The notes below the pieces were generated by a model that saw only the letters and a list, made by a program, of their open reading frames with translations, did no database searches and had not been told where the DNA came from. Position numbers and translations under genes: made by a program. From an uncultured Saccharicrinis sp. (GTDB lineage: Bacteria; Bacteroidota; Bacteroidia; Bacteroidales; Marinilabiliaceae): a stretch of DNA of 64,000 nucleotides. The first letter of the stretch is position 1. The number at the start of each line of letters is the position of its first letter. This document shows positions 1 to 64,000 of this stretch, one piece after another. The stretch spans positions 28,490 to 92,489 of the forward strand of contig CAXXQP010000001.1 in assembly GCA_963663905.2 (NCBI GenBank), read 5' to 3'.

Positions 1-2330
1 GCAGGGAAAAAGATAAATAGTTTATAAATAACTAATATACAAGCAATATCGATAATTTAAAAATAGATAGTACTGAGAGGAATTTATACTAATTTATCAA
101 AACTAATTATGCTATATATTAAGTATTTTATTAAGTAATAGAAAGTACCCAAATTACAAACTAACCTTAATCTAAGTAACTATACACGGTCATCTCTATA
201 TAAACCTATAATTTAATGAGCTAGTAAATTACTTAGAACTGTTTATTGAAGATATTGCAGTGTTTCCTGAAGGCTAAATTTTTCTATTTTAATCTACAAG
301 CATATTAATAAATATAATGGAAACAATAATGACATGAAAGTTGTATTGAGACATCATAATTGTATATGTCATGAATAAAGTATTATCTTGAATAACACTA
401 GGACTACAGAAATACAGACATGCTTTAAGGTAAGTATCTATACACATTATTTGTATCTATTAAATATGAAGTAATAGGGTAGTAAGACCAGAACTATAAG
501 TAATCTTTCTTGTTGTTAAAATTGAAATCAGAAAAGTCGAATGTGTATAAATAACTATAAAACAACCAATATCAATAATCATCCTGCAAACAGTAGTATG
601 TGGAAATATGTATTGAAGCATAGTAATTCTTTATGTCATGAATAGAGTATTTTTTTAAGTAACATTAGGACTACAGTATAACAGACAGGCCTTAATGTAA
701 GTAACCATACACATTCATTTGTATCTATTATATTAGAATAATAGGGTAGCAAGAGCAAAAATATTTTTAATTATTCTTATTGTTAAGTTAGTAATCAGCA
801 AAGTTGAATGTGTATAAATGACTATAAAACAACCAATATCAATAATCATTCTGCAAACAGTAGTAACTGGAAATATGTATTGAAGCATAGTAATTCTTTA
901 TGTCATGAATAGAGTATTTTTTAAGTAACATTAGGACTACAGTATAACAGACAGGCCTTAATGTAAGTAACCATACACATTCATTTGTATCTATTATATT
1001 AGAATAATAGGGTAGCAAGAGCAAAAATATTTTTAATTATTCTTATTGTTAAGTTAGTAATCAGCAAAGTTGAATGTGTATAAATGACTATAAAACAACC
1101 AATATCAATAATCATCCTGCAAACAGTAGTAACTGGAAATATGTATTGAAGCATAGTAATTCTTTATGTCATGAATAGTGTATTTTTTTGAGTAACATTA
1201 GGACTACAGTATAACAGACAGGCCTTAATGTAAGTAACCATACACATTCATTTGTATCTATTATATTAGAATAATAGGGTAGCAAGAGCAAAAATATTTT
1301 TAATTATTCTTATTGTTAAGTTAGTAATCAGCAAAGTTGAATGTGTATAAATGACTATAAAACAACCAATATCAATAATCATCCTGCAAACAGTAGTAAC
1401 TGGAAATATGTATTGAAGCATAGTAATTCTTTATGTCATGAATAGTGTATTTTTTTGAGTAACATTAGGATTACAGCATTACAAACATACCTTAATGTAA
1501 GTAACTGTACACATTCATTTGTATCTATTAGATTAGAATTAATAGTGTAGTAAGACCAGAACTATAAGTAATCTTTCTTGTTGTTAAAATTGAAATCAGC
1601 AAAATCGAATGAGTATAAATAACTATAACACAACCAATATCAATAATCATCCTGCAAACAGTAGTAACTGGAAATGTGTATTGACATATACTAATTGTTT
1701 ATGTCATGAATAGTGTATTGTATTGAATAACATAAGGACCACAGCATTACAGACATGGTTTAATGTAAGTAACTGTACACATTTAATTGTATCTATTAGA
1801 TTATAATAATAGAATAGTTAGATGAAAAATATTTGTTACCTTTCTAGTATTAATATAGCTGCCAAGAAAGATAAATATTTATAAATAACTAATATACAAT
1901 CAATATCGATAGATTAAAAATAGATAGTACTGAGAGGAAGTTAAATTAATTTATCAAAACTAATTATGTTATATATAGAGTATTCTATTGAGTAATATTA
2001 AGTACCAAAATTACAAACTAACCTTAATCTAAGTAACTATACGCATTCATTTCATTCTATTAAATAATAATAATAAGGTAGCAAGAGCAAAAATATGTGT
2101 TACCTTTCTTGTTGTTAAGTTAGCAATCAGCAAAGTTGAATGTGTATAAATAACTAATATACAGTTAATATCGATAATTATACTGAAAAAAAGTAATGAG
2201 AAAATAATTGTATTAACATAGCAAAAATAATTATTCCAAGCTTAGCAATTGATCGTAGTAAGAATAATTCATTTATATTATTTAAATGTAATACCATAAG
2301 TAACGATACACATTGTAAATAAAATAGAAG
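1..2330. repeat. Non-coding tandem array of ~267-bp units (about 9 units, open at the left window edge), each carrying an iteron-like 15-mer
   Basis: ATGTCATGAATA recurs at 366, 633, 900, 1166, 1433 and 1701. TAAGTAnnnnTACAC recurs at 173, 431, 698, 964, 1231, 1498, 1766, 2030 and 2297. The central units are near-identical and the outer units diverged. No ORF longer than 61 aa. Confidence 0.95.
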
Positions 2331-2335
2331 TTAAG

Positions 2336-2360
2336 CAAAACGGCAAAATTTGCCGTTTTG
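2336..2360. promoter_or_regulatory. Perfect 12+1+12 palindrome CAAAACGGCAAA-A-TTTGCCGTTTTG; candidate parS or operator
   Basis: Seen directly. Shares the 19-bp core AACGGCAAAWTTTGCCGTT with 8760-8782. Function is inferred. Confidence 0.5.
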
Positions 2361-3552
2361 GATTTAATCATTTATATCTCAAATAGAATTTTATAATATT
2401 CATAACTTATAGCAAGATTTAATGCATAAAACTCACAAATAAAAATTACTTATACTTTTATATATTTAAGTAAAATTCTTTGCTAAAAAATGTGATACAA
2501 TTTTATTGTGTAAAAGGAATCCAAGTATAAGACGAATACAAAATTATAAGTTACTTAATCCTGGCATTGAAAACAAAATTAATAGAACTTATCTCTCAAG
2601 ACATTTTTAAGAAAGTAATATGAGTAATGCTGTTTATCTTTGTGATATATCTGGTGGAAAAAATACGAAGTAATATCAAATATATACAATTGATTAAATG
2701 ATACTTACAAAATTAAATAGCTATAATAAAAAACTTCATTATCAATAAGCTGCTTAATCGATTTCTACCTCTAAACAAACAATTTGCATCTTATCATAAA
2801 TCAACACTGATTTATGATTGTTCTTGGTATAGATAAATTATAACAAAAGAAATTTATAAATGAATGAAAAATGTCAGAGAAAGTAAAGTTCATTACTCTG
2901 ATTGCGAGAAACTAAAATTGATTTTATTTTCGAAGGATTAACAACAGCCAAACATAAATCTAAAGCCAACTATTCTGATATCAAAAATCTTAAATAAGCA
3001 GATAAAAAAAAGATATGGAAAGATATAGTTCTATATAATATATACAAAACTGCTACTAGTAATATATTCTAAAAAGTTTACATACACAATGTGAAATAAA
3101 GAGAAAATTTTAGAAATGGACAAATTCACTAGAGAAAATTGCTAAAATTTTTGAACATAAAAAATTCAATCTCCAACATATAATAAAGGAGTTTTTTAAT
3201 ATCTGTTACTACTACTGAATTCCAACATTTTTATAAAAATTAATTCTTCTCAAACTAAATTAGTTGTAACTTTTACTTACTTTGATATAAAGTAAGTAAC
3301 CATACACATTAATAGATGCTTCAATAATAAAACTAAATCCTATATGCTTGATTATATGTTCTTTATATCCATATAAAAATTGTGATTTTAAAAATACTTG
3401 TGTCAAATATAAATCTCTACACGTTAAATTTGAAATTTCCAAAAGTACTATTGTAATGCAAATATCAGAACAAGATGAAAAAAGCAATGCTCATATTTAA
3501 TTATTTAACAATTAATTTCAATAATCATAATTCTAAAAATAAGTACTAATAA

Positions 3553-4442
3553 TTAATGTCAATCAAGAGTTGAAATTAAAGTAAAAATGTGAAGTAAGAG
3601 TCTGTGACTATTTTTATGAATTAGAATATTACTTTGAACTTTTTAGTAATAACAACAAACCAGAATTTATCGAACAGGAAATAATGATAATATACCTATT
3701 CGGGATCCATTATCAAAGTTACACAAAAACAAAGCACATTCACAAATTTGCTATGGATTACCTATTGGATTGGTTTCCTAAACTTGGTTCCTATCAGGCA
3801 GTCAATAATAATAGCTTAAACAATTTGGATGGAGCGTATAATAGGATATTAGAGTTATTTGTTAGAGATTTAAACCAACCGATTGTATTATCGATCAGAA
3901 CTTACTTGATTCCATGCTTATTATTACATATTCGGGTAAGCAAAGGTAAAGTAGCCAGGGAAATAATCGACTAGGGCAGATACTATTATGGTATGAAGTT
4001 GCACATGTTAGGGTTCAGAGGGTCTAGGAACTTTACCGTTCCCAGACCAAATACACTATATGACAGCATCTGTAAACGATATTAATGTTTATAAAGAAGC
4101 TTGATCTGAAATATACGAACGGACTTTCTTTGGTGATAAAATTTATATGAATCAAGAATTTAACGAACAAATAAAAGCAAGTTTAAATTCTGACCCCCGT
4201 AAAGGCCGTAAAAGGTATGCCCGATATTATCAAACAAAGGTTTAAAGCAGCAGAAGATTTGTATTCCACTGCTGTTTCCTGAATCAGGCAACCTATCGAG
4301 GCAATATTCTCGTGGATTATTGAGAAAACAGATATTCAGCGGGCTAGTAAAGTTAGGTCAACCCAAGGCTTGATTTTACATGCCTTGGGCAAACTATTGG
4401 CTGCTTTTTTAAATTATGCTTTTTAACCCTTGATTCGAATAA
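3553..4442 (+). mobile_element. Degenerate IS982-family insertion sequence (transposase pseudogene)
   Basis: Fragments in shifting frames read LLDWFPKLGSYQA, KGKVAREI, GDKIY, RQPIEAIFSW and RASKVRSTQGL, typical of Bacteroidota IS982 transposases, with internal stops. Imperfect terminal repeats AATCAAGAGTTGAAA / TTTTAACCCTTGATT. Confidence 0.8.
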
Positions 4443-4519
4443 TTAACTAATTGCTACAAAAAAATTATGTATTTCAAATAAAACTAATTATAGGGTAAGG
4501 AGGATAAAAGTATTAAACC

Positions 4520-4939
4520 CTATTTCCTAAAATTAAATAGTTTTTCAAGATTATTTGTTTGCATGCTATGTTTACTATTCAAAAAATTTGAAATTTGTAC
4601 AGCATGTATATTTGTTCCTTCGGCTATATCAATTTGCTTTAATTCATGTCGTTTTATAAATTCTTCTAATAATTCTATAAAATTTACTTCTCCTTGCAAA
4701 TTAACATATTGTAAAACAAATCGAGTTATTGCGGAACAAGTGCAAGTATTATTATCCTCAAAAACAGTAATAAATATTTCTCTAAAAAGTTTTAATATAT
4801 TCATTAAATCTAATATTCGATTGTTATCTGTATTATTATTAGACAACTCAGATTTAAGATAAAATATTTGCTTATCAATAATATCAATCATAATATTTGA
4901 ATTTTCATCCCCATATAATTCGTATTTACATTTAACCAC
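4520..4939 (-). CDS. Hypothetical protein with C-terminal XRE/Cro-type helix-turn-helix
   Basis: C-terminus LKQIDIAEGTNIHAVQISNFLN resembles an XRE HTH. The GTG start overlaps the parB stop by 8 nt. Confidence 0.7.
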   Translation of the reverse strand: MVKCKYELYGDENSNIMIDIIDKQIFYLKSELSNNNTDNNRILDLMNILKLFREIFITVFEDNNTCTCSAITRFVLQYVNLQGEVNFIELLEEFIKRHELKQIDIAEGTNIHAVQISNFLNSKHSMQTNNLEKLFNFRK

Positions 4940-5957
4940 GAATTATATTATTGTCTTGTAATAATTTCATAAATCGTTTATCTCGTTCTTCTATAGAGGT
5001 AAACTTTTCATCTATTTGAGTCCATGTTTTATTATCCCTATCTAGAAAAAGTATAGAAGCATCTTCATTATTATCCTTTCTAATAATTTTAAAACCGGAT
5101 TCAATTAATTTACTATAATCGGATTTACTATATTTTGTACTTAAATAATCAGATAATACTGAAAATGCAATCGTTTTATTAACTTTTGACAATCGTTTTT
5201 TTATATCTTTTAAAATATCCTCATATTCATCATGATAATCGGCACCATCATTTACTCCGACTAATTCCTCATTAGATTTTGATTTCTTTTTTCTATAATG
5301 AGAAGTTACTTCGATTAAATCATCCTCATTTTCTATTAATTTATCAATCTCTTTTTTTGATAAATCTTGAATATCTCCTTTAGATACCTTTGCTTTTCCT
5401 CCTAAAATATGCCCCTTAAATTCATCAGAAAGTTTTTCAATTCCACTAGCAAAATGACCAGCATTTCTAATACTTCTTTCAGACATACCAGTACTTGCAG
5501 CTATATCTTTGGCGACATTAACTACATTTTCATCATTGGATCGATCATATTTTCCTTGTCCAGTTTTACGATTATTATAAAGTAGACCAACTAGGTAGGT
5601 TCTATTTGCATCAGACAAATTCCTTCTACCTAATTGCTTTTTCAACATCCAATCCTTTACTTCATCAATATTGGTAAAAGAATGTTCTGTTGTAGCAAAT
5701 GATATATTTAATTCGGTAGCAATTCTATAACGGTTATGACCATCAATAATAATATTCTGACCAAAATCATTATTAACCCAAACATCAATAGGTTCTTTAA
5801 TACCTTCAACTTTTATTGATTCATATAAAAGAGTTTCTTCATCTTCATTTAATGGTGGGATAAAAGATTTAAGTTCAGGTAAAACAGAGATTTCTAAATT
5901 ACCTGAGTTATTACCTAATAATTGATCAAAACCACCAACAAATTTCTTTTTTGCCAT
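4932..5957 (-). CDS. parB: ParB-like partition protein (ParB/Srx N-domain plus HTH)
   Basis: IIDGHNRYRI arginine patch, QLGRRNL motif, HTH GMSERSIRNA and N-terminal AKKKFVGGFDQLL peptide; lies directly downstream of parA. Confidence 0.85.
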   Translation of the reverse strand: MAKKKFVGGFDQLLGNNSGNLEISVLPELKSFIPPLNEDEETLLYESIKVEGIKEPIDVWVNNDFGQNIIIDGHNRYRIATELNISFATTEHSFTNIDEVKDWMLKKQLGRRNLSDANRTYLVGLLYNNRKTGQGKYDRSNDENVVNVAKDIAASTGMSERSIRNAGHFASGIEKLSDEFKGHILGGKAKVSKGDIQDLSKKEIDKLIENEDDLIEVTSHYRKKKSKSNEELVGVNDGADYHDEYEDILKDIKKRLSKVNKTIAFSVLSDYLSTKYSKSDYSKLIESGFKIIRKDNNEDASILFLDRDNKTWTQIDEKFTSIEERDKRFMKLLQDNNIIRG

Positions 5958-5965
5958 TTAAAAAA

Positions 5966-6703
5966 CTAATTAAGTAATTGAATAATTTCATTTGTTAATG
6001 ACTCATAATCGACAGCTCCATTACAATTTGGTTCATAACTAAATATATCAAGACCTGAAGTAGGAGCTTCAGCAAGTGAAATATTATCACGGATTAAGGT
6101 ATTAAAGACTTTATTTCCAAGACTATTTTTAATACTTTCAAGTACATCTCTATTTAAAACCTTTCTTGAATCGTATTTTGTAATAAAAACTTTATCGATT
6201 TCTAAACCTATTTTTGATATCGCTTCACTTAGAATTGAATACCCTTTTAATGATAAATATTCAGCTTCTACTGGAATAATAATATATTCTGATGCAACAA
6301 AACTATTAATTGTTAACACTCCTAATGCAGGAGGACAATCAATAATAATGAAATCATATTTGTCCTTGACTTCTTCTAGTAAGGTAGATAAAACAAATTC
6401 TCTTTTAAATACACTTGCCATTTCAAACTCAGCCTTACTTAATTCAAGACTAGATGGAACTAGATCTAAATTATCCTTTATTGAAAGAATAGGGAGGTTA
6501 CTTTTACCCAATAAAGCATCATAGACACTTTCTTGAGGATCATTAATTCCAAGAGATTGTGTTAAATTATATTGAGGATCTAAATCAATTAATAAAGTTT
6601 TTTTTCCTTTTATAGCAAGACAAGCTCCAACATTTATTGATGATGTTGTTTTTCCAACACCTCCTTTAAAATTTGCAATCGATATTGTAATAGTAGAATT
6701 CAT
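5966..6703 (-). CDS. parA: ParA/Soj-family partition ATPase
   Basis: Deviant Walker A KGGVGKTT, IDLDPQ and IIIDCPP motifs. Confidence 0.97.
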   Translation of the reverse strand: MNSTITISIANFKGGVGKTTSSINVGACLAIKGKKTLLIDLDPQYNLTQSLGINDPQESVYDALLGKSNLPILSIKDNLDLVPSSLELSKAEFEMASVFKREFVLSTLLEEVKDKYDFIIIDCPPALGVLTINSFVASEYIIIPVEAEYLSLKGYSILSEAISKIGLEIDKVFITKYDSRKVLNRDVLESIKNSLGNKVFNTLIRDNISLAEAPTSGLDIFSYEPNCNGAVDYESLTNEIIQLLN

Positions 6704-6993
6704 AGTTATAAAATTATCAGTACGAAATTAATATATTTAATTATTTTGCCATGATAATTATCAAATATTTTTTTAACATTAATAAATTATAGACAGGCCA
6801 AATCAATGGAAAACAGCCTAATGCTCTTCTGACTATTTTTTATCACATTTTCTGTATTAAATAAAAAATTTGAAATTTATAAAAATTAAGTAGTTTGAAT
6901 TATATTGAACAACTATATTATTGAATTTTAATTATTTATAAGTTAACTCCTGATGGATATAGTATCGATATTTATTTGGCATAAAGAAAAATT

Positions 6994-8507
6994 GTAACTA
7001 TTCAGTCAAATTTTAAAAACATAAATTTTTCTGGAGAATGTTGATAAGTATTACTGAAATAAAGAAAATTGTGAATAAAGAATATGAGATATAGTTTCAG
7101 TAAAGAGTAGGTATGTCGACCTTTACATCTGCATGGGAAAGAAGAAAAGTATAGAAAAAAAATTAGATGCCTTATTTGTTAGAGTTGATAAACTCGAAAC
7201 AGAGAACAAGGAACTTCGCGAGGAAAATGCCACCCTCAAAGAACGTCTTTCTCATTATGAAACACCAAAGAACAGTAGAAATAGCAGCAAGCCACCTTCA
7301 TCTGATTTCCCCAAATTACCTAGAACACAATCGTTACGAAAAAAATCAGGCAAAAAACCAGGAGGGCAATCAGGACATAAAGGCAATACACTAAAAATGG
7401 TCGAAGAACCAACTGTTATACAAGAACACTATTCAAATTATTGTAAGTGTTGTGGCAATAATCTTTCAGATATAGCAGGCACATTTGCAGGAAGACGTCA
7501 GGTAATTGACATACCACCTATTAAACCAGTGGTTACCGAACACCGTATTTACCATAAACAATGCAGTTGTGGAATGGTAAACAAGGGATGCTATCCTAAT
7601 CAAGTAAATACACCTGTTAGTTATGGTACAAACACTCAGGCCTTAGCTGCTTACATGCATACTCGCCAATATATGCCTTATGACCGCTTGCGTGAATTCT
7701 TTAATACCATATTAGGGTTAAAAATTAGTACCGGAGGTTTAAACTATCTGATTGGTAAGTTCACTAAAAAAGCAACTCCTTTCTACGAGCAAATACGTAA
7801 CAATGTACTTTCTCATTGTACTGTTGGAGCTGATGAAACAGGAACTAATATTAATGGAAAACTTGATTGGGCATGGGTCTTTCAAAATGCACAATCTACC
7901 TTTTTATCTGTTCATCAGAAACGAGGTTATGATGCTATTGAGGAAATTATGCCGGAAGGTTTTAAAAACAATACTTTGGTAACAGATTGTTGGAAACCTT
8001 ATTTTAAAACACAAGCAGGGAATCACCAATTGTGTACTGCCCACCTTTTAAGAGAGCTTGAATTCTTTATCCAGAAATATCCCAAAAGCAACTGGGCATC
8101 GAAAATGAAAACGCTTATTATTAAAGCCCTAAAAATCTACAACAATAATTGGGATGATAAGGCAACTAAAGCACAAATATTTAAAGCATTTGTGAAACTC
8201 CAAAATAAGCAGATTAGCGAAACATTAAAAGAAGTGGTTGTCTTTAAAAACAGATTAGTAAAATACGCTGATTATGTATTCACATTCCTAAATCAACCTG
8301 ATGTTCCTCCTGATAATAATGCTTCGGAACGGGCTGTGAGAAATTTTAAAGTAAAACAAAAAGTCAGTGGTTTCTTCAAATCATTTGAAGGTGCAAATCA
8401 TTATGCAATACAAAGATCTATTATAGATACAGCTATCAAGAGTTCTCAAAATCCCTTTGATACGCTTCGTGCTATAGCTATAGTTTAAGGCATGACTGAA
8501 TAGTTAC
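6994..8507 (+). mobile_element. Intact single-ORF IS66-family element (ISBst12-like)
   Basis: Perfect 15-bp terminal inverted repeats GTAACTATTCAGTCA / TGACTGAATAGTTAC. 8-bp target duplication GAAAAATT at 6986-6993 and 8508-8515. Confidence 0.95.
7133..8488 (+). CDS. IS66-family transposase (TnpC-like)
   Basis: Coiled-coil N-terminus, NSSKPPSSD, GGQSGHKG, zinc finger, ADETG, HQLCTAHLLREL and PDNNASERAVR. Confidence 0.95.
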   Translation: MGKKKSIEKKLDALFVRVDKLETENKELREENATLKERLSHYETPKNSRNSSKPPSSDFPKLPRTQSLRKKSGKKPGGQSGHKGNTLKMVEEPTVIQEHYSNYCKCCGNNLSDIAGTFAGRRQVIDIPPIKPVVTEHRIYHKQCSCGMVNKGCYPNQVNTPVSYGTNTQALAAYMHTRQYMPYDRLREFFNTILGLKISTGGLNYLIGKFTKKATPFYEQIRNNVLSHCTVGADETGTNINGKLDWAWVFQNAQSTFLSVHQKRGYDAIEEIMPEGFKNNTLVTDCWKPYFKTQAGNHQLCTAHLLRELEFFIQKYPKSNWASKMKTLIIKALKIYNNNWDDKATKAQIFKAFVKLQNKQISETLKEVVVFKNRLVKYADYVFTFLNQPDVPPDNNASERAVRNFKVKQKVSGFFKSFEGANHYAIQRSIIDTAIKSSQNPFDTLRAIAIV

Positions 8508-8759
8508 GAAAAATTTTTATCTATTAAATATGTTAATCTAATTCATTTTTGATTGTATTCTCAGTAATATATAGCAAATAATATATCTTATTAATAGTTA
8601 ATTTGAAATTTGATTTTCTACAATATAAATTGATCATAAAAATCTGTTTTAGGTTTACTAACAAAAAGTTTGAGTTTTACGATTATTTTAATAATTAACT
8701 TTTGAACAACAAATTCTTTATCTGGAAACAAGTTTTAAAAAATACATTAAGAAAAAATG

Positions 8760-8782
8760 ATAACGGCAAATTTTGCCGTTAT
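8760..8782. promoter_or_regulatory. Perfect 11+1+11 palindrome ATAACGGCAAA-T-TTTGCCGTTAT; candidate parS or operator
   Basis: Seen directly. Same core as 2336-2360. Lies between parA and the iteron cluster. Confidence 0.5.
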
Positions 8783-9057
8783 GCTAATACTAATCATACT
8801 ATAAAAAAATATAATACTCTTTGCCAAACTTGGAGATAGTAAAATTAGATCTTAATATACATTTTGTTAAATCCCTTTCCCCCCTTAATAAAACTATTGC
8901 GTAAGCAATTTAATTTTTAGTGATTTATAATTTTTATTACAGACTGTTTTGGTACAAATAAAGATCAGTTAAGTGATATTAGTATAGATTTAGTAAAATC
9001 ACGCCTTATTGTAATTTCTTTATAGTATTTAATATACTAGTATTATATATAATAGAG

Positions 9058-9407
9058 GTGTAGAGATAATTAGGTTATAAAGTATTATCTCATTGATATT
9101 AAATATTTTAAGCATACTGAATACGTGTAGACTTACTTACGATAATAAATAGAAAATTATATTTGAGGACTAATTTGTGTAGACTTACTTACTATATAAT
9201 GATATATTGTGTAGAGATGCTTCCTAAAAAAGGTGTAACTGTGTATGTTTAGTTACATTAAAACGGTTTAATGTGTATAATTACTTATGTTTTAAACTAT
9301 TAGTGTGTAACCTTACTTATATTAAAAGTATAGTTTTGTGTATAATTACTTACGTTAAACTATGGTTTTGAAATATATAAATGTAGTATCGTGTATACTT
9401 TCTTACG
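9058..9407 (+). promoter_or_regulatory. Iteron cluster (putative replication origin), consensus GTGTAnnnTTACTTA
   Basis: Copies start at 9125, 9177, 9209, 9241, 9273, 9305, 9338 and 9391 (spacings 52, 32, 32, 32, 32, 33, 53), with a weaker copy at 9058. AT-rich flanks; immediately upstream of the rep-like gene. Confidence 0.85.
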
Positions 9408-9587
9408 TTTTAAGATGATAGAAAGATTTATTGATGATTACTCTACAAATCATTAAAATTACATAATAAAACTAGAACAAAGTATTTTAAGTGAAATTTA
9501 TTACGTATATTTTCAAAAAAAGTCGTATTTATAACTGAATTCTTTCTTATTTTTAGTTATGTTTGTTACTACAAACACAGTTCATAA

Positions 9588-10817
9588 ATGAAGCAGCCCT
9601 CAAGCATAGGAATAGCACCAAATTTAGTACGAGTAGATAAGAATGTTGCTTATAATATTACAGATTTTTCATTAATTAATGATGAATCTGGTCTTATAAA
9701 ATCACTTATTTATTACTTTTGTCACTCTTATCAAAATAATTTTTTTGGATATGGAGTACTAGACCCTATGCATTTTGCAAAAACATTTAATTACACTACC
9801 AATTATCTTCAAGCAACTGTTAAAAAACCTGCTCAGTTTAAAGGAAAATCGGAAAAAGAAATAAGTTTCCTGATACAAGCAGAAAAAGAAGATCCTTCTC
9901 AACGAGTATTTGATAGTAGATTAGAAAATGCTTTGTATATTTTGTCAACACAACCTGTAAGTTTTTCTAACGAGGGTCAAATTAGAGATTTTAATGAAGA
10001 TATAGGATATTTTTACAGAAAGATTTCTTCAATGTTGTTCATTGAACAATTAGAAGTTCGATTTACTAGACCAAAATCGGGGAGAGGGAAGGAAAAAATA
10101 TTATACAACTATCAGTTGAATAAGGAATTTGTAAAAAACTTGTCTACATTTTATTTAAAAGCGAATACGAATTCATTTATTAAACTGCGTAAAGCGAATT
10201 TTGATGACTTATACATTCATTTAGTTACAGCAAGAACAAATTTGTCTGTTAAAAATGAACACATCTACAGGCCTAAATTTGATCACCTTTGGTCTGTTTT
10301 AGGTAAGCATAGGGAAGAAAAAAGAGAACAAAAACGAGAGCTAAAAAAAGCATTAGAAAAGATACAAAAAGAAACGGAGTTAAATTTTGAATTAACTTGG
10401 GAAAAAAGTCCAAACTCAAGATTTGCTTATCAACCAGTAATAAATTTTGAGAAGATTTTCTCAACACCTAAAGAAAGAGAAGATGCTATAAAGAATGAAC
10501 GCAGACAAGTTTTTGATCAAAACTTAATTCATGAAATGCTTGAAGTTTTAAAAAGTGTCAAGCCTAGTAAATATTACTCTGAAAATAGAGAAAATAATTT
10601 TCTTAATTGGATGAGAGATAATAAAATTGATATACGTGAAAAATCAGCTGCGTATGAACAAGCTCAACTAAAGACCTACTTAAAAATACCAAAACACATT
10701 GACGCTTATAAACGTTCTTTTTTTAATAACATAAAACCAACATCTACTTTAAAAGAAATATTTACAGATGTAGAAATAAATCATAATGCTCCAAAACAAG
10801 AATATATTATAGATTAA
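9588..10817 (+). CDS. Putative replication initiator, divergent Rep_3/RepB-like winged-helix protein
   Basis: Segments DDLYIHL and HLWSVLG...KRELKKALEKIQKETELNFELTWEK...VINF follow the Rep_3 WH2 pattern. Context: preceded by iterons, divergent from parAB. TATGTTTG -7 box at 9558. Confidence 0.65.
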   Translation: MKQPSSIGIAPNLVRVDKNVAYNITDFSLINDESGLIKSLIYYFCHSYQNNFFGYGVLDPMHFAKTFNYTTNYLQATVKKPAQFKGKSEKEISFLIQAEKEDPSQRVFDSRLENALYILSTQPVSFSNEGQIRDFNEDIGYFYRKISSMLFIEQLEVRFTRPKSGRGKEKILYNYQLNKEFVKNLSTFYLKANTNSFIKLRKANFDDLYIHLVTARTNLSVKNEHIYRPKFDHLWSVLGKHREEKREQKRELKKALEKIQKETELNFELTWEKSPNSRFAYQPVINFEKIFSTPKEREDAIKNERRQVFDQNLIHEMLEVLKSVKPSKYYSENRENNFLNWMRDNKIDIREKSAAYEQAQLKTYLKIPKHIDAYKRSFFNNIKPTSTLKEIFTDVEINHNAPKQEYIID

Positions 10818-10847
10818 AACTATCTAAAATGTTGAAATCTCAGAAAT

Positions 10848-11915
10848 CTATAAATTCAATAACTCATCATTCCAATCTTTGGAATTGCATTTGATTAGCT
10901 TTATATCATATTTAATATCGTTTGAATTAACTAATTTATTAAGGAACCATTTGAAAGAATCTTTATCTTTTATAAGATATTCTTCATTATCTATAATTAA
11001 TTCAACAAGATTAGTATCTATTTTTAGAATTTTTAGAGACTTATTAGTAGCAAACTTCGTAATAATTTTCAAATCATTTTTTAATCCCCCAAAATCATTA
11101 TCATTAATTAAAATGATACTCTTATATATTCCTTGATCAACTAGATTAAAGAGTTTTTGACACTGTTTATCACTAATAGTCCCAAAAGAGGCAACATGTG
11201 TACTAGTAAAATCTCTATTAATTTGACAATAAGAAAGATTATCAATAGGATTTTCAGAAATAACCAAAGTCTTGTGTGTTTTGGAATAATTTGAAACCCA
11301 AAAAGAATCAACTACTTCACTGCCCAAAGCCATTTTCTTTTCGTTTGAATCTCTTATTTCTAAGCCTACGACTGTTTTATCCTTAATTGAGGGGAATCCA
11401 GTCATAACGGGTCCATAATTACTTTTGGTCTTAAAACCATATTTGTAACAGTTTACTATAGTCCCTTTAAATAATGGATGATTAATTGTTTCCTTATTCA
11501 AACCCCGACTCAATAAAAAATCATAATTGATTAATTCATGTGGAGCATAGAGTTCATATTCAAATTTTACTTTCTCTTGAAAAGTTTTAATTTCCTGGGT
11601 AAGTTCTTTTCCTCCGGAATCTTCATCCAACTTGGCAAAGGCTTTAGCATAATCTTGTTTGGACTTACTATCTGTACTCAGATAACCATTGATCCTATTG
11701 ACTACAAAATTGATAATATTACCTTTATCCCTGGTATCGTTAAGATTCTGATAAATATACTTTCCTGTTTTTTGATGCCTCAGTACTAAAAGCTTCTCCC
11801 CATCTTTCTCAAATACCTTTTGCCTGGCAGTAGATTTATGTATATCTATCACATATCCTGAACTTAAAAGATACTTGGTCAGATCAATTTTTTCTATGTA
11901 ATGAAAAGCATCCAT
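10848..11915 (-). CDS. Toprim-domain (primase-like, DUF3991-type) protein
   Basis: DKGNIINFV, ISENPIDNLSY, NDNDFGG and terminal KDWNDEL motifs. Confidence 0.8.
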   Translation of the reverse strand: MDAFHYIEKIDLTKYLLSSGYVIDIHKSTARQKVFEKDGEKLLVLRHQKTGKYIYQNLNDTRDKGNIINFVVNRINGYLSTDSKSKQDYAKAFAKLDEDSGGKELTQEIKTFQEKVKFEYELYAPHELINYDFLLSRGLNKETINHPLFKGTIVNCYKYGFKTKSNYGPVMTGFPSIKDKTVVGLEIRDSNEKKMALGSEVVDSFWVSNYSKTHKTLVISENPIDNLSYCQINRDFTSTHVASFGTISDKQCQKLFNLVDQGIYKSIILINDNDFGGLKNDLKIITKFATNKSLKILKIDTNLVELIIDNEEYLIKDKDSFKWFLNKLVNSNDIKYDIKLIKCNSKDWNDELLNL

Positions 11916-11983
11916 AGGATCATTAATTCATATTCCAAATTTGAATAACAATAATCAAAAATTATATAACCTGAAAATTACTA

Positions 11984-12262
11984 TTATTCTATCAGTTTCA
12001 ATAAAAGATTTTTAATTTCTTCAGTTTTATCTTTTTTAACGACAGGTTGTACATGAAGACAAAGTGATTCAATAGCTATTTCTTTGTGACTTAAAACCAT
12101 TTCCTTGGTATAGCCGCAGTATAAATCCAGATAATCTTTGATAACCACTTTAGGGAAGGGACTATTCTCTTCCAAGGCATACTCAATCAGGTGTTTCACT
12201 GCTATTTTTTCACTTTTAGATAATTCGCTCATTAGAAAATTCATAAATAATACTCGGGGCAA
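11984..12262 (-). CDS. Small hypothetical protein
   Basis: 92-aa ORF co-oriented with the toprim gene; TATTTTTG -7-like box upstream on the minus strand. Confidence 0.55.
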   Translation of the reverse strand: MPRVLFMNFLMSELSKSEKIAVKHLIEYALEENSPFPKVVIKDYLDLYCGYTKEMVLSHKEIAIESLCLHVQPVVKKDKTEEIKNLLLKLIE

Positions 12263-12956
12263 AAATAGTAAATTTTGCGAGTAATTCTTTTAAGGGGGAG
12301 GAGATTAAAAAAAGAGTCTATTGAACATATATAGCTATAGGACACTAATTTTAATTTATCGTCATAAATTAAAATTTAGGCAGGAGTGATTGCGCCGTGG
12401 GGTTAATTAACATAGTGCCGCTATAGGACTGCCGGAGGTATTCTGTTTACACCGTTGAAGATAGGCAAGTTTTATAGCGAGGCATTATGTTATTATTAGC
12501 TTTGGGGTGCTGTTTTTGGCGTTGCTTTTGCCGGAGTCAGCTTTTATGGCTTTGGAGTAAATATGTTGAAGTAAGGTACGAGCGGAAACAATTTGCGAGA
12601 AAGTTATAAATGCTATGGGATTGTGCCAGGTTTCCTGGTGCTCGGTTTTTAAGGCATTTTTAGTAGTGAGGTACGAACTGTGAAATGACTTAAATACCGA
12701 GTGTGGGTTTGGGCAAAAGGTATGACAAAAACAGCAACAGAAGAGTAGGGAAGTTGCAAACATAGATTGCATGGATTTTTTGAATAAGAAATAATGTGTG
12801 GGTAAAAACAGCTGTTGCCATTGATTAAGCGTGCTGTAAATATGAAATGGCAATTGCTGTTGGGAAAAAGGAGGTTTTTAAATGGAGCGAAGAGGAGTGA
12901 AAATACCGGGATGTGTGAAGGTTTTGATTACAAATCAAGCGCCAACTAAGAAGTGG

Positions 12957-13176
12957 TTTGCAACTTTTGAGGCGTTGGGAGTGAATGGCCATCACCTGAA
13001 CGAATACACCCTATATACAGAAGCGTGGGAATAGGGGTATTTAGGGTGAATGAGTGATGGCGTTATTTGATATTTTGTGAAATTAAAATTATATTCGTGT
13101 ATAACTCATAGTTTAGGGTTAGGTTTGGTTAAAGATTAAAAGCCACTATCAGAACGTTTGATAGTGGCTTTTTTAT
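12957..13176 (+). ncRNA. Candidate sRNA unit, copy 1: conserved upstream segment, TTTG-N20-TATATTCG promoter, ~70-nt transcript, intrinsic terminator
   Basis: Homologous to 52470-52672. Terminator AAAAGCCACTATCA-gaacgtt-TGATAGTGGCTTTT. The RNA assignment is inferred. Confidence 0.45.
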
Positions 13177-13189
13177 AGTGTAATGAAGA

Positions 13190-16100
13190 TTATTCTTTAA
13201 AATCTATTTTAGTATGAGAACTGAGTCCCCATTTCTGTTGTACTCTTTTGATTAGATAAAATACGATGGGTACAATAATCATTGATAAAAACATTGAAAC
13301 AGTTAATCCTCCAATTAGAGTCCAACCAATTCCGTTTTTCCATTCTGCACCTTCACTTTGAGAAAATGCTAAGGGGAATAGTCCGATAATCATGGAAATA
13401 TTAGTCATTAAAATCGGTCGAAAACGGAGTTCTACAGAGGTTTCAATTGCTTGTAATAGAGTTTTCCCTTCATTCAAGAGTTCGTTGGCAAAATCCACAA
13501 TAAGAATTGCATTTTTAGCTACCAAACCTACCAACATCACAATACCAAGAATAGAAAAAATATTCAAATTTTGATTTGCTAAAGCTAACGCCCATATCGC
13601 ACCAATTATTGATAATGGAATAGAGAACATAACTACAAAAGGATCTGCCCAGCTGTCGTATAATACAACCATGATTAAATAAACGGAAATGATTGCAGCC
13701 AACAATGCTAATCCTAAAGAAATGAAAGACTCAGCCATCATTCTTGTTTGCTTGGATGTTGTCACTTTTGTTCCTGCAGGGGCTTTTATTTCTTTTAATT
13801 TCTCTTCAAAAGCAGTTTGAACCGAAGCCTGTGATGCACCAATAATCTGACTTGTTAATTTGGTAGACGGGCTTCTGTTATATCTTTCTAAATTTGATGG
13901 CCCAACACCTTCTTTTATTTGGGCAAACTGAGATAGTTTTATCAATTCGTTGGTAGCCATTGAAGGGAATGAAATATCTTCCAGGTCGTTTTTGTTTCTT
14001 CTGTCAGCCTCGTTTAATTGAATATTTATATCGTACTCTTTTGTTTCGTCCCTAAATTTATTGTCTGTATTTCCGGCAAATGAAGTTCTCAGGATTCCCG
14101 CAACCGAAGCCAGATCAAGCCCTAACTTTGTCATTTTATCCCTATCAACATCTATTACGTATTCAGGGTTGTTTTTGTCAACGCTTAATTCAGTTTCTAG
14201 GGTTCCTTCTATTGAAGATAAACAATCTTTTACCTGGTATGCGTAATGCATTACACTGTCCATATTATACCCTACAATAAAATAGCTTAATGGCACATCT
14301 TCACTACCCATGATGTTTACAGAAACAGCTTTTATCTTTGCACCTAGTGTGGTTTCTTCAAGATGAGCCTTTGTTTTTCTGGCATAAACATTAGTCGATT
14401 CGTCACGTTTATCCTTTGGAACCAGATAAACATTGATATCGCTATAGTAAGGAGTAGAAGTGGTACTAATCATACCTGATCTTTTTCCAATAGTAGCATA
14501 AACCATATCAATTTCGGGTTGATTGAGTAAGTATTGTTCAATCTCCCTTGTTTTATTATTGTTCTCTTGCAGACTTACGTCATGGGCATATTCAAGGCGC
14601 AGCATAAATACACCACGATCACCGGAAGAGGCGAATTCACCCCCGATAAAACCTGCAGGGAATAACATAAAGGTTCCCAAAAACAGTATGGCAGTAGTCA
14701 GCAAAGTAACCGTTTTGTGCTTTAAAGACCAGTGCATTGCAGAAACAATGTTTTTATTTACAGCATTGATTGATTTTTCAAATCCATTTAAGAAACTACT
14801 TATTATTTTGTTCTTTGGCGCGGACAGTTTGGCCCACTTTGATGTCATCCAGGGCACTAAAGTAAAGGAAACCAATAAACTGAACAGCATTGAAATAACG
14901 ATTGTAACAGCATACTCTCTAAGTATGTCTCCAACCACTCCGGTTACAAATGCAATAGGCAAGAATACTGCTACCAGTACCAGGGTAATAGCTGTTACAG
15001 TCATCCCTAATTCCTTAAGACCGTCATATGAAGCCTGAACTTTATTTTTGCCCATTTCCATATGCCTGTAAATATTCTCAATTACAACAATGGCATCATC
15101 AACTAACGAACCCACAACAAGCGACAACGATGTTAAACTGATGAGGTCGAAAGAAAAATCAAGCAAATACATGGCCGTAAATGTTGAGATTAACGATGTT
15201 GGTATGGCAACAAGAACAAAGATTGAGTTCCTTAAACTATGTAAAAACAACACCATGATTACAGAAACCAGGATTATAGCCATGATTAAATCATGCTCTA
15301 CAGCAGTTGCTGCCTGGATGGTAAACTGAGATTGGTCCTCAGCAATTCTAAATTTTATATTTTCTTTTGTGTACTGTTCCTCCAATTCAGTAAACTTCTG
15401 GCGAACCAGTCGGATTACTTCTACCGAATTGGCATCTTTTTGCTTACTGATTTCTATACCAATAGTTTCGAGGCCATTTAAACGTGTAATTTTTTCCTGA
15501 TCGGCAATGCCATCATAAATATCTGCAATCTCGCCTAATCGAAGTATCGATCCGGTTTTGTTTGCTCCAATGATAATATTCTTTAGTTGATCAATAGTTC
15601 TTATTTTACCGGAAAGACGTACTGTCATTTCATTAGTTGGCGTTTGTAACTTTCCAGTAGGTAACTCAAGGTTTGCATATTGTATCATTTGAGTTACATT
15701 AAGCAGGTTGAGCTTATTGGCTTTAAGTTTTAAAGGATCAATCATGATTTTAATTTCCCTTTCAACGCCACCCACCAGGTTAACCGTTGCCACCCCTTGT
15801 ATACTTGCCAAATCTGGTTTGATCCTGTCGTCTACAAATTGAAAAAACTTACTGTCTGAAAGTGATGAGTTTACTCCGGCAATAAAAATAGGTAATGAAC
15901 TTAAATCAAATTTTTCAATAGACGGAGCCTTTATTTCTTTAGGAAGAGTACTGACAATGCTATTTACTTTTTGGGTTAATTCCTGCACGGCAATATTTAC
16001 GTCAGCATCAAAATTTAAAGACAATGTAACAACAGACAGGTTTTCGATGGAAGAAGATGTCATTTCTTCAATCCCTTCGAGTGAGGATACAGCATCCTCA

Positions 16101-16300
16101 ATAGGAACAGTTACAGATTGCTCTACTTCTTTAGGACTTGCTCCCGGATAAATGGTAGTGACCACAACTGTAGGAGAAGATATTTCAGGTATAAGAGCAT
16201 ATTTTATTTTTGAGGCAGAGAACAATCCCAGTAATATAAGGATGGTAAACAGTACAATGGGTACTGTGCCTCGTTTTATGGATGTGCTTACAATTTTCAT
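13190..16300 (-). CDS. RND efflux transporter permease (AcrB/AcrD/AcrF family)
   Basis: 1036 aa; GSLVDDAIVVIENI, AKNAILIVDFA and LRFRPILMT motifs. Confidence 0.97.
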   Translation of the reverse strand: MKIVSTSIKRGTVPIVLFTILILLGLFSASKIKYALIPEISSPTVVVTTIYPGASPKEVEQSVTVPIEDAVSSLEGIEEMTSSSIENLSVVTLSLNFDADVNIAVQELTQKVNSIVSTLPKEIKAPSIEKFDLSSLPIFIAGVNSSLSDSKFFQFVDDRIKPDLASIQGVATVNLVGGVEREIKIMIDPLKLKANKLNLLNVTQMIQYANLELPTGKLQTPTNEMTVRLSGKIRTIDQLKNIIIGANKTGSILRLGEIADIYDGIADQEKITRLNGLETIGIEISKQKDANSVEVIRLVRQKFTELEEQYTKENIKFRIAEDQSQFTIQAATAVEHDLIMAIILVSVIMVLFLHSLRNSIFVLVAIPTSLISTFTAMYLLDFSFDLISLTSLSLVVGSLVDDAIVVIENIYRHMEMGKNKVQASYDGLKELGMTVTAITLVLVAVFLPIAFVTGVVGDILREYAVTIVISMLFSLLVSFTLVPWMTSKWAKLSAPKNKIISSFLNGFEKSINAVNKNIVSAMHWSLKHKTVTLLTTAILFLGTFMLFPAGFIGGEFASSGDRGVFMLRLEYAHDVSLQENNNKTREIEQYLLNQPEIDMVYATIGKRSGMISTTSTPYYSDINVYLVPKDKRDESTNVYARKTKAHLEETTLGAKIKAVSVNIMGSEDVPLSYFIVGYNMDSVMHYAYQVKDCLSSIEGTLETELSVDKNNPEYVIDVDRDKMTKLGLDLASVAGILRTSFAGNTDNKFRDETKEYDINIQLNEADRRNKNDLEDISFPSMATNELIKLSQFAQIKEGVGPSNLERYNRSPSTKLTSQIIGASQASVQTAFEEKLKEIKAPAGTKVTTSKQTRMMAESFISLGLALLAAIISVYLIMVVLYDSWADPFVVMFSIPLSIIGAIWALALANQNLNIFSILGIVMLVGLVAKNAILIVDFANELLNEGKTLLQAIETSVELRFRPILMTNISMIIGLFPLAFSQSEGAEWKNGIGWTLIGGLTVSMFLSMIIVPIVFYLIKRVQQKWGLSSHTKIDFKE

Positions 16301-16314
16301 ATCGATACTTTATT

Positions 16315-17382
16315 CTAATTCAATATTTTAACATTAGCCTGGTCATAAATACTATAATTACCTTCAATTACGACTTTGTCTTCTGATTTCAGGCCATTGA
16401 TAATTTGAACCTGATCGTTAATGACTTTACCGCATGTAACATTTGATAAAACAGCCTTATTATCCACAACTAAAAAAACCGAAGCATCTTTTAAAGAGCC
16501 GGAAATCGCCTTTCTTGGGATGTAATACTCATTGGAGTTACCTGTAATTTTAATTTTTGCAGTTACGTACATACCCGCTTTTAAAAGCCCCTCATTGTTG
16601 TTATTAATTTTAACTTCTGCACTAAAGCTATTACCATAGCCTGCTTTTTTTCCTAAATAAGAAATTGTTCCACTAAAATTTTGGTCTGGAAATGTAGATG
16701 TATTAATTTCCACTTCCATGCTTTTTTTAATGTTTAGATAATTCTCTTCAGAAACTTCAATCTGCAGTTTTAAATTTTTTGAATCAATAATATTACATAC
16801 AACACTTCCATTGCCAATAAACTGTCCAATTTCAATAAAGTCCTGCTCAATATATCCATCAACAGGAGATGTGATACAAGTGTTTTTTAACTGTTTTTTT
16901 GCTGAAACATATTGTGCTTTTGTTGTTTCGTAATTGAGTTGAATTTCTTCTAACTGTTGACTGGTAACCGCATTTTGATTTACCAGTTTTGTAAAACGAT
17001 CAACCTCTTTTTGTAACTGGTCGTAGCTTGCTTTTGTGGCGTTCAGTTGAGCTTTTAACATTTCGTCGTCTACTTTTGCTATGGTATCGCCAACTTGAAC
17101 ATACTCACCTTTTCTTTTAAAAATTCTTACTATTCTTCCATTGGTTTCGGCTACCAGGTTTAAATCTGTATAGGATTGCAAAAATCCATTTGTATTAATA
17201 GAGGAGTTAAATGTTGATGGTTTTACAGTGATAACTTTTACCGGATAGTATTGCCCTTTGATATTTGCCAATTCGGTTATGGATTGATTATTTTCCTTAT
17301 TTCCCTTCAGTTGAAAAAAGATAAGCAAGCCTATTACAATCAGTATTGCAATGGAAGCAGAGGTTTTTAATATTTTTTTCAT
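16315..17382 (-). CDS. RND efflux periplasmic adaptor (MFP)
   Basis: N-terminal membrane anchor, lipoyl-like ITSPVDG, coiled hairpin, GMYV motif; in operon with RND and TolC. Confidence 0.95.
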   Translation of the reverse strand: MKKILKTSASIAILIVIGLLIFFQLKGNKENNQSITELANIKGQYYPVKVITVKPSTFNSSINTNGFLQSYTDLNLVAETNGRIVRIFKRKGEYVQVGDTIAKVDDEMLKAQLNATKASYDQLQKEVDRFTKLVNQNAVTSQQLEEIQLNYETTKAQYVSAKKQLKNTCITSPVDGYIEQDFIEIGQFIGNGSVVCNIIDSKNLKLQIEVSEENYLNIKKSMEVEINTSTFPDQNFSGTISYLGKKAGYGNSFSAEVKINNNNEGLLKAGMYVTAKIKITGNSNEYYIPRKAISGSLKDASVFLVVDNKAVLSNVTCGKVINDQVQIINGLKSEDKVVIEGNYSIYDQANVKILN

Positions 17383-17461
17383 TACTATTATTTTTTTAAA
17401 TTCATATATAGATGGAATGTAGTTCTTTCCAGGTATCAGGTGTTTTAATTTTGCTTTTTAT

Positions 17462-17535
17462 TGTCACATGGAACTCGCCAAATTCAATCATACTCCTATG
17501 TGAGAAGAAATTCTCATGGCTCGTTTCATTTTATC
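17462..17535 (-). repeat. ~70-bp interspersed intra-operon element, copy B
   Basis: Minus strand reads ATGAAACGAGCCATGAG...ATGATTGAATTTGGCGAGTTCCATGTGAC, matching 60450-60522. Confidence 0.75.
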
Positions 17536-18901
17536 TAAAATCGTGAAACTCCAAGGTTCCTTGCGATTTTAGAAGGTCAATTTCTGCCTGGTTCATAGCG
17601 ATACAGTTTTTAACGTAGTTTACTTCTGCATTTCTTAAATCTTGTTCTGCAATTAAAAGGTCAGTTAAAGTAGACAGCCCTTGGTTGTATTTAAGTTCCG
17701 TTTGTTCTTTTACCTCTTTGGCAAGCTCAATGCTTTTTTGTTGTACTTCACAATTTTTGATGCAAGTATTGCGTTGCATCAGTGCATTTAAGTATTGGAT
17801 TTTTAACCCGGAATATGATTGCTCTTTTTGAACCTGAGCGTTTTGTATATCTAGTTTGGCAGTTTTAATTTTTGCCCGGTTAGAAAAGCCTGATAGTATT
17901 GGAATTGTGGCTTTAAAACCAACAACAGACACTTTAAACCAGTCTTCATGAGAATCAGAAAAATTAAATTCATCTCTTTGCGCTTGGTAAGTATGGCTGG
18001 CAAAAGCAGCGAGTGTTGGTGTTGTTTGTGACCGTGCCTGTTTTAATTGAAGCTTGTTTAATTCAATACTTTGATTGATAAGTTTAATTTCATTTAGGTT
18101 TTCAAGATTCAGTCCCCCTTTTTCTTGTGTTGTCAGGTTTGTAAGGGGGGATGTAAATAAATTAGAAATATTACTTGTATCTACTTCTAATTTTGTTTCT
18201 GTATCTAATCCAATTATATATTTTAGATTGTTGGTTTGTAAGTCGATACCTGCTATTATTTGTTCTCTTTGAGATTGGAGGCTGGCATAATTTACCTCAA
18301 TTCTATTCAAATCAGTGGATAATGCTAATCCTCCATCAACCAAATTTTTAGTTCTCAGTTTGGTTTGTTCCAGCGATTTTAAATTACTGTCAATAATTTC
18401 AAGGTTTTTATAAATGGCCATTAAATTATAATACTCTGTAACCAGTAATTGTATAACCTCAATTTTAACTTTATCTTTTTGAAGGCTTTTAATCTCAGTT
18501 GCCTTTTTAGCAATTTGTAAGCCCCTGATATAGCCTAGTGAAAAAAGCAGTTGTGAGGCTGTAACTCCTGCATCCAGATTATATTTTTTCCCAAATTGTG
18601 CAATAATATCCGGTGCACCTGGAACTCCGGTCAGAGCACCCGGCAAAATCATTGTGGCTTTTTTTAGGTAATCTTTATATTCTATGGTAGATTCTATTTT
18701 GGGTAACCCGTTTCCCCTGACTTCCTTTATAAGTTGCTCACTTTTTAATTTTTCAATTTCGGCGCTTTTTATTTTATAATTGTTTTGTTGGGCAAATTCT
18801 AACATTTGCTTTAAATTCATAATATATTTTCCCTGAGCATTCATGGTCAATATATTTAGCATCAAAAGGATCGATATTAAATAAGTGCTTCGTATGGTCA
18901 T
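17531..18901 (-). CDS. TolC-family outer-membrane efflux protein
   Basis: Signal peptide, two OEP-like repeats and YNQGLSTLTDLL motif. Confidence 0.93.
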   Translation of the reverse strand: MTIRSTYLISILLMLNILTMNAQGKYIMNLKQMLEFAQQNNYKIKSAEIEKLKSEQLIKEVRGNGLPKIESTIEYKDYLKKATMILPGALTGVPGAPDIIAQFGKKYNLDAGVTASQLLFSLGYIRGLQIAKKATEIKSLQKDKVKIEVIQLLVTEYYNLMAIYKNLEIIDSNLKSLEQTKLRTKNLVDGGLALSTDLNRIEVNYASLQSQREQIIAGIDLQTNNLKYIIGLDTETKLEVDTSNISNLFTSPLTNLTTQEKGGLNLENLNEIKLINQSIELNKLQLKQARSQTTPTLAAFASHTYQAQRDEFNFSDSHEDWFKVSVVGFKATIPILSGFSNRAKIKTAKLDIQNAQVQKEQSYSGLKIQYLNALMQRNTCIKNCEVQQKSIELAKEVKEQTELKYNQGLSTLTDLLIAEQDLRNAEVNYVKNCIAMNQAEIDLLKSQGTLEFHDFR

Positions 18902-19314
18902 TTTTTTTGTTTTAGTTGATATTTTTATCTGTTAAAATGTCTTATTAAATGATTTATATTGTTTAAACTTTGTAAAGTTATATATGCGGGTTTTCAATAG
19001 TGTTTATCTAATTGGTTGAAGTTTAAAAGGATATCCATTTACTGTGTGGATACTATTCCGGATTATGTAAGAAGTTGGTAATTAAAGCAAAAGGAGCTTA
19101 GGTTGTTTTTGTGTAGAATTTTAAACAATTGTAATAAATCGCTGGTACATCAAAAAATTATATATTTGTTAAATGAATGGAATGGGTGGTTTATATCAAA
19201 ATGTGTATATAGATGTTAAAATTACCAGTAAAGATTCCGTTTAAAATTATTTCTTGCTGTTTTTAAGGAAGCGTAAATCAAGGGACTTAATAAAGAACAT
19301 AGACTATATTTGGT

Positions 19315-20436
19315 ATGGAACTAGCATTTATACATATTGGGTTGGCACACTCATTATTTGCAGGATTAATTATGTTGTTGAAGAGGCCTTTGGCTATTTC
19401 TGATAAATTGTTGAGTTTGTGGTTGTTTGTTATGGCAAGTATGTTTGCGCTCAATGTATTTAAACAGCATTACTCCATAGAGGTTGATCTTTGGCCTGTT
19501 TCTATCACGATATCACTAACTTGGCATCCTCTGTTTTATTTATACTCAAAATATGTTATAAAAGAATATGAGCGGTTTAGTAAAACTGATTTATTACTGT
19601 TTATCCCAAGCCTTATTGTTTTGCTAATCATTTTATTTCATTTTTATAATAGTGAGCAAAAGGATATAGATTCACTAACAGGTTATTTTTATTCACATCT
19701 GCAATTAAGAAAAATAGTTGGCTGGTCTTTTATTGGAAGTTTGTGGATTTACGCTATCCTTACACTACGTAGAATATTTAAGTATCAAAAGCAAATTACC
19801 AGTACCTACTCTTATGAATCTGATAAAATTAGCCTTACCTGGCTTCTGGCCGTAATAGTAATTGCTTTGATTGTATATAATTTTATCATCTTAATGAGTG
19901 CATTTCATACTTCTTACTTTGTTCCACACATAGAGATATTTAGAAGCGGAGCTTTATTGACGTTAGTTTATGTTATAAGTGTTTGGGGGTATAGGCAGAA
20001 TCAGTTAAATGTAGATATTGAACCCATCAGATTAAATAAATCCGGATTTGCTGATGATAGTGCTTCAGGGAAATATCAAACATCCTCGTTAAAAGAGGAT
20101 CTGGCTCTGGAATATAAAGATAAGATCATTGACTTTATGAATCATTCACAGATATGGAAAGATAATGAATTAACGGTATCCAAACTATCTTCTCAAATAG
20201 GAATACCAAAACATTATATAACGCAGGTATTAAATGAAAATATCAAAAAGAACTTCTATAATTTTATTAATGAGTATAGGGTTGAATGTGCTAAAAAGCT
20301 AATTAAATCACCCGAACATAAAGCATGGTCATTTGTAGCCATAGCGTACGAAAGTGGTTTTAATTCTAAATCTGCGTTTTATAATTTCTTTAAAAAACAT
20401 ACCGGGATGACTCCTACAGAATATAAAAATGCCTGA
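19315..20436 (+). CDS. Membrane-anchored AraC-family transcriptional regulator
   Basis: Several N-terminal transmembrane helices; C-terminal NFYNFINEYRV...AYESGFNSKSAFYNFFKK HTH. Divergent from the efflux operon. Confidence 0.93.
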   Translation: MELAFIHIGLAHSLFAGLIMLLKRPLAISDKLLSLWLFVMASMFALNVFKQHYSIEVDLWPVSITISLTWHPLFYLYSKYVIKEYERFSKTDLLLFIPSLIVLLIILFHFYNSEQKDIDSLTGYFYSHLQLRKIVGWSFIGSLWIYAILTLRRIFKYQKQITSTYSYESDKISLTWLLAVIVIALIVYNFIILMSAFHTSYFVPHIEIFRSGALLTLVYVISVWGYRQNQLNVDIEPIRLNKSGFADDSASGKYQTSSLKEDLALEYKDKIIDFMNHSQIWKDNELTVSKLSSQIGIPKHYITQVLNENIKKNFYNFINEYRVECAKKLIKSPEHKAWSFVAIAYESGFNSKSAFYNFFKKHTGMTPTEYKNA

Positions 20437-20761
20437 TTTTGAATTCTATATGACGATTTTTTCATATCGTTTTTTTTGCGTTTTTGGATTCCTTTCTTTA
20501 CAAATGGTATGAAACTGCAATGAGAAGGCTGCGCCTCGCTTAAGGAAAGACTCATAGTTTTATGCAGAGGTTATATAGCTTTTATGCAGGTTGCACACTC
20601 TTTGTAAATAGTGTAAAGAGTTTTACAAATGGTGGAGCTTGTGGAGTTGTGTCATAGCAGATATGGGATTGTGTAGGAAATGGTTTGGAGTTGTATTTCC
20701 CATCGTTTGGCTTATACCTCCGGTTATGTTGTATTAGTATTAGGTAATGTTATTATCTTAT

Positions 20762-21088
20762 CACTAGTGACCGACTAAAATATTCATCTTTTGATTTACA
20801 TTACTTATGTCTTCAAGCCAGACGGGCTTTTACTTTCTTCCTTCAGCTGAAGAAAGTAAACAAAGAAAGCCGCCGCTGACATGAAAAAGCTAAAAATCAT
20901 TGCTCTGCGCTAAAAGAAAAGAACTCGCTGCGCTCAAACAACTTTTCTTTCTTAACGCTACGTTTAATAATTTTCTTAACGCTTTTGCATGAAGGCGGAT
21001 TAGTTACCCTATCTTGATGCTTATCTCAACAATTGCCTTTTATTCATATCAATACAACCCTCTTTTTGTTTTTAGTCGGTCAGTAATG
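20762..21088. mobile_element. MITE-like non-autonomous element (327 bp)
   Basis: 19-bp terminal inverted repeats CACTAGTGACCGACTAAAA / TTTTAGTCGGTCAGTAATG (17/19 match). 9-bp direct repeat TTATCTTAT at 20753-20761 and 21089-21097. Internal hairpins; no ORF. Confidence 0.75.
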
Positions 21089-21164
21089 TTATCTTATCTG
21101 TTTAAAGGCCAGGGTTGCCAGAGTTTTTTATTATACATCTAAGCGAGACGCTTCGTTGAGTCGA

Positions 21165-21225
21165 GTTCCAAGTTGTAAACTTGAACCAGGATTAGTTTAA
21201 GATGTGGCGCAAGTTTTTAACTGGT
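21165..21225. repeat. REP-like palindromes (GTTCCAAGTtgtaaACTTGAAC and a degenerate partner)
   Basis: Short imperfect hairpins seen directly; they resemble Bacteroidota REP-type repeats (from recall, not verified). Confidence 0.35.
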
Positions 21226-21593
21226 GTCTTTATCCTTCGCTGAGCTGAGGGATATAGTTTAGTCTTTAATAGTTAAAAAAATAAAAATATTCTCATTGTG
21301 TATTTCCTGTAATTTACATTTGTTATATCTTTTTTCTTCAGCATTAAAACGTTTTTTTATTTCTCAATATTTATTCATTGGGTATTGTATGTATCATATA
21401 AACAGGAGGATAGGAAATCAGGACTATAGTTCGTATATTAAAAGGAAGTCTATCTAATACATAATTAACGAGCAGAAAGCTTTTTAAATTGGGCAAATGT
21501 AAGTTTGTGATAATAATTTAAAAAGTGTAAAAGAAACTAAATGAAAACAATTGATTTTTCCACTTTGGAAAATTTGATTTTAAAAGAGTAAGT

Positions 21594-23966
21594 ATGAAAA
21601 AAAATCTAATTATTGTATTGGGTATTGTGTTTGCAACACTGATATCTGTGCCTTCATTCGGTCAGGAGGAGAATGATACCATTAAAGTAAAGAAGCTTTC
21701 GTCTAAAGAAGAAGGCAATCGGAATGTTATGTTGAATGCTGAAAGTAATACCGGCCCGAGGGAAGTTAATATAGGTTTACCTTATAGGGGTGATATTGTT
21801 ATTTTGGAAAATGATGTACCTGTGGTGGCTTATTTTTGGCCTACAATTCCAACTTATGCTTGGCGTATGAGTAATAGTTTTGGAGCAATGGGCTTGCTTT
21901 CCTTCTCTGAGGGTGCACTTACCTGGGGTAAGGTTGGTTATGCAGTGAAGTCTGAAGATAGGGGTGCTTCCAGGAAGTTTCGTGGATATGCTTCTGTATT
22001 TACAGACAATTTTGGATCATCAAAATTTGATGTGACTTTAACTGGTCCGCTTAATAAAAAAGGTTGGGGCTATATGTTAAATGCATACCAACACAACAAC
22101 AAAACCAATGGAACTAATTACCAGTTTACATCATGGGGATCAAAAACTTCGCAGCTTAAAGCAATGATTGAAAAAAAATACTCCAAAGGTTCGGTGCGCT
22201 TGATGTATAAGATGGTAGATTCAAAAAGCGTTTTTAATAACAACGCTCCATTGATGTATTTAGGTGATGGGGAAACAGAAGCCCTTGATAATTTCGATCC
22301 GGGAACAGATTCGTATATAGTGGGAAGCGGGATAGTACCTTATACAGATCCTCGCACTGGTGAAGTCGGATATGCAGATTTAGGAAGTGATAAGTTCAGG
22401 CATTCTGAATCACACAATTTATATTTGTCGGGAAACCATAAGTTCAAAAATGGAATGAAGTTAACCTATAGTACAATGTTCCAAAAAATGAATACTCCTA
22501 TTGGACTTACTTTTCCAATCAGTGCAAATATATATAATAAACAATCAATCTTAGGTCAAACTACCACTGCCTATTATTTAGGTTCGAACAGAGAGTATGA
22601 GGGAGAGTATGCTCAGTTGGTTACAAATCAGCTTATTCCTCAAAGTGATATTACAACCTGGATGACCAGGGCTGAGTTAACAAAGAAAGCGAATGGTCAT
22701 GCTTTGCGCCTGGGACTTACAAACCAATACAATAAAAGAGAATACGAATCTTTAGGAGGACTTTATGTTATATCTGTTGAACCAAATCCGAGTGTACTTT
22801 ATGTTCAGGGAAGTTATTATGGCTATCCGTTTGATCTTACCAGTTCAGAAAACGGTCTGCTGGCAGGTGCAGGAGGTTATGGTGGCCTGACTGATGATTC
22901 GTTTAATAAGACTGCGTTATATGTTTCCGACGATTTCAGCCCGGCACCGTGGTTGGATTTAGGTTTAGGCGGACGTATCGAAAGATTGAGTAAAAAGGAC
23001 AGGCATTATACTGCAGTTTCAGGAAATGAAGTAGTTACTGCAGGTGGATATGTGGATGGTGAATTGAATGACTGGAATTATGTGGGTCTTGGAAACGCTG
23101 TTGTTAAATTGACAAAAAATTTCGGATTGTTAGGTAGTTTTACTTATAACTCCTGGATGGACACTTACTGGGATTATGCATATAAAGACGAGAATAATGT
23201 ACCCGTGGCAGCACCTGGCGAACCTTATCCCAGAACAACCGAGTCAAAGTCATACAGACAAGATGTTATTTACTATGATGGTGGTATTTTCCTGAATTTG
23301 GGTGAAAAGTTGAACATTGTTTCAAAGCTTACACATATCGAGAAAAACGGTATTTACGACTCAGGTTCGCTGATTACATACAAAAAGGATCCAACACAAA
23401 AACAAGATGTGGGACCTTTATTCTATGGTCTGTCTACTACCGGATGGTCAACAGATATTGTTTCCAGCCCATTTAAGAATTTTAATCTACATTTTCTCTT
23501 GACGCTTCAAAGTCCGGAATATAAAGATTATGCATTTACAACACGTTTTTCTGATCCTACCACAGGAGAAGAAGATGTGGAAAGCTACGATTACAACGGT
23601 AAGATTTATCCAGGATTATCTAAAGTATTGATGGAAATTGATCCAAGCTATTCTTTTATGAAAAGAAAAATGAGAGCATGGTTTAGCTTACGCTACTTCG
23701 GTAAGCAGTATGGAAATCGCACCAACGCATTTGAATACAATGGTTGGTGGGAAAACTTTGGTGGATTGGATTATACAATGAGCCGCAATGTTGCAATAAA
23801 ACTACAGGTTGTGAATTTCTTGAATCAAAGAGGGATAAAAGGAGAAGTTCAGGGGGCAGCACAAACTACCAAGGAAGAAGTTGCACAGAACTATGTTGGA
23901 CATCCGATTGTGGCCAGTGCTTTGCGTCCAAGAACGTTTGAGTTGACAGTTAATTTTAAATTTTAG
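21594..23966 (+). CDS. TonB-dependent receptor-like outer-membrane beta-barrel (non-SusC type, short N-terminus)
   Basis: Signal peptide, NRNVMLNA...PREVNIGLP N-terminus, amphipathic strands and C-terminal RTFELTVNFKF. Confidence 0.8.
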   Translation: MKKNLIIVLGIVFATLISVPSFGQEENDTIKVKKLSSKEEGNRNVMLNAESNTGPREVNIGLPYRGDIVILENDVPVVAYFWPTIPTYAWRMSNSFGAMGLLSFSEGALTWGKVGYAVKSEDRGASRKFRGYASVFTDNFGSSKFDVTLTGPLNKKGWGYMLNAYQHNNKTNGTNYQFTSWGSKTSQLKAMIEKKYSKGSVRLMYKMVDSKSVFNNNAPLMYLGDGETEALDNFDPGTDSYIVGSGIVPYTDPRTGEVGYADLGSDKFRHSESHNLYLSGNHKFKNGMKLTYSTMFQKMNTPIGLTFPISANIYNKQSILGQTTTAYYLGSNREYEGEYAQLVTNQLIPQSDITTWMTRAELTKKANGHALRLGLTNQYNKREYESLGGLYVISVEPNPSVLYVQGSYYGYPFDLTSSENGLLAGAGGYGGLTDDSFNKTALYVSDDFSPAPWLDLGLGGRIERLSKKDRHYTAVSGNEVVTAGGYVDGELNDWNYVGLGNAVVKLTKNFGLLGSFTYNSWMDTYWDYAYKDENNVPVAAPGEPYPRTTESKSYRQDVIYYDGGIFLNLGEKLNIVSKLTHIEKNGIYDSGSLITYKKDPTQKQDVGPLFYGLSTTGWSTDIVSSPFKNFNLHFLLTLQSPEYKDYAFTTRFSDPTTGEEDVESYDYNGKIYPGLSKVLMEIDPSYSFMKRKMRAWFSLRYFGKQYGNRTNAFEYNGWWENFGGLDYTMSRNVAIKLQVVNFLNQRGIKGEVQGAAQTTKEEVAQNYVGHPIVASALRPRTFELTVNFKF

Positions 23967-24043
23967 AAATTAAACAATAGTACATCGATTAGTTTTATCT
24001 AACGATCTATTAAAATAAGAATAACAAATTAAAAAATCAGGTT

Positions 24044-24427
24044 ATGAAAAGAGTTAGCATTTTAGTTACAATTATTACCATGTTTGTGTTTGTGCTTACA
24101 GCTCAGGCAGGCGAAAAAGAAGGTGATTATTTTGTTGGAAAATGGAAGTTGTTAGTGGAAGGTACTCCGAACGGAGATAGTGAAATGCTGGTAACTTTTG
24201 AGAGAAACGAAAAGGGCGAAATGATTGGAACTTCGGGCGATGCAGCGGGAGAAACTCCAGCAGTAAAATTTAACCGTGTTGAAGTTACTGATGATTCAGT
24301 AACTGCTTATTGGGTAGCTCAAGGTTATGATGTTTATATTTTCCTTGAAAAAATAGACGACAATAGCGTTGAGGGTTCTTTGATGGATATGTTTGATGCA
24401 TCCGGTTCAAGGGTTGTTGAAGAATAG
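24044..24427 (+). CDS. Secreted hypothetical protein
   Basis: Signal peptide; beta-rich GKWKL...MFDASGSRV; similar to 51048-51434. Confidence 0.75.
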   Translation: MKRVSILVTIITMFVFVLTAQAGEKEGDYFVGKWKLLVEGTPNGDSEMLVTFERNEKGEMIGTSGDAAGETPAVKFNRVEVTDDSVTAYWVAQGYDVYIFLEKIDDNSVEGSLMDMFDASGSRVVEE

Positions 24428-24506
24428 TTCTGTACTAAATTTGGTGTCCCAAAGATTAAAATAATAATCAGATACTCTACAAATTGTAGGGGCTTTGGGA
24501 ATAACT

Positions 24507-24555
24507 CTTCCCCTTTTGCCTAAGCAAAAGGGGAAGTACCACGCCTTTGGCGTGG
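24507..24555. repeat. GC-rich double hairpin (REP-like or terminator)
   Basis: CTTCCCCTTTTGC-ctaa-GCAAAAGGGGAAG followed by CCACGCC-ttt-GGCGTGG. Confidence 0.6.
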
Positions 24556-24672
24556 GGATGGGGATCAACCTTAGTTATATAACCGATTTGTAAGTCGCTA
24601 TATTCAGATTTTTTTTTGAGATAACCCTTTTATCTTCCTTAAAAATCTCTTTTGCTATAATCTTGTTATCTT

Positions 24673-26391
24673 ATGAAAATATTTCTACCTGTAATATTGT
24701 TTATTGCATTACTTTTAAATGCATGTAAATTGCCAACAACCCAGAAGCAAACTTTCTGTAATCCGGTTAATTTAAGCTATCGCTTTCAGTTGGATGAACC
24801 TTCCAGACGTGAAGCCGCCGATCCTTCGGTAGTTTGTTTTAAAGGAAACTACTTTATGTTTTTATCCAAGTCAGGAGGTTATTATCATTCAAATAATATG
24901 ATCGATTGGGAATTGATCGAAACAAAAGACCTCCCTGTTGAGGAATATGCCCCTACGGCTATCAATATAAACGACACTGTTTATTTTATGGCTTTAAATC
25001 AAAAGATATATCAAAGTTCTAATCCCATAAGTGGTGAATGGGATATTAAAAATGATTCAATATATGCCAGAACGTTTGATCCAACTATTTTCAGGGATGA
25101 TGATGGCAGAATGTACTTATATCATGGCTTGTCTGCCCGTACCCCAATTAAAGGAATTGAGTTGGATCGAGAATTGTTACAGCCTATAGGAGAAGAGGCA
25201 GATCTTCTTGTATCGAACAGGAAGTATTATGGTTGGGAGCGACGCGGGGATTATAACACTGATACAAAAAGAAGAGCCTGGGTGGAAGGTGCTTTTGTAA
25301 CAAAACATAACAAAAAATATTATTTACATTATTCAGTACCAGGAACCCAATTTAAAAGCTATGGAGATGGGATGTATGTGAGCGAAAACCCACTTGGACC
25401 ATTTAATCTTGCTGAGATCAACCCATTTTCTTATAAACCGGAAGGTTTTATTGCCGGAGCCGGCCATGGTTCTGTATTTAATGATGAATTTGATAATTAC
25501 TGGTATGCAGGTACCATGACTGTTGCCGTAAAACACAGGTTAGAACGGCGGATTGGGATGTTCCCTGCCTTTTTTGATGAAGATGGATGTTTTTACGCAT
25601 ATACCGGTTTTGGAGATTATCCGCACGCTAAGCCTCAAGGTAAAATGAACAGCTATAAAGACTATCATCCTAAATATATGTTACTTTCCTATAACAAACC
25701 TGTAGAAGTTTCATCCTCATTAGCCGATTATCCAAAAGAAAACTGTGTAGACGAAAATGTAAAAACCTCATGGAGTGCATTATCAGGTAGAAAAGGAGAG
25801 TGGCTGATGATAGATCTTGAGGAAGAGAAAGATGTTCATGCCTTGCAAATAAATTTTGCCGATGTTGATACAAAGATTTTTGGTAGGCCTCAAGATATTT
25901 ATTATCAATATTTAATTGAATATTCTAATGATAAAAAGAATTGGACTGTTCTAATTGATAAAACAAATAACATTCAAGATGCCCCACATGATTATATCGA
26001 ACTGGATTCATTTGTAAAAGGAAGATACATACGAATTACTAATTATAAGGTTCCTGATGGAAAATTTGCGATTTCAGGATTCCGTGTATTTGGTTTTGGA
26101 AATGGAAAGAAACCGGGCATTGTGGATCAGTTAACCGTAAAAAGAAATCCGGATGACGGTTGTGTTGTGGATTTAAAATGGAATAAGAATCCAAAGGCCA
26201 TAGGATACAATATTCGTTATGGAACTAATCCAGAGAAGCTGTATTTAAATTATCAGGTATATGATTGTGATTCCTTATCCATCAGAAGTTTAAATAGTAA
26301 GCAAGACTATTATTTTACAATTGATGCTTTCAACGAAAATGGGATAACAATGGGAGAGGATGTGCTTAAATCAGCAAAGAATATAGAATAA
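24673..26391 (+). CDS. GH43 glycoside hydrolase with F5/8 type C (CBM32-like) and FN3 domains, lipoprotein
   Basis: LNAC lipobox, REAADP, FDP and WVEG catalytic motifs; C-terminal discoidin and FN3. Confidence 0.9.
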   Translation: MKIFLPVILFIALLLNACKLPTTQKQTFCNPVNLSYRFQLDEPSRREAADPSVVCFKGNYFMFLSKSGGYYHSNNMIDWELIETKDLPVEEYAPTAININDTVYFMALNQKIYQSSNPISGEWDIKNDSIYARTFDPTIFRDDDGRMYLYHGLSARTPIKGIELDRELLQPIGEEADLLVSNRKYYGWERRGDYNTDTKRRAWVEGAFVTKHNKKYYLHYSVPGTQFKSYGDGMYVSENPLGPFNLAEINPFSYKPEGFIAGAGHGSVFNDEFDNYWYAGTMTVAVKHRLERRIGMFPAFFDEDGCFYAYTGFGDYPHAKPQGKMNSYKDYHPKYMLLSYNKPVEVSSSLADYPKENCVDENVKTSWSALSGRKGEWLMIDLEEEKDVHALQINFADVDTKIFGRPQDIYYQYLIEYSNDKKNWTVLIDKTNNIQDAPHDYIELDSFVKGRYIRITNYKVPDGKFAISGFRVFGFGNGKKPGIVDQLTVKRNPDDGCVVDLKWNKNPKAIGYNIRYGTNPEKLYLNYQVYDCDSLSIRSLNSKQDYYFTIDAFNENGITMGEDVLKSAKNIE

Positions 26392-26440
26392 GCAGGAACA
26401 ATTTAACAATGTATGGTAACAGTGAAAGTTAGTTTTATTT

Positions 26441-28339
26441 ATGAAAAAGAAATATGCAATAATATATTTACTCTTATTAATTAGTTTGGGATTACATTCC
26501 CAAAAATTTAGAGAAGCTATTCCAAAAGACATTGCTTTAGTGCCAATTCAAAATCAATATAGAAATAGTGTTGATTTGTCGGGAATATGGAAATTTAAAG
26601 TAGATTCCTTAAATAAAGGAATTCAGAATGAATGGTTTAATGGTTTACAAGAAGGCCGACAAATTGCTGTACCCGGGAGTTGGAATGAACAATTTACAGA
26701 TTTAAGGGATTATTTGAACTGGGTGTGGTATGAGAAAGAATTCTTTATCCCCAACTCATGGAAAGGGGATGATATTTATATCAGGGTAAATGACGCAACC
26801 TATTTTGCCAAAATATGGATAAATGGTAAAGAGGTGGGACAGCATGAGGGATGTCATGTTCCCTTTGCATTTAAACTGAATGACTATATACACTGGGATA
26901 GTGAAAATAAGATTTCCATACAGATTGAAAATATTCAATCACCATCAAGGGTGCCTACAGGTGCAGTTGAGGGAAGTTCGTTTGGAAACTATCCCAATGC
27001 AAACTACGATTTTTTCCCTTATTCCGGATTGAACAGGAATGTGGTATTGTATAGCCTGCCAGCTAAAGGATATATCAGGGATATTACTGTTCGTCCGGAT
27101 ATACATAATAACACGGGTATAATGAATATTCAGGTAGAGAAAGTGGGGAACGTAAAATCAGGTAAAATAATAGTTAAAGGCTTTGGACAAACTATTACAG
27201 ATCATATACAATTTAACAAGGATTTTGCAGAAGCAAGAATTGAAATCCCCAATGCCAGATTGTGGAGTCCTGAATCGCCTGATTTATATGATGTTGAAGT
27301 TGTTTTAGAAGGAGGCGGTAAAAAGATTGATGAATATTCTTTAAAAACAGGGGTTAGGACTGTCTCAGTGGATGAGAATCATATATACCTTAATGGTGAG
27401 AAAATATTTCTAAAAGGTTTTGGAAAACATATTGATTTTCCGGTATTAGGAAGGGGAACGGCAGATCCGGTTATGGTTAAGGATTTTGAATTGATGAAAT
27501 GGACAGGGGCCAACTCATTCAGGACAACCCATTATCCATATGATGAGGCCTTTTATAATTTTGCTGACCAGCAGGGATTTATGGTTATTGCAGAAACGCC
27601 GAGTGTGGGATTGATTTTAGGAGGCGATTCGTTACAGTTTCTTGAAAGGCAAAGGATTTGTAAGCAATATTTGCACGAGGTTATTTACCGTGATAAAAAT
27701 CATCCCTCTGTAATTATGTGGTGTGTGGCCAATGAACCTAATGATAAAGCACAACTAGGAATTGGAGGTCCTACTCCTAAAGCAGTTAAAGAAAAAGCAT
27801 ATACATCGTTTAAAGAGCATTTTGATTTAACAAAGGCGTTAGACCCTACGCGATTGGTAATTTATGTAGGTCCTATGATGGGACCCAAATATTGGTTTGA
27901 ATTAACCGATGTTATTGCAATTAACCGGTATTGGGGATGGTACACCTCTCCCGGAAGCATTGAAAATGGATCCACTGTGTTAAGTAGTGAGCTCGACCGC
28001 TTACACCGGAAATTTAAAAAACCTTGTATGGTTACCGAATTTGGATGTGATACCTATGCCGGTATGCATGCAGAAGAACCAGAGATGTTTACGGAAGAAT
28101 ATCAGGTAGAGTTTGTTAAAGCATATTTAGATGTGGCAGATTCAAAGGATTATGTAGCAGGAATGCACATATGGAACTTTGCTGATTTTAAAACAAGTCA
28201 GTCCATTATACGCGTGGGGGGATATAATTTGAAAGGTGTTTTTACCCGGGAAAGAAAACCTAAAATGGCAGCTCATTATCTAAGATCAAGATGGTACAAT
28301 AATAAAGGAAACCAAAATAAAACTACCGATGAAAACTAA
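26441..28339 (+). CDS. uidA: GH2 beta-glucuronidase
   Basis: GFGKH, RTTHYP, acid/base WCVANEP, nucleophile VTEFG, WNFADF and the GUS-specific N-x-KG motif (YNLKGVFTRERKPK). Confidence 0.9.
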   Translation: MKKKYAIIYLLLLISLGLHSQKFREAIPKDIALVPIQNQYRNSVDLSGIWKFKVDSLNKGIQNEWFNGLQEGRQIAVPGSWNEQFTDLRDYLNWVWYEKEFFIPNSWKGDDIYIRVNDATYFAKIWINGKEVGQHEGCHVPFAFKLNDYIHWDSENKISIQIENIQSPSRVPTGAVEGSSFGNYPNANYDFFPYSGLNRNVVLYSLPAKGYIRDITVRPDIHNNTGIMNIQVEKVGNVKSGKIIVKGFGQTITDHIQFNKDFAEARIEIPNARLWSPESPDLYDVEVVLEGGGKKIDEYSLKTGVRTVSVDENHIYLNGEKIFLKGFGKHIDFPVLGRGTADPVMVKDFELMKWTGANSFRTTHYPYDEAFYNFADQQGFMVIAETPSVGLILGGDSLQFLERQRICKQYLHEVIYRDKNHPSVIMWCVANEPNDKAQLGIGGPTPKAVKEKAYTSFKEHFDLTKALDPTRLVIYVGPMMGPKYWFELTDVIAINRYWGWYTSPGSIENGSTVLSSELDRLHRKFKKPCMVTEFGCDTYAGMHAEEPEMFTEEYQVEFVKAYLDVADSKDYVAGMHIWNFADFKTSQSIIRVGGYNLKGVFTRERKPKMAAHYLRSRWYNNKGNQNKTTDEN

Positions 28340-30182
28340 ATATATAATCTTTTCGCTACTCATTTGCTTTGTTATAAACACATATGCTCAGGAGTTTAAA
28401 TATGCAAATCCAAAGGATATGGCTTTATTTCCGAAAAGGAATGAAACCAGGGATACCAGAAAATTATCTGGTATATGGAAGTTTAAGAAAGACGAAAATA
28501 ATATTGGAATTGCAGAAAAATGGTTTAACGGGTTGACCGGTTTTAAAAACATTGCAGTACCGGGTAGTTGGAATGATCAGTTTACCGATATGCGCGATTA
28601 CAGGGATTGGGTATGGTACGAAACAGAGTATAATGTGCCGGGATACTGGAAAGGCGATCGTGTTTATTTACGTATAGGAGAAGCTTCTTATGCTGCAAAA
28701 GTCTGGGTAAACGGGCAAGCGGTAGGAATGCATGAAGGAGGTTTTGTTCCTTTTGCTTTTGATGTTACTTCTTATATCAACTGGAATGGCAGTAACCGAA
28801 TTTCCATTCAGGTAGAAAACTCAATTAAACCCAACCGTTTGCCAGGAGATGGGATTAACAATATAGCTGTTAGCGAATATGATATCTTTCCATATGCCGG
28901 TTTAAACAGGGATGTATGGTTGTATTCTGTTCCTTCTGAAAATTCGATAAAAGACATTACTGTACGCCCTGAAATAAATAAGGATGGTGGTGTTTTAAAT
29001 GTTTTGGTTGAGTTGAGTAAGAAGGATGCTATTGACGGTCAGGTTATCATTTCCGGGGATGGAAATCAAATTGCAAAAAAGATAAAGTTTAATGATGGAT
29101 TTGCACAAATTTCTATAAATATTCCCGATGCCAGATTATGGTCTCCTGAGGATCCTTTTCTATATGATGTAACGGTTAGTATTGGAGGAAACAAAAAGCC
29201 AATTGATGTCTATTCCCTGGAAACAGGTATCAGAACAATAACAACAGACAATAAAAATATCCTGCTAAATGGAAAGCCTGTAATTTTGAGGGGTTTTGGT
29301 AAACAACAGGATTTCCTGATATATGGCAGGGGCAGTGTTCAGCCTTCTATGGTTAACGATATTGAACTGTTAAAATGGACGGGAGCAAATACATTCAGGA
29401 CTTCAGATTACCCGCATGATGAAATGAACTATGCTATTGCGGATAAGGAAGGGATTCTGATAATCGATGAAACTCCTGCAATCGGGTTGTTCAGTTCCAT
29501 TGATACTATTGCATTAAAGCAAATTGAAAACATTTCGTATCAATATCTTACAGAAATGATTATCAGGGATAAAAACCATCCTTCAGTTATTATGTGGAGT
29601 TTGGCCAATGGACCAAAAAATACCATATTAAGTAGTGCTGAGGGTGAGGGAAAGGAAATTGCATACAGCATGTTTGCAAAATATATCAGCAAAGCAAAAG
29701 AAATAGATCCTACCCGTTTGGTGATGTTCATGGGTGATGAAGATGGTTTTACAGATTGGTTTGGTTTATCAGATGTTATCTGTATCAATAGGTTTGAGGG
29801 ATGGAGCAAAAGCAATGGACAAATTGCAGAAGGAGTTAAAAATGTTTGCAAAGAACTGGATAAATTGCATAAAACATTTAATAAACCATGTTTGATGACC
29901 CAGTTTGGCGCAAGTTCTGTTGCTGGTGAACATGCCCTGCAGCCTGAGATGTACTCTGAAGAGTATCAAAACGAGCTGATAAATGCATATTTGGATATGG
30001 CCAATTCCAAAGACTATATTTCGGGTATGATCATTTCCAATTTTGCCGATTATAAAACACCTCAGAGTATTATACGATTAAGAGGATATAATACAAAAGG
30101 CATTTTTACAAGGGATAGAAGACCCAAAGCTGCTGCGCATATGATCAGGGAAAGGTGGACAAAATCAAAATCAGAGTATTAG
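28329..30182 (+). CDS. Full-length beta-glucuronidase paralogue lacking the catalytic glutamates (pseudoenzyme)
   Basis: Collinear with the upstream GUS, but WSLANGP (GGA at 29610), MTQFG (CAG at 29901), RTSDYP, GFGKQ and ISNFADY. Signal peptide and ORF intact. Confidence 0.85.
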   Translation: MKTKYIIFSLLICFVINTYAQEFKYANPKDMALFPKRNETRDTRKLSGIWKFKKDENNIGIAEKWFNGLTGFKNIAVPGSWNDQFTDMRDYRDWVWYETEYNVPGYWKGDRVYLRIGEASYAAKVWVNGQAVGMHEGGFVPFAFDVTSYINWNGSNRISIQVENSIKPNRLPGDGINNIAVSEYDIFPYAGLNRDVWLYSVPSENSIKDITVRPEINKDGGVLNVLVELSKKDAIDGQVIISGDGNQIAKKIKFNDGFAQISINIPDARLWSPEDPFLYDVTVSIGGNKKPIDVYSLETGIRTITTDNKNILLNGKPVILRGFGKQQDFLIYGRGSVQPSMVNDIELLKWTGANTFRTSDYPHDEMNYAIADKEGILIIDETPAIGLFSSIDTIALKQIENISYQYLTEMIIRDKNHPSVIMWSLANGPKNTILSSAEGEGKEIAYSMFAKYISKAKEIDPTRLVMFMGDEDGFTDWFGLSDVICINRFEGWSKSNGQIAEGVKNVCKELDKLHKTFNKPCLMTQFGASSVAGEHALQPEMYSEEYQNELINAYLDMANSKDYISGMIISNFADYKTPQSIIRLRGYNTKGIFTRDRRPKAAAHMIRERWTKSKSEY

Positions 30183-30235
30183 GCAGAATTTAAAATTTTA
30201 TTTCGAACTTAAGGTATTAGACAATTAATTATCAT

Positions 30236-30300
30236 ATAAATGAAACGAGCGATGATCAAAAGTTCTCACACACAAGAATCGAAGATCGACGAAGTCAATA
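30236..30300 (+). repeat. ~70-bp interspersed intra-operon element, divergent copy C
   Basis: ATAAATGAAACGAGCGATGA...TTCTCACA...GACGAAGTCAAT shares its 5' motif with copies at 17462-17535 and 60450-60522. Confidence 0.5.
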
Positions 30301-30362
30301 ATTGTTTTTTAGGGGAGTACTATGTGGTAATTGAAAAAAATAAATACATGAAATACAATATT

Positions 30363-32615
30363 ATGAAAACATTTGCAGCGCTTGTAATAGCTATAGTGAT
30401 GGCAAGCTGTGTTAAAACACAGCAGGATGATGTGAAAAAGGATATTTTCATTTCTGGTTTGATGCAGAAGATGACCATTGAGGAGAAAATTGCTCAGTTA
30501 AATTTAATTACGCCGACTGCAGGAACTGGTCCTTTTAAAACCAAAAGAGCCATTGTGAAATTACAGGAAGGCGAAGCAGGTAATGTATTGTCCTTAAGAG
30601 GAAATCCCAAAAGGATTCACGATAAACTGGCTTTTGCAGATAGTACCCGATTACGCATTCCTATATTAAATGCTTTGGATATTATTCACGGCTACAAAAC
30701 AATTTTTCCTATTCCTCTGGGTTTATCTTGTTCATGGGATACGCTGCTTATAGAAAAAACAGCAAGAATTGCCGCCATAGAAGCTACTTCAATGGGGTAT
30801 CACCAAACGTATTCGCCTATGGTTGATATTACCAGAGACCCAAGATGGGGACGCGTTATGGAAGGATCTGGTGAGGATGTTTACCTTGGTAGTTTAATTG
30901 CCAGGGCAATGGTTAAAGGATACCAGGGTGATGATTTAAGTGATCCTACTTCATTGATGGCATGTATTAAGCACTTTGCTGCTTATGGAGCCGCTGAGGC
31001 CGGAAGAGATTACAATACTACAGATATGAGCAGGCTTACTTTATATCAAAATTATTTACCTCCTTATAAAGCTGCAGTTGATGCAGGAGCTGGTAGTATC
31101 ATGACTTCTTTTAATGATATTGAAGGTATCCCTGCTACTGCAAATAAATGGTTACTTACTGATTTGTTAAGAAACGATTGGGGATTTAAAGGTATTGTTC
31201 TTAGTGATTACAATTGCGTTGCTGAATTGATACCACATGGTGTGGCTGCAGATTATAAAGAAGCTGTAAACAAAGCCATTGACGCGGGCTTGGATATGGA
31301 TATGGCCAGTGAAGGATATGCTACTTTTTTAAAAGAACTTCTTGATGAGGGTAAAATCAGCATGGAACAACTGGATAAAGCATGTCGCAGAGTGTTGGAA
31401 GGAAAGTATGACTTAGGATTATTTTCAGATCCGTATAGAAATTATGATCCGGAAAGATATAAAAAGGTCATTTTAACAGATGAAAATAAAGAGGTTGCCA
31501 AATTAGCCGTATGTAAATCAATTGTTTTATTGAAGAATGAAAACCAGACCCTACCATTAAAAAAAGACAGTAAAATTGCTCTGATTGGGCCATTGGTTCA
31601 GGATCAATATGAAATGATGAGTATGTGGTCTCCTGATGGACAAAATGATAGTGTGATCAGTATTCTTGACGGTATAAAAAATGTAAATCCAAATGTTGAA
31701 TGTAGCATTGGAACTCAGCTAACAGATGATCCCGGTTATTTAAAAAACTTTGGCAAATTTGATAAAGAAGATCAGAACGACCTGGTGAATGAAGCTGTAA
31801 AAATTGCTCAGAAATCAGATGTAATTGTTGCAGTATTGGGAGAATCAAGAAGTATTTCAGGAGAGGCCAAATCAATGAGTGATATTTCACTTCCAAACTG
31901 TCAGGTGCAATTATTAAAGAAACTTAAAGCCACAGGAAAGCCGGTTGTATTGGTATTATTAAATGGGCGTCCGCTTACATTAGAAGATAATCTTGATTAT
32001 GCAGATGCTGCATTGGTAGCATGGCGTCCGGGTACAATGGCCGGAGCAGGTTTAGCTGATGTTTTGTTCGGAAACTATAATCCTTCAGGTAAGCTTACAA
32101 TGACTTTCCCAAGATCCATAGGACAAGTTCCTATTTATTATAATCATAAAAATACAGGGCGTCCATTTAAAGATGGACAAAGAGGTGCATTTAAGTCGCG
32201 CTATTTAGATGAAACCAATTCTCCTCTTTTCCCATTTGGTTATGGACTAAGTTATACCACATTTAAATATGGAGATATTGATCTAAGCGATACCTTATTG
32301 ATTGGAGCAAATAATAAATTAAATGTTAGTATTAAAATAACCAATTCGGGAAGTTATGCCGGAGAGGAAACAGTTCAACTGTATGTTAACGATCCGGTTG
32401 CATCAATTGCGCGACCTGTAAAAGAATTGAAGAAATTCAGGAAAGTATTTTTAAAACCAGGAGAATCAAAAGAAATTACCTTTTCAATGACCACGGAAGA
32501 TCTTAAGTTTTTTAATAACGATCTTCTGTGGGATTGGGAATCAGGAAAGTTTAAGGTATATGTGGGAACAAACTCAGAAGATGTAAAAGAATCAGAGTTT
32601 TTTTGGAATAAATAA
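30363..32615 (+). CDS. GH3 beta-glucosidase (BglX-like), lipoprotein
   Basis: RDPRWGR, KHFAAYG, nucleophile SDY and C-terminal FN3-like. Start moved from 30240 to 30363 (MKTFAALVIAIVMASC lipobox). Confidence 0.92.
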   Translation: MKTFAALVIAIVMASCVKTQQDDVKKDIFISGLMQKMTIEEKIAQLNLITPTAGTGPFKTKRAIVKLQEGEAGNVLSLRGNPKRIHDKLAFADSTRLRIPILNALDIIHGYKTIFPIPLGLSCSWDTLLIEKTARIAAIEATSMGYHQTYSPMVDITRDPRWGRVMEGSGEDVYLGSLIARAMVKGYQGDDLSDPTSLMACIKHFAAYGAAEAGRDYNTTDMSRLTLYQNYLPPYKAAVDAGAGSIMTSFNDIEGIPATANKWLLTDLLRNDWGFKGIVLSDYNCVAELIPHGVAADYKEAVNKAIDAGLDMDMASEGYATFLKELLDEGKISMEQLDKACRRVLEGKYDLGLFSDPYRNYDPERYKKVILTDENKEVAKLAVCKSIVLLKNENQTLPLKKDSKIALIGPLVQDQYEMMSMWSPDGQNDSVISILDGIKNVNPNVECSIGTQLTDDPGYLKNFGKFDKEDQNDLVNEAVKIAQKSDVIVAVLGESRSISGEAKSMSDISLPNCQVQLLKKLKATGKPVVLVLLNGRPLTLEDNLDYADAALVAWRPGTMAGAGLADVLFGNYNPSGKLTMTFPRSIGQVPIYYNHKNTGRPFKDGQRGAFKSRYLDETNSPLFPFGYGLSYTTFKYGDIDLSDTLLIGANNKLNVSIKITNSGSYAGEETVQLYVNDPVASIARPVKELKKFRKVFLKPGESKEITFSMTTEDLKFFNNDLLWDWESGKFKVYVGTNSEDVKESEFFWNK

Positions 32616-32624
32616 GATAATAGT

Positions 32625-32648
32625 GTACGGTGGATATTATCACCGTAC
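32625..32648 (+). terminator. Hairpin GTACGGTG-gatattat-CACCGTAC with T-rich tail
   Basis: Seen directly between the GH3 and GH78 genes. Confidence 0.55.
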
Positions 32649-32678
32649 GCTGTTTTTAGAATAACAAAATTATAAACC

Positions 32679-35600
32679 ATGTTGATTAGAAATAGTAACG
32701 CTAGATTATATGTATTGTTTTTGTTTGTTTTAGGTCATGTATGTGCCTTTGCAAATGAAAAAGGAAGTACCCCCGTTGGTTTAAAGTGCGAATACATGGT
32801 AAACCCAATTAGTATGGGTAAAATGCATCCACAGTTATCATGGCAAATTAGCACAGAAACAAGTAACTGGTTACAATCTGCATATCAGATTATTGTTTCT
32901 TCAAGTTCAAATTTATTGAATGAACAAAACTGTGATATTTGGGATAGTAAAAAAGTTGAATCCGGAGAATCGGTTAGTGTACTATATAATGGACCTTCCT
33001 TAGAAAGTAGAAAACGTTACTATTGGAAAGTTCGGGTGTGGGATAATGCAGGAATGGTTTCGGAATGGTCAGATGTAGCTTACTGGGAGACTGCTAACTT
33101 AAACCAAAATGAATGGACTGCAAAATGGATTTCACCAGCTCACTCCAATCAGGAAGATTTGGATAACATAAAATGGATTTGGTTGCCAAATCAGGATGCA
33201 AAAAAAGTCCCAAGAAATACGGTGGCTTCTTTCAAACTAAAATTCAATATTAAAGATCTACCCAAGGTCGCTTCTATGCAAACTGTAGCTAGAGGTGATT
33301 ATGAGTTATTTGTAAATGGTCATTTTGTTGATAGAAAAGAAACTGAATGGCAGTGTTTTGAACGTCAGGATATTATTGGGTATCTGAAACCGGGAGAGAA
33401 TACGGTTGAGGTTGTGGTGGCTGTTCAAAGGACTGCATCTTTTAAGCAAAGTGATGGAAAGCCTTTATCGGGAAGGTATGGTACTTTTGCCGGATTGTTA
33501 ACCATAGAAGGACAGGAAGGTAAGATTCAGAAATATCCAACCTCCTGTGGAAAATGGATGGCTAAATCTCAAAATGAGAATGAATGGAACACGGTTAAAG
33601 TGGTTGGTGAATTAAATGAACCTGCTTTTGGTTTAGATCCGGGGCCATTATCAGAGCCTGTTTCTTTGTTGCGTAATCAATTTAAGTTAAAAAAAGCAAT
33701 TAAATCGGCTCGTTTATATATTACTTCCTTAGGTAGTTATCGTGTTTATTTTAATGGGAACAGGGTTGGTGAAGATGTTTTAACCCCTGAGTTTACTAAT
33801 TACAATAAACGAATTACTTATCAAACCTATGATGTAACCACTTTACTTAAAAAAGGTAAGAATGTGGTTGGTGCTATGCTGGGTGATGGCTGGTACGGAA
33901 GTCCGCTTGGATGGAATGGCGAACACGATGTATTTGAGAACGGTCCAAATCAGTTATTAGCTGAAATATGTATTCAATATAAAGATGGATCTGTTGAAAA
34001 AATAGTTACTGATGATAAATGGAAATCCAGTCGCTCACAAATTCTAAAATCAGAAATATACTCCGGGGAGTTTTATGATGCGCGGTTAGAACAAGAAGGC
34101 TGGAATACAGTAAAATTTGATGATGCCAATTGGGATAGTGTTAAACTAACCCGGGCAGGATATGGTCGCTTATTCCCGCAGGTAACAGAGCCTGTTAAAA
34201 TAACCCAATGTGTTAACCCCATAGAAATACGAAAAATAGGGGAGCAAAAATGGCTCTTAGATATGGGGCAGAACCTTGTGGGATGGTTAAAAATTAAGGT
34301 AAGCGGAAATGCCGGACAGGTAGTTAAAATGCGTTATGCAGAGATTTTAAAATCTGCCGACAGTATTTATGTTGATAATTTAAGGGGCGCCACAGCAACT
34401 AATAGCTATGTATTAAAGGGTAACGGACAAGAAGAGTATGCTCCTTATTTTACATTCCATGGTTTTCGATACGTTGAGATTTCCGGATACCCTGGGGATC
34501 TGACTCAAAATGATGTTGTTGCAGAAGTGATCAGCTCAGTAGATACACCTACAGGTGTAATTGAAACATCAAGCGACCTCGTTAATAAAATGTACTCTCT
34601 GGGAATATGGGGACAAAAAAGTAATTTTATTAGTGTTCCAACAGATTGCCCTCAGAGAGATGAGCGTCTTGGTTATACAGGTGATGGACAGGTTTTTTGG
34701 CGAACAGGAACTTATAATTTCAATATAGCTGCTTTTACACACAAGTGGTTATACGATATAGTAGACGAACAAACAGAAGAAGGCGGATTCACAAATACGG
34801 CTCCGGCTGTACCTAAAAGTAACCGAAAAAGTGGAGCAGCCGGTTGGGAGGATGCCGGCGTTATTGTACCATGGTCATCTTGGAAACAATATGGCGATAA
34901 AGGGATAATCATCGAAAACTGGCAGGCTATGGTTCGCTATTTGAAATATGTGGAGAGCAATAGTAAAGATTATATTCGTCCGGGTAGTTTCTTAGGTGAT
35001 TGGTTGGCACCGGATATGACTACTCCCAACAATTTAATCAGTACATGTTATTTTGCAATGACGACTCAAATGATGTCGGAGATGGCCAGTGCTATTGGAA
35101 AAGAAGAAGAAGCTCAGCAATATGACAGGTTGTACAGCAATATCAGGAAAGCCTTTCAGGAAAAATTTATTACTCAAGAGGGAGTTGTAGGTTCCGGAAG
35201 CCAGACTTCTTACGTATTGGCATTAAAGGCTCAAATGATTCCTGATACATTAAAGGAAAAAGTAGTTAATAACTTAGTAAGTGCCATAAAAGAAAGAGAT
35301 TGGCATGTATCAACAGGTTTTTTAGGGACTCCGTATCTGCTTTTTGTTTTATCAGAGAATGGCAGGTCTGATATTGCGTATAAACTGTTGCTTAACGAAA
35401 CTTTCCCTTCGTGGGGATATATGATAAAAAATGGAGCCACAACATGGTGGGAACATTGGGACAGTGATACTGGTGATCCCAAAATGAATTCATTTAACCA
35501 CTATGCATTTGGGTCGGTTGTAGAATGGATTTATCGCGAAATGTTAGGTATTAATGTGGATACCAATTCATCAGGATTTAAAGAGATTTTTATTTCACCG

Positions 35601-35849
35601 GAATTCGATTTGTCAGGAAATATATCGCATGCGAAAGGAAGTTATAATTCTGTTTATGGAGAAATAGTTTCAGAATGGCAAATGAATTCTGATAATACAG
35701 TGACATTAAAAGTAAATATCCCTGCTAATACAACGGCAACAATAATAAAGCCCCAGATGGCTAAAAACTTTGTAAAGGATAATAAGGTGGTAGATGCTGA
35801 GAAAATTGAAGTTGGTTCGGGTATGCATGAATTTGTTATAAGTCTTTAA
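32679..35849 (+). CDS. GH78 alpha-L-rhamnosidase
   Basis: DMGQNLVGW, FHGFRYVE, PTDCPQRDERLGYTGD, GATTWWEHW and SFNHYAFG. Confidence 0.95.
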   Translation: MLIRNSNARLYVLFLFVLGHVCAFANEKGSTPVGLKCEYMVNPISMGKMHPQLSWQISTETSNWLQSAYQIIVSSSSNLLNEQNCDIWDSKKVESGESVSVLYNGPSLESRKRYYWKVRVWDNAGMVSEWSDVAYWETANLNQNEWTAKWISPAHSNQEDLDNIKWIWLPNQDAKKVPRNTVASFKLKFNIKDLPKVASMQTVARGDYELFVNGHFVDRKETEWQCFERQDIIGYLKPGENTVEVVVAVQRTASFKQSDGKPLSGRYGTFAGLLTIEGQEGKIQKYPTSCGKWMAKSQNENEWNTVKVVGELNEPAFGLDPGPLSEPVSLLRNQFKLKKAIKSARLYITSLGSYRVYFNGNRVGEDVLTPEFTNYNKRITYQTYDVTTLLKKGKNVVGAMLGDGWYGSPLGWNGEHDVFENGPNQLLAEICIQYKDGSVEKIVTDDKWKSSRSQILKSEIYSGEFYDARLEQEGWNTVKFDDANWDSVKLTRAGYGRLFPQVTEPVKITQCVNPIEIRKIGEQKWLLDMGQNLVGWLKIKVSGNAGQVVKMRYAEILKSADSIYVDNLRGATATNSYVLKGNGQEEYAPYFTFHGFRYVEISGYPGDLTQNDVVAEVISSVDTPTGVIETSSDLVNKMYSLGIWGQKSNFISVPTDCPQRDERLGYTGDGQVFWRTGTYNFNIAAFTHKWLYDIVDEQTEEGGFTNTAPAVPKSNRKSGAAGWEDAGVIVPWSSWKQYGDKGIIIENWQAMVRYLKYVESNSKDYIRPGSFLGDWLAPDMTTPNNLISTCYFAMTTQMMSEMASAIGKEEEAQQYDRLYSNIRKAFQEKFITQEGVVGSGSQTSYVLALKAQMIPDTLKEKVVNNLVSAIKERDWHVSTGFLGTPYLLFVLSENGRSDIAYKLLLNETFPSWGYMIKNGATTWWEHWDSDTGDPKMNSFNHYAFGSVVEWIYREMLGINVDTNSSGFKEIFISPEFDLSGNISHAKGSYNSVYGEIVSEWQMNSDNTVTLKVNIPANTTATIIKPQMAKNFVKDNKVVDAEKIEVGSGMHEFVISL

Positions 35850-35856
35850 TATTTAT

Positions 35857-38580
35857 ATGATGATAAATAAAATAACCAATAATTTCAACAAGATATTTTT
35901 TGTCTTTATACACTTTACATTTTTATGTCAGGTAGCTTATGGAGAATCAAATGATAAACACAGTGGTTCAGATGCAGATATTCCTGCTACCAGGCATGGG
36001 GAGCGAACAGTTATTACCATAAATAATGGCTGGGAATTTAAACTTGATAATGAGAAATCATTTACAAAAGTCAACCTGCCTCATACCTGGAATGCAGAGG
36101 ATGCAGTTGATGATAAAAAAAATATATACAGAGGGGAAGGGACATATAAAAAAAATCTGAAATTAAACTTAACCCAAGGGCAGAAGGCATTTTTGTATTT
36201 CGAAGGTGCCAACCAGGTTGCCCGTTTATCGGTTAATGGCCAATTTATAGGCGAACATAAAGGAGGCTACACCTCTTTTGCCTTTGATATAAGTAACGCT
36301 GTTGGTGCAGGAGATAATCAGATTGAAATAGCAGTCTCCAATCAATACGATGTAAACATCCCTCCGTTATCCATGGATTATATTTTTTATGGGGGTATTT
36401 ATCGCGATGTATATTTAGTGGTAACCAATCCTGTTCATTTCGATTTGATGAATTTTGGCTCAGAAGGAATATTGATATCAACCCCTAAAGTATCAAAGAA
36501 AGTTGGAGAAGTTATTGTTCAAGCCCGGCTGAAAAATGAAATGAATAAAGTACAAAAAATCAAGCTAATCCATCGTTTGATTGCTCCCAATGGAAAGGAA
36601 ATTAAACGTTTGGAGAAAGAAGTGGCACTATCGGCTAATGCTGGCATTTCTCAAGTTGATATGGCAGCGAAAATTGCTTCTCCTGAACTGTGGTCGCCGG
36701 ATTCACCCTCACTTTATACTGTTGTTTCAGAATTGATAAATCCAGGAACAGGTGAAGTTGTTGATCAGGTTGTGAATCCTCTTGGGTTTCGATGGTTTAG
36801 TATGGATCCAAAGAAAGGCTTCTTTTTAAATGGAGAGCATCTTAAGCTTACAGGCGTTTGCAAGCACCAGGATTTTGAAGGTATTGGCAGTGCAGTAAGT
36901 AATGATTTGTTTATTCGCGATTTGCAGATGATAAAGGAGATGGGAGCTAACTGCTACCGAAGTTCTCATTATCCACAAGACCCAAGTGTTTTTGATGCTT
37001 GTGACCGTTTAGGACTATTGGTTATTGATGAGATACCTTTGGTAAATTCAATTACAGAAAGTAGTGATTTCGCCCATAATAGTAATCAAATGATGACGGA
37101 AATGATTATGCGAGACTATAATCATCCATCCATATTTTCATGGGGTTTGAGCAATGAAATAGGAATGACGGGGGGAGGCCCTATTGGCTCTGAAAGTGGG
37201 AAGGCCTACGATAAGTTTTTAAATCAAATTATTACATCATTGGATAGTACGTCAAAAGTATTGGATCCTAATCGCTTAACAATGCAGTCAGTGCACTATA
37301 AAACGGCACGATATGAATCGTCTGATGTAATAAAAATTGGGGATTTTATTGGTTCTAATTTATATATGGGTTGGTATGTAGGTGAGCCAGATTCATTGGT
37401 TGAAGTAGCAAAAGGTATTCAAAGCCTTTCAGGCGATAAGCCTATCGTAATTTCAGAATATGGGGCAGGAGCGGATCCTCGTTTAAGAAGCGACAATCCT
37501 CGTAGATATGATTTTACCGTCGATTATCAAACCCTGGTTCATAAAAAGTGGTTGAATAGCTTTTTGAACAATGATTTTGTATCTGCGTCATTTGTGTGGA
37601 ATTTTGCGGACTTTTGTTCTCCATTTCGTGGAGATGCAATGCCTTTTTATAATAGTAAAGGGCTTGTTGCTGCCGACAGGACGCCTAAAGATGTGTTTTA
37701 TTTTTATAAAGCAGCCTTGGCTAATAAGCCAACCATAAATATTGGCATGAAAAGTTGGAAATACCACAGTGGTGTTGAAACTGCACCTAGATTATGCTCT
37801 AAAAAAATTGAAGTTTTTGCAAATACACAAAATGCAGAATTATATATAAATGGAAAGTCATTAGGCAAAAAAGCAGTTAACGATTTTAGTGCTGAATGGG
37901 AAGTGCCCTTTATAAATGGGCAAAATTTAATTGAAGTTGCAGGCATAGATGAAAGCGGATCCACAGTAAAGGATTATCACTCCTTAGAGTTTAATTTGAT
38001 ACCGTCAAACCTAAAGGAAATGAAGCCTGGTGACGTAATCAGGGTAAATGCCGGTAGTTCTGCTTATTTTCTGGATGAAGATGAAAAGTCGGTATGGATA
38101 CCGGATACAGAGTACTCCAAGGGAGGTTTTGGCTTTGTTGGAGGTATGTTTTTAGTTACAAATAATAACCGGGTTGACTATAGGGAAGGGGTAGATCAGA
38201 ATATCAATAAATCAGTTAAGGATCCTCTGTTACAAACGCAGCGAATAGCAACAAGCCATTTTAAAGCTGATGTTCCCGAAGGGCAGTACGAAGTAACTTT
38301 TTGTTTGGCTGATTTAGCTGTAAGAGCCGGTAGGTTGGTTTATGAATTAGGCAGTGAAAATGATATTACCCAATCCAATATCTCTGGAAAGTATAAATTT
38401 GATATCATAATTAATGGACAGAAAGTGGCTGAAAAATTAAATCCGAGGAAACTAGCAGGTAAACTTACTGCTTATGAGTTTTCAGCCATAGTATATTCTA
38501 AAGGTGGATTGGATATTGAGTTTAAATCAAATGAAGAAACTACTTGTGTTAATGCAATAAAATTGCGGAAACTTAAATAA
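35857..38580 (+). CDS. GH2 beta-galactosidase/glycosidase with C-terminal malectin-like domain
   Basis: LPHTWN, RSSHYPQ, intact SNEI and SEYGAG; malectin-like C-terminus. Confidence 0.9.
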   Translation: MMINKITNNFNKIFFVFIHFTFLCQVAYGESNDKHSGSDADIPATRHGERTVITINNGWEFKLDNEKSFTKVNLPHTWNAEDAVDDKKNIYRGEGTYKKNLKLNLTQGQKAFLYFEGANQVARLSVNGQFIGEHKGGYTSFAFDISNAVGAGDNQIEIAVSNQYDVNIPPLSMDYIFYGGIYRDVYLVVTNPVHFDLMNFGSEGILISTPKVSKKVGEVIVQARLKNEMNKVQKIKLIHRLIAPNGKEIKRLEKEVALSANAGISQVDMAAKIASPELWSPDSPSLYTVVSELINPGTGEVVDQVVNPLGFRWFSMDPKKGFFLNGEHLKLTGVCKHQDFEGIGSAVSNDLFIRDLQMIKEMGANCYRSSHYPQDPSVFDACDRLGLLVIDEIPLVNSITESSDFAHNSNQMMTEMIMRDYNHPSIFSWGLSNEIGMTGGGPIGSESGKAYDKFLNQIITSLDSTSKVLDPNRLTMQSVHYKTARYESSDVIKIGDFIGSNLYMGWYVGEPDSLVEVAKGIQSLSGDKPIVISEYGAGADPRLRSDNPRRYDFTVDYQTLVHKKWLNSFLNNDFVSASFVWNFADFCSPFRGDAMPFYNSKGLVAADRTPKDVFYFYKAALANKPTINIGMKSWKYHSGVETAPRLCSKKIEVFANTQNAELYINGKSLGKKAVNDFSAEWEVPFINGQNLIEVAGIDESGSTVKDYHSLEFNLIPSNLKEMKPGDVIRVNAGSSAYFLDEDEKSVWIPDTEYSKGGFGFVGGMFLVTNNNRVDYREGVDQNINKSVKDPLLQTQRIATSHFKADVPEGQYEVTFCLADLAVRAGRLVYELGSENDITQSNISGKYKFDIIINGQKVAEKLNPRKLAGKLTAYEFSAIVYSKGGLDIEFKSNEETTCVNAIKLRKLK

Positions 38581-38591
38581 AGTTGGGGGAC

Positions 38592-39608
38592 ATGAAAAAA
38601 CCAAAACGATTTAAAATATTGGGTATCCTGTTGGGAGTGCTATTTGTACTGGTAGCTGTTGTTTACCAGAATGTGTATGGAGCCCATGGGTTTAAGATTA
38701 CAGATGCTGAGATCGACAGTATCTTGAAATCTTCATCGCAGCCTGCTTCAATGGCAGAAGATAAGCCGATTCAGGCCATACAGCAATTCCAACTCCGTAA
38801 GATTATCCAAACAGAGGAAGATGCAAGGTTGGCTTTGCAGTTAGTAAAAGCGTCAGGATATGAGGGGATTGAGTTAAATGGTTTTATGATTAAAAAAGTG
38901 CCTTTTATTGTTCCTGTTTTAACCTGGGTGGCTGGTATGCCAACCGGAAACAGTGGCAAACTAAACTGGCTCGATTTAATAAAAGAATCAGGCCTTAAGG
39001 TAGTGAGTATCCATGAGGACCTGGGAAGTATTCTTAAAAACACCCAAGAAATCATTAATGAGGCAAAAGCATTTGGAACAAATTATATTGTTGTAACAGG
39101 CATGTTTCGCTATGATTATTCTGATAGGCAAGCGGTATTGAAACTGGCGGAGGATTTAAATAAAGCCGGGAAATTATTGAAACAAGACGGCATAAACTTT
39201 TTATACCATAACCATAACTGTGAATTCCGTAGGGTTGAAACAGGAGAAACAGCCTTTGATTTGTTGCTGGAGAAAACAAATCCGGAATATGTCAATTTTG
39301 AGTTTGATTCTTTTTGGGCAGCAGAGGCCGGTTGTGATGCTGTTGAATGGATGGAAAAGTTAGGCTCACGGATGAAGCTGTATCATATTAACGACAGGGG
39401 TAACAGAGAAAAAGGTAAGATGGGATCTATTATCGAGTCGGATGGAATGGAGTTAGGAACAGGGAATATGAATTTGGAAGGCTTAATCTCTACTGCCAAA
39501 AAGAATGGAGTAAAAGCCATTATTCTAGAAACGCATAAAAACTGGATTGATGATTCTCCAGTAAAGTCATTTCAAATAAGTTCGGAATATCTTAAAAAGC
39601 ATATGTAA
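38592..39608 (+). CDS. Sugar phosphate isomerase/epimerase (xylose-isomerase-like TIM barrel) with N-terminal hydrophobic helix
   Basis: YHNHNCEF, FEFDSFW, HINDR and ILE metal-binding motifs. Confidence 0.85.
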   Translation: MKKPKRFKILGILLGVLFVLVAVVYQNVYGAHGFKITDAEIDSILKSSSQPASMAEDKPIQAIQQFQLRKIIQTEEDARLALQLVKASGYEGIELNGFMIKKVPFIVPVLTWVAGMPTGNSGKLNWLDLIKESGLKVVSIHEDLGSILKNTQEIINEAKAFGTNYIVVTGMFRYDYSDRQAVLKLAEDLNKAGKLLKQDGINFLYHNHNCEFRRVETGETAFDLLLEKTNPEYVNFEFDSFWAAEAGCDAVEWMEKLGSRMKLYHINDRGNREKGKMGSIIESDGMELGTGNMNLEGLISTAKKNGVKAIILETHKNWIDDSPVKSFQISSEYLKKHM

Positions 39609-39642
39609 GCAAAATAATAAATCAACACAATATTTTTTAAAC

Positions 39643-40446
39643 ATGAGAATTTTAAACAAAACAATAATAGTAACAGGAGCAGCAAACGGAATTGGTCGTG
39701 AAATCACCTTGCAATTATTAAATAAGGGTGCACATGTAATAGCATTGGATATAAGCATGAAAGCTCTTGTTGAACTGGTTGATGCCACAGCAGAGAAAAG
39801 AATTAATTTAACTACATATGTTGTTGACATAACAGATAAAGAGGCGATCTCACAAACCCGAGACAAAATAATGCAGAAGTTTCAGTCTGTTGATGGAGTA
39901 ATTAATAATGCCGGAATCATTCAGCCTTTTACCAAGTTAAATGAACTTAGTTATGAGGTGATTGAAAAAGTGATGAATGTTAATTTTTGGGGTTGCTTAA
40001 ACATCACAAAAGCATTTCTACCTGATTTGTTAAAGCAAGAAGAAACCCATTTGATCAACGTTTCGAGTATGGGAGGATTTTTACCAGTTCCAGGACAAAC
40101 CATTTATGGTGCCGCTAAAGCCTCAGTAAAGTTGATGACCGAAGGTTTGGCTCAGGAACTAAAGAATACGGGTGTAAGAGTATCTGTTGTTTTTCCCGGG
40201 GCTGTAGGTACCAACATAATGGAAAATTCAGGCATTGACAATGCTCCTAAAATGGAAACATCAGGAAAAGCTTCAATGGTTTTGTCACCAAAGAATGCAG
40301 CAGCACAAATAATCAAAGGGATTGAAAAAAATAAGACCCGAATTTTTGTAGGAAAGGATTCAAAAATTATGGATTGTCTATACCGGATTAGTTCCGGGTT
40401 TGCATCCAATTTAGTTGGTAAACAAATGAAGAAACTTTTGGAATAG
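39643..40446 (+). CDS. SDR-family oxidoreductase
   Basis: TGAANGIG, NNAG and YGAAK motifs. Confidence 0.93.
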   Translation: MRILNKTIIVTGAANGIGREITLQLLNKGAHVIALDISMKALVELVDATAEKRINLTTYVVDITDKEAISQTRDKIMQKFQSVDGVINNAGIIQPFTKLNELSYEVIEKVMNVNFWGCLNITKAFLPDLLKQEETHLINVSSMGGFLPVPGQTIYGAAKASVKLMTEGLAQELKNTGVRVSVVFPGAVGTNIMENSGIDNAPKMETSGKASMVLSPKNAAAQIIKGIEKNKTRIFVGKDSKIMDCLYRISSGFASNLVGKQMKKLLE

Positions 40447-40556
40447 ACATTACTTATACAGTAGCATAGTGTAAAAAACTGAAATTTATTTGAATATAAT
40501 GAAGAGTTTAGTAATGACTCTAATCGTATTGTTTCATTAATTTATAAAAAGGAGAT

Positions 40557-42269
40557 ATGAATAAAATATTAATGATAACAGTCATGATTGTTTTAGTCTG
40601 CTTATCATGTACCGCGCAAAAGGGCAGTACATTCAGTAACCCGATGAACCTGAACTACCGGTTTCAGTCAAGTTACCGGGAGGCAGCCGACCCGGCTATA
40701 ATCCGCTATCATGATAAATACCTGTTATTTGCTTCTCATAGTGGAGGATATTGGTATTCTGATGATTTAATGGACTGGACTTTTTTGCCGGTCAAAAGTT
40801 TTCCTGCAATTCGAAAATTTGCTCCGGGAGTTATTACTATTGGCGATACAGTATATTATATGGCATCGTCTCGTATGAAAGATTATATCTATTATTCATC
40901 TAATCCCTTTAAAGATGATTGGAAGCGGATGGATAAAAAACTTCCTATGGCTGTATGGGATCCTCAATTTTTTCAAGACGATGACGGTAAGGTTTATTTG
41001 TATTGGGGTTGTTCCAATCTGGAGACAGAGCCAATACGGGTGGTAGAATTAGACGAAAATATGCAGCCTAAAACTGAGCCAGTCGTATGTATTACGCACA
41101 AACCCGATGAACATGGTTGGGAAGTGCTAGGAGCACATAATGAAACAGGCGAAAATGGTTTTAATGAGGGGGCGTGGATGACGAAATACAAGGGGAAATA
41201 TTATCTCCAATATGCATCTAATGGAACAGAGTTTAAGACCTATGCCGATGGAGTCTATACTTCATCCTCACCCACGGGTCCCTTTGTATATGAAAATTAC
41301 AGTCCATTCTCGTATAAACCGGGAGGTTTTATTGGAGGAGCGGGACATAGCTCCACATTTGAGGATGAGTATGGAAATTATTGGCATGTGACCAGCTTAC
41401 ATATTGGTGAACGCGGTAATTTTGAGCGGCGTTTAGGTTTATTTCCAGCCAGTTTCGACAAAGATGGTGTTTTGCGAACGTACACTGGTTTTGGAGATTA
41501 TCCGATGAGGATGCCGCTTTCTAAGATGAAAGCCAAACATGAAAGCCTTTTCGCAGGATGGATGCTGTTATCCTATAATAAAAATGCAACTGCATCTTCT
41601 GTGTTGGATCAATATCCTGTACAAAATGCTTTCGATGAGAATGTAAAGACTTGGTGGTCGGCTCAAACCGGAAATAAAGGGGAATGGCTTAGTGTAGAAT
41701 TGGATGACAATGTAAAAGCGATCCATGCCATACAATTCAATTTTGCCGATCAGGATGCATTGTTAAACGCAGATACTGCCAATATATACGATTATCGGGT
41801 TTGGGGATCGCTTGATGGGGAGACATGGAATATTGTGGCTGACAGAAGTAACAACACTAAGGATGCTTGTCATGATTATATTGAACTTGAAAAACCCGTA
41901 AAAGCAAAATACATCAAAATAGAAAATATGAACCAAGTGCCAGGTGGTGGCAAATTCTCGATTTTCGATTTAAGGATTTTTGGCACACAAAAAGGGGAAA
42001 AGCCCAATAGAGTTAATGAATTCAAAGTGATGCGGAATGCAACGGACTCCAGGAAAGCGTCGGTAACATGGACTAATGATGGTTCTGCAACTGGCTTTGT
42101 TATTAATTATGGGACAGAGAGCAATAAATTATATACGTCAGTAATGCTTTATGGTCAGGATTCTGTAGAACTTACAGGATTAAATAAAGGGGTTACCTAT
42201 TATTTCAGCATTGATGCATTTAGTGAGACAGGTATAACCAAGGGCTCAAAGATTATTAAGGTAGAATGA
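40557..42269 (+). CDS. GH43 glycoside hydrolase with F5/8 type C and FN3 (paralogue of 24673-26391), lipoprotein
   Basis: CLSC lipobox, REAADP, WDP and NEG motifs; same domain order. Confidence 0.9.
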   Translation: MNKILMITVMIVLVCLSCTAQKGSTFSNPMNLNYRFQSSYREAADPAIIRYHDKYLLFASHSGGYWYSDDLMDWTFLPVKSFPAIRKFAPGVITIGDTVYYMASSRMKDYIYYSSNPFKDDWKRMDKKLPMAVWDPQFFQDDDGKVYLYWGCSNLETEPIRVVELDENMQPKTEPVVCITHKPDEHGWEVLGAHNETGENGFNEGAWMTKYKGKYYLQYASNGTEFKTYADGVYTSSSPTGPFVYENYSPFSYKPGGFIGGAGHSSTFEDEYGNYWHVTSLHIGERGNFERRLGLFPASFDKDGVLRTYTGFGDYPMRMPLSKMKAKHESLFAGWMLLSYNKNATASSVLDQYPVQNAFDENVKTWWSAQTGNKGEWLSVELDDNVKAIHAIQFNFADQDALLNADTANIYDYRVWGSLDGETWNIVADRSNNTKDACHDYIELEKPVKAKYIKIENMNQVPGGGKFSIFDLRIFGTQKGEKPNRVNEFKVMRNATDSRKASVTWTNDGSATGFVINYGTESNKLYTSVMLYGQDSVELTGLNKGVTYYFSIDAFSETGITKGSKIIKVE

Positions 42270-42311
42270 GAAATAAATTCTTCTTGAGAGGTTGAACTTA
42301 AAATAAAAAAA

Positions 42312-44594
42312 ATGAAGAGATTATTAAGTGCATTTATTTGCATGAACTTGAGTTTGAACTTGTTTTCGCAGGCAATTCCTTTGTTGACGCCAAATAATAT
42401 AGAAAAGGTTGTCGCAGCCATGACTGTAGAGCAGAAGGCAGAAATGTGCTGCGGAGTTGGAACGTTTTTCAGGGATAACGGAAAGGGAATAACAGGTGCT
42501 GCCGGAGGCGTTGCAGGTATGGAACAATTTGGTTTTCCATTGTTTTACATGGCAGACGGGCCTTCTGGGCTTAGAATTAAAGAAACACGTATAAATTCAG
42601 ATCTTAAATATCCAATTGTTTCTTTTCCATCTCCAATATTAATAGCAAGCTCCTGGGATAATGAGGTCGCTAAATTGATGGGGGCATGTATTGGACAGGA
42701 ATGTAAGGAATATAATGTTAGCGCAATACTTGCTCCTGCATTAAACATCATCAGGTTTCCTTTACTAGGGCGGACAGGTGAGTATTTTTCAGAAGATCCT
42801 TTACTCTCTGGGAAGTTAGCTTCAGCCTATGTAAAAGGGGTTCAAAGTGTCGGCGTGGGTACGTCAATAAAGCATTTTGTGGCTAATAACCAAGAAACGG
42901 CACGTAAAATTAATGATGCACGTATTTCAGTGAGGGCCTTGCGTGAAATATACATGAGAGGTTTTGAAATTGCAGTAAAAGAATCTGATCCCTGGACAGT
43001 GATGTCTGCATATAACAAAATAAATGGTGTATATGCCTCAGAGAATAAATGGCTGTTGGAGGATGTTTTAAGAGATGAATGGGGATTTAAAGGTATAGTT
43101 GTAAGTGATTGGGATGCTGGTATGGATGGTGCAGCCCAGATAAAAGCAGGTAATGATATTGTGCAGCCGGGCTACGAAGTTCAGTATAATGCAATTATCC
43201 AGGCGGTTAAAAACGGAACTTTGACGGATGAGGAACTAAATAGAAATGTAAAACGCATACTGCAATATATTGTTAAAACTTCGGTCTATAAACAATATCA
43301 ATTTAGCAATAAACCCGATATTGCTAAGCATAAAGAAATTGCTCGAAAAATTGCATCCGAGAGTATGATCTTGTTAAAAAATAATACTGCGCTACCATTA
43401 AAAAGTAATTCGAAAATTGCTATTTATGGTAATGCTGGTTATAGCAAAGGCAGTAGTGATGTAAGTCTACAAAGGGGGCTTGAATCTCAAAAATTTAATG
43501 TAGATAGAAACCTCGAGGTTCTTTATAAACTACATCTTGGTATAGATACCACAGCTCAGGAAGCTCAGTTAACTGAAGGGGGTATGATTTATACCATGTT
43601 CAGTGCCTCTCCGGGTGTTGATGAACCTGAATTTACAGAAAAACAACTTGATGTTCAGGTAGCAACAAATGACTGTGCTATTATTGTTATAGGACAAGGT
43701 GGCGGGGAGAGTAAGGATTGTAGTCCTGATGACTTTATCTTAACCGAAAGTGAACTGAACCTGATTAGCCGGGTTTGTAATGCCTATCATAAATCCGGAA
43801 AGAAAGTTACTGTAATTTTAGACATTGCCATTCCTATTGAAACGGCTTCATGGAAGGAAAAGCCTGATGCCATAATATGTGCTTGGCAAAGTGGTCAGGA
43901 AAAAGGTAATGCGCTTGCTGATGTATTGAGTGGGGCTGTTAATCCATCCGGAAAGCTTACCGTTTCATTTCCTGTAAATTTAAAGGATTGTCCGGCTTAT
44001 GATAACTTTCCAATGGATATTAAATACAGGTGGATGTGGGCGCAGCATGGTTTTTTAGGAAATAAGCGATTACCAAAGAATCAGACTGAGGTGAAAAATG
44101 TGCATTATACAGAATACAATGAAGGCATCTATTTAGGATACAGGTATTTTGATACAAAAAAGGTTGATGTTTCATATCCTTTTGGGTATGGACTTTCTTA
44201 TACAAACTTTTCATATAGTAAACCAAAGATAGAGCGGAAAGGAAATGAGTGGGTAGCTACAGTCACGGTTAAGAATACAGGTAAATTTTCAGGGCGAGAG
44301 GTTGTTCAATTATATGTTTCTGCCCCTGATGGTGTTCTGGATAAACCTGAGAAAGAACTAAAAGCATACGCCAAAACTAAACTGCTTAAACCTAGTGAAA
44401 GTGAAACCGTAATAATGAAGGTCACAGACTATATGCTTAGTTCTTTTGTTGAAAAGAATAATACGTGGGTGGCAAATAAAGGAAAATATGTGGCCTTGTT
44501 TGCTTCATCTAGTAATGATATTCGCGAGTCCCTTAGTTTTAAATTAAAATCTGAATTTAACGAAGGTGTAAAAAGTAATAAACTGAATTTTTAA
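42312..44594 (+). CDS. GH3 beta-glucosidase-like glycosidase
   Basis: GRTGEYFSEDP, KHFVANNQE and nucleophile VSDW. Confidence 0.92.
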   Translation: MKRLLSAFICMNLSLNLFSQAIPLLTPNNIEKVVAAMTVEQKAEMCCGVGTFFRDNGKGITGAAGGVAGMEQFGFPLFYMADGPSGLRIKETRINSDLKYPIVSFPSPILIASSWDNEVAKLMGACIGQECKEYNVSAILAPALNIIRFPLLGRTGEYFSEDPLLSGKLASAYVKGVQSVGVGTSIKHFVANNQETARKINDARISVRALREIYMRGFEIAVKESDPWTVMSAYNKINGVYASENKWLLEDVLRDEWGFKGIVVSDWDAGMDGAAQIKAGNDIVQPGYEVQYNAIIQAVKNGTLTDEELNRNVKRILQYIVKTSVYKQYQFSNKPDIAKHKEIARKIASESMILLKNNTALPLKSNSKIAIYGNAGYSKGSSDVSLQRGLESQKFNVDRNLEVLYKLHLGIDTTAQEAQLTEGGMIYTMFSASPGVDEPEFTEKQLDVQVATNDCAIIVIGQGGGESKDCSPDDFILTESELNLISRVCNAYHKSGKKVTVILDIAIPIETASWKEKPDAIICAWQSGQEKGNALADVLSGAVNPSGKLTVSFPVNLKDCPAYDNFPMDIKYRWMWAQHGFLGNKRLPKNQTEVKNVHYTEYNEGIYLGYRYFDTKKVDVSYPFGYGLSYTNFSYSKPKIERKGNEWVATVTVKNTGKFSGREVVQLYVSAPDGVLDKPEKELKAYAKTKLLKPSESETVIMKVTDYMLSSFVEKNNTWVANKGKYVALFASSSNDIRESLSFKLKSEFNEGVKSNKLNF

Positions 44595-44612
44595 CAGTAT
44601 AATAATATTATT

Positions 44613-46316
44613 ATGAGATACATATATGTTGTAATAGCATTAATGATTTTAATCAGTACAAATGCTCAAAAAGCTGTTTTGCCCTATCTTGAAAAAACAC
44701 AAGGTAAAACAGAGATAATCGTTAACGGGAATCCTTTTTTGATGTTTTCAGGTGAACTCCATAATTCAAGTGCGGGGAGTGCACATTATATGAGTCCGAT
44801 TTGGAAACGGATGAAGGAAAATAACCTTAATACTGTTATTGCGCCAGTTTGCTGGGAATTAATAGAACCCACTGAAGGTAAGTTTGATTTTTCGCTTGTG
44901 GATAGTATGATAATTGGTGCTCGCCAACAGGATTTAAAACTCGTAATCCTTTGGTTTGGCAGTTGGAAAAATGGTAAGTCTACCTATGTGCCGGAATGGG
45001 TGAAAAGGAATTCGGATAAATATCCTTTGATGTTTTCTAAAAGCAGAAGGACACTCAATACTTTAAGCACCTTTGGTGATAATTCATTACAAGCAGATAA
45101 AAAGGCATTTGGAAAATTAATGGGTCATATTAAAAAAGTTGATAGTAAAGAACAGACTGTTATTATGGTTCAGGTTCAAAACGAAGTTGGCATCCTGGGA
45201 TCACCAAGAGATTATAGTGAGCAGGCAACAGAAGCCTTTAATGGTCCGGTTCCTGCGGAATTAATGACTTATTTGCAAGATAATAAAGAAAGCTTGTATC
45301 CGGCTTTGCTAACGGCTTGGGAAACCAATGGTTTTAAAACTACCGGTACATGGGAAGAAGTTTTTGGTAAAGGAGAAAAGTACAGGGGTGAAGAGTGGAA
45401 GACAAATTTTGGCTATTATACCGAAGAGTTGTTTATGGCCTGGAACCTGGCAAAATATATTGGAGAAGTAACCCAAAAAGGAAAGGATGAATATGCATTG
45501 CCTATGTTTGCCAATGCCTGGATTAAGCAACCAAGGGCTATCAATCCGGGTAAATATCCATCAGGTGGTCCGTTGCCCCAAGTTATTGATGTATGGAGGG
45601 CTGCTGCCCCTGCCATTGATTTTATTGCTTGTGATATATATGCTGTTGAGGAATTTGATTGGGTATGTGAAGAGTTTGCAAAATCAAATAATCCTGTTTT
45701 TATACCGGAAACAACTCCTACTGTAGGCGGTTCAGCTAGGGCCTTATATGCTTTTGGAAAATATGATGCACTTTGTTATGCCCCTTTTGGAATTGATGGA
45801 TATGGATTATTTAACTCAGCTGATGTTAATGATAAATCATTAAAAAAAGTTTATGGGTGTCTGACTGATATTAAAGATTATATCAGTCAATATAGGAATA
45901 CCGATAATATGACAGCCCTTTATATTGGTGAAGGAGAAAAGGCTACCGATGTGGATATGGGAGATTATACAGTTTATATGTCAAGGTTTTCATCGGCAGG
46001 CTTGTTTAAGCAAACTGGAGGACGCTTTGGTATTGAAGGAGAAGAAGACCGCAGTCCGGCTGGGCTAATTATTATTAAGCTTAGTAACGATGAATTTTTG
46101 GTAGCAGGAGGAGTTGGAGGTATTCAAATTTCAGTAGGAGTATCTAAATCAAATAAGGCTGTTAATGCAGGTTATGCCTCAGTTGATGAAGTGACTTTTG
46201 ATGATAAGGGTAAAATGAAATTACACCGCCTGAATGGAGATGAAACGGCTTTGGGTGGAGCTATAATTAAACCGGGAGAAGTAAAAGTATTTAAAATTAA
46301 AATGTATACGTATTAA
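44613..46316 (+). CDS. GH35-like beta-galactosidase (DUF5597 domain)
   Basis: GELHNSS, LWFGSWKNG, VQVQNEVG and IPET motifs. Confidence 0.8.
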   Translation: MRYIYVVIALMILISTNAQKAVLPYLEKTQGKTEIIVNGNPFLMFSGELHNSSAGSAHYMSPIWKRMKENNLNTVIAPVCWELIEPTEGKFDFSLVDSMIIGARQQDLKLVILWFGSWKNGKSTYVPEWVKRNSDKYPLMFSKSRRTLNTLSTFGDNSLQADKKAFGKLMGHIKKVDSKEQTVIMVQVQNEVGILGSPRDYSEQATEAFNGPVPAELMTYLQDNKESLYPALLTAWETNGFKTTGTWEEVFGKGEKYRGEEWKTNFGYYTEELFMAWNLAKYIGEVTQKGKDEYALPMFANAWIKQPRAINPGKYPSGGPLPQVIDVWRAAAPAIDFIACDIYAVEEFDWVCEEFAKSNNPVFIPETTPTVGGSARALYAFGKYDALCYAPFGIDGYGLFNSADVNDKSLKKVYGCLTDIKDYISQYRNTDNMTALYIGEGEKATDVDMGDYTVYMSRFSSAGLFKQTGGRFGIEGEEDRSPAGLIIIKLSNDEFLVAGGVGGIQISVGVSKSNKAVNAGYASVDEVTFDDKGKMKLHRLNGDETALGGAIIKPGEVKVFKIKMYTY

Positions 46317-46347
46317 TAAAGTATGAAGCTTTAAATATTTAAAGATA

Positions 46348-47190
46348 ATGATCAATTTAAATTTAAAAGATAGGGTTGCAGTTATCACCGGGGGCGGTGG
46401 AGTATTATGTTCTACAATTGCAAAAGACATGGCTTCCCATGGAGTGAAAACAGCCATTTTAGACTTAAACCTGGAAGCAGCAGAAAAAATTGCCAACGAA
46501 ATAAAAGAAACTTACGGTGTTGAGTCTGTTGGTATCTCAGCTAATGTTCTTAATAAAGAGTCATTGGAAGAAGCCTTAAACGAGATTCATGAAAAATTAG
46601 GAACTGTTGATTACCTTTTAAATGGTGCCGGAGGTAATGCCGCTTCAGCAACTACTCAGGCTGAGTTTTTAACCGAAGAATATTTGGATAATCTGGATGC
46701 CACATTCTTTGGACTACAAATGGATGGTTTTGACAAAGTGTTTGCTTTAAACTTCCAGGGAACCTTATTGCCATCAATGGTATTTGCAAAAGATATGTTA
46801 GCTAAAAATGATGGAGCTATTGTAAATGTGTCATCTATGAATTCCTATACTCCATTAACAAAAATACCTGCTTACTCAGCCGCAAAAGCAGCAGTCAATA
46901 ATTTTACACAGTGGCTAGCAGTTCACTTTGCTAAAACAGGAATAAGAGTAAACGCTATTGCTCCCGGATTTTTATTGACCAACCAAAACCGTTTTTTATT
47001 AATTGACGAAAAAACTGGTGAAGCTACTCCTAGAGGACATAAGATAATCACAAATACTCCGATGGAACGTTATGGAGAACCAGAAGAATTATCAGGAACA
47101 GTGCTTTATTTAATGTCAGACTGGGCTAAATTCATTACAGGAGTAGTTGTACCTGTTGATGGTGGATTTAGTGCATATTCTGGAGTTTAA
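46348..47190 (+). CDS. uxuB: D-mannonate oxidoreductase (SDR type)
   Basis: TGGGGVLC, SSMNSYTPLTKIPAYSAAK and VDGGFSAYSGV; adjacent to uxuA. Confidence 0.85.
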   Translation: MINLNLKDRVAVITGGGGVLCSTIAKDMASHGVKTAILDLNLEAAEKIANEIKETYGVESVGISANVLNKESLEEALNEIHEKLGTVDYLLNGAGGNAASATTQAEFLTEEYLDNLDATFFGLQMDGFDKVFALNFQGTLLPSMVFAKDMLAKNDGAIVNVSSMNSYTPLTKIPAYSAAKAAVNNFTQWLAVHFAKTGIRVNAIAPGFLLTNQNRFLLIDEKTGEATPRGHKIITNTPMERYGEPEELSGTVLYLMSDWAKFITGVVVPVDGGFSAYSGV

Positions 47191-47207
47191 TAAGAGGCCC
47201 CTCTCAA

Positions 47208-47225
47208 TCTCCCCAAATGGGGAGA
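47208..47225. repeat. Short hairpin TCTCCCC-aaat-GGGGAGA
   Basis: Seen directly between uxuB and uxuA. Confidence 0.5.
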
Positions 47226-47279
47226 GGCTGATTTACAGCTTACTTTTGTATAAAGTGAATAATAATTAATAGCTCAAAA

Positions 47280-48467
47280 ATGATTGAACAAACATGGCGT
47301 TGGTATGGTCCTAACGATCGTATCACATTAAAAGATATCAGACAAACAGGGGCAACAGGTATTGTTACTGCTTTGCACCATATACCTAACGGTGAAGTTT
47401 GGACTGTAGAAGAGATTGAAAAACGTAAAAAGGAAGTGGCTGATGCCGGTTTAATATGGTCTGTAGTTGAGAGTGTACCTGTACATGAAGATATTAAAAA
47501 GCAAACAGGCAATTGGGAATTATATATAAAAAACTACCAGGAGTCATTAATAAATCTTGGAGCCTGTGGTATTTATACTGTATGCTATAATTTTATGCCG
47601 GTATTGGATTGGTCAAGAACTAACTTAAATAGTGAGTTTGCAGATGGTTCATTGGCTTTAAAGTATGATCAGAAAGTATTTGCTGCCTTTGATATTTATA
47701 TTTTAAAACGTCCGGGAGCTGAAAAAGACTATAGCGAAAAAATTGTTAAAGAAGCAACAGCGTATTTCAAAAACATGAATGCTGAAGAAATTGAAACATT
47801 AACAAATAATGTTATCAAAGGATTACCAGGTGCAGAAGAGAGCTATACTCTTGAGCAATTTCAGGCAGTATTGGATGGATACAAGGATATTGATGATGCT
47901 AAATTACGTAAGCATTTACTCGATTTTCTAAGTGCTATCATTCCTGTAGCAGAACAAGCAGGTATTAGAATGGCGATTCACCCTGATGATCCACCATGGG
48001 GTCTTTTAGGATTACCTCGCGTAGTAAGTACAATCGATGATGCTAAAACCATTGTTAATCATATTGACTCTGTTTCAAATGGAGTTACACTGTGTACCGG
48101 CTCATGGGGAGCTGGGCACTTCAATGATCTGTCACAAATGGCTAAAACTTTAGCTACTCGTATTAATTTTGCTCATTTACGAAATGTAAAAAGAGATACT
48201 GATTATAACTTCAATGAAGATTACTTATTTGAAGGAGATGTAGATATCTACGAGGTTTTAAAAACAATTGTTGTAGAAGAAGAAAGAAGGAAGCAGGAAG
48301 GAAGAAATGATTTTTCAATTCCTGTACGTCCCGACCATGGAAACCAAATGTTAGGAGATATAGGTCAGCCAAATAATCCGGGCTATTCTTTATATGGAAG
48401 AATGAAAGGATTGGCTGAAATCAGAGGTCTTGAACTTGGTATTAGAAGAAGTATTTTGAATTCTTAA
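47280..48467 (+). CDS. uxuA: Mannonate dehydratase
   Basis: MEQTWRWYG-like start, [23 protein letters not shown] and GRMKGLAE. Confidence 0.97.
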
Positions 48468-48491
48468 TATTAACTTTTTGTGTGGATTTAG

Positions 48492-48570
48492 CAGCGGGAA
48501 TTTTAGTTTGCACAATGGGATACCATAAAAAAATGATACGGGGTTATTTTAAGCAACTAAGTTCCTGCTG
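48492..48570. terminator. Long imperfect inverted repeat after uxuA
   Basis: CAGCGGGAATTTTAGTTTGC ... GCAACTAAGTTCCTGCTG followed by a T-rich tract. Confidence 0.4.
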
Positions 48571-48753
48571 TTTCTTTTAGATAAAAAGAAGAATAACATT
48601 ATAAGTTTAAAAGTTTTAGTTTGATATTAATCTGTTACGAGTGTGTATAATTAATTGAGACATGCTTTTATGTCTTATTAAATAATCAGGACATATTAAT
48701 AGTATATGCCTTGTATTATTGTTATGAAGTTTAAAAATCTAGAATCTAAAAAA

Positions 48754-49749
48754 ATGAAAAAAATCATATTACTCACTCTTTTATTTATTACATGCATAAA
48801 CACTTCAAAACTTTATGCTCAAAAAACCTCAACTCATATCGGCTTTATATTGGCTAATCTTTACTCAGAGCGGTGGCATAAGGATATGAATTATTTTGAG
48901 GAAAAAGTGAATCAGTTGGGAGGGAAAGTTACGTTTATTGATTGTTTTGATAATTCAGAAGAGCAATTAAAAGCAGTTCATAAATTAATTGATTTAAAGG
49001 TTGATTGCATTGTATTTGTGCCAATTAATATAACTGATACTGCTATTGTAAATGTTTCACATCAAGCTAAAATTCCAATTATATGTTATGATAGATTTGT
49101 AAATTCTCAGAATGTAGATCTTTATGTGACCTTTGATAGTGAGGAGGTTGGGCATAAGATGGCAAGGAGTGTTGTTGATAATTTATCGGAAGGAAATATA
49201 CTTTTTGTATCTGGTCCAACATCTGATTTTAATAGTACCCTAATAAGAAAAGGGGTTTATGGCGAATTGAGAAATTACAAGGAAAATTTTAATATTAAAA
49301 AAGTCAATGTAAACGATTGGAGCGAAATTAGTGCCTTTATGACCGTTCAGGATTATGTAAGCGAGAATCAGTTTGAACCAGATGCCATAATTTGTTCATC
49401 AGATATATTAGCAAGCGGAGTTATATATTTATTGGAAGAGAAAGGATTGTTGGGTAAAGTATTAGTAACCGGTCAGGATGGAAACTTGAATATTTGTCAG
49501 CAAATAATCAAGGGGAATGTATTGATGACCGTGTATAAATCGAATAAAATTCTAGCTTATTCAACAGCTTCAGCAGCTATGAAATTAGCTAAGGATTGTG
49601 ATGTGTCGGGTATGTACTCAGATAATTATTTTATGAATATTCCTTCTATTAAAAAGGAAACTACAGTAATAAATAAAGATAATATTGAGGAGATTATGTC
49701 TTTGCTGGATACTTATTCAAAAGAAGAACTTCATGGCATAACCAATTAA
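48754..49749 (+). CDS. Periplasmic sugar-binding protein (XylF/RbsB-like), no cognate permease nearby
   Basis: SERWHKD, ICYDR, VTFDSEEVG and VTGQDG motifs. Start is uncertain (48706, 48724 or 48754). Confidence 0.85.
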   Translation: MKKIILLTLLFITCINTSKLYAQKTSTHIGFILANLYSERWHKDMNYFEEKVNQLGGKVTFIDCFDNSEEQLKAVHKLIDLKVDCIVFVPINITDTAIVNVSHQAKIPIICYDRFVNSQNVDLYVTFDSEEVGHKMARSVVDNLSEGNILFVSGPTSDFNSTLIRKGVYGELRNYKENFNIKKVNVNDWSEISAFMTVQDYVSENQFEPDAIICSSDILASGVIYLLEEKGLLGKVLVTGQDGNLNICQQIIKGNVLMTVYKSNKILAYSTASAAMKLAKDCDVSGMYSDNYFMNIPSIKKETTVINKDNIEEIMSLLDTYSKEELHGITN

Positions 49750-49784
49750 TCAAAGTAAGTACACAATACTATAATGAAAATAAG

Positions 49785-50768
49785 ATGAACCAAATTATAA
49801 AGAAAATTGGAGTACTTACCTCAGGAGGAGATGCCCCTGGTATGAATGCAGCCATCAGAGCAGTAGTAAGAAAGTGTGTATATGAAAATATTGAAGTTGT
49901 AGGAATTATAAAAGGTTATCAGGGACTAATAAACGATAACATTATTTCTTTAGACGCTTCTACAGTTAGTGGGATTCTAAAAGAGGGAGGAACAATTTTA
50001 AAATCAGCAAGAAGTGTAGATTTTAGGACAAAAGAAGGAAGAGGAAAAGCATATATTAATTTACAAAAACACAATATTGATGCATTGGTTGTTATAGGTG
50101 GAGATGGAACATTTACAGGGGCTAATGTTTTTAGTCAGGAATATAATTTTCCTATTGTAGGTATTCCTGGTACTATTGATAATGATTTGTTTGGAACAGA
50201 TTTGACTATTGGATATGATACCGCATTGAATACCGTAGTTGAGGCTGTTGATAAAATCAGAGATACTGCTACTGCACACAGTAGGTTATTTTTTGTTGAG
50301 GTAATGGGACGTGATGCCGGTTTTATTGCTTTGAGCGCAGGTGTAGCCTCTGGTGCAGAAGTAGTTCTTTTACCAGAAAAAGAGACTAGTTATCAGGAAT
50401 TAAAAGACTTTTTAGAGAAACAGTATTCCTATGCAAAAGAAAGCAGTATTGTTTTAGTTGCAGAAGGTGAAAAGATGGGGAGTACTATAGAAATAGCTGA
50501 TAGAGTCAATAAGGAACATCCAGAGTATGATGCCAGGGTTACTATATTAGGGCACTTACAAAGAGGTGGTTCACCAACAGTTGTAGATCGTGTTTTAGCA
50601 AGTGAGTTAGGAGTTGCAGCAATTGATGCGTTGTTAGACGATCAGAAAAGTATAATGGTTGGAAATGTTAAAGATGAAATAGTACATATTCCTTTTAACA
50701 GAGCAATAAAAAATAAAAAAAGTATTAATGAAAGACTGCTTAATTTAATTCAGGTCTTGGGTGGTTAA
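49785..50768 (+). CDS. pfkA: ATP-dependent 6-phosphofructokinase
   Basis: TSGGDAPGMNAA, GGDGT, PGTIDND, EVMGR and LGHLQRGG. Confidence 0.97.
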   Translation: MNQIIKKIGVLTSGGDAPGMNAAIRAVVRKCVYENIEVVGIIKGYQGLINDNIISLDASTVSGILKEGGTILKSARSVDFRTKEGRGKAYINLQKHNIDALVVIGGDGTFTGANVFSQEYNFPIVGIPGTIDNDLFGTDLTIGYDTALNTVVEAVDKIRDTATAHSRLFFVEVMGRDAGFIALSAGVASGAEVVLLPEKETSYQELKDFLEKQYSYAKESSIVLVAEGEKMGSTIEIADRVNKEHPEYDARVTILGHLQRGGSPTVVDRVLASELGVAAIDALLDDQKSIMVGNVKDEIVHIPFNRAIKNKKSINERLLNLIQVLGG

Positions 50769-51047
50769 TATTTTCATAATCAAATGTAATATATAGATAG
50801 GTATTTTGAAATGAGTAAAATCTTATTCATAGAATATTTCTAAAAATGATACCCTAATAAATATTCAATTATTGTTTTATACTAAGCTTAATAATGGTGT
50901 TAAAGATTATGAGTACGTTATTTGCAAGTTTTAATTAATAATGAGGATGTCCATTTAGTCAATATTTATTAGAAACACATTAATAAGAACTACATAATAT
51001 ACTTTTATCAGGAAATGTAATTGCAAATAATATTTAAATATTAAATA

Positions 51048-51434
51048 ATGGATAAAAAAGTTATAGGAGTAAAGTTATTGTTTTTTTGTTTCTGCATTTT
51101 AATAGGATGCACAACGAAAAATGCAAATAAAGGAATAGATAATGATTATTTAGGTCATTGGGAAATACGAATTAAAGAAATGCCCAAAGTAGGAGATGTT
51201 AGCTTTGATATGAATATAATGGGAAATGACTCTGCCTATTATGGGTATTTTGTTGAGTTAAATGGAGATACTGTATTTTTTAATAAAGTTGAACTGGAAG
51301 ATGAATGTTTAAATACAGAATATGAATGGGGTGGACATGAAGTCGGTTTTAAAGTAAAACTTCATGAAAATAATAAAAATATTCTAGAAGGTAGTTTTAT
51401 GAGGTTTTTTGATATAGAAGGAAAGAGAAAATGA
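51048..51434 (+). CDS. Hypothetical lipoprotein
   Basis: LIGC lipobox; GHWEI...FFDIEGKR, similar to 24044-24427. Confidence 0.7.
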   Translation: MDKKVIGVKLLFFCFCILIGCTTKNANKGIDNDYLGHWEIRIKEMPKVGDVSFDMNIMGNDSAYYGYFVELNGDTVFFNKVELEDECLNTEYEWGGHEVGFKVKLHENNKNILEGSFMRFFDIEGKRK

Positions 51435-51505
51435 CATTATCCGTTATGTGTTTATTATTAAACTATGTCGTGTAAAATAATTTGTTAGATAGGATAGCTT
51501 TTATA

Positions 51506-51970
51506 ATGATTAGTAAAAAATTAATTGCTTTAGTTGCCCATGATAATCGAAAGCAAGATTTAATTGAATGGGTTAAATATAATTGGAGAGAATTAATTCT
51601 TCATGATTTAGTTTGCACTGGTACAACAGGTGCTATGGTAACAAAAGAATTAGAACAAAAGTGTAAAGAGAATAATGTTGGGCTTCCAAATATCGTACGC
51701 TTAAAGTCTGGTCCATTAGGAGGAGATCAACAATTAGGAGCTTTAATTACAGATGAAGCTGTTGGTATATTAGTTTTCTTTTGGGATCCTATGCAACCAC
51801 AACCGCATGATGTTGATGTAAAAGCATTGTTGCGTATATGTGCTTTATATAATGTTGTTACAGCAACCAATAGGGCAACTGCTGACTTTGTAATTTCAAG
51901 TACATTATTTCATGAGAAATATTTTCCTATAATTAAAGATTATAGTTCATATGTAAATCGTGTAATTTGA
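51506..51970 (+). CDS. mgsA: Methylglyoxal synthase
   Basis: ALVAHD, TGTTG, SGPLGGDQQ, FFWDP and PHDVDVKALLR. Start moved to the ATG at 51506. Confidence 0.95.
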   Translation: MISKKLIALVAHDNRKQDLIEWVKYNWRELILHDLVCTGTTGAMVTKELEQKCKENNVGLPNIVRLKSGPLGGDQQLGALITDEAVGILVFFWDPMQPQPHDVDVKALLRICALYNVVTATNRATADFVISSTLFHEKYFPIIKDYSSYVNRVI

Positions 51971-52469
51971 TAATTACTTACTAGCCGAAGATTTTTGATT
52001 TGTATTAGTTTTTAAATGATTATCAAAGAATGTATTTTCTTTGGTAATCATTTTGAGCTTTGATGTTTTGTTATTAGAATTTAATATTTAATAAGATGGT
52101 AAAGTATAGTGAGTTTGAAAATGAAAAAATAGATCGGTTAAATTACGAACTTATTAAGCAAAGATCAGATATTGAGTATTTTTCAATATTTTCAGTAAGA
52201 GGAAATTATATACAAAGTGGGAAATATCTTGTTATAGAATCCTTAAGTATGATGCCATCTGGAAATTACATTTTAATAATTAATAAAATTAATGGTAGTT
52301 GTGAAATATTTACCATTAGGAGAAAATAGTAATAGCAAATTTAAAGCATATGAAACATGTATATGTTAGTTATAGGAAAATAAAATTATGCAATATGATA
52401 TTTGCTGTATTATTTACTTGTGTTAAAAGAGACGAATTCTTTTGTAGAAAGTATTTTTACAAAGACTCA

Positions 52470-52672
52470 TTTGCAACTTTTAAGATGTTAGAAATGAATA
52501 GCTATCACCTGAACGAAAACAACCTTTATACAATAGCTTGAGAATAGACTTATTTGCAGTAAATGTACGATGGCGTTATGGGATAATTTAATATGATCTT
52601 CGTTTATCAATAATAGTTTAAATTCAAAGATTAAAAGCCACTATCAAACGTTCTGATAGTGGCTTTTTTTAT
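52470..52672 (+). ncRNA. Candidate sRNA unit, decayed copy 2
   Basis: TTTGCAACTTTT...ATCACCTGAACGAA...GATGGCGTTAT...AAAGATTAAAAGCCACTATCA-aacgttc-TGATAGTGGCTTTT; homologous to 12957-13176. Confidence 0.4.
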
Positions 52673-52714
52673 GAAATTTGTAAGGTTCTCAATTTTAAAG
52701 ATAGGTTATGTTTT

Positions 52715-53518
52715 GGTTCTGTCGCATTAATAAGTTAGATGTTTTTTCTATCGCAAATACTAGCTTTTATGCTGCCAAACTTCTAAAAATTTGCCAATTA
52801 GACAGAGCATACCCATGAACAACTTGTTGTTTCTGAATCATTCGTATTAATTCAAGTCCGGTCAAAGTGTTTTTCGCCGAAGAAAAACTTTTGAAGCCAA
52901 GCATGGGATTTATCCTTCTTTTGATGAACCGATGATCCTGTTCTATTCGATTATTAAGGTATTTATGACACCGTTTTTCAATTCTTGTTATTTCTTCATT
53001 GTTAGTATAATCTTCATTGATCTGATCTAAAGCAGCTATATTTGCTCCACTCTTGTCTATAGTTACTTTTGCCGGAATTCCATTATTGGCAAATGCTTTA
53101 TAAAAGAAGGTCAATGCGGCTTTCTTATCTCGATTCTCGGAGAGATAGAAATCTACTGTCTGGCCTTGCTTATCAACTGCTCTATAGAAATACACCCACT
53201 TGCCATTAACCTTTATATAAGTCTCATCCATGTACCAACTAAGCCCTACACGCTTTTTTCGTTTGTTCAATTCTGTATTCAATAATGGTGAAAAATGATT
53301 AACCCAACGTTGAATAGTCGAATGATCAATGAAAACCCCGCGAAGGAAGAGTAGTTCTTCGACATCACGATAACTCAAACTAAATCTGAGTTTATAAAAA
53401 ACAGTTTGAAGAATTACTTCTTTGGGAAATCTAAATCCCTTAAACCATCCAACTTGTGCTTGTATCATATTCAAAAATAGTAATCTTTAAGATACAATAT
53501 TATTAATGCGACAGAACC
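52715..53518 (-). mobile_element. IS6-family insertion sequence (804 bp)
   Basis: Perfect 19-bp terminal inverted repeats GGTTCTGTCGCATTAATAA; no flanking target duplication. Confidence 0.95.
52767..53474 (-). CDS. IS6-family transposase
   Basis: FKGFRFP, WYMDETYIKVNG, YRAVD and LNNRIEQDHRFIK. Confidence 0.95.
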   Translation of the reverse strand: MNMIQAQVGWFKGFRFPKEVILQTVFYKLRFSLSYRDVEELLFLRGVFIDHSTIQRWVNHFSPLLNTELNKRKKRVGLSWYMDETYIKVNGKWVYFYRAVDKQGQTVDFYLSENRDKKAALTFFYKAFANNGIPAKVTIDKSGANIAALDQINEDYTNNEEITRIEKRCHKYLNNRIEQDHRFIKRRINPMLGFKSFSSAKNTLTGLELIRMIQKQQVVHGYALSNWQIFRSLAA

Positions 53519-53680
53519 AAAGAAACAGCTAAGGAGATGGGAGCATCATCAATTTATCTGGAAAGCAATACAATATTAAAACCAGCTATTAACCTATACT
53601 ATAAGTTAGGTTTTAAAAAAATAATAGGCCATACAACTACTTACAAACGTTGTAATATTCAAATGGAATTAACTTTATAA
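53519..53680 (+). pseudogene. 3' remnant of a GNAT acetyltransferase truncated at the IS6 end
   Basis: An open frame from the IS boundary reads KETAKEMGASSIYLESNTILKPAINLYYKLGF...RCNIQMELTL*, the C-terminus of Bacteroidota (MarR-)GNAT proteins. Confidence 0.8.
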
Positions 53681-53690
53681 ATTACAAGAA

Positions 53691-54017
53691 ATGAAAAATG
53701 TAGTAAAAAAGGGAGATGCTTATAAAAAACAATTTTTAGGTGTTGATTTTGTCGTGCTTTCAATAGGGAAAGATACAATGGTCACAAAAATGTTATACAA
53801 ACCAACGGATAGTGTTCCTACACATAAGCACCCCAACGAACAAAGTGGGTATATTATTTCCGGTAAATATAAATTGTCATTTAATGGCCACGAATATTTA
53901 TTATCAGAGGGGGATACTTATTCTATTCCGGCAGATATAGAACATACTTTTGAAATAATTGAAGCCGGGCAGGTAGTTGATGTTTTTAGTCCAATTAGGC
54001 AAGATTATTTGCAATAA
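53691..54017 (+). CDS. Cupin-domain protein (KdgF-like)
   Basis: HKHPNEQ...IPADIEH cupin motifs. Confidence 0.88.
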   Translation: MKNVVKKGDAYKKQFLGVDFVVLSIGKDTMVTKMLYKPTDSVPTHKHPNEQSGYIISGKYKLSFNGHEYLLSEGDTYSIPADIEHTFEIIEAGQVVDVFSPIRQDYLQ

Positions 54018-54122
54018 GATAAAATTACAAGTGACAATTTTTTCTTTAGCGAAAGAGCTATAATTAAACCAAATGATTAATACAAAATTAATTATACATA
54101 TTACACAAACATAATAATATCT

Positions 54123-54347
54123 ATGACTCAATACATTGGTTATTTTGCTCTTTCGCTAAATCTACTATCTATGTCAATAAAAAATGTCTTTTATTTGAGG
54201 ATATGTGCATTAATAGCAAACCTCATTTATATTGTATATGGCTTCTTGCTTAGTGCACCTCCCATTTATATTGGTTGTACGATTGCAGTACTTTTACATT
54301 CATACTGGATTTATAGAATTATAAAAGAAGAAAAATATGATACATGA
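54123..54347 (+). CDS. Small inner-membrane protein (YgjV-like)
   Basis: 74 aa, three hydrophobic helices, LR..N..IYIVYG pattern. Confidence 0.65.
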   Translation: MTQYIGYFALSLNLLSMSIKNVFYLRICALIANLIYIVYGFLLSAPPIYIGCTIAVLLHSYWIYRIIKEEKYDT

Positions 54348-54927
54348 AGAGTTAATAAAACAGATAGAGTTTATTAAAGAAATAGATAAAATAAAATACA
54401 TTGAAAGGCGCACTAAGTTATTTAATAGCAACAGAAATGAAAATGACGCTGAACACAGTTGGCATCTGGCAATAATGGCATTAATTTTAGGTGGTTATTC
54501 TGATGAAAGAATAGATTTGTTTAAGGTTATAAAAATGGTTTTGATACATGATATTGTAGAAATTGATGCTGGTGATACTTTTATTTATGACCAAAATAAA
54601 AATCATGAAAATACTGCTGAAGAATTAGAATCTGCAAAACGTATTTTTGGAATCTTACCTAATGCTCAAGCTCTGGAATTATTAGAATTATGGAAAGAAT
54701 TTGAGGAAGCTATTTCTCCAGAGGCGAGGTTTGCAAAAACTTTAGACAGATTCGAACCTTTATTGCAAAATACGTCTAATAATGGTGGTACATGGAAAGA
54801 ATTTGATGTAAAATATAACACTGTATATGATAAGAAAAAAATCATTAAAGAAGGTTCTAAAGAATTGTGGAATTATGCAGAAAGTTTACTTGAGGATAGT
54901 GTAAAAAAGGGGATTTTGAAAAAATAG
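54337..54927 (+). CDS. HD-domain phosphohydrolase (HD_3/YfbR-like)
   Basis: ENDAEHSWH and LIHDIVEIDAGD. Confidence 0.92.
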   Translation: MIHEELIKQIEFIKEIDKIKYIERRTKLFNSNRNENDAEHSWHLAIMALILGGYSDERIDLFKVIKMVLIHDIVEIDAGDTFIYDQNKNHENTAEELESAKRIFGILPNAQALELLELWKEFEEAISPEARFAKTLDRFEPLLQNTSNNGGTWKEFDVKYNTVYDKKKIIKEGSKELWNYAESLLEDSVKKGILKK

Positions 54928-55103
54928 GGAAAGTTCATGATTAATATACGCATGATATTCAATGAAATATACTATGCTTATTTAGATAGAGAGAATGGAT
55001 ATTGAAAACAGAATCTTAAACCAAAACAAATTGTCATACTTGCGGAAGTAAACCTATTTGTAATGGGTGTAGTGATTGTGGGAGGTGTTGAAATTGAGTT
55101 TAT

Positions 55104-56000
55104 TCAATTCAAATTTCTATACTCACTTGGAGAAACCCCAACACTCTTTTTAAACATCCGCGTGAAATGCTGAGGATATTTAAAGCCTAACTCGTAGGCA
55201 ATTTCACTTACCGATTTCGTTTCGTCAAGAATACGTTCTTTAGCGATGTTCATAATCTTTAAATGGATATACTCCTGAGCTGATTTGCCAGTTTCCTTTT
55301 TAACCATATCACCAAAATAATTGGCTGATAAATGTAATTGGTCGGCAAAGTAGGCAACGGACGGTAAACCTTCCAATTGTGGTTGCTCCGATTTAAAATA
55401 GGAATTCAATTGTTTCTCGAATTTTTCTAATGCTCCCATATTAAGCTGTTCACGGGTGATAAACTGGCGATCGTAGAAACGTTGGCAGTAATCGAGCAAT
55501 AGTTCTATATTGCGAGTAATTAATGTTTTACTATGTTTATCAATGGTCTGTGAAAGCTCGAACTGTATCTTATCATAAAGGTCATAGATAATTTGCTTTT
55601 CCCTTTGCGAAATATGCAATGCTTCATTTAGTTCATATGAGAAAAAATGATACTTACTGATATTTTGTCCCAGGGAAGTTCCATTAATTAAATCAGGATG
55701 AAATATCAACGTCAAACCTTTGTGTGGTTTGTAACTCTCATCATGATTTACTCCAATTACTTGACCAGGGCCAATAAAAACAAGTGTTCCTTCGTCATAA
55801 TCATATTTTTTTCTGCCATATCCGAGTTCGCCACAAACAGTTTCTTTTAAAAACACAGCATAAAAATCAAAATGATACCTGCCATTTGGTAACGGAATTT
55901 GATTCGTGTTATCAGTCACACTTACTAACGGATGTAATGTTTCTGTTTGTTTCAAAGCATTGTATTGCGATATCTTTTCTAAACGAATTACCTGTTCCAT
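55104..56000 (-). CDS. AraC-family transcriptional regulator
   Basis: YGRKKYDYDEG and IAYELGFKYPQHFTRMFKK. Start moved to MEQVIRL (56000). Confidence 0.93.
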   Translation of the reverse strand: MEQVIRLEKISQYNALKQTETLHPLVSVTDNTNQIPLPNGRYHFDFYAVFLKETVCGELGYGRKKYDYDEGTLVFIGPGQVIGVNHDESYKPHKGLTLIFHPDLINGTSLGQNISKYHFFSYELNEALHISQREKQIIYDLYDKIQFELSQTIDKHSKTLITRNIELLLDYCQRFYDRQFITREQLNMGALEKFEKQLNSYFKSEQPQLEGLPSVAYFADQLHLSANYFGDMVKKETGKSAQEYIHLKIMNIAKERILDETKSVSEIAYELGFKYPQHFTRMFKKSVGVSPSEYRNLN

Positions 56001-56079
56001 AATTGTTATTATAAAAATCCAATACAAAGATAAGGTGCTTATTTCAAATATTTTAAATCTCAATTCTAAATCAGTAATT

Positions 56080-56188
56080 ATGGTATAACAACCTGTAATT
56101 TGTATAAGTTTCGGATTTATAACAATTGATTTACTGATTCAAATCTGTCAATATGTAAAAATGGTATATACATCTGTAATCTGTATAA
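56080..56188. promoter_or_regulatory. Two copies of ATGGTATAnnnnCTGTAATyTGTATAA, putative AraC operators
   Basis: Copies at 56080-56107 and 56161-56188 in the divergent araC/flavodoxin spacer; a third copy at 58833-58860. Confidence 0.65.
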
Positions 56189-56246
56189 AAAAATATTGTC
56201 TCATTCACCTCACCTTTGTATCGTTGAATTTTTTAAGATGGATATA

Positions 56247-56759
56247 ATGAAAAAGACATTAATAGCATATTACTCACGCAAAGGTCAAAATTACGTGGGA
56301 GGTAGTATTGTAGAATTACCAGTTGGTAATACCGAGGTAATTGCTAATAAAATTCAAGCAATTACAGGTAGTGATATGTTTCAGATAGATACTATTAAGG
56401 AATATCCTATAGATTATATGGAAACAACCCGAGTCGCAAAAAATGAGTTGAACAATGATGCCAGACCTGATTTAGCGGATGAAGTGCATGATATGGATGA
56501 TTACGATGTGGTTTATTTAGGATATCCCAATTGGTATGGAACTTTCCCTATGGCTGTTTTTACATTTTTAGAATCATACGATTTCTCCGGAAAAACAATA
56601 ATTCCATTTTGTACACACGAAGGAAGTGGTATGGGAGGATTAAGTGATATTCAATTATTATGCCCGGAGGCAATGGTTGACAGAGGAATTGCTATCAGAG
56701 GAGGTAGCGTTCATGGTGCAGATAGTATCGTAAAAAATTGGATTTCAAAACTGAAATAA
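56247..56759 (+). CDS. Flavodoxin (flavodoxin_4 type)
   Basis: YYSRKG...GNT, GYPNWYG and FCTHEGSG. Start moved to 56247. Confidence 0.9.
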   Translation: MKKTLIAYYSRKGQNYVGGSIVELPVGNTEVIANKIQAITGSDMFQIDTIKEYPIDYMETTRVAKNELNNDARPDLADEVHDMDDYDVVYLGYPNWYGTFPMAVFTFLESYDFSGKTIIPFCTHEGSGMGGLSDIQLLCPEAMVDRGIAIRGGSVHGADSIVKNWISKLK

Positions 56760-56768
56760 TACAATTAC

Positions 56769-57425
56769 ATGTTTGAAGATATTAAAGCAATTTATAAAAA
56801 TGATCCGGCAGCCGAAGGTATGTTGTTTATACTTTATCCAGGTTTATGGGCTATTACAATACATCGATATGTTTCACATCCTCTATACTGGTTAAGTACT
56901 AAAATTAAGAATCCTTTTCATCGGAATATTTTTAAATTTTTTGCTGTATTATTCTCTCAAATAGTACGATTACTTACTCAAATTGAAATTCATCCCGGAG
57001 CCAAGATTGGGAAAGGTTTGTTTATAGACCATGGAAATGGAATTGTGATTGGTGAAACGACTGTTATTGGCAATCATTGTATGATATTTCATAATGTAAC
57101 TATTGGCGGAACAGGGAATCATACAGGAAAACGTCACCCATCAATTGGCAATAATGTTTGCGTTGGAACAGGATCGACTTTGCTCGGTCCTATAAAGGTG
57201 GCTGATAATGTTAAAATCGGAGCCCAAAGTATGATTGTAATGCAAGATGTACCTGCAAATACAACCGTTGTTGGTGCTCCGGCTCGTATTGTGAAAATAA
57301 ATGGAGTTAAAATAGATTTGCCTTTACCAAAGATTGGTTGCTCTAATGAATCGGGCAAAGAAATTACAATGCATGTTTGGAAAAAAGAGGATTGCTACCC
57401 ATTTCAAAAATGCTGTAACGGATAG
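56769..57425 (+). CDS. cysE: Serine O-acetyltransferase (CysE/EpsC-like)
   Basis: [20 protein letters not shown] and KRHP hexapeptide repeats. Confidence 0.85.
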
Positions 57426-57455
57426 AATGATTGAATGTTTTTTTAAACAAAAAAG

Positions 57456-58688
57456 ATGGTAGGAATAACACACAAATATAAAATAGATAAAGACAGTAAA
57501 ATGCTATTAGGTGTTCTAGCTGCACTAATGGCTCTTACTTCATTGTCAACCGATGCTTATTTACCAGCATTACCACAAATGCAAATTGATTTAGCCGGGG
57601 ATGTTGAATTAACAATCACAGGGTTTCTGATAGGATTCTCTATTGGGCAACTATTTTGGGGGCCAATTAGCGACAGATTTGGAAGGGTACTACCAATGAC
57701 TATTGGAATGATTGTATTTATTGTAGGTTCAATAGGTTGTGCATTTTCTCAAAATATTGCACAAATCTTAATCTGGAGAGTAATTCAGGCTTTGGGGGCG
57801 TGTACTGGCCCAATGCTATCAAGAGCTATGGTTCGTGATTTATATAACAGTAATAAAGCTGCTGAAATGTTATCGACACTGACAATAATTATGGCAATTG
57901 CTCCAATTATAGGGCCAATATTTGGTGGACAGATATTAAAATTTAGTTCGTGGCACAGCATCTTTGGGATGTTAGTTTTAATTGGTGTATTATTGTTTGT
58001 TGCTATTCGTATGTTACAAGAAACTATGCCTCCTGAAAAAAGACCGGATTCGTCACTGGCAGAAGCTTTTGGAAAATACAAGGTTTTATTAATGAATCGA
58101 AAATTCATGACCTATACACTTAGTGTTACCTTTTACTATGTTGCTGCATATGCTTTTATTACTGGCTCTCCAAAGGTGTATATTACCTACTTTGGTGTTA
58201 AGTCAGAATACTATGGATGGTTGTTTGCCATTAACATTGTTGGTATAATGACATTGAGCTTTTTTAACCGCAAACTAGTGTATCGATTCTCATTAGATAA
58301 ACTACTCCGTTTTTCAACAGGAATTGCAATGTTTGCTGCTATTGTTCTGGCAATATTGAGTAAGTTGAGCATTATTGGGATTTTAGGAGTTATAATACCC
58401 GTATTTCTGTTCTTCTCTATGAATGGTATCATTGCAGCTACAGCCACGGCATCTGCCTTGGATGGTGTTCCTGAAATGGCAGGTGCAGCTTCAGCTCTTT
58501 TAGGTTCGCTTCAATACGGAAGTGGTATTTTATCTTCCTTATTACTGGCCATTTTTTCTGACGGAACACCATGGACAATGAGTTGGGTTATTGCTGTATT
58601 TACTACAGCTTCTGCATTAGTGCTCTATTTACTTCCTCGTGAAGGAACTTCAGGTTTACTTCAACCAATAAGAATAAAAGCAAATTGA
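57456..58688 (+). CDS. Bcr/CflA-family multidrug MFS transporter
   Basis: DAYLPALP, GPISDRFGR and RAMVRDLY; 12 transmembrane helices. Confidence 0.93.
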   Translation: MVGITHKYKIDKDSKMLLGVLAALMALTSLSTDAYLPALPQMQIDLAGDVELTITGFLIGFSIGQLFWGPISDRFGRVLPMTIGMIVFIVGSIGCAFSQNIAQILIWRVIQALGACTGPMLSRAMVRDLYNSNKAAEMLSTLTIIMAIAPIIGPIFGGQILKFSSWHSIFGMLVLIGVLLFVAIRMLQETMPPEKRPDSSLAEAFGKYKVLLMNRKFMTYTLSVTFYYVAAYAFITGSPKVYITYFGVKSEYYGWLFAINIVGIMTLSFFNRKLVYRFSLDKLLRFSTGIAMFAAIVLAILSKLSIIGILGVIIPVFLFFSMNGIIAATATASALDGVPEMAGAASALLGSLQYGSGILSSLLLAIFSDGTPWTMSWVIAVFTTASALVLYLLPREGTSGLLQPIRIKAN

Positions 58689-58822
58689 TTATAAGCATTG
58701 ATATTATGTGAGATTCACAGGTTAAAATCAGCCTAAAAACAATTAGGCTAACTATTAATTTTGTGAACCTTTTTTGTTTAATTTATTCTGTTTTATCATT
58801 TTGTATATCTGCTACTTAACGT

Positions 58823-58860
58823 ATATGTAAAAATGGTATAAACACCTGTAATCTGTATAA
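58823..58860. promoter_or_regulatory. Third putative AraC operator upstream of the aldo/keto reductase
   Basis: ATATGTAAAAATGGTATAAACACCTGTAATCTGTATAA differs from 56151-56188 at two positions. Confidence 0.65.
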
Positions 58861-58915
58861 CAACTCCTCCTGTTTTTCATCAGATATTTGTAATGTGAAA
58901 TTTTCAAAAACATAA

Positions 58916-59917
<1,002 letters not shown>

Positions 59918-59928
59918 AATACAAAAGA

Positions 59929-60501
59929 ATGAAAAATATTAAGCTAATAGTTGTCAGTGCAATAAGTATCCTATTCGGAATAAATATGCAAGCACAAAAT
60001 AAAAGTTTGGTGGTTTATTTCTCTCATAGCAATAATACCAAAGTTATAGCAGAATATATCAGCGAGATTACAGGTGCTGATATTGTAAGGATTGAACCTG
60101 TTGAACCTTATCCTAAAGAATATCAGGCTGTGGTTGACCATGCGAAAAAGGAAATCAATGCCAATTTCAAACCAAAATTAAAGACCAAAATCGATAATAT
60201 CGAACAGTACGATACTATTTATGTCGGGTCGCCTAACTGGTGGAGTACAATAGCACCACCAGTAGCCACTTTTCTTTCTTCTTACAATTTTAAAGGAAAA
60301 ACTATTGCACCTTTTATTACGCACGAAGGTAGTCGTTTGGGCAGAAGTGTAGCTGACATACGAAAGCTCTGTCCCGATGCGAATATACTTAAAGGTTATT
60401 CTCGTTGGGGAAGCCAGGTAAACGGTGCAAAAAACGAAGTTGAAACCTGGATAAATGAAACGAGCCATGAGCACCAGACTCAAACAAAAGTGCATGACTA
60501 A
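59929..60501 (+). CDS. Secreted flavodoxin-like protein
   Basis: Signal peptide, YFSHSNNT, GSPNWW and FITHEGS. The last 15 residues are read from the repeat element. Confidence 0.9.
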   Translation: MKNIKLIVVSAISILFGINMQAQNKSLVVYFSHSNNTKVIAEYISEITGADIVRIEPVEPYPKEYQAVVDHAKKEINANFKPKLKTKIDNIEQYDTIYVGSPNWWSTIAPPVATFLSSYNFKGKTIAPFITHEGSRLGRSVADIRKLCPDANILKGYSRWGSQVNGAKNEVETWINETSHEHQTQTKVHD

Positions 60502-60522
60502 ATTAGCGAGTTCCATCTGACC
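60450..60522 (+). repeat. ~70-bp interspersed intra-operon element, copy A
   Basis: GATAAATGAAACGAGCCATGAGCAC...GTGCATGACTAAATTAGCGAGTTCCATCTGAC. Confidence 0.75.
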
Positions 60523-60576
60523 ATTGAAAATAAATTTAAACAGATGAAATTAAATAATGATTTAAACACAAAAATT

Positions 60577-61710
60577 ATGAAACGTAGTTTATTAATATTA
60601 TCAATCTGCATTATAGGCTTTATGTCAAGTCAGGCTCAGGAAAATGGAATCCCTACAAAAGGGTTCGCAGTATATGAAACGAATGGAGATTTTAAGGAAT
60701 ATGATTTTACACGCCATGCTGTTGGAGCGCATGATATTGAAATCGAAATCATGTATGCAGGAATTTGTCATAGCGACCTACACCATGTTAAAGAAGATTG
60801 GGGAAAAGAAGAATTCCCTTTGGTTCCCGGACACGAAATTGCAGGTCGAGTAATCAAGGTTGGCGACAAAGTGACAAAATTCAAAGTGGGCGACTATGCC
60901 GGAATCGGTTGTATGATTAACTCTTGTGGTCATTGCGAGTTTTGTGATGGTGATAAAGAACAGTACTGTAAAGGTGTCGTTATGACTTATCATGACCACG
61001 ACCAGTTCAATAACAATGAACTAACACAGGGTGGCTATTCAAACAAATATGTTGTGACAGAAGATTTTGCTATTAGCATTCCTAAAAATGCCGAGATGGA
61101 AAAGGTTGCTCCCCTATTTTGTGCAGGAGTTACGGTGTACTCTCCAATAATGTATTCCGGGGTTAAAAAAGATACAAAAGTTGGAGTTGCCGGATATGGC
61201 GGGTTAGGGCACATGGCAGTTCAATATGCTGTTTCGTTGGGTGCAGAAGTAACCGTATTTGATATTACAGAAGATAAACGTGCAGATGCAAAACGAATGG
61301 GTGCAGTAAAATATGTGAATGTCAATAATCCCGAAGATTTAAAAGGATTGGATAATTCTCTTGACTTTATCATCAGCACAATTCCAGTGAATACATACGA
61401 CCCATACATGTACATGAAAATGTTAAAGCTCGATGGAGAAATGTGTATTGTTGGATTACCTGCATTGGATGGTATTGTAACCATTGGTATTGATAAGTTT
61501 ATTTGGCAGGGAAACCGAAAAGTTTATGGTTCACAGATTGGAGGAATAAAGGAAACTCAGGAAATGTTAGACTATTCAGTAAAGCATAATATCTATCCCG
61601 AAGTTGAAGTTATTCAACCCGATGGAGCGGTAATCACAGAAGCCTATCGCAAAGTATTTGACGGTAAAGTAAAGTTTCGATATGTGATTGACATGCAAAG
61701 CTTAAAGTAA
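60577..61710 (+). CDS. Zn-dependent NAD(P)-dependent alcohol dehydrogenase (cinnamyl-ADH-like) with signal peptide
   Basis: GICHSD, PGHE, CGHCEFC and GYGGLG. Start probably 60577 rather than 60544. Confidence 0.93.
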   Translation: MKRSLLILSICIIGFMSSQAQENGIPTKGFAVYETNGDFKEYDFTRHAVGAHDIEIEIMYAGICHSDLHHVKEDWGKEEFPLVPGHEIAGRVIKVGDKVTKFKVGDYAGIGCMINSCGHCEFCDGDKEQYCKGVVMTYHDHDQFNNNELTQGGYSNKYVVTEDFAISIPKNAEMEKVAPLFCAGVTVYSPIMYSGVKKDTKVGVAGYGGLGHMAVQYAVSLGAEVTVFDITEDKRADAKRMGAVKYVNVNNPEDLKGLDNSLDFIISTIPVNTYDPYMYMKMLKLDGEMCIVGLPALDGIVTIGIDKFIWQGNRKVYGSQIGGIKETQEMLDYSVKHNIYPEVEVIQPDGAVITEAYRKVFDGKVKFRYVIDMQSLK

Positions 61711-61737
61711 ACACAGTATTAATAAAAACTTAAAGAT

Positions 61738-63009
61738 ATGAAGCACTTAAAAACAATAGTATGGGTTACGTCAATCCTGTTGTTTAGCTCCAATATCCAA
61801 ATTAAAGCACAGGAAATGGAAAAAGAAACTCCTAAAATCAGCGTATTCCCTGTTGGAAACAAATTACCGGATAAGTTTGCTCCATACTTTACAGGAAAAA
61901 CCTATCTGGCTCCATTAACACAGAATAACGAATTAAACTGCCCGATTTTCAATGTGACATTTGAACCGAGTTGTAGAAACAACTGGCATAGCCATACCGG
62001 GGGACAGATACTCATCGCAGTTGGAGGGAAAGGGTATTATCAGGCCAGAGGTGAAACGGCTCGATTGCTTTTGCCGGGTGATATTGTAGAAATACCTTCA
62101 AATGTTGAACATTGGCACGGGGCTGCACCTGATAGTTGGTTTTCGCACCTCGCCATTGAAACAAATTCACAAACCAACGAAAATACATGGCTGGAAGAGG
62201 TTGATGATGAACAATACAAAAAGGCAACTGCAATGAACAAAATTAATGAGGTAAACCTGAGTGAACCAGCCATAAAAAATCATAAAGAATTATGGCCAGA
62301 CTACGAATCAAAAGCAGCCAAGACAGACCCTGAATTGATTGGAATTTTTGATAATTGGGCATTTGACGAAGTTATTGCACAAAGCAACATTGATGTGAAA
62401 ACAAGAATAATGATGATAATGGGTTCGTGTATTGCACAAGGGGCTTTAACCGAATATACAATGTTTGTTAATGCAGCTTTGAATGTTGGTGTAAGTCCGG
62501 TCGAAATTAAAGAAGTGCTTTACCAATCGGTGGCTTATGTGGGTGTAGCAAAAGTCATTGACTTTATTTATGCCACAAACTCAATAATGGACGAATGGGG
62601 TATCGACCTGCCCTTGGAAAAGCAGTCAACAACCAACAGCGAAAACCGCGAAGCTAAAGGTCTTGAATTGATGAAGGCAACTTTTGGAGAACGTATAGCC
62701 GAAATGCGAAAAAATGCTCCTGCCGACCAACAACACATCCAATATAATTTGGCTGCAAACTGCTTTGGTGACTATTACACAAGAACTGGTTTGGATATGA
62801 AAAACCGCGAATTGCTCACCTATTCAATGTTAATCAGTATGGGAGGAACGGATTCTCAGGTTCGTGGCCATATCCAGGGAAATTTGAATGTAGGTAACGA
62901 CCGTGAAACACTTATCGGGATTACAACTCAGTTGCTGCCATATATCGGTTACCCACGTACTTTAAATGCGTTGAATGCGATTAATGAAATAAACAATAAC
63001 AATAAATAA
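61738..63009 (+). CDS. Cupin plus carboxymuconolactone decarboxylase-family fusion protein
   Basis: RNNWHSHTGGQ...HWHGA cupin, followed by two CMD repeats (PYIGYPRTLNA). Confidence 0.9.
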   Translation: MKHLKTIVWVTSILLFSSNIQIKAQEMEKETPKISVFPVGNKLPDKFAPYFTGKTYLAPLTQNNELNCPIFNVTFEPSCRNNWHSHTGGQILIAVGGKGYYQARGETARLLLPGDIVEIPSNVEHWHGAAPDSWFSHLAIETNSQTNENTWLEEVDDEQYKKATAMNKINEVNLSEPAIKNHKELWPDYESKAAKTDPELIGIFDNWAFDEVIAQSNIDVKTRIMMIMGSCIAQGALTEYTMFVNAALNVGVSPVEIKEVLYQSVAYVGVAKVIDFIYATNSIMDEWGIDLPLEKQSTTNSENREAKGLELMKATFGERIAEMRKNAPADQQHIQYNLAANCFGDYYTRTGLDMKNRELLTYSMLISMGGTDSQVRGHIQGNLNVGNDRETLIGITTQLLPYIGYPRTLNALNAINEINNNNK

Positions 63010-63014
63010 CAGAT

Positions 63015-64000
63015 ATGGAAAATTTTAGTTTTTATGTACCTACTACCGTTCACTTCGGTAAAGGACAAATAGAGAATTTAGCAAGTTCAATAAAGCAATT
63101 CGGAGGCAGTAAAGTTATGCTCGCCTACGGTGGCGGAAGTATTAAAGCAAATGGTATTTACGATGCTGTTACATCAGAATTAAAAAAGGCAGATATACCA
63201 TTCTTTGATTGCGACGGTATAAGGCCAAATCCTCCAGTAGAAGATGTTCGTAAAGGTATTTCTATTTATCGGGCGAATGCATGTGACTTTATTCTGGCTG
63301 TTGGAGGTGGTTCAACCATTGATGCTGCCAAAGCAATGGCTGCCGGAGTTTGTTACGATGGTGATGTGATGGACTTGATGGCAGACGGTAAAGGCGAAAT
63401 TAAAGAAGCTGCACCATTAGCTTCAGTTCTTACTATGGCCGGAACAGGTAGTGAATTAGATATGGGTGGGGTTATTACTGGTGAGGTGAATCATAAAAAA
63501 CATACCATCATGCATCCTTTCCTATATCCAAAGTTCTCAATTCTCGACCCGACTTTTACTTTCAGTGTACCTGAAAAACATTCAATGGCAGGTTGTTTCG
63601 ATGCCTTCGACCATTTATTAGAGTGTTACTTTGTTGCAGGTAGCGAAAGTACCGATGTACAAAATATGATGAACGAAGGTTTGATGCGTTCTATTGTTAA
63701 AAATGCTCCTAAAGTATTGGCTAATCCTGAAGACTATGATGCCCGTGCAAATATCATGTGGGCAAGCTCAATGGCATTAGCTAGCTTCCAGTTTGCAGCT
63801 GGTAAAAAAGGTTCAAACTGGCCAATGCATGGCATGGGACATGAATTATCAAGCTTATACGATATGACACACGGAATTACATTAGCATTAATTGCCCCTT
63901 CCTATTTGGCATATACTTTAGAGAAAGTTCCTGAATATACATGGTTATTTGCTGCTTTTGCACGCAACGTATTTGGTGTAACCGAGGTTGACGATACAGT
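63015..64000 (+). CDS. Iron-containing alcohol dehydrogenase (BdhA/YqhD-like), truncated by the window edge
   Basis: MENFSFYVPTTVHFGKG, YGGGSIK and AVGGGSTIDAAK. The frame stays open to 64000, so it is absent from the ORF track. Confidence 0.92.
   Translation, partial: MENFSFYVPTTVHFGKGQIENLASSIKQFGGSKVMLAYGGGSIKANGIYDAVTSELKKADIPFFDCDGIRPNPPVEDVRKGISIYRANACDFILAVGGGSTIDAAKAMAAGVCYDGDVMDLMADGKGEIKEAAPLASVLTMAGTGSELDMGGVITGEVNHKKHTIMHPFLYPKFSILDPTFTFSVPEKHSMAGCFDAFDHLLECYFVAGSESTDVQNMMNEGLMRSIVKNAPKVLANPEDYDARANIMWASSMALASFQFAAGKKGSNWPMHGMGHELSSLYDMTHGITLALIAPSYLAYTLEKVPEYTWLFAAFARNVFGVTEVDDT

Follow-up and report, generated by a model that had tools for sequence, protein, structure and literature searches.

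Organization of the locus

The window analysed here is a stretch of 64,000 nucleotides from a large, plasmid-like replicon of a marine Bacteroidota bacterium. It carries, from left to right, a long tandem array, a partition (par) operon, an insertion sequence and a putative replication origin followed by its rep gene (Table 1). Between the last par gene and the array, which follows 2.2 kb downstream, there are an isolated iteron and little other coding sequence. Frameshifted ORF debris at 3684-4440 resembles a transposase remnant but gave no Pfam match and was left unnamed. The par genes code for ParA, a ParB-like protein and a small protein with a weak HTH match, and the same gene order was found in a related Saccharicrinis replicon described below. 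A perfect 17-bp palindrome occurs twice in the window and twice in each of two related replicons (0.01 copies expected). Its copies are found near the par operon, which they flank in the window and in the Plebeiibacterium sediminum contig. Comparison with the latter also delimited the breakpoints of the IS66-family insertion, which is missing there, so that the ancestral layout had no insertion.

The whole region has a GC content of 25-28%, and the origin contains nine iterons, the central six with a 32-33-bp period. No perfect DnaA box was found nearby, and the matches with one mismatch overlapped iterons. The cumulative GC skew reaches its minimum at 10-12 kb and all genes between 19 and 51 kb are read rightward, which fits an active origin at this position.

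Table 1. Coordinates of the array, the par operon, the putative origin and associated elements in the window
Feature	Position	Strand	Evidence or remark
Tandem array, nine ~267-bp non-coding units (unit 9 truncated)	1..2311	.	Tandem Repeats Finder, unit alignments, independent contigs and depth
Array iteron 1 (GTGTATAGTTACTTA on the minus strand)	173..187	-	weight matrix, 24.4 bits
Array iteron 2	431..445	-	weight matrix, 20.2 bits
Array iteron 3	698..712	-	weight matrix, 26.4 bits
Array iteron 4	964..978	-	weight matrix, 26.4 bits
Array iteron 5	1231..1245	-	weight matrix, 26.4 bits
Array iteron 6	1498..1512	-	weight matrix, 27.1 bits
Array iteron 7	1766..1780	-	weight matrix, 27.1 bits
Array iteron 8, one mismatch (GCGTA for GTGTA)	2030..2044	-	21.0 bits
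Array iteron 9, within truncated unit 9	2297..2311	-	21.1 bits
Box A (CAATATCRATAAT)	567..579	+	~131 bp left of each iteron; only in the window and P. sediminum arrays
Box A, further copies	44-56, 834-846, 1100-1112, 1367-1379, 1635-1647		
Box A, imperfect copies	1901-1913, 2166-2178		2 mismatches and 1 mismatch, respectively
Box B (CATGAATAGWGTATT)	637..651	+	~61 bp left of each iteron; confined to the arrays
Box B, further copies	370-384, 904-918, 1170-1184, 1437-1451, 1705-1719		
Perfect palindrome ACGGCAAAATTTGCCGT	2340..2356	.	centromere or operator candidate, 28 bp to the right of array iteron 9
Palindrome, second copy (ACGGCAAATTTTGCCGT)	8763..8779	.	~280 bp to the left of the origin iteron at 9058
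Isolated iteron between array and par operon	3293..3307	-	25.6 bits; P. sediminum counterpart at 4431
Small protein, weak HTH match, last par gene	4520..4939	-	HTH_37, E 9e-4, below cut-off
ParB-like protein	4932..5957	-	TIGR00180, E 0.0035 (weak, below cut-off); placed after parA
ParA partition ATPase	5966..6703	-	AAA_31 2e-55, CbiA 4e-22
IS66-family insertion (transposase 7133-8488)	7003..8509	+	between parA and the origin; inverted ends
Origin iterons, nine starts: 9058, 9125, 9177, 9209 (weak), 9241, 9273, 9305, 9338, 9391	9058..9405	+	
Rep, predicted RepE-like fold: two winged-helix domains and a C-terminal helical extension	9588..10817	+	AlphaFold/Foldseek

The array is real, extends past the window and varies in unit number

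Tandem Repeats Finder detected a 267-bp period at 342-2156 (6.8 copies, 85% matches). Anchoring on the 15-mer TAAGTAnnnnTACAC and subsequent alignment resolved nine units over positions 1-2330, the last one truncated and retaining its 5' half and iteron. This agreed with an earlier note on this DNA, made from the letters alone, which had described at least nine ~267-bp non-coding tandem units in this interval. The 15-mer was exact at eight of the nine positions that the note had listed (array iterons 1 to 7 and 9 in Table 1), but the copy at 2030 carries one mismatch (TACGC) and the exact copy at 3293 had been missed. Altogether, the window contains 14 exact matches to the 15-mer, against 0.03 expected. 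Within the array the 15-mers follow each other at steps of 258, 267, 266, 267, 267, 268, 264 and 267 bp, all in the same orientation, which is opposite to that of the origin iterons. Identity reaches 97-99% among units 3-5 and 89-91% between these and unit 6, whereas units 1, 2, 7 and 8 show 54-83% identity to other units.

We have then compared the array with short-read assemblies from independent runs. Logan contigs matched pieces of the array exactly, and the piece 1174-1381 had a depth of 153, in keeping with three near-identical units when unique sequence is at ~53. With independent assemblies containing it at the expected depth, the array is real and no assembly artefact, a possibility that the earlier note had raised. 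One contig joins a sequence resembling 1742-1808, through 40 nt, to the first base of the window, and additional array-like contigs were found at unique depth. The array thus extends leftward past the window edge, as had been suspected. Three to four of the units are recent duplicates, and a related replicon differs in unit content. The unit number is variable, in line with the expandable array that had been proposed.

By sequence, the array 15-mers are full iterons

Site strength was scored with a 21-nt weight matrix trained solely on the origin iterons of four replicons and scanned over the 64 kb; an earlier 27-nt matrix was over-fitted in its flanks and was superseded by this version. Eighteen sites exceeded 20 bits: eight in the origin, nine in the array and the isolated one at 3293. 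The scores of the array sites (20.2-27.1 bits) overlapped those of the origin sites (20.3-29.8 bits), the best shuffle reaching 19.0 bits. This supported the earlier proposal that the array 15-mer is the reverse complement of the origin iterons. The match between the two consensus sequences (origin, tGTGTA.A.TTAcTTAc.tTa.AA; array, AATGTGTATaGTTACTTAcatTAa) extends beyond the 15-mer to ~20-22 bp. Judged by sequence, the array 15-mers are full iterons of full strength, and the array as a whole comprises at least ten tandem 267-bp non-coding repeats, 7 kb from the origin, with one such iteron each.

Apart from the iteron, nothing in the unit is repeated at other places of the window, and on this basis we have rejected that the unit derives from the origin region or is present elsewhere. 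DnaA boxes in the units were also discarded, the sole matches (TTATACACA) being the left half of iteron-like sequence and not conserved in the P. sediminum array.

Conservation within the unit

Conservation was evaluated on 13 non-redundant units from the window and the P. sediminum contig, which are 54-91% identical. The 11 specified columns of the motif had a mean pairwise identity of 0.965, compared with 0.647 for the remaining columns (Mann-Whitney p = 2e-5). Eleven of the 15 motif columns were invariant, against 52 of 261 (20%) elsewhere, and the motif mask ranked first among 262 offsets across the 13 units. No other stretch of the unit is as well conserved as the 15-mer, and the array iterons have been selectively retained.

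The earlier note had already argued for selection on the motif. The ranking bears this out, but two other stretches, box A (CAAGCAATATCAATA) and box B (CATGAATAGAGTATT), score 0.87 against 0.92 for the 15-mer. They nearly match the iteron in conservation, and hence the iteron is not the sole constrained part of the unit. No meaningful copy of either box was detected outside the arrays in the 19 loci scanned. The two conserved boxes suggest at least one further bound factor. The iteron and both boxes are asymmetric, an 8-bp palindrome (TATCGATA) being found solely in the outer-unit variant of box A.

A predicted RepE-fold initiator

The product of 9588-10817 matched no Pfam or NCBIfam model, including Rep_3 (PF01051/PF21205), and a sequence search of the PDB gave no match. 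Among 94 relatives, three showed faint matches to Rep3_N or Rep3_C (E 0.0015-0.0047). An AlphaFold2 model built from the 94-sequence alignment reached a pLDDT of 93.4 and a pTM of 0.91; it superseded a first model from eight sequences (pLDDT 67), which had yielded weak fold matches. The top 45 Foldseek matches in the PDB were all RepE, with a probability of 0.96-1.00 (1.00 for 40 of the 45). Their target-normalised TM scores were mostly 0.45-0.61, with two chains of the RepE dimer/operator complex at 0.32-0.37, and most of the matched structures are bound to cognate, iteron-containing DNA. The protein is thus predicted to be a RepE-fold initiator; the earlier note had already called its gene rep. 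Of 14 loci with a homologue (27-100% Rep identity), 11 have tandem repeats of 30-33 bp immediately beside it, and the repeat sequence varies along with the protein.

The Rep family comprises 294 clusters at 50% identity, found on plasmids, conjugative elements and a large polysaccharide-degrading replicon of marine and gut Bacteroidota, and the protein cluster is on record in a 479-kb contig. A plasmid database returned no nucleotide match and, at the protein level, four distant and unannotated ones. Exact-sequence look-ups of the Rep, ParB-like and HTH proteins retrieved no record, and viral contigs scanned with the iteron block gave five single chance matches. The family is a sizeable, unannotated group of initiators with a modelled RepE fold and no Pfam model. 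It could help in replicon typing and vector building in Bacteroidota, a phylum with few genetic tools.

Arrays in related replicons

The earlier note had suggested looking for similar arrays near homologues of Rep. Two such arrays were found, one in the P. sediminum contig and the other, made of 169-bp units, in a Saccharicrinis MAG replicon (OY782090). In more distant homologues, the flanks of at most 10 kb contained no distal iterons, which shows that the Rep family does not generally need the array.

The P. sediminum contig has the same layout as the window. Its Rep is identical at 408 of 409 positions and its genes at 93-98%, whereas the array is only ~74% identical. This array holds seven iterons in 267-bp units (five exact and two with one mismatch) spaced by 261-269 bp, one more exact iteron 86 bp past the array, and an isolated exact copy. 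Its unit content differs from that of the window, and the unit order looks orthologous (W173 with S478, W431 with S739).

The MAG replicon, with a Rep 90% identical to that of the window, lacks the 267-bp array. It carries instead 6.3 copies of a 169-bp unit (94% identity, three iterons each) beside the origin, between the core iterons and rep and in the orientation of the core origin iterons. The 169-bp unit shares solely the iteron with the 267-bp unit, which indicates an independent origin. At the position that matches the window array there are 9.1 copies of a 48-bp repeat, for which we have rejected homology to the 267-bp unit, as we have for the 169-bp unit outside the iteron. The earlier note knew no description of such a layout in Bacteroidota. 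Its distal 267-bp form was seen in the window and the P. sediminum contig, and long tandem units bearing iterons also occur in the MAG replicon.

The array as a putative auxiliary Rep-binding brake

Replication control through titration of the initiator and handcuffing of origins is exemplified in textbooks by iteron replicons, and the nine iterons of P1 incA, downstream of repA, exert negative control of copy number. The incC iterons of F reduce copy number and exert incompatibility through looping and titration (PMC13028717), and handcuffing of iterons is mediated by Rep (PMC6312765, PMC5397158).

Our preferred reading, which we regard as about evenly balanced between right and wrong, is that the array is a Rep sink or handcuffing array of the incA/incC kind in a new, long-period format. 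Both Rep binding to the array sites and its negative effect are proposed from sequence and by analogy. The array would be a bank of auxiliary sites for the replicon's own Rep, a monomer of which would read the half-sites GTGTA and TTACTTA, with their centres about one helical turn apart. The nine origin sites, six of them at a 32-33-bp period, would load Rep and lead to DNA opening. The array sites, at least ten, equally good and located 7 kb off, past the par operon and in opposite orientation, would soak up Rep (titration) and, by contacts between Rep molecules, pair with the origin iterons of their own or of a sister molecule (handcuffing). Both processes would restrain initiation and so set copy number and incompatibility, as in P1 incA and F incC, and unequal crossing-over would alter the unit number and retune the brake. 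As a speculation, the 267-bp spacing exceeds the DNA persistence length, and neighbouring units could loop together. In runs X7 and X9, two replicons that have the same Rep and the same iterons seem to be present, and their depth is similar. If these share one cell, this would be odd for a strong incompatibility determinant.

Titration leaves boxes A and B, nearly as conserved as the iteron, unexplained, and a period of 261-269 bp held despite 25-45% divergence is more than a simple sink requires. Each unit could be a composite module that binds one Rep monomer and at least one other factor at the boxes, with a role beyond titration. We consider this unlikely, but it would be a layout undescribed for any iteron replicon. 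A one-way row of at least ten such units, capped by a palindrome for ParB or the HTH protein, might form a higher-order structure. It might couple initiation to partition, with ParB spreading from the palindrome and freeing Rep, in the manner of ParB2 at the 39-mers of Vibrio; it might be a Rep-based centromere that pairs sister replicons; or it might be a polar fork trap that imposes one-way replication on a replicon of several hundred kb.

Other explanations of the array

The array could also be a neutral or selfish satellite, in which an iteron-bearing segment like that at 3293 was amplified by unequal recombination, has no function, and owes the similarity of its units to recent amplification and gene conversion. 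The near-identity of units 3-5, indicative of recent amplification, would be explained in this way, as would an array that diverges far faster than the genes and is absent from the MAG replicon and more distant relatives, in a region that nearby insertion-sequence activity marks as permissive. Homogenisation, however, predicts even conservation, and what we observed is local and peaks exactly on a site predefined by the origin. Seventeen units, otherwise 54-91% identical, have kept an intact motif, and the unit length is constant within ~5 bp. Moreover, the orthologous-looking unit order implies an array older than the split between the window and the P. sediminum contig and kept on both sides. 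We find a satellite unlikely. The regular tandem format, with conserved boxes besides the iteron and a position downstream of the par operon (as for sopC and P1 parS), is also reminiscent of a centromere or pairing site. Like F sopC, it would serve the ParA/ParB-like/HTH operon, with partition proteins on box A, box B or both and the iteron as a co-factor site or incidental. The palindrome in the outer-unit box A and the 48-bp array in matching position in the MAG replicon would be compatible with such a role. That 48-bp array nevertheless has no similarity to the 267-bp unit, the boxes are found nowhere else in the replicon (the par promoter has just unremarkable 10-mers), and the best-conserved element of the unit is a Rep site, not a palindrome. 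As a centromere candidate, the conserved 17-bp palindrome, with two copies per replicon, is to be preferred to the array, and we judge a centromeric array likewise unlikely.

A positive or architectural role in replication was also considered. The array might contact the origin by looping and assist or redirect initiation there, in the manner of R6K ori-alpha and ori-beta, whose iterons, kilobases from the main cluster, communicate by initiator-mediated looping. Alternatively, the one-way row of Rep-DNA complexes might stall the leftward fork and make replication effectively unidirectional. The uniform orientation of the array iterons, opposite to those of the origin, would suit this role, and the array is the first thing that a leftward fork meets past the par operon. 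The replicon is large, as judged from the 479-kb contig, and the GC skew climbs steadily rightward from rep, but it is visible only right of the array. In addition, the units displayed no AT-rich unwinding element or DnaA-box set (matches with one mismatch overlapped iteron-like half-sites), and a literature search found no Rep-iteron array acting as a programmed fork barrier. We regard such a role as improbable. Finally, the units might encode repeated small peptides or small RNAs, given that, even at 25% GC, most units in the two arrays contain an open minus-strand frame of 50-65 codons, with 11 stops compared with 31-54 in the other five frames. This frame, however, had a pN/pS of 1.06, no third-position periodicity and no conserved start codon, and on these grounds coding was rejected, in agreement with the units having been described as non-coding. 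For RNAs, an Rfam search of the units gave no match, promoter-like sites were not enriched (with the sigma-70 consensus, a poor fit to Bacteroidota) and no terminators were found within units; a search for RNA-seq runs identified none. Peptides or small RNAs are the explanation to which we give very little credence.

The array provides a natural test system, with one full-strength site per 267 bp, a variable unit number and a relative with a 169-bp, three-site unit. Unit number and spacing could distinguish titration, for which it is the number of sites that counts, from looping or handcuffing, for which distance and phase matter.

Comparison with known iteron systems

The well-studied iteron control loci are, to our knowledge, all compact clusters in Proteobacteria. 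F incC (five iterons downstream of repE) and P1 incA share with the array the presence of extra origin iterons outside the minimal origin, an initiator of RepE fold (predicted here) and a control locus holding as many sites as the origin or more. However, the incA and incC sites are spaced by tens of bp within a stretch of ~100-300 bp immediately next to rep. The array, in turn, has one site per 267 bp, is at least 2.3 kb long, lies 7 kb from rep past the par operon and carries two other conserved boxes in every unit. Between the window Rep and RepE or RepA there is no detectable sequence relation. The distal iterons of R6K occur as single or half sites and activate origins at a distance, whereas the array has at least ten sites. 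F sopC (12 x 43-bp) is likewise a regular tandem array downstream of a parA-parB operon, but each of its units has an inverted repeat bound by SopB, while the constrained element of the array is the Rep iteron and its units are six times longer.

Distal iterons titrate RctB on chromosome 2 of Vibrio cholerae (PMC6090056). The locus, likened to E. coli datA, comprises five iterons and a 39-mer-like site within 74 kb. Like our array, these sites belong to a large plasmid-derived replicon and are kilobases away from its origin, and there titration lowers initiation (PMC6090056). A ParB site beside the inhibitory initiator sites modulates them in Vibrio, and here a conserved palindrome abuts the array. 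The RctB sites are nonetheless dispersed and not organized in tandem units, and the Vibrio system also uses methylation and crtS.

The origin-proximal expansion of the Saccharicrinis MAG replicon has the same Rep family, the same iteron and long tandem units. It differs in having three iterons per unit, on the origin side and in the orientation of the core iterons, as opposed to one per unit, distal and in the opposite orientation. Auxiliary iterons that act as brakes on copy number are a known theme, and what would be new here is a full-strength iteron in each 267-bp tandem unit, far from rep.

The array in independent sequencing runs

Tandem Repeats Finder assigned the array a period of 267 bp, with 6.8 copies and 85% matches over window 342-2156, and an alignment anchored on the 15-mer of the earlier note resolved nine units in window 1-2330. 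The two approaches agreed with the tandem arrangement of at least nine 267-bp units that this note had described. Units 3-5 were 97-99% identical to one another and shared 89-91% identity with unit 6 and 81-83% with unit 7. Units 1 and 8 formed a second subtype (73% identical mutually and 54-69% to the remaining units), and unit 9 was truncated.

We have searched public sequencing runs as Logan contigs. Pieces of the array were present without differences in contigs of independent runs, and in run X2 the piece 1174-1381 had a word depth of 153 vs. ~53 for unique flanks, which fits three near-identical units. Such recovery at the expected depth argued against an assembly artefact. In three runs, a contig linked a sequence identical to 1742-1808 (iteron included) via 40 nt to window base 1. 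This indicated at least one further unit left of the window, a continuation that had been considered possible. Several more units beyond those in the window were suggested by additional contigs with array-like sequence (411 and 1674 nt, at unique depth), which were identical to no window unit.

Iterons of the array and of the origin

The nine array 15-mers had been proposed to match the origin iterons; eight were exact copies of TAAGTAnnnnTACAC, and the ninth, at 2030, carried one mismatch (TACGC). Exact matches to TAAGTAnnnnTACAC in the window numbered 14, vs. 0.03 expected. Spacings between array iterons were 258-268 bp, and every array copy had the same orientation, opposite to that of the origin copies (GTGTAnnnnTACTTA). 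Among the origin iterons, the central six followed one another every 32-33 bp, which corresponds to about three turns of the helix. We have trained a weight matrix of 21 nt solely on origin iterons, 30 distinct ones taken from four replicons (window, L003, L001 and L004), with array sites excluded. Only 18 sites of the 64-kb window exceeded 20 bits, namely eight origin sites, all nine array copies, as the proposed match would have it, and the site at 3293. Scores were 20.2-27.1 bits in the array and 20.3-29.8 bits at the origin, the best of 30 shuffles reaching 19.0. The consensus common to array and origin extended past the 15-mer, to ~20-22 bp.

Scoring 25.6 bits, the isolated iteron at 3293 is of full strength; it is found in the interval separating the array from the par operon and is kept in L003. 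The window copy is embedded in a partial inverted repeat of the TTACTTAC half-site (~3273-3302); L003 does not preserve this inverted repeat.

Features of the window and of related loci
Feature	Position	Strand	Match or remark
Box CAAGCAATATCAATA	~131 bp left of iteron		unit alignment
Box CATGAATAGAGTATT	~61 bp left of iteron		unit alignment
Array iterons, exact	173, 431, 698, 964, 1231, 1498, 1766, 2297		
Recurrent open frame	463-630, 736-897, 1002-1163, 1269-1430, 1531-1698, 2050-2241; L003 likewise	-	
Palindrome	2340-2356		28 bp right of last array iteron
Palindrome	8763-8779		~280 bp left of first origin iteron
Palindrome, L003	1935-1951, 7530-7546		
Palindrome, L004	4589-4605, 6020-6036		
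Isolated iteron	3293-3307; L003 4431-4445		
Small protein	4520-4939	-	weak helix-turn-helix (HTH) match, HTH_37, E 9e-4
Weakly ParB-like protein	4932-5957	-	TIGR00180, E 0.0035
ParA ATPase	5966-6703	-	AAA_31, E 2e-55
IS66-family transposase	7133-8488	+	DDE_Tnp_IS66, E 2.6e-38
Origin iterons	9058, 9125, 9177, 9209, 9241, 9273, 9305, 9338, 9391		in front of rep; strand opposite to array iterons
Rep	9588-10817		409 aa
Toprim-domain protein	10848-11915	-	Toprim_2, E 2.7e-7
L003 15-mers	216, 478, 739, 1006, 1272, 1541, 1805, 1891		

Rep is predicted to be a RepE-fold initiator

Rep had no match in Pfam, NCBIfam or PDB sequences, and the family gathered by an exhaustive HMMER search comprised 294 clusters at 50% identity. 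The AlphaFold2 model (94-sequence alignment) had a pLDDT of 93.4 and a pTM of 0.91. The best 45 Foldseek matches in the PDB were all F-plasmid RepE, mostly on iteron-containing (cognate) DNA, with probabilities of 0.96-1.00 (1.00 in 40 of the 45). The target-normalised TM was mostly 0.45-0.61, and 0.32-0.37 for two RepE-dimer/operator chains. Faint Rep3_N or Rep3_C matches occurred in three of the 94 relatives. The model, the RepE matches and the faint Rep3 matches together support the prediction that Rep is an initiator of the RepE fold, comprising two winged-helix domains plus a helical extension at the C-terminus.

A 30-33-bp tandem repeat directly adjoined the homologue gene in 11 of the 14 loci (27-100% identity). 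Its sequence varied with the protein, and L005, with a Rep 37% identical, retained AAGTAAGTCTAC. These repeats lend independent support to Rep as the initiator. Some family members (L001 and L002) adjoin Bacteroidota-type conjugation genes (TraG, TraM, DUF4138).

Related replicons and turnover of the array

The earlier note had proposed looking for similar arrays near Rep homologues. The same layout recurred in L003, the 10.1-kb Plebeiibacterium sediminum AAT scaffold_107, and more distant relatives had no distal iterons within the flanks covered. Rep is identical at 408 of 409 residues in L003. At the DNA level, L003 and the window agreed best in rep (97-98%) and par (93-97%), less in the origin intergenic region (82-90%) and least in array and spacer (~75%). 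The L003 array, which begins at the end of the contig, comprises 6.7 copies with a period of 267 bp. Unit subtypes were collinear between the two arrays (the units named by iteron start W173 with S478, and W431 with S739), indicating that the array is older than the split and that units were gained and lost since.

L004, a 57-kb replicon from a Saccharicrinis MAG, encodes a 90% identical Rep and has eight core iterons at ~32-bp spacing. The interval from these to rep is occupied, at 8662-9725, by a tandem 169-bp unit repeated 6.3 times (94% identical). Each unit holds three iterons, and the iteron is all that it has in common with the 267-bp unit. From these comparisons, long iteron-bearing tandem units have arisen at least twice in the Rep lineage and are not family-wide. 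A second L004 array, of 9.1 copies of 48 bp (2581-3019, 95% identical), is unrelated and lies downstream of the par operon.

Runs X7 and X9 contained window-like and L003-like replicons at similar depth (~25 and 29, and ~19 and 28, respectively), with common par and rep segments at ~40-44, about the summed depth. The window-like copy was a mosaic, with par and rep of the L003 type. This co-occurrence, which reflects either mixed samples or the co-residence of two replicons that have the same Rep and iterons, is a caveat for an incompatibility reading.

Partition genes, palindrome and cargo

The IS66 element (~7003-8509; domains DUF6444, zf-IS66 and DDE_Tnp_IS66) lies between parA and the origin and is missing from L003, so the par operon and the origin were nearer each other in the ancestor. 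Window 3684-4440 holds frameshifted ORF fragments that may derive from a decayed transposase gene, with no match in Pfam; L003 has ~1.5 kb of unrelated sequence at that position.

The perfect palindrome ACGGCAAA-N-TTTGCCGT (mostly ATAACGGCAAAnTTTGCCGTTAT) occurs twice each in the window, L003 and L004 (0.01 copies expected by chance). It is always near the par operon, which it flanks in the window and L003. As a candidate parS or operator, it may be recognised by the ParB-like or HTH protein.

The initiator may have a primase-like partner in the Toprim_2-domain protein, which is encoded immediately downstream of rep and convergently with it, and is kept in L004 (11258-12340).

Cumulative GC skew had its minimum at 10-12 kb and rose steadily from there, and all genes at 19-51 kb read rightward, which fits an active origin here. 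In the cargo (12000-64000), an RND efflux system (13190-18901) is accompanied by an AraC-type regulator and by glycoside hydrolases (GH43, GH3, rhamnosidase), which form a one-directional cluster with UxuA and an MFS transporter. Most of the cargo had a GC content of 36-39%, and the stretch at 48-56 kb 30-32%, vs. 24-31% in the replication/partition region. The protein cluster is on record for a 479-kb contig. The replicon is a large accessory replicon.

Constraint on the unit and possible roles of the array

We have aligned 13 non-redundant units of the window and L003 arrays (pairwise identity 54-91%). Mean pairwise identity was 0.965 in the 11 specified motif columns vs. 0.647 elsewhere (p = 2e-5), 11/15 columns were invariant in the motif vs. 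52/261 outside, and the motif mask ranked first of 262 offsets. The suggested selection on the 15-mer holds in that it is the most conserved stretch, but not as a singular property, since two further boxes, CAAGCAATATCAATA and CATGAATAGAGTATT, were nearly as conserved (both 0.87 vs. 0.92) and were confined to these two arrays. Unit length was kept within ~5 bp despite 25-45% substitution divergence.

Our data thus document the sites themselves, with their quality, orientation, conservation and turnover, along with the initiator fold. We give about an even chance to the array being auxiliary Rep-binding sites that would titrate Rep and handcuff with the origin iterons, thereby limiting initiation; Rep binding to the array and the sign of the effect are what we infer here. 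The two extra boxes and the kept 267-bp period are not accounted for by this sink and handcuffing, and they leave room for a composite nucleoprotein structure, e.g., coupled to partition via the adjacent palindrome, or a polar fork barrier.

A functionless satellite seems unlikely. So, somewhat more, does a centromere or pairing site, a reading that we have lowered since the separate palindrome near the par operon would be the better site for the ParB-like or HTH protein. A positive or architectural role in replication is improbable. In favour of units coding for protein or RNA is a minus-strand frame of 50-65 codons. Although GC is 25%, this frame stays open, in register, in most units of the two arrays, with 11 stops vs. 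31-54 in other frames. However, pN/pS was 1.06, third positions were no more variable, the start was not conserved and an Rfam search of the units gave no match, making this very improbable. Promoter-like sites were not enriched in the units, as judged by the sigma-70 consensus, which fits Bacteroidota poorly.

Comparison with known systems

Literature searches returned no description of this array format. The format combines at least 10 units of 267 bp, each with a single site and further conserved boxes, at a distance of kilobases from rep, in a Bacteroidota replicon whose initiator family is unannotated. P1 incA limits initiation by titration and handcuffing. Initiation is limited likewise by the auxiliary iterons of F incC (PMC13028717) and, on Vibrio cholerae chromosome 2, by distal iterons (PMC6090056). 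The array resembles all three in having auxiliary iterons outside the origin, which are of an already known kind.

What the first reader, a model, noticed from the sequence alone, without database searches (positions are those of the whole stretch)
9058..9587. Symmetric, helically phased iteron cluster
Seen: eight direct repeats GTGTAnnnTTACTTA spaced 52, 32, 32, 32, 32, 33 and 53 bp, i.e. about 5, 3, 3, 3, 3, 3 and 5 helical turns, so all sit on one DNA face in a mirror-symmetric layout. The two conserved halves (GTGTA, TTACTTA) are separated by a variable triplet, as expected for a two-winged-helix initiator. Known: Rep_3 iterons are typically phased at about 2 turns (F, pPS10, R6K). Inference: this is the origin, with unusual 3-turn spacing, and it probably also autoregulates rep.
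Basis: partly seen in the sequence, partly recalled or inferred. Interest (0 to 1): 0.65.

Follow-up and report, generated by a model that had tools for sequence, protein, structure and literature searches.

The report
Three-turn iteron origin, Bacteroidota plasmid
The repeat cluster is very probably the replication origin of a plasmid-like replicon of a marine Bacteroidota bacterium, served by an unannotated relative of the classical plasmid initiators whose binding sites sit three DNA turns apart instead of the usual two.

Summary
The repeats are real. Nine direct copies of tGTGTA-nnn-TTACTTA lie at 9058-9405, spaced 67, 52, 32, 32, 32, 32, 33 and 53 bp. All 17 matches with at most one mismatch in the 64 kb fall in this cluster or in a distal 267-bp array.

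The 409-aa ORF downstream has no Pfam, NCBIfam or PHROG match. Its high-confidence model (pLDDT 93.6) matches only RepE-type tandem winged-helix initiators.

About 225 protein clusters form this unannotated Bacteroidota family. Arrays of 30-33 bp period sit beside the gene in 17 of 30 loci, each lineage with its own repeat sequence. Two Cytophagales plasmids have 21-bp arrays. In 13 of 14 loci the least stable DNA lies at the end of the array away from rep (here 9015-9054).

In a relative whose rep synonymous sites are saturated, the motif and the 66-52-32-32-32-32-33 layout are unchanged.

So this is an iteron origin, and the three-turn period marks most of the family. The mirror symmetry looks incidental. 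Autoregulation through the iterons is unsupported, because the conserved promoter lies about 150 bp downstream. No DnaA boxes were found. Nothing has been tested experimentally.

The parts
9058..9405 (+). Core iteron array. Nine direct copies start at 9058, 9125, 9177, 9209, 9241, 9273, 9305, 9338 and 9391 (15-bp motif GTGTAnnnTTACTTA; conserved core about 20 bp). Spacing is 67, 52, 32, 32, 32, 32, 33 and 53 bp.
   Evidence: The same spacing pattern is present in L005 and L006. L005 has one extra perfect 32-bp unit.
9013..9057 (.). Candidate DNA-unwinding element: a pure A/T-rich tract that abuts the first iteron, on the side away from rep.
   Evidence: The least stable 40-mer of the first 13 kb is 9015-9054 (dG -35.2 against a mean of -42.9). 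It is conserved in L005 and L006. The same position at the end of the array away from rep holds in 13 of 14 family loci.
9588..10817 (+). rep: a 409-aa initiator of an unannotated Bacteroidota family. The predicted fold is tandem winged-helix (about residues 13-290) plus a C-terminal helical extension (about 294-391).
   Evidence: No Pfam, NCBIfam or PHROG match. AF2 pLDDT 93.6. All of the top 45 Foldseek matches are RepE54 or Rep-DNA complexes; 43 have probability 0.99-1.00 and TM about 0.5-0.6 on the target, and the two chains of the dimeric RepE entry 2z9o score lower. 225 clusters at 50% identity. pN 0.067 against pS 0.76 versus L006.
9558..9577 (+). Candidate rep promoter -7 box TATGTTTG (9558-9565), overlapped by the inverted repeat TGTTTGT-N4-ACAAACA (9560-9577). 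This is a candidate operator.
   Evidence: Conserved in L005, L006 and L003. The Bacteroidota -7 consensus TAnnTTTG is from general knowledge. No binding data exist.
8862..8912 (.). Conserved non-coding block left of the DUE: GTTAAAyCCCTTTCCCCCTTAATAAAA followed by ATTGCGTAAGCAAT. Role unknown.
   Evidence: Conserved between the window, L005 and L006 although rep synonymous sites are saturated.
173..3307 (-). Distal iterons. Ten near-consensus copies lie in the opposite orientation at 173, 431, 698, 964, 1231, 1498, 1766, 2030, 2297 and 3293. Nine sit one per unit of a 267-bp tandem repeat and are not helically phased. Candidate copy-control (titration or handcuffing) sites.
   Evidence: A similar array is present in L005. 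L006 instead has a 169-bp tandem array with three iterons per unit, spaced 35, 45 and 89 bp.
4520..6703 (-). Partition operon divergent from rep: parA (5966-6703), a parB-like gene (4932-5957) and an HTH gene (4520-4939).
   Evidence: Pfam AAA_31/CbiA for ParA. Weak ParB matches in NCBIfam and PHROGs. Conserved in L005 and L006.
8760..8782 (.). Palindrome ATAACGGCAAATTTTGCCGTTAT, with a second copy at 2336-2360. Candidate parS, an alternative ParB site distinct from the iterons.
Evidence: Two copies each in the window, L005 and L006, with the core sequence AACGGCAAAwTTTGCCGTT conserved.
7003..8509 (+). IS66-family insertion (transposase ORF 7133-8488) between parA and the origin. It is not part of the origin.
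   Evidence: Pfam DDE_Tnp_IS66. The stretch is absent from L005 and L006, whose flanks align on both sides.
10848..11915 (-). Toprim_2-domain protein convergent with rep. Possibly a primase-like accessory replication protein.
   Evidence: Pfam Toprim_2, E 2.7e-7. Homologues lie next to rep in L005, L006 and L004. A toprim gene is present on the Alistipes plasmid.

Best explanation
Region 9013-9405 is the vegetative replication origin (oriV) of a plasmid-type replicon of a Marinilabiliaceae bacterium. The closest sequenced relative is Plebeiibacterium sediminum.

Proposed mechanism:
- Monomers of the Rep encoded at 9588-10817 bind each roughly 20-bp iteron. Their two winged-helix domains would read the GTGTA and TTACTTA half-sites in adjacent major grooves (inferred from the predicted fold and from the RepE-iteron structure).
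- The 32-bp (three-turn) period, with outliers at 52-53 bp (five turns), puts the bound Reps on one face of the helix (shown by the spacing).
- This should allow cooperative assembly that opens the abutting A/T tract at 9015-9054 (inferred). Helicase loading would follow, with no recognisable DnaA box to recruit DnaA.
- The ten further iterons in the distal 267-bp repeats are not helically phased. They most likely titrate or handcuff Rep to limit initiation (inferred by analogy with P1 incA and F incC).
- Control of rep transcription more likely acts at the conserved inverted repeat over the -7 box than at the iterons.
For: - Motif clustering far above chance; layout read directly from the sequence.
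- Rep model pLDDT 93.6. All of the top 45 Foldseek matches are RepE54 or Rep-DNA complexes; 43 have probability 0.99-1.00 and TM about 0.5-0.6 on the target. Weak Rep3_N or Rep3_C matches in 3 of 80 family members.
- Family-wide co-occurrence. Arrays of 30-33 bp period and 3-9 copies lie within about 1 kb of the gene in 17 of 30 loci, upstream or downstream, each lineage with its own repeat sequence. Two Cytophagales plasmids have 21-bp arrays.
- Spacings cluster on multiples of about 10.6 bp: Rayleigh p about 1e-14 over all spacings, 4e-7 over distinct values per locus.
- The least stable 40-mer lies at the end of the array away from rep in 13 of 14 loci, often abutting it.
- Against L006, rep has pS 0.76 (saturated) and pN 0.067, yet the motif and the 66-52-32-32-32-32-33 layout are retained.
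- The complete 82.8-kb Alistipes plasmid lists no other initiator, and its iterons lie next to the homologue, 15 kb from parA.
- A marine-sediment metatranscriptome holds contigs that match rep over 492 nt with no difference and over 306 nt with one.
Against: - No experiment exists: no binding, replication or marker-frequency data.
Full-replicon GC skew and the presence of other origins are therefore unknown.
- No DnaA box is conserved near the arrays (4 hits against 5.5 expected). This departs from most classical iteron origins.
- The Pfam Rep_3 models do not match the protein.
- Some family loci (L004, L017, L021-L026) show no clear array in the sequence held.
- In the Chryseobacterium plasmid a short Rep_3-type gene lies about 0.7 kb from the array.
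Confidence: 0.85

Rival explanations
1. The module is a genuine iteron origin by descent, but it is not the origin that replicates this DNA. It would be a relic or secondary origin of a plasmid absorbed into a larger replicon that starts elsewhere.
For: - G+C steps from about 26% (1-12 kb) to about 36% beyond.
- An IS66 element has inserted next to the origin.
- The identical Rep is recorded on a 479-kb contig.
- The cargo is ordinary sugar-degradation and transport genes.
Against: - rep, parA and parB are intact and 95-99.8% identical to the copies on the P. sediminum scaffold.
- rep is under strong purifying selection.
- In run X6 the module and the cargo have the same contig depth, 25-27.
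- Genes from 19 to 64 kb almost all point away from the origin, with GC skew about +0.2.
- rep transcripts are seen.
Confidence: 0.08
2. The repeats are a partition centromere bound by the ParB-like or HTH protein of the neighbouring par operon. The layout would be like pB171 parC1-parAB-parC2, with one set upstream and one set downstream of the operon.
For: The two repeat sets flank the par operon. Many plasmid centromeres are arrays of direct repeats (general knowledge).
Against: - Across the family the arrays track the rep homologue, not par. No ParA lies within the flanks held in most loci, and in the Alistipes plasmid parA is 15 kb away.
- A separate conserved palindrome pair flanking the par genes is a better parS candidate.
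- An A/T-rich unwinding tract abuts the arrays.
Confidence: 0.04
3. The array is a Rep-binding control region only (incompatibility, titration or promoter control). Strand opening would occur elsewhere, for example in or near the distal 267-bp array.
For: Iteron clusters outside minimal origins exist in P1 and F (general knowledge). The distal copies are closer to consensus than the core copies.
Against: - Only the core array is helically phased, and only it abuts the least stable DNA of the region.
- The core layout is conserved in L006, whereas the auxiliary array differs there in unit length, position and orientation.
Confidence: 0.03

Closest known systems
F plasmid ori2 / RepE (also pPS10 RepA, R6K pi, RK2 TrfA): classical iteron theta origins with Rep_3-type tandem winged-helix initiators
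   Same: - Direct repeats next to rep, with an A/T-rich unwinding tract at one end of the array.
- Bipartite site read by two winged-helix domains: the predicted fold matches RepE54-iteron complexes.
- Helical phasing of the sites.
- Extra iterons outside the core.
   Different: - The period is 32 bp (3 turns) instead of about 22 bp (2 turns).
- The protein is about 150 residues longer, with a C-terminal helical domain.
- The protein is not detected by the Pfam Rep_3 models.
- There are no DnaA boxes.
- The promoter inverted repeat does not resemble a half-iteron.
P1 plasmid prophage oriR with incC (origin iterons) and incA (control iterons); F incB/incC
   Same: There are two sets of the same initiator site. 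One is phased at the origin. The other is auxiliary and plausibly limits copy number by titration or handcuffing.
   Different: Here the auxiliary sites lie about 6-9 kb away, in the opposite orientation, one per 267-bp tandem unit. In L006 they are three per 169-bp unit. Their function is untested.
Satellite phage P4 ori / crr
   Same: The initiator sites are split between an origin and a distant cis element made of long direct repeats that each carry several sites (recalled from general knowledge, not tested here).
   Different: The P4 initiator is a primase-helicase, not a winged-helix Rep. Whether the distal array here is required for replication or inhibits it is unknown.
Vibrio cholerae chromosome 2 RctB / ori2
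   Same: It is an enlarged initiator with a Rep_3-like winged-helix core plus extra domains. It serves a large secondary replicon, with additional regulatory sites away from the origin iterons.
   Different: RctB has four domains and uses methylated 11/12-mers plus 39-mers and crtS. No sequence or fold match to it was seen here.

Membership tests
Iteron-type theta origin (F ori2, pPS10, R6K gamma, RK2 oriV class) | Several direct repeats of an initiator site adjacent to the rep gene | tested here: met
   Nine copies at 9058-9405, ending 183 bp upstream of rep.
Iteron-type theta origin (F ori2, pPS10, R6K gamma, RK2 oriV class) | Iterons spaced by whole numbers of helical turns | tested here: met
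   Spacings of 32, 33, 52 and 53 bp here. Family spacings cluster on multiples of about 10.6 bp (Rayleigh p 4e-7 to 1e-14). The period is 3 turns, not the usual 2.
Iteron-type theta origin (F ori2, pPS10, R6K gamma, RK2 oriV class) | A/T-rich DNA-unwinding element next to the iterons | tested here: met
   The least stable 40-mer of 13 kb is at 9015-9054 and abuts the array. The position is the same in 13 of 14 family loci. This is computed stability only.
Iteron-type theta origin (F ori2, pPS10, R6K gamma, RK2 oriV class) | DnaA box(es) in the origin | tested here: not met
   There is no TTATCCACA. The only one-mismatch hits are two iteron variants. Family-wide there are 4 hits against 5.5 expected.
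Iteron-type theta origin (F ori2, pPS10, R6K gamma, RK2 oriV class) | Initiator with tandem winged-helix (WH1-WH2) fold | tested here: met
   AF2 model pLDDT 93.6. All of the top 45 Foldseek PDB matches are RepE54 or Rep complexes; 43 have probability 0.99-1.00 and TM about 0.5-0.6. This is a prediction, not a solved structure.
Iteron-type theta origin (F ori2, pPS10, R6K gamma, RK2 oriV class) | Inverted half-iteron operator over the rep promoter (autorepression by Rep dimers) | tested here: inconclusive
   A conserved inverted repeat TGTTTGT-N4-ACAAACA overlaps the -7 box. It shares at most GTGT with the iteron.
Iteron-type theta origin (F ori2, pPS10, R6K gamma, RK2 oriV class) | Rep binds the iterons and the fragment replicates autonomously | not testable with these tools
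   Needs EMSA or footprinting and a replication assay.
Pfam Rep_3 sequence family (PF01051 Rep3_N, PF21205 Rep3_C) | Match to the family HMM above the gathering score | tested here: not met
   No match for the window protein. Only 3 of 80 relatives give weak matches (E 0.0015-0.005). There is no sequence match to PDB.
Plasmid centromere made of direct repeats (parC/parS type) | Repeats co-occur with the par genes and co-vary with the centromere-binding protein | tested here: not met
   The arrays follow rep, not par. A separate conserved palindrome pair flanks the par genes.
Copy-control iteron cluster (P1 incA, F incC), for the distal array only | Additional initiator sites outside the core origin that lower copy number | tested here: inconclusive
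   Ten extra near-consensus sites are present and unphased. Their effect on copy number is not testable here.

The most novel reading that the evidence does not exclude
The Rep belongs to a Bacteroidota-wide initiator class that no database describes. Its members would assemble on a three-turn lattice, possibly bridged by the extra C-terminal helical domain, and would open the origin without DnaA boxes. The Cytophagales branch has a two-turn (21-bp) lattice, so the lattice would differ by exactly one helical turn between branches of the family; which state is ancestral is not known. In this genome the system would drive a chromid-sized (about 0.5 Mb) replicon whose copy number is set by satellite-borne iterons.
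Probability: 0.3. Interest if true: 0.65.

Novelty: new variant of a known kind. Interest (0 to 1): 0.5.

Why it matters
Plasmid biology in Bacteroidota lags far behind that of Proteobacteria and Firmicutes.

- Annotation: this family has about 225 clusters at 50% identity, every named member seen is "hypothetical protein", and MOB-suite gives no replicon type for the plasmids that carry it. The gene plus a 31-32-bp array plus an A/T tract gives a simple signature for finding origins and typing replicons in marine, soil and gut Bacteroidota.
- Tools: the module is a candidate minimal replicon for shuttle vectors in Marinilabiliales, Flavobacteriia and Bacteroidales.
- Mechanism: one protein family uses site periods of 21, 31-32, 52-53 and 63-67 bp. 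This is a natural experiment on how winged-helix initiators cooperate across helical turns.

It is not a new principle of replication.

Tried and rejected
Whole-replicon GC skew, a search for other origins and replicon size could not be checked.
- The look-up of encoding contigs found no record for the window's own Rep or Toprim protein.
- Pfam, NCBIfam and PHROGs gave nothing for Rep. A profile search of PDB sequences gave nothing.
- An alignment of 80 sequences was too divergent for the search for related loci. A 17-sequence alignment worked.
- DnaA boxes: none conserved. Two iterons happen to read TTATACACA on the other strand. This is not kept in L006, so it is treated as chance.
- Centromere reading: rejected.
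- Mirror symmetry as a design feature: rejected.
- Autoregulation by iteron-promoter overlap: not supported. A degenerate iteron-like site at 9535-9549 is kept in L005 but not in L006.
- A protein feature that separates 21-bp from 32-bp lineages: the alignment shows only small indels and nothing decisive.
- Read and contig data: the runs are kept as assembled contigs, so no coverage gradient or transcription start site could be read.
- Literature: no paper in the held library mentions 31-33-bp iterons or iterons at three helical turns. The pMMCAT plasmid paper does not treat replication.

Full report
**The observation**

The sequence shows the repeats as described. GTGTAnnnTTACTTA starts on the + strand at 9125, 9177, 9209, 9241, 9273, 9305, 9338 and 9391, spaced 52, 32, 32, 32, 32, 33 and 53 bp.
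- The 9209 copy is degenerate in its second half.
- A ninth degenerate copy lies at 9058, 67 bp to the left. Both degenerate variants recur in relatives.
- With at most 2 mismatches the window holds 25 matches against 10.3 expected (0 of 100 shuffles reach 25).
- All 17 matches with at most 1 mismatch lie either in this cluster or in a second set on the minus strand at 173-3307.
- Information content over all 19 copies defines a core of about 20 bp: tGTGTA-nnn-TTACTTA-y-n-TTA.

**Surroundings**

- Downstream lies a 409-aa ORF (9588-10817).
- Upstream and divergent lie parA (5966-6703), a parB-like gene (4932-5957) and an HTH gene.
- An IS66-family element (about 7003-8509) sits between parA and the repeats. 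It is absent from two relatives whose flanks align on both sides.
- A Toprim_2 protein gene converges on rep.
- The first 12 kb have about 26% G+C against about 36% beyond.
- From 19 kb to 64 kb nearly all genes are on the + strand and GC skew is about +0.2. This fits replication moving rightward from an origin near 9 kb.

**The protein**

- Pfam, NCBIfam and PHROGs give no match. A profile of 80 relatives finds nothing in PDB sequences.
- An exhaustive search finds 225 clusters at 50% identity. Every named member seen is "hypothetical protein".
- The AlphaFold model built on 80 sequences is confident (mean pLDDT 93.6, pTM 0.91).
- All of its top 45 Foldseek matches in PDB are RepE54 of mini-F or Rep-DNA complexes. 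Forty-three have probability 0.99-1.00 and TM about 0.5-0.6 on the target; the two chains of the dimeric RepE entry 2z9o score lower. About 300 columns align.
- Three of 80 relatives give weak Pfam matches to Rep3_N or Rep3_C.
- The protein is therefore a remote, enlarged relative of the tandem winged-helix initiators, with an extra C-terminal helical region (about residues 294-391).
- The centres of the two half-sites are 9-10 bp apart. That is what two winged-helix domains in adjacent major grooves would read. This step is an inference from the RepE-iteron structure.

**Relatives of this locus**

- L005 is a 10-kb scaffold of Plebeiibacterium sediminum (Marinilabiliaceae). Its Rep is 99.8% identical. 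It has the same architecture without the IS, and exactly one extra perfect 32-bp unit.
- L006 is a 57-kb record of an uncultured Saccharicrinis. Its Rep is 90% identical. rep synonymous sites are saturated (pS 0.76) while pN is 0.067.
- Even so, L006 keeps the same motif and the spacing pattern 66-52-32-32-32-32-33. Which sequence variant sits at which position has shifted. Selection therefore appears to act on the motif and the lattice, not on the individual units.
- L006 lacks the right-hand 53-bp copy. Counting the 9058 copy, the window's own layout is not symmetric. I take the mirror symmetry to be incidental.

**The family**

I examined 30 loci: plasmid records, metagenome contigs and genomes.
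- TRF and motif scans find arrays of 30-33 bp period and 3-9 copies within about 1 kb of the rep homologue in 17 loci. These include plasmids of Chryseobacterium, Alistipes and Tenacibaculum. The arrays lie upstream in some loci and downstream in others.
- Each lineage has its own repeat sequence. Where units have diverged, a core of about 20 bp is kept and about 11 bp of spacer is free.
- Two Cytophagales plasmids (Dyadobacter, Pontibacter; about 21-25% identity) have 21-bp arrays of the classical two-turn kind.
- Outlier spacings are 42-44, 52-53 and 63-67 bp. Overall the spacings cluster on multiples of about 10.6 bp: Rayleigh p about 1e-14 over all spacings, and 4e-7 when each distinct value is counted once per locus.
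- In 13 of 14 non-redundant loci the least stable 40-mer within 400 bp lies at the end of the array away from rep, often abutting it.
- In the window that 40-mer is 9015-9054. It is also the least stable 40-mer of the first 13 kb.
- The complete 82.8-kb Alistipes plasmid lists no other initiator gene. Its iterons lie next to the homologue and 15 kb from parA.

**Rival readings**

- Centromere. The two repeat sets do flank the par operon. Against this, across the family the arrays follow rep and not par. In addition, a separate palindrome, AACGGCAAAwTTTGCCGTT, occurs twice beside the par genes in the window (2336-2360, 8760-8782), in L005 and in L006. That palindrome is a better parS candidate.
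- Relic or secondary origin. This cannot be excluded without the whole replicon. Against it, the genes are intact and under purifying selection. The module and the cargo have equal contig depth in one run (25-27). A marine-sediment metatranscriptome holds contigs that match rep (492 nt with no difference, 306 nt with one) and parB.

**Differences from classical iteron origins**

- No DnaA box is present or enriched: 4 one-mismatch hits against 5.5 expected across 14 loci.
- The conserved Bacteroidota-type -7 box (TATGTTTG, 9558-9565) lies 153 bp after the last iteron. The iterons therefore cannot occlude the promoter.
- A conserved inverted repeat, TGTTTGT-N4-ACAAACA (9560-9577), overlaps the -7 box in all four close relatives. 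It does not resemble the iteron. Autoregulation is possible, but nothing shows that it runs through these iterons.
- The ten distal iterons are nearer to consensus than the core copies. Nine of them sit one per 267-bp unit. L006 instead has three per 169-bp unit, at 35, 45 and 89 bp. Neither arrangement is helically phased. This fits titration or handcuffing rather than origin opening.

**Literature**

In the held library no paper mentions 31-33-bp iterons or iterons at three helical turns. A review records that Rep cooperativity is lost when two iterons are moved apart by half a helical turn (PMC4980987). The paper on the gut plasmid pMMCAT does not treat replication.

**Verdict**

This is a genuine, probably active iteron origin of a known general kind. 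It is served by an unannotated winged-helix initiator family of Bacteroidota. A three-turn site period marks most of that family, there are no DnaA boxes, and auxiliary iterons are carried on long tandem repeats. Nothing has been tested at the bench.

Noticed in passing
window 1-2330 and 3293-3307; L006 8660-9725: Long-period tandem repeats carry extra iterons. In the window they are 267-bp units with one iteron each, on the minus strand. In L006 they are 169-bp units with three iterons each, on the plus strand, lying between the core array and rep. Unit length, position and orientation differ between relatives whose Rep is 90% identical.
   Followed up: partly
window 2336-2360 and 8760-8782; L005 1917-1969, 7525-7551; L006 4584-4610, 6015-6041: A conserved palindrome with core AACGGCAAAwTTTGCCGTT occurs twice beside the par genes in all three replicons. 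It is a candidate parS, though a terminator role is not excluded.
   Followed up: partly
window 7003-8509: A single-ORF IS66-family element is inserted between parA and the origin. It is absent from L005 and L006. It is present in the contigs of run X3 (record 17, 3990-12433) and run X6 (record 25, 6718-9225).
   Followed up: partly
window 10848-11915 (-); L004 8453-9664; Alistipes plasmid 21432-22568: A Toprim_2-domain protein of about 355-400 aa recurs next to or on the same element as this Rep family. It may be a primase-like partner. The only PDB sequence hint is T7 primase, at a non-significant E of 0.47.
   Followed up: partly
window 8862-8912: A C-rich block followed by ATTGCGTAAGCAAT lies about 100 bp left of the A/T tract. 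It is conserved in L005 and L006 although neutral sites are saturated. Its role is unknown.
   Followed up: no
window 12394-13000: Contig depth is two to ten times higher here and many variants occur in all runs laid. This indicates a repeated element at the boundary between the low-G+C module and the cargo.
   Followed up: no
L005 8105-8168 versus window 9338-9369: There is a copy-number polymorphism of exactly one perfect 32-bp iteron unit between two replicons whose Rep is 99.8% identical.
   Followed up: yes
L027 2406-2506 (Dyadobacter plasmid), L028 4605-4906 (Pontibacter plasmid): Distant family members in Cytophagales have 21-bp (two-turn) iteron arrays. The family therefore spans both two-turn and three-turn lattices.
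   Followed up: partly
L003 and L004: Family members with 37-70% identical Rep lie beside Bacteroidota-type conjugation genes (TraG, TraM, DUF4138) and are preceded by a small HTH gene. L004 shows no clear iteron array.
   Followed up: no
window 19000-64000: Nearly all genes are on the + strand and GC skew is about +0.2. The cargo includes an AcrB-type efflux operon and sugar-degradation genes. The identical Rep is recorded on a 479-kb contig, which hints at a chromid or megaplasmid.
   Followed up: no

Follow-up and report, generated by a model that had tools for sequence, protein, structure and literature searches.

Our analysis of the window, a stretch of 64,000 nucleotides from an uncultured Saccharicrinis sp., supports the view that, in a sugar-degradation operon of this marine member of the Bacteroidota, the second of two tandem GH2 genes (GUS-B, hereafter the twin) encodes a pseudo-glucuronidase, which is kept by purifying selection as strong as that on its active partner, GUS-A. 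The tandem arrangement of the two paralogues and their 11-nt overlap, both given in the preliminary description, were reproduced on the forward strand, and the twin was read through as a single 617-aa frame with neither a frameshift nor an internal stop. The overlap probably couples the translation of the two genes, and it suggests that they are co-expressed. The two proteins share 51% identity across their full length; all three GH2 domains (Pfam PF02837, PF00703, PF02836) were detected in the twin, giving it the GH2 architecture of a sugar-binding N-domain, an Ig-like domain and a (beta/alpha)8 barrel, and GUS-A has three GH2 domains too. The best solved relatives of both were beta-glucuronidases (PDB sequence matches, E about 1e-105 to 1e-112). 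As had been described, GUS-A retains the GUS hallmarks (H, H, E, Y, Y, W, E, W, N, K), every catalytic and uronate-binding one being found in its alignment, and it scored above the 544-bit cut-off of the NCBIfam beta-glucuronidase equivalog NF007538 (554.5 bits), with the twin below it (500.1 bits). The AF2 monomer models reached a pLDDT of 85.8 for GUS-A and 83.4 for the twin, each with a pTM of 0.87, and the twin model matched solved GUS structures with TM values of 0.82-0.88. Several active-site loops were of low confidence in the models of both proteins, which makes these models uninformative on the shape of the pocket.

The substitutions reported for the twin (GKH>GKQ, RTTHYP>RTSDYP, NEP>NGP, NRYWGWY>NRFEGWS, TEFG>TQFG and WNFADF>SNFADY) were each found on alignment, and their assignment to H296, H330, E413, Y468, Y472, E504 and W549 of E. 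coli GUS (EcGUS) was borne out. In the E. coli UidA sequence used for this mapping 12 hallmark residue numbers matched, and the list of pocket residues and their roles follows structural work on E. coli GUS and LacZ, not coordinates. Seven hallmark residues are lost in the twin, that is, both catalytic glutamates and five others, leaving it without the acid/base Glu, the nucleophile Glu and the active-site Tyr, His and Trp residues (Y468, Y472, H296, H330, W549) that define a GUS. The carboxylate-binding motif was indeed retained, both the N-x-K element and the TR.R.PK stretch being present on the alignment; the N-x-K motif (EcGUS N566/K568) recognises the glucuronate carboxylate. The sugar-contact residues D163, N412, N466 and W471 are also kept, and within the dead clade, the group of 11 sequences that includes the twin, no variation occurs at R562, N566, K568, D163 or N412.

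Table 1. Positions of the gene pair, its active-site features and the surrounding genes in the window (residue numbers in the first column are those of the twin; dead-clade counts are given where available)
Feature	Position	Strand	Description
Two conserved orphan genes, head of the locus	21594..24427	+	790-aa putative outer-membrane beta-barrel and 127-aa secreted protein
GH43 with F5/8 type C domain	24673..26391	+	Directly upstream of GUS-A; Pfam
GUS-A	26441..28339	+	632 aa, uninterrupted ORF; canonical periplasmic GH2 beta-glucuronidase; predicted signal peptide
11-nt overlap ATGAAAACTAA	28329..28339	+	Holds the start codon of the twin and the stop codon of GUS-A
GUS-B (twin)	28329..30182	+	617 aa, uninterrupted ORF; GH2 GUS fold without both catalytic glutamates
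Signal peptide of the twin MKTKYIIFSLLICFVINTYAQ	28329..28391	+	Type I, judged by eye; no conserved lipobox cysteine
Gln326	29304..29306	+	In place of EcGUS His296 (GKH>GKQ); Q in 11/11 dead-clade sequences
Asp360	29406..29408	+	In place of EcGUS His330 (RTTHYP>RTSDYP); D in 10/11, G in L007B
Gly428 (GGA)	29610..29612	+	In place of acid/base Glu413 (NEP>NGP); G in 11/11
Glu471	29739..29741	+	In place of EcGUS Met447 (aglycone/+1 site); new acidic residue; E in 10/11, T in L007B
FEGWS for YWGWY	29793..29807	+	Y468>F fixed; Y472>S/T/N/I variable; W471 kept
Gln525 (CAG)	29901..29903	+	In place of nucleophile Glu504 (TEFG>TQFG); Q in 11/11 and in the sister lineage L011B
SNFADY for WNFADF	30036..30053	+	EcGUS W549>S and F554>Y, both fixed
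Uronate-carboxylate site, predicted	30075..30098	+	Arg583 (R562), Asn588 (N566), Lys590 (K568); invariant across the dead clade
Remaining same-strand cluster	30240..48467	+	GH3, GH78 alpha-L-rhamnosidase, GH2 with malectin domain, AP_endonuc_2 TIM barrel, SDR, second GH43, second GH3, GH35, SDR, UxuA mannonate dehydratase (glucuronate catabolism)

The distribution of these changes was examined over 173 alignment columns that are at least 97% invariant among 111 canonical GUS. Changes in the dead clade affected 12 of the 20 pocket columns vs 26 of the 153 others (odds ratio 7.3, p = 9e-5), and 135 of the 173 columns (78%) were intact in all 11 dead-clade sequences. Sixteen GUS-invariant columns were changed and then fixed anew, and ten of these are pocket positions. 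Inside the dead clade, 16 of 23 pocket positions were invariant vs 47% of positions elsewhere, a marginal difference (p = 0.053); the seven that drift are the equivalents of H330, Y333, M447, F448, Y469, Y472 and D508. Some replacements are smaller than the original residue (G for E413, S for W549, S/T for Y472), others can still form hydrogen bonds (Q for E504, Q for H296, D for H330), and three new acidic residues (G174D, H330D, M447E) are fixed or nearly so. Because the changes are concentrated in the pocket and mostly fixed again, this pattern indicates an active site that was remodelled rather than abandoned.

The dead state is shared by ten database clusters (64-99% identity) and one orthologue read from a genome locus, and it was seen in no fewer than five separate genomes or metagenome bins; gene order is common to these orthologues as well, and the 11-nt overlap mostly so. 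Clusters P0001-P0009 and the Saccharicrinis locus L002 all carry Q296, G413, F468, Q504 and S549. In three unsaturated comparisons the dN/dS of the twin was 0.085, 0.080 and 0.094, far below 1, and that of GUS-A in the same genomes was 0.067, 0.066 and 0.132; across the dead clade, protein distance was only 1.17 times greater for the twin than for GUS-A. A selected pseudoenzyme, as opposed to decay, had been proposed together with two findings named beforehand as refuting it, orthologues that keep both glutamates and a dN/dS near 1, and the proposal survived both tests. The answer on orthologues is nevertheless divided: the close ones (P0001-P0009, L002) do not keep both glutamates, whereas the distant clade members P0010, P0011, P0012, P0015 and P0075 do. 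The dead state therefore arose inside an already divergent lineage of GUS encoded in second position.

Sixteen protein clusters, the twin's among them, form a closed clade; all have a non-canonical active site, although some retain both glutamates. At each of the ten loci whose context could be recovered, the gene of this clade lies directly downstream of a canonical GUS from one partner clade, a regular co-occurrence of dead and active paralogues, and two further pairs share a contig. Distances among the first genes and among the second genes were correlated (r = 0.93). Adjacency, overlap and correlated divergence would also arise if the two proteins shared an operon but acted independently. 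The same overlap of 11 nt was found in L002, L007, L008, L009 and L011 and, overall, in 6 of the 7 loci with E504>Q in the second gene, namely those of the dead clade and L011; it is absent from Plebeiibacterium marinum (L001), where a 7-nt gap separates the genes and the twin is retained, from L010 and L013, whose second gene has both glutamates, and from L014. The nucleophile was lost at least twice independently, by E>G in L014B and by E>Q in L011B and the dead clade, so catalysis is dispensable for the gene in second position. Two members of the wider clade, P0020 and P0075, have lost K568, and uronate binding is therefore not universal there.

The N-termini of both proteins were read by eye as signal peptides of the same kind, in agreement with their earlier description as secreted. 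A hydrophobic N-terminus ending in ...AQ|[ED]F was seen by eye in all twin orthologues and fits signal peptidase I, which would place the twin in the periplasm. At the head of the locus, the 790-aa and 127-aa orphan proteins had no match in Pfam, NCBIfam or PDB sequences; the larger has a signal peptide and a C-terminal end ...VNFKF, its P. marinum homologue bears the UniRef label 'TonB-dependent receptor', and the pair stands upstream of the two GUS genes in 10/10 recovered loci. The GH43 gene with the F5/8 type C domain is syntenic in L007-L012, with a 572-aa ORF at the equivalent place in L001. Judging from the neighbouring genes, the locus is likely to act on arabinogalactan-protein-like or other Rha/GlcA-containing glycans.

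We tentatively favour, at slightly less than an even chance, the reading that the twin works in the periplasm as a partner of GUS-A that binds uronate without catalysis, possibly within a hetero-oligomer. The sequences show that a periplasmic GH2 beta-glucuronidase was duplicated in tandem long ago and that the copy lost its acid/base (E>G) and its nucleophile (E>Q); its product, exported via its own signal peptide, may bind a terminal or capped oligosaccharide containing glucuronic acid in a widened pocket without cleaving it. It would act alongside GUS-A in the periplasm, in a fixed proportion to it that the 11-nt stop/start overlap may set. GUS enzymes are homo-oligomers, and the twin would most plausibly fill subunit positions in such an oligomer, where it could hold or present branched glycan fragments bearing rhamnose and glucuronate, or stabilise or tune the active subunit. 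A bolder form of this proposal, which we regard as rather unlikely, is a bacterial glycosidase 'prozyme' system, a defined periplasmic hetero-tetramer of the twin and GUS-A in which a widened pocket, able to bind the carboxylate but not to cleave, docks glucuronate side chains. The docked chains might be capped or branched, such as Rha-alpha-1,4-GlcA or 4-O-methyl-GlcA on arabinogalactan-like glycans, and docking would let the active subunit and the neighbouring rhamnosidase process the side chains. If so, the clade of 16 clusters would record a stepwise route from enzyme to binding subunit, with H330 lost first, then the nucleophile and then the acid/base, and with a separate second loss of the nucleophile.

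Other explanations of the twin were weighed against this partner role. A decaying pseudogene, a strain-specific lesion or a sequencing error could be suspected from the loss of seven hallmark residues, and also from a close fourth strain (X9), whose 13 SNPs over 26441-30182 lie exclusively in the twin, with GUS-A unchanged. Neither catalytic codon is among those 13 sites, however, and the twin shows no frameshift or stop; Logan contigs of three runs (X1, X3, X6), independently assembled, showed zero differences over 26000-30600 at a word depth of about 19-100x. With identical substitutions in orthologues down to 64% identity, a dN/dS of 0.08-0.09 and 78% of the GUS-invariant columns intact, we rejected this explanation as scarcely credible. 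A SusD-like surface glycan-binding protein standing in for a missing SusC/SusD pair, put forward earlier as a possible replacement of SusD, is disfavoured and in our judgement very improbable. Glycan binding by the twin is plausible, and no SusC/SusD Pfam match was obtained among the 30 window ORFs scanned (all of at least 127 aa), which comprise its larger ORFs. Against such a role, there is no conserved lipoprotein cysteine: a Cys is present in the signal peptide of the window twin itself but missing from that of L007B, L008B, L009B, P0006 and P0008, half of the orthologues, which makes surface anchoring as in SusD and SGBPs unlikely. The signal peptide of GUS-A is of the same type, and a gene for a putative outer-membrane barrel, with a small partner gene, is present in every one of the ten loci. 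Read by eye, the twin lacks a conserved lipoprotein signal, and no SusC-like TonB-dependent transporter was detected beside it among the scanned ORFs, the putative barrel gene at 21594 being without a Pfam match.

It is less improbable, though still unlikely, that the twin is a stand-alone periplasmic glucuronide-binding protein not associated with GUS-A, a soluble, lectin-like protein that would sequester imported glucuronate-bearing oligosaccharides and hand them to transporters or enzymes, or feed a sensor. The retained carboxylate-binding triad and several sugar contacts, the isosteric E504Q exchange, the twin's own signal peptide and the marginally greater conservation of its pocket all speak for it, and the region also holds genes for a periplasmic binding protein and for an AraC-type regulator, so ligand sensing occurs there. 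A three-domain scaffold of 600 aa would nevertheless be a costly lectin, and strict pairing with a single GUS partner clade and a conserved overlap, while compatible with an independent protein, would be needless for it. Many of the 135 retained columns, moreover, lie outside the pocket, which suggests that the protein still depends on its GUS architecture as a whole, and plausibly on its oligomer surfaces. We consider it improbable that the twin is still an enzyme whose substrate is not a simple beta-glucuronide and which uses other residues (such as Asp360, Glu471 or Asp174) or a different chemistry, for example beta-elimination on 4-substituted uronates. Such activity would accord with the three new acids, with the joint loss of Asp360 and Glu471 in the sole exception L007B, hinting at functional coupling, with the retention of the carboxylate-neutralising residues that a lyase needs, and with purifying selection matching that on a real enzyme. 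The retaining GH2 mechanism is, however, impossible without both glutamates, and His330 corresponds in LacZ and GUS to a hydroxyl-binding position and not to one at the anomeric carbon. L007B, furthermore, lacks both new acids yet has 67% identity and a substitution rate like that of other orthologues, and the literature searched yielded no case of a GH2 scaffold serving as a polysaccharide lyase or a non-canonical hydrolase.

A non-catalytic partner of GUS-A can be set beside several known systems, although no published case of a catalytically dead GH2 glucuronidase was found. The twin shares the three-domain fold and the length of GH2 GUS (E. coli UidA; gut-microbial GUS in which Loop 1 is short and the Loop 2 region carries an insertion), has 34-36% identity to solved GUS and shares their N-x-K motif, R562, D163 and N412. 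Unlike them, it is devoid of the acid/base and nucleophile Glu, H296, H330, Y468, Y472 and W549 and falls below the NCBIfam cut-off; the active-site criteria of GUS censuses would presumably filter it out. Its signal peptide and its place in a carbohydrate-degradation cluster recall the polysaccharide-processing GUS classes (PMC6712278). It also has what marks a pseudoenzyme: it is clearly homologous to an enzyme family but lacks residues essential for catalysis, it is under purifying selection, and its dead state extends across species.

Glycoside hydrolase family members without catalytic residues have been described among beetle GH28 polygalacturonase-like proteins and in plant BETA-AMYLASE9 (PMC6549527, PMC8774843). 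Like the twin, these belong to expanded GH families and matter for polysaccharide digestion or its regulation; unlike it, they are eukaryotic, of other folds and families, and have no operon or translational coupling with an active enzyme. A vertebrate glucuronidase homologue that does not degrade the substrate polymer nevertheless binds it and is functional (PMC7879983, PMC10368643), which offers the closest functional analogy to a protein that binds but does not cut. This homologue differs from the twin in being extracellular and neither encoded beside nor coupled with an active paralogue, it implies no hetero-oligomer, and it belongs to another family, GH79. In the trypanosomatid 'prozymes' (AdoMetDC, deoxyhypusine synthase, PRMT1), a dead paralogue is the obligatory partner subunit of the active one (PMC5201418, PMC3663545, bioRxiv 10.1101/776112). 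These proteins are eukaryotic and cytosolic, none is a glycosidase, and experiments have demonstrated both interaction and activation; having arisen by duplication of an oligomeric enzyme, they provide the model for the hetero-oligomer that the twin may form with GUS-A.

GUS-A, a canonical GH2 beta-glucuronidase (GUS), and the twin gene following it shared 51% identity over their full length. The two genes overlapped by 11 nt (ATGAAAACTAA), a stretch including both the GUS-A stop codon and the twin start codon, and the tandem GH2 arrangement claimed in the preliminary description was borne out by the ORF coordinates. Three Pfam GH2 domains were found in each protein, and the closest solved relatives of both were beta-glucuronidases (E about 1e-105 to 1e-112). 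For numbering according to E. coli GUS (EcGUS), 12 hallmark residue numbers of the UidA sequence were checked, and the sequence was aligned to both proteins. GUS-A was found to carry the complete set of hallmarks (H296, H330, E413, Y468, W471, Y472, E504, W549, N566 and K568), as had been stated for the first gene; at the same ten positions the twin had, in order, Q, D, G, F, W, S, Q, S, N and K. Every motif substitution previously listed for the twin was located at its coordinates, and the N-x-K carboxylate motif said to be kept was indeed present (equivalents of N566 and K568). GUS-A passed the NCBI curated beta-glucuronidase equivalog threshold of 544 bits with 554.5 bits, whereas the twin, with 500.1 bits, fell below it. 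The twin combines a full-length GUS fold with the loss of both catalytic glutamates.

Coordinates of the A/B pair (GUS-A and twin) and of associated features in the window and in recovered loci (L numbers)
Feature	Sequence	Coordinates	Strand	Remarks
GUS-A	Window	26441-28339	+	632 aa, uninterrupted ORF
Twin	Window	28329-30182	+	617 aa, uninterrupted ORF, head to tail with GUS-A
Twin C-terminus	Window	30159-30182		ends in aromatic residue
Orphan pair	Window	21594-23966 and 24044-24427		
Orphan pair	L001	3263-5635 and 5715-6098		
Orphan pair	L007	3375-6171		
Orphan pair	L009	3375-6169		
Orphan pair	L010	2812-5778		
Orphan pair	L011	3433-6213		
Orphan pair	L013	4699-7451		
Orphan pair	L014	5075-7813		
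Twin gene L007B	L007	10001-11854		cluster P0005
Split GH78 gene	L008	9969-13167		two ORFs, 984+83 aa
Split GH2-malectin gene	L008	13175-15879		two ORFs, 317+546 aa
ParA-like ATPase	Window	5966-6703	-	
IS66-family transposase	Window	7133-8488	+	
Toprim-domain protein	Window	10848-11915	-	
RND efflux operon	Window	13190-18901	-	

The accuracy of this region was assessed by comparing window positions 26000-30600 with Logan contigs of three public sequencing runs (X1, X3 and X6), and zero differences were observed (word depth about 19-100x). A fourth, near-identical strain (run X9) had 13 differing positions in the twin (28774-29689) and 0 in GUS-A; these missed both the Gly428 and Gln525 codons and gave 6 amino-acid changes and 6 synonymous sites, numbers that are small and would fit either a patch of recombination or a local relaxation of constraint. 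One of the changes, L330P, brought back the residue of other orthologues. The exact 26441-30182 sequence was also found in runs under at least four coded organism labels and in marine metagenomes, so the bacterium seems to turn up repeatedly in the sequencing projects of other organisms, as an associate or a contaminant. An exact 40-mer taken at the A/B junction was without a match in the species-representative genome collection.

Searched against 5.8 billion protein clusters, the twin showed a sharp identity break: P0001-P0010 matched it at 61-99% (P0002 at 94%), and all other matches were at 55% or less. Q296, G413, F468, Q504 and S549 were common to P0001-P0009 (64-99% identity) and to the Saccharicrinis locus L002, which together with the window twin make up a dead clade of 11 sequences lacking both catalytic glutamates. 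The His330 position was occupied by D in 10 of them and by G in 1, and the Tyr472 position was variable (S, T, N or I). L007B was the sole member with Gly at the His330 position and Thr at the Met447 position; since both new acidic residues are missing in L007B alone, they are present or absent together.

Orthologue DNA with its context was obtained from Plebeiibacterium marinum D04 (L001), a Saccharicrinis MAG (L002) and metagenome contigs L007, L008 and L009, along with four loci carrying more distant relatives (L010, L011/L012, L013 and L014). NG86 estimates of dN/dS were confined to three unsaturated comparisons, all deeper pairs being saturated at synonymous sites. The twin and GUS-A gave 0.085 and 0.067 between the window and L001, 0.080 and 0.066 between the window and L002, and 0.094 and 0.132 between L001 and L002. 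The proposed dN/dS check of orthologous pairs thus placed the twin at 0.080-0.094, far from 1. Within the dead clade, the mean protein distance of the twin was only 1.17 times the GUS-A value, and these figures together indicate that purifying selection acts about as strongly on the twin as on its active partner. Across the orthologues the dead state is conserved, and selection on it is strongly purifying.

To see where the dead clade departs from active enzymes, 173 columns, each at least 97% invariant among 111 canonical GUS, were compared in its 11 sequences; 135 were kept in all, 16 were changed and re-fixed, and 22 were variable. Changes affected 12/20 pocket columns versus 26/153 others (odds ratio 7.3, p = 9e-5), the pocket being defined by published work on GUS of E. 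coli and on LacZ, not by coordinates. The re-fixed changes, in EcGUS numbering, were F164I, H296Q, H330D, Y333H, E413G, V444M, M447E, Y468F, E504Q, W549S and F554Y, with five more in the N-terminal domain; several bulky or charged pocket residues had given way to small or neutral hydrogen-bonding ones. D163, N412, N466, R467, W471, R562, N566 and K568 were retained with no exception. Within the dead clade 16/23 pocket positions were invariant versus 47% of positions elsewhere (p = 0.053), and within the GUS-A partners 23/23 versus 59% (p = 1e-5). The drifting positions were the equivalents of M447, F448, Y469, Y472 and D508, which we take to form the aglycone side of the pocket, plus H330 and Y333. 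The pocket has been remodelled and mostly re-fixed, not abandoned, with the putative carboxylate-recognising core kept and the aglycone-side constraint relaxed; such a pattern would be expected for continued binding of a uronate-containing ligand without chemistry.

In an unbootstrapped neighbour-joining tree of 129 sequences, all genes downstream of a GUS formed one clade of 18 and their upstream partners a separate clade of 19; in a midpoint-rooted tree of this kind the long-branched twin clade stood opposite all other GUS. A twin-clade profile picked out precisely 16 database clusters scoring at least 1049 bits; after a gap, the next scores, 958 bits or less, mark the start of the partner clade. 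A local tandem duplication is the candidate origin of the twin, the one observation in its favour being that partner-clade proteins rank first among the non-twin matches of this profile. The twin-clade gene lay directly downstream of a partner-clade GUS in 10/10 loci with context, two more pairs were found on shared contigs (P0075/P0044 and P0012/P0038), and A-A and B-B distances were correlated (r = 0.93). The twin had a canonical GUS as its partner in every locus with context.

His330 was absent from every twin-clade member. Both glutamates were kept in P0010, P0011, P0012, P0015 and P0075, the last with K568L. The sister of the dead clade, L011B (P0013), had E504Q, W549S and Y472G with E413 kept, and the dead clade added E413G to this state; L014B (P0020) had undergone an independent E504G together with K568M. 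These states show a stepwise loss of catalysis in a GUS-paired lineage, with the nucleophile lost at least twice. The 11-nt overlap was present in the window, L002, L007, L008, L009 and L011, absent from L010 and L013 (whose second genes have both glutamates) and from L014, and lost in L001. The short tail after RERW closes with an aromatic residue in L011B and in every dead-clade twin (…SEY, …TKY, …NGF, …DQF, …ENF, …IKF, …MRF or …LDF), and Glu-retaining twin-clade members and GUS-A partners have no such ending; it may be a docking tail. P. marinum D04 has two complete A/B loci, L001 (scaffold 44) and L013 (scaffold 3), each with the orphan pair upstream. As its L001 twin is dead (P0003) and its L013 twin keeps both glutamates (P0011), this cultured strain offers a direct experimental comparison.

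AF2 models of the twin (mean pLDDT 83.4, pTM 0.87) and GUS-A (85.8 and 0.87) were built from one common 57-sequence alignment, and the twin model superposed on solved GUS structures with TM 0.82-0.88. In both proteins pLDDT was below 50 in the loops following the GKH/GKQ and TEFG/TQFG motifs and low or reduced in those preceding D163 and surrounding R562. The Loop 1 region of both was 15 residues shorter than in E. coli GUS, and after the NEP motif GUS-A had 13 inserted residues and the twin 9, features by which both fall among the open-site GUS classes; these are linked to carbohydrate substrates and to signal peptides (PMC6712278). Each protein had an N-terminal hydrophobic signal ending ...AQ|[ED]F, and the Cys of the window twin's signal peptide was not conserved. 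GUS-A and the twin are thus probably each exported on their own as soluble proteins of the periplasm, where a complex between them, if there is one, would assemble.

The pair lies in a same-strand cluster running from an AraC-type regulator through a 790-aa orphan, a 127-aa orphan, a GH43 with an F5/8 type C domain, GUS-A, the twin, a GH3, a GH78 rhamnosidase, a GH2 with a malectin domain, a TIM-barrel isomerase-like protein, an SDR, a second GH43 and second GH3, a GH35, another SDR, UxuA and a periplasmic binding protein to a phosphofructokinase. A GH3 was downstream of the pair in all annotated loci, a rhamnosidase-type gene in all except L010, and a GH43 in most. Taken together, the rhamnosidase, the galactan-type enzymes, the glucuronidase and the genes of glucuronate catabolism make glycans decorated with Rha/GlcA, for example side chains of arabinogalactan-proteins, the likely substrate. 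In L008 the GH78 and GH2-malectin genes were each split, through either assembly frameshifts or real pseudogenes, and the A/B pair was intact.

Among the larger ORFs of the window, neither SusC nor SusD was found. The orphan pair (~790 aa and ~127 aa) headed 10/10 recovered A/B loci, and neither orphan gave a Pfam, NCBIfam or PDB sequence match, weak-threshold searches included. A signal peptide and a C-terminus like that of an outer-membrane beta-barrel (...VNFKF) mark the 790-aa orphan; its P. marinum homologue carries the automatic UniRef label 'TonB-dependent receptor' and is hypothetical at NCBI. From these features, the orphans may serve glycan loci lacking SusC/D as an outer-membrane import pair that has so far gone undescribed. 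At the left end of the window, G+C was 24-31% over positions 1-12900 versus about 36% in the glycan cluster, and this end looks like a mobile-element insertion beside the RND efflux operon.

GUS enzymes are oligomers, and on this ground a role of the twin as hetero-oligomer or partner subunit of GUS-A was ranked first, at a confidence somewhat short of even. The same reading is favoured by the retention of most GUS-invariant positions outside the pocket, by the strict pairing and the overlap accompanying the E504Q change, and by the dispensability of catalysis for the second-position gene, itself shown by repeated independent nucleophile loss. The twin would bind, rather than cleave, a glucuronate-bearing ligand and would work together with GUS-A. 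A stand-alone periplasmic binder, with which all of these grounds are also compatible, was ranked second and seems rather unlikely. That the twin is a non-canonical enzyme, a reading based on its newly fixed acids (D174, D360 and E471), is improbable and is weakened by L007B, which is without D360 and E471. A SusD-like surface role is very improbable, and least probable is a pseudogene or artefact; the dead state shared by P0001-P0009 and L002 and the identity of three runs uphold the earlier proposal of a selected pseudoenzyme over strain-specific decay or error.

The dead P. marinum orthologue (P0003, UniRef100_A0AAE3SL90) is named 'Beta-glucuronidase' in UniRef, and so is annotated as an active enzyme, and has a generic GH2 name at NCBI because it falls below the equivalog cut-off; the Glu-retaining P0010 is named beta-glucuronidase at NCBI. 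GUS censuses by homology would overcount activity, and catalytic-residue filters would miss twin-type proteins.

Literature searches brought up no dead GH2/GUS paralogue, no bacterial GH pseudoenzyme coupled in tandem to an active paralogue and no relevant inactive glycosidase of PULs, and inactive members are not a subject of the recent survey of GH2 subfamilies. Should the twin bind substrate or hetero-oligomerise, it would represent a new kind of accessory protein in polysaccharide-utilisation systems and its relatives a natural intermediate series from enzyme to binding subunit. Dead enzyme paralogues kept by selection are a familiar class, and eukaryotes provide examples among glycosidases. 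The twin shares the GH2 fold and GUS subgroup with active GUS but is missing their defining catalytic features. In its presumed binding without cleavage it would resemble heparanase 2, which binds heparan sulfate and does not cleave it (PMC7879983, PMC10368643), and in its possible association with GUS-A the trypanosomatid prozymes, dead paralogues forming hetero-oligomers with their active partners (PMC5201418, PMC3663545). By analogy, it may also be likened to other GH pseudoenzymes, those of beetle GH28 and plant BAM9 (PMC6549527, PMC8774843).
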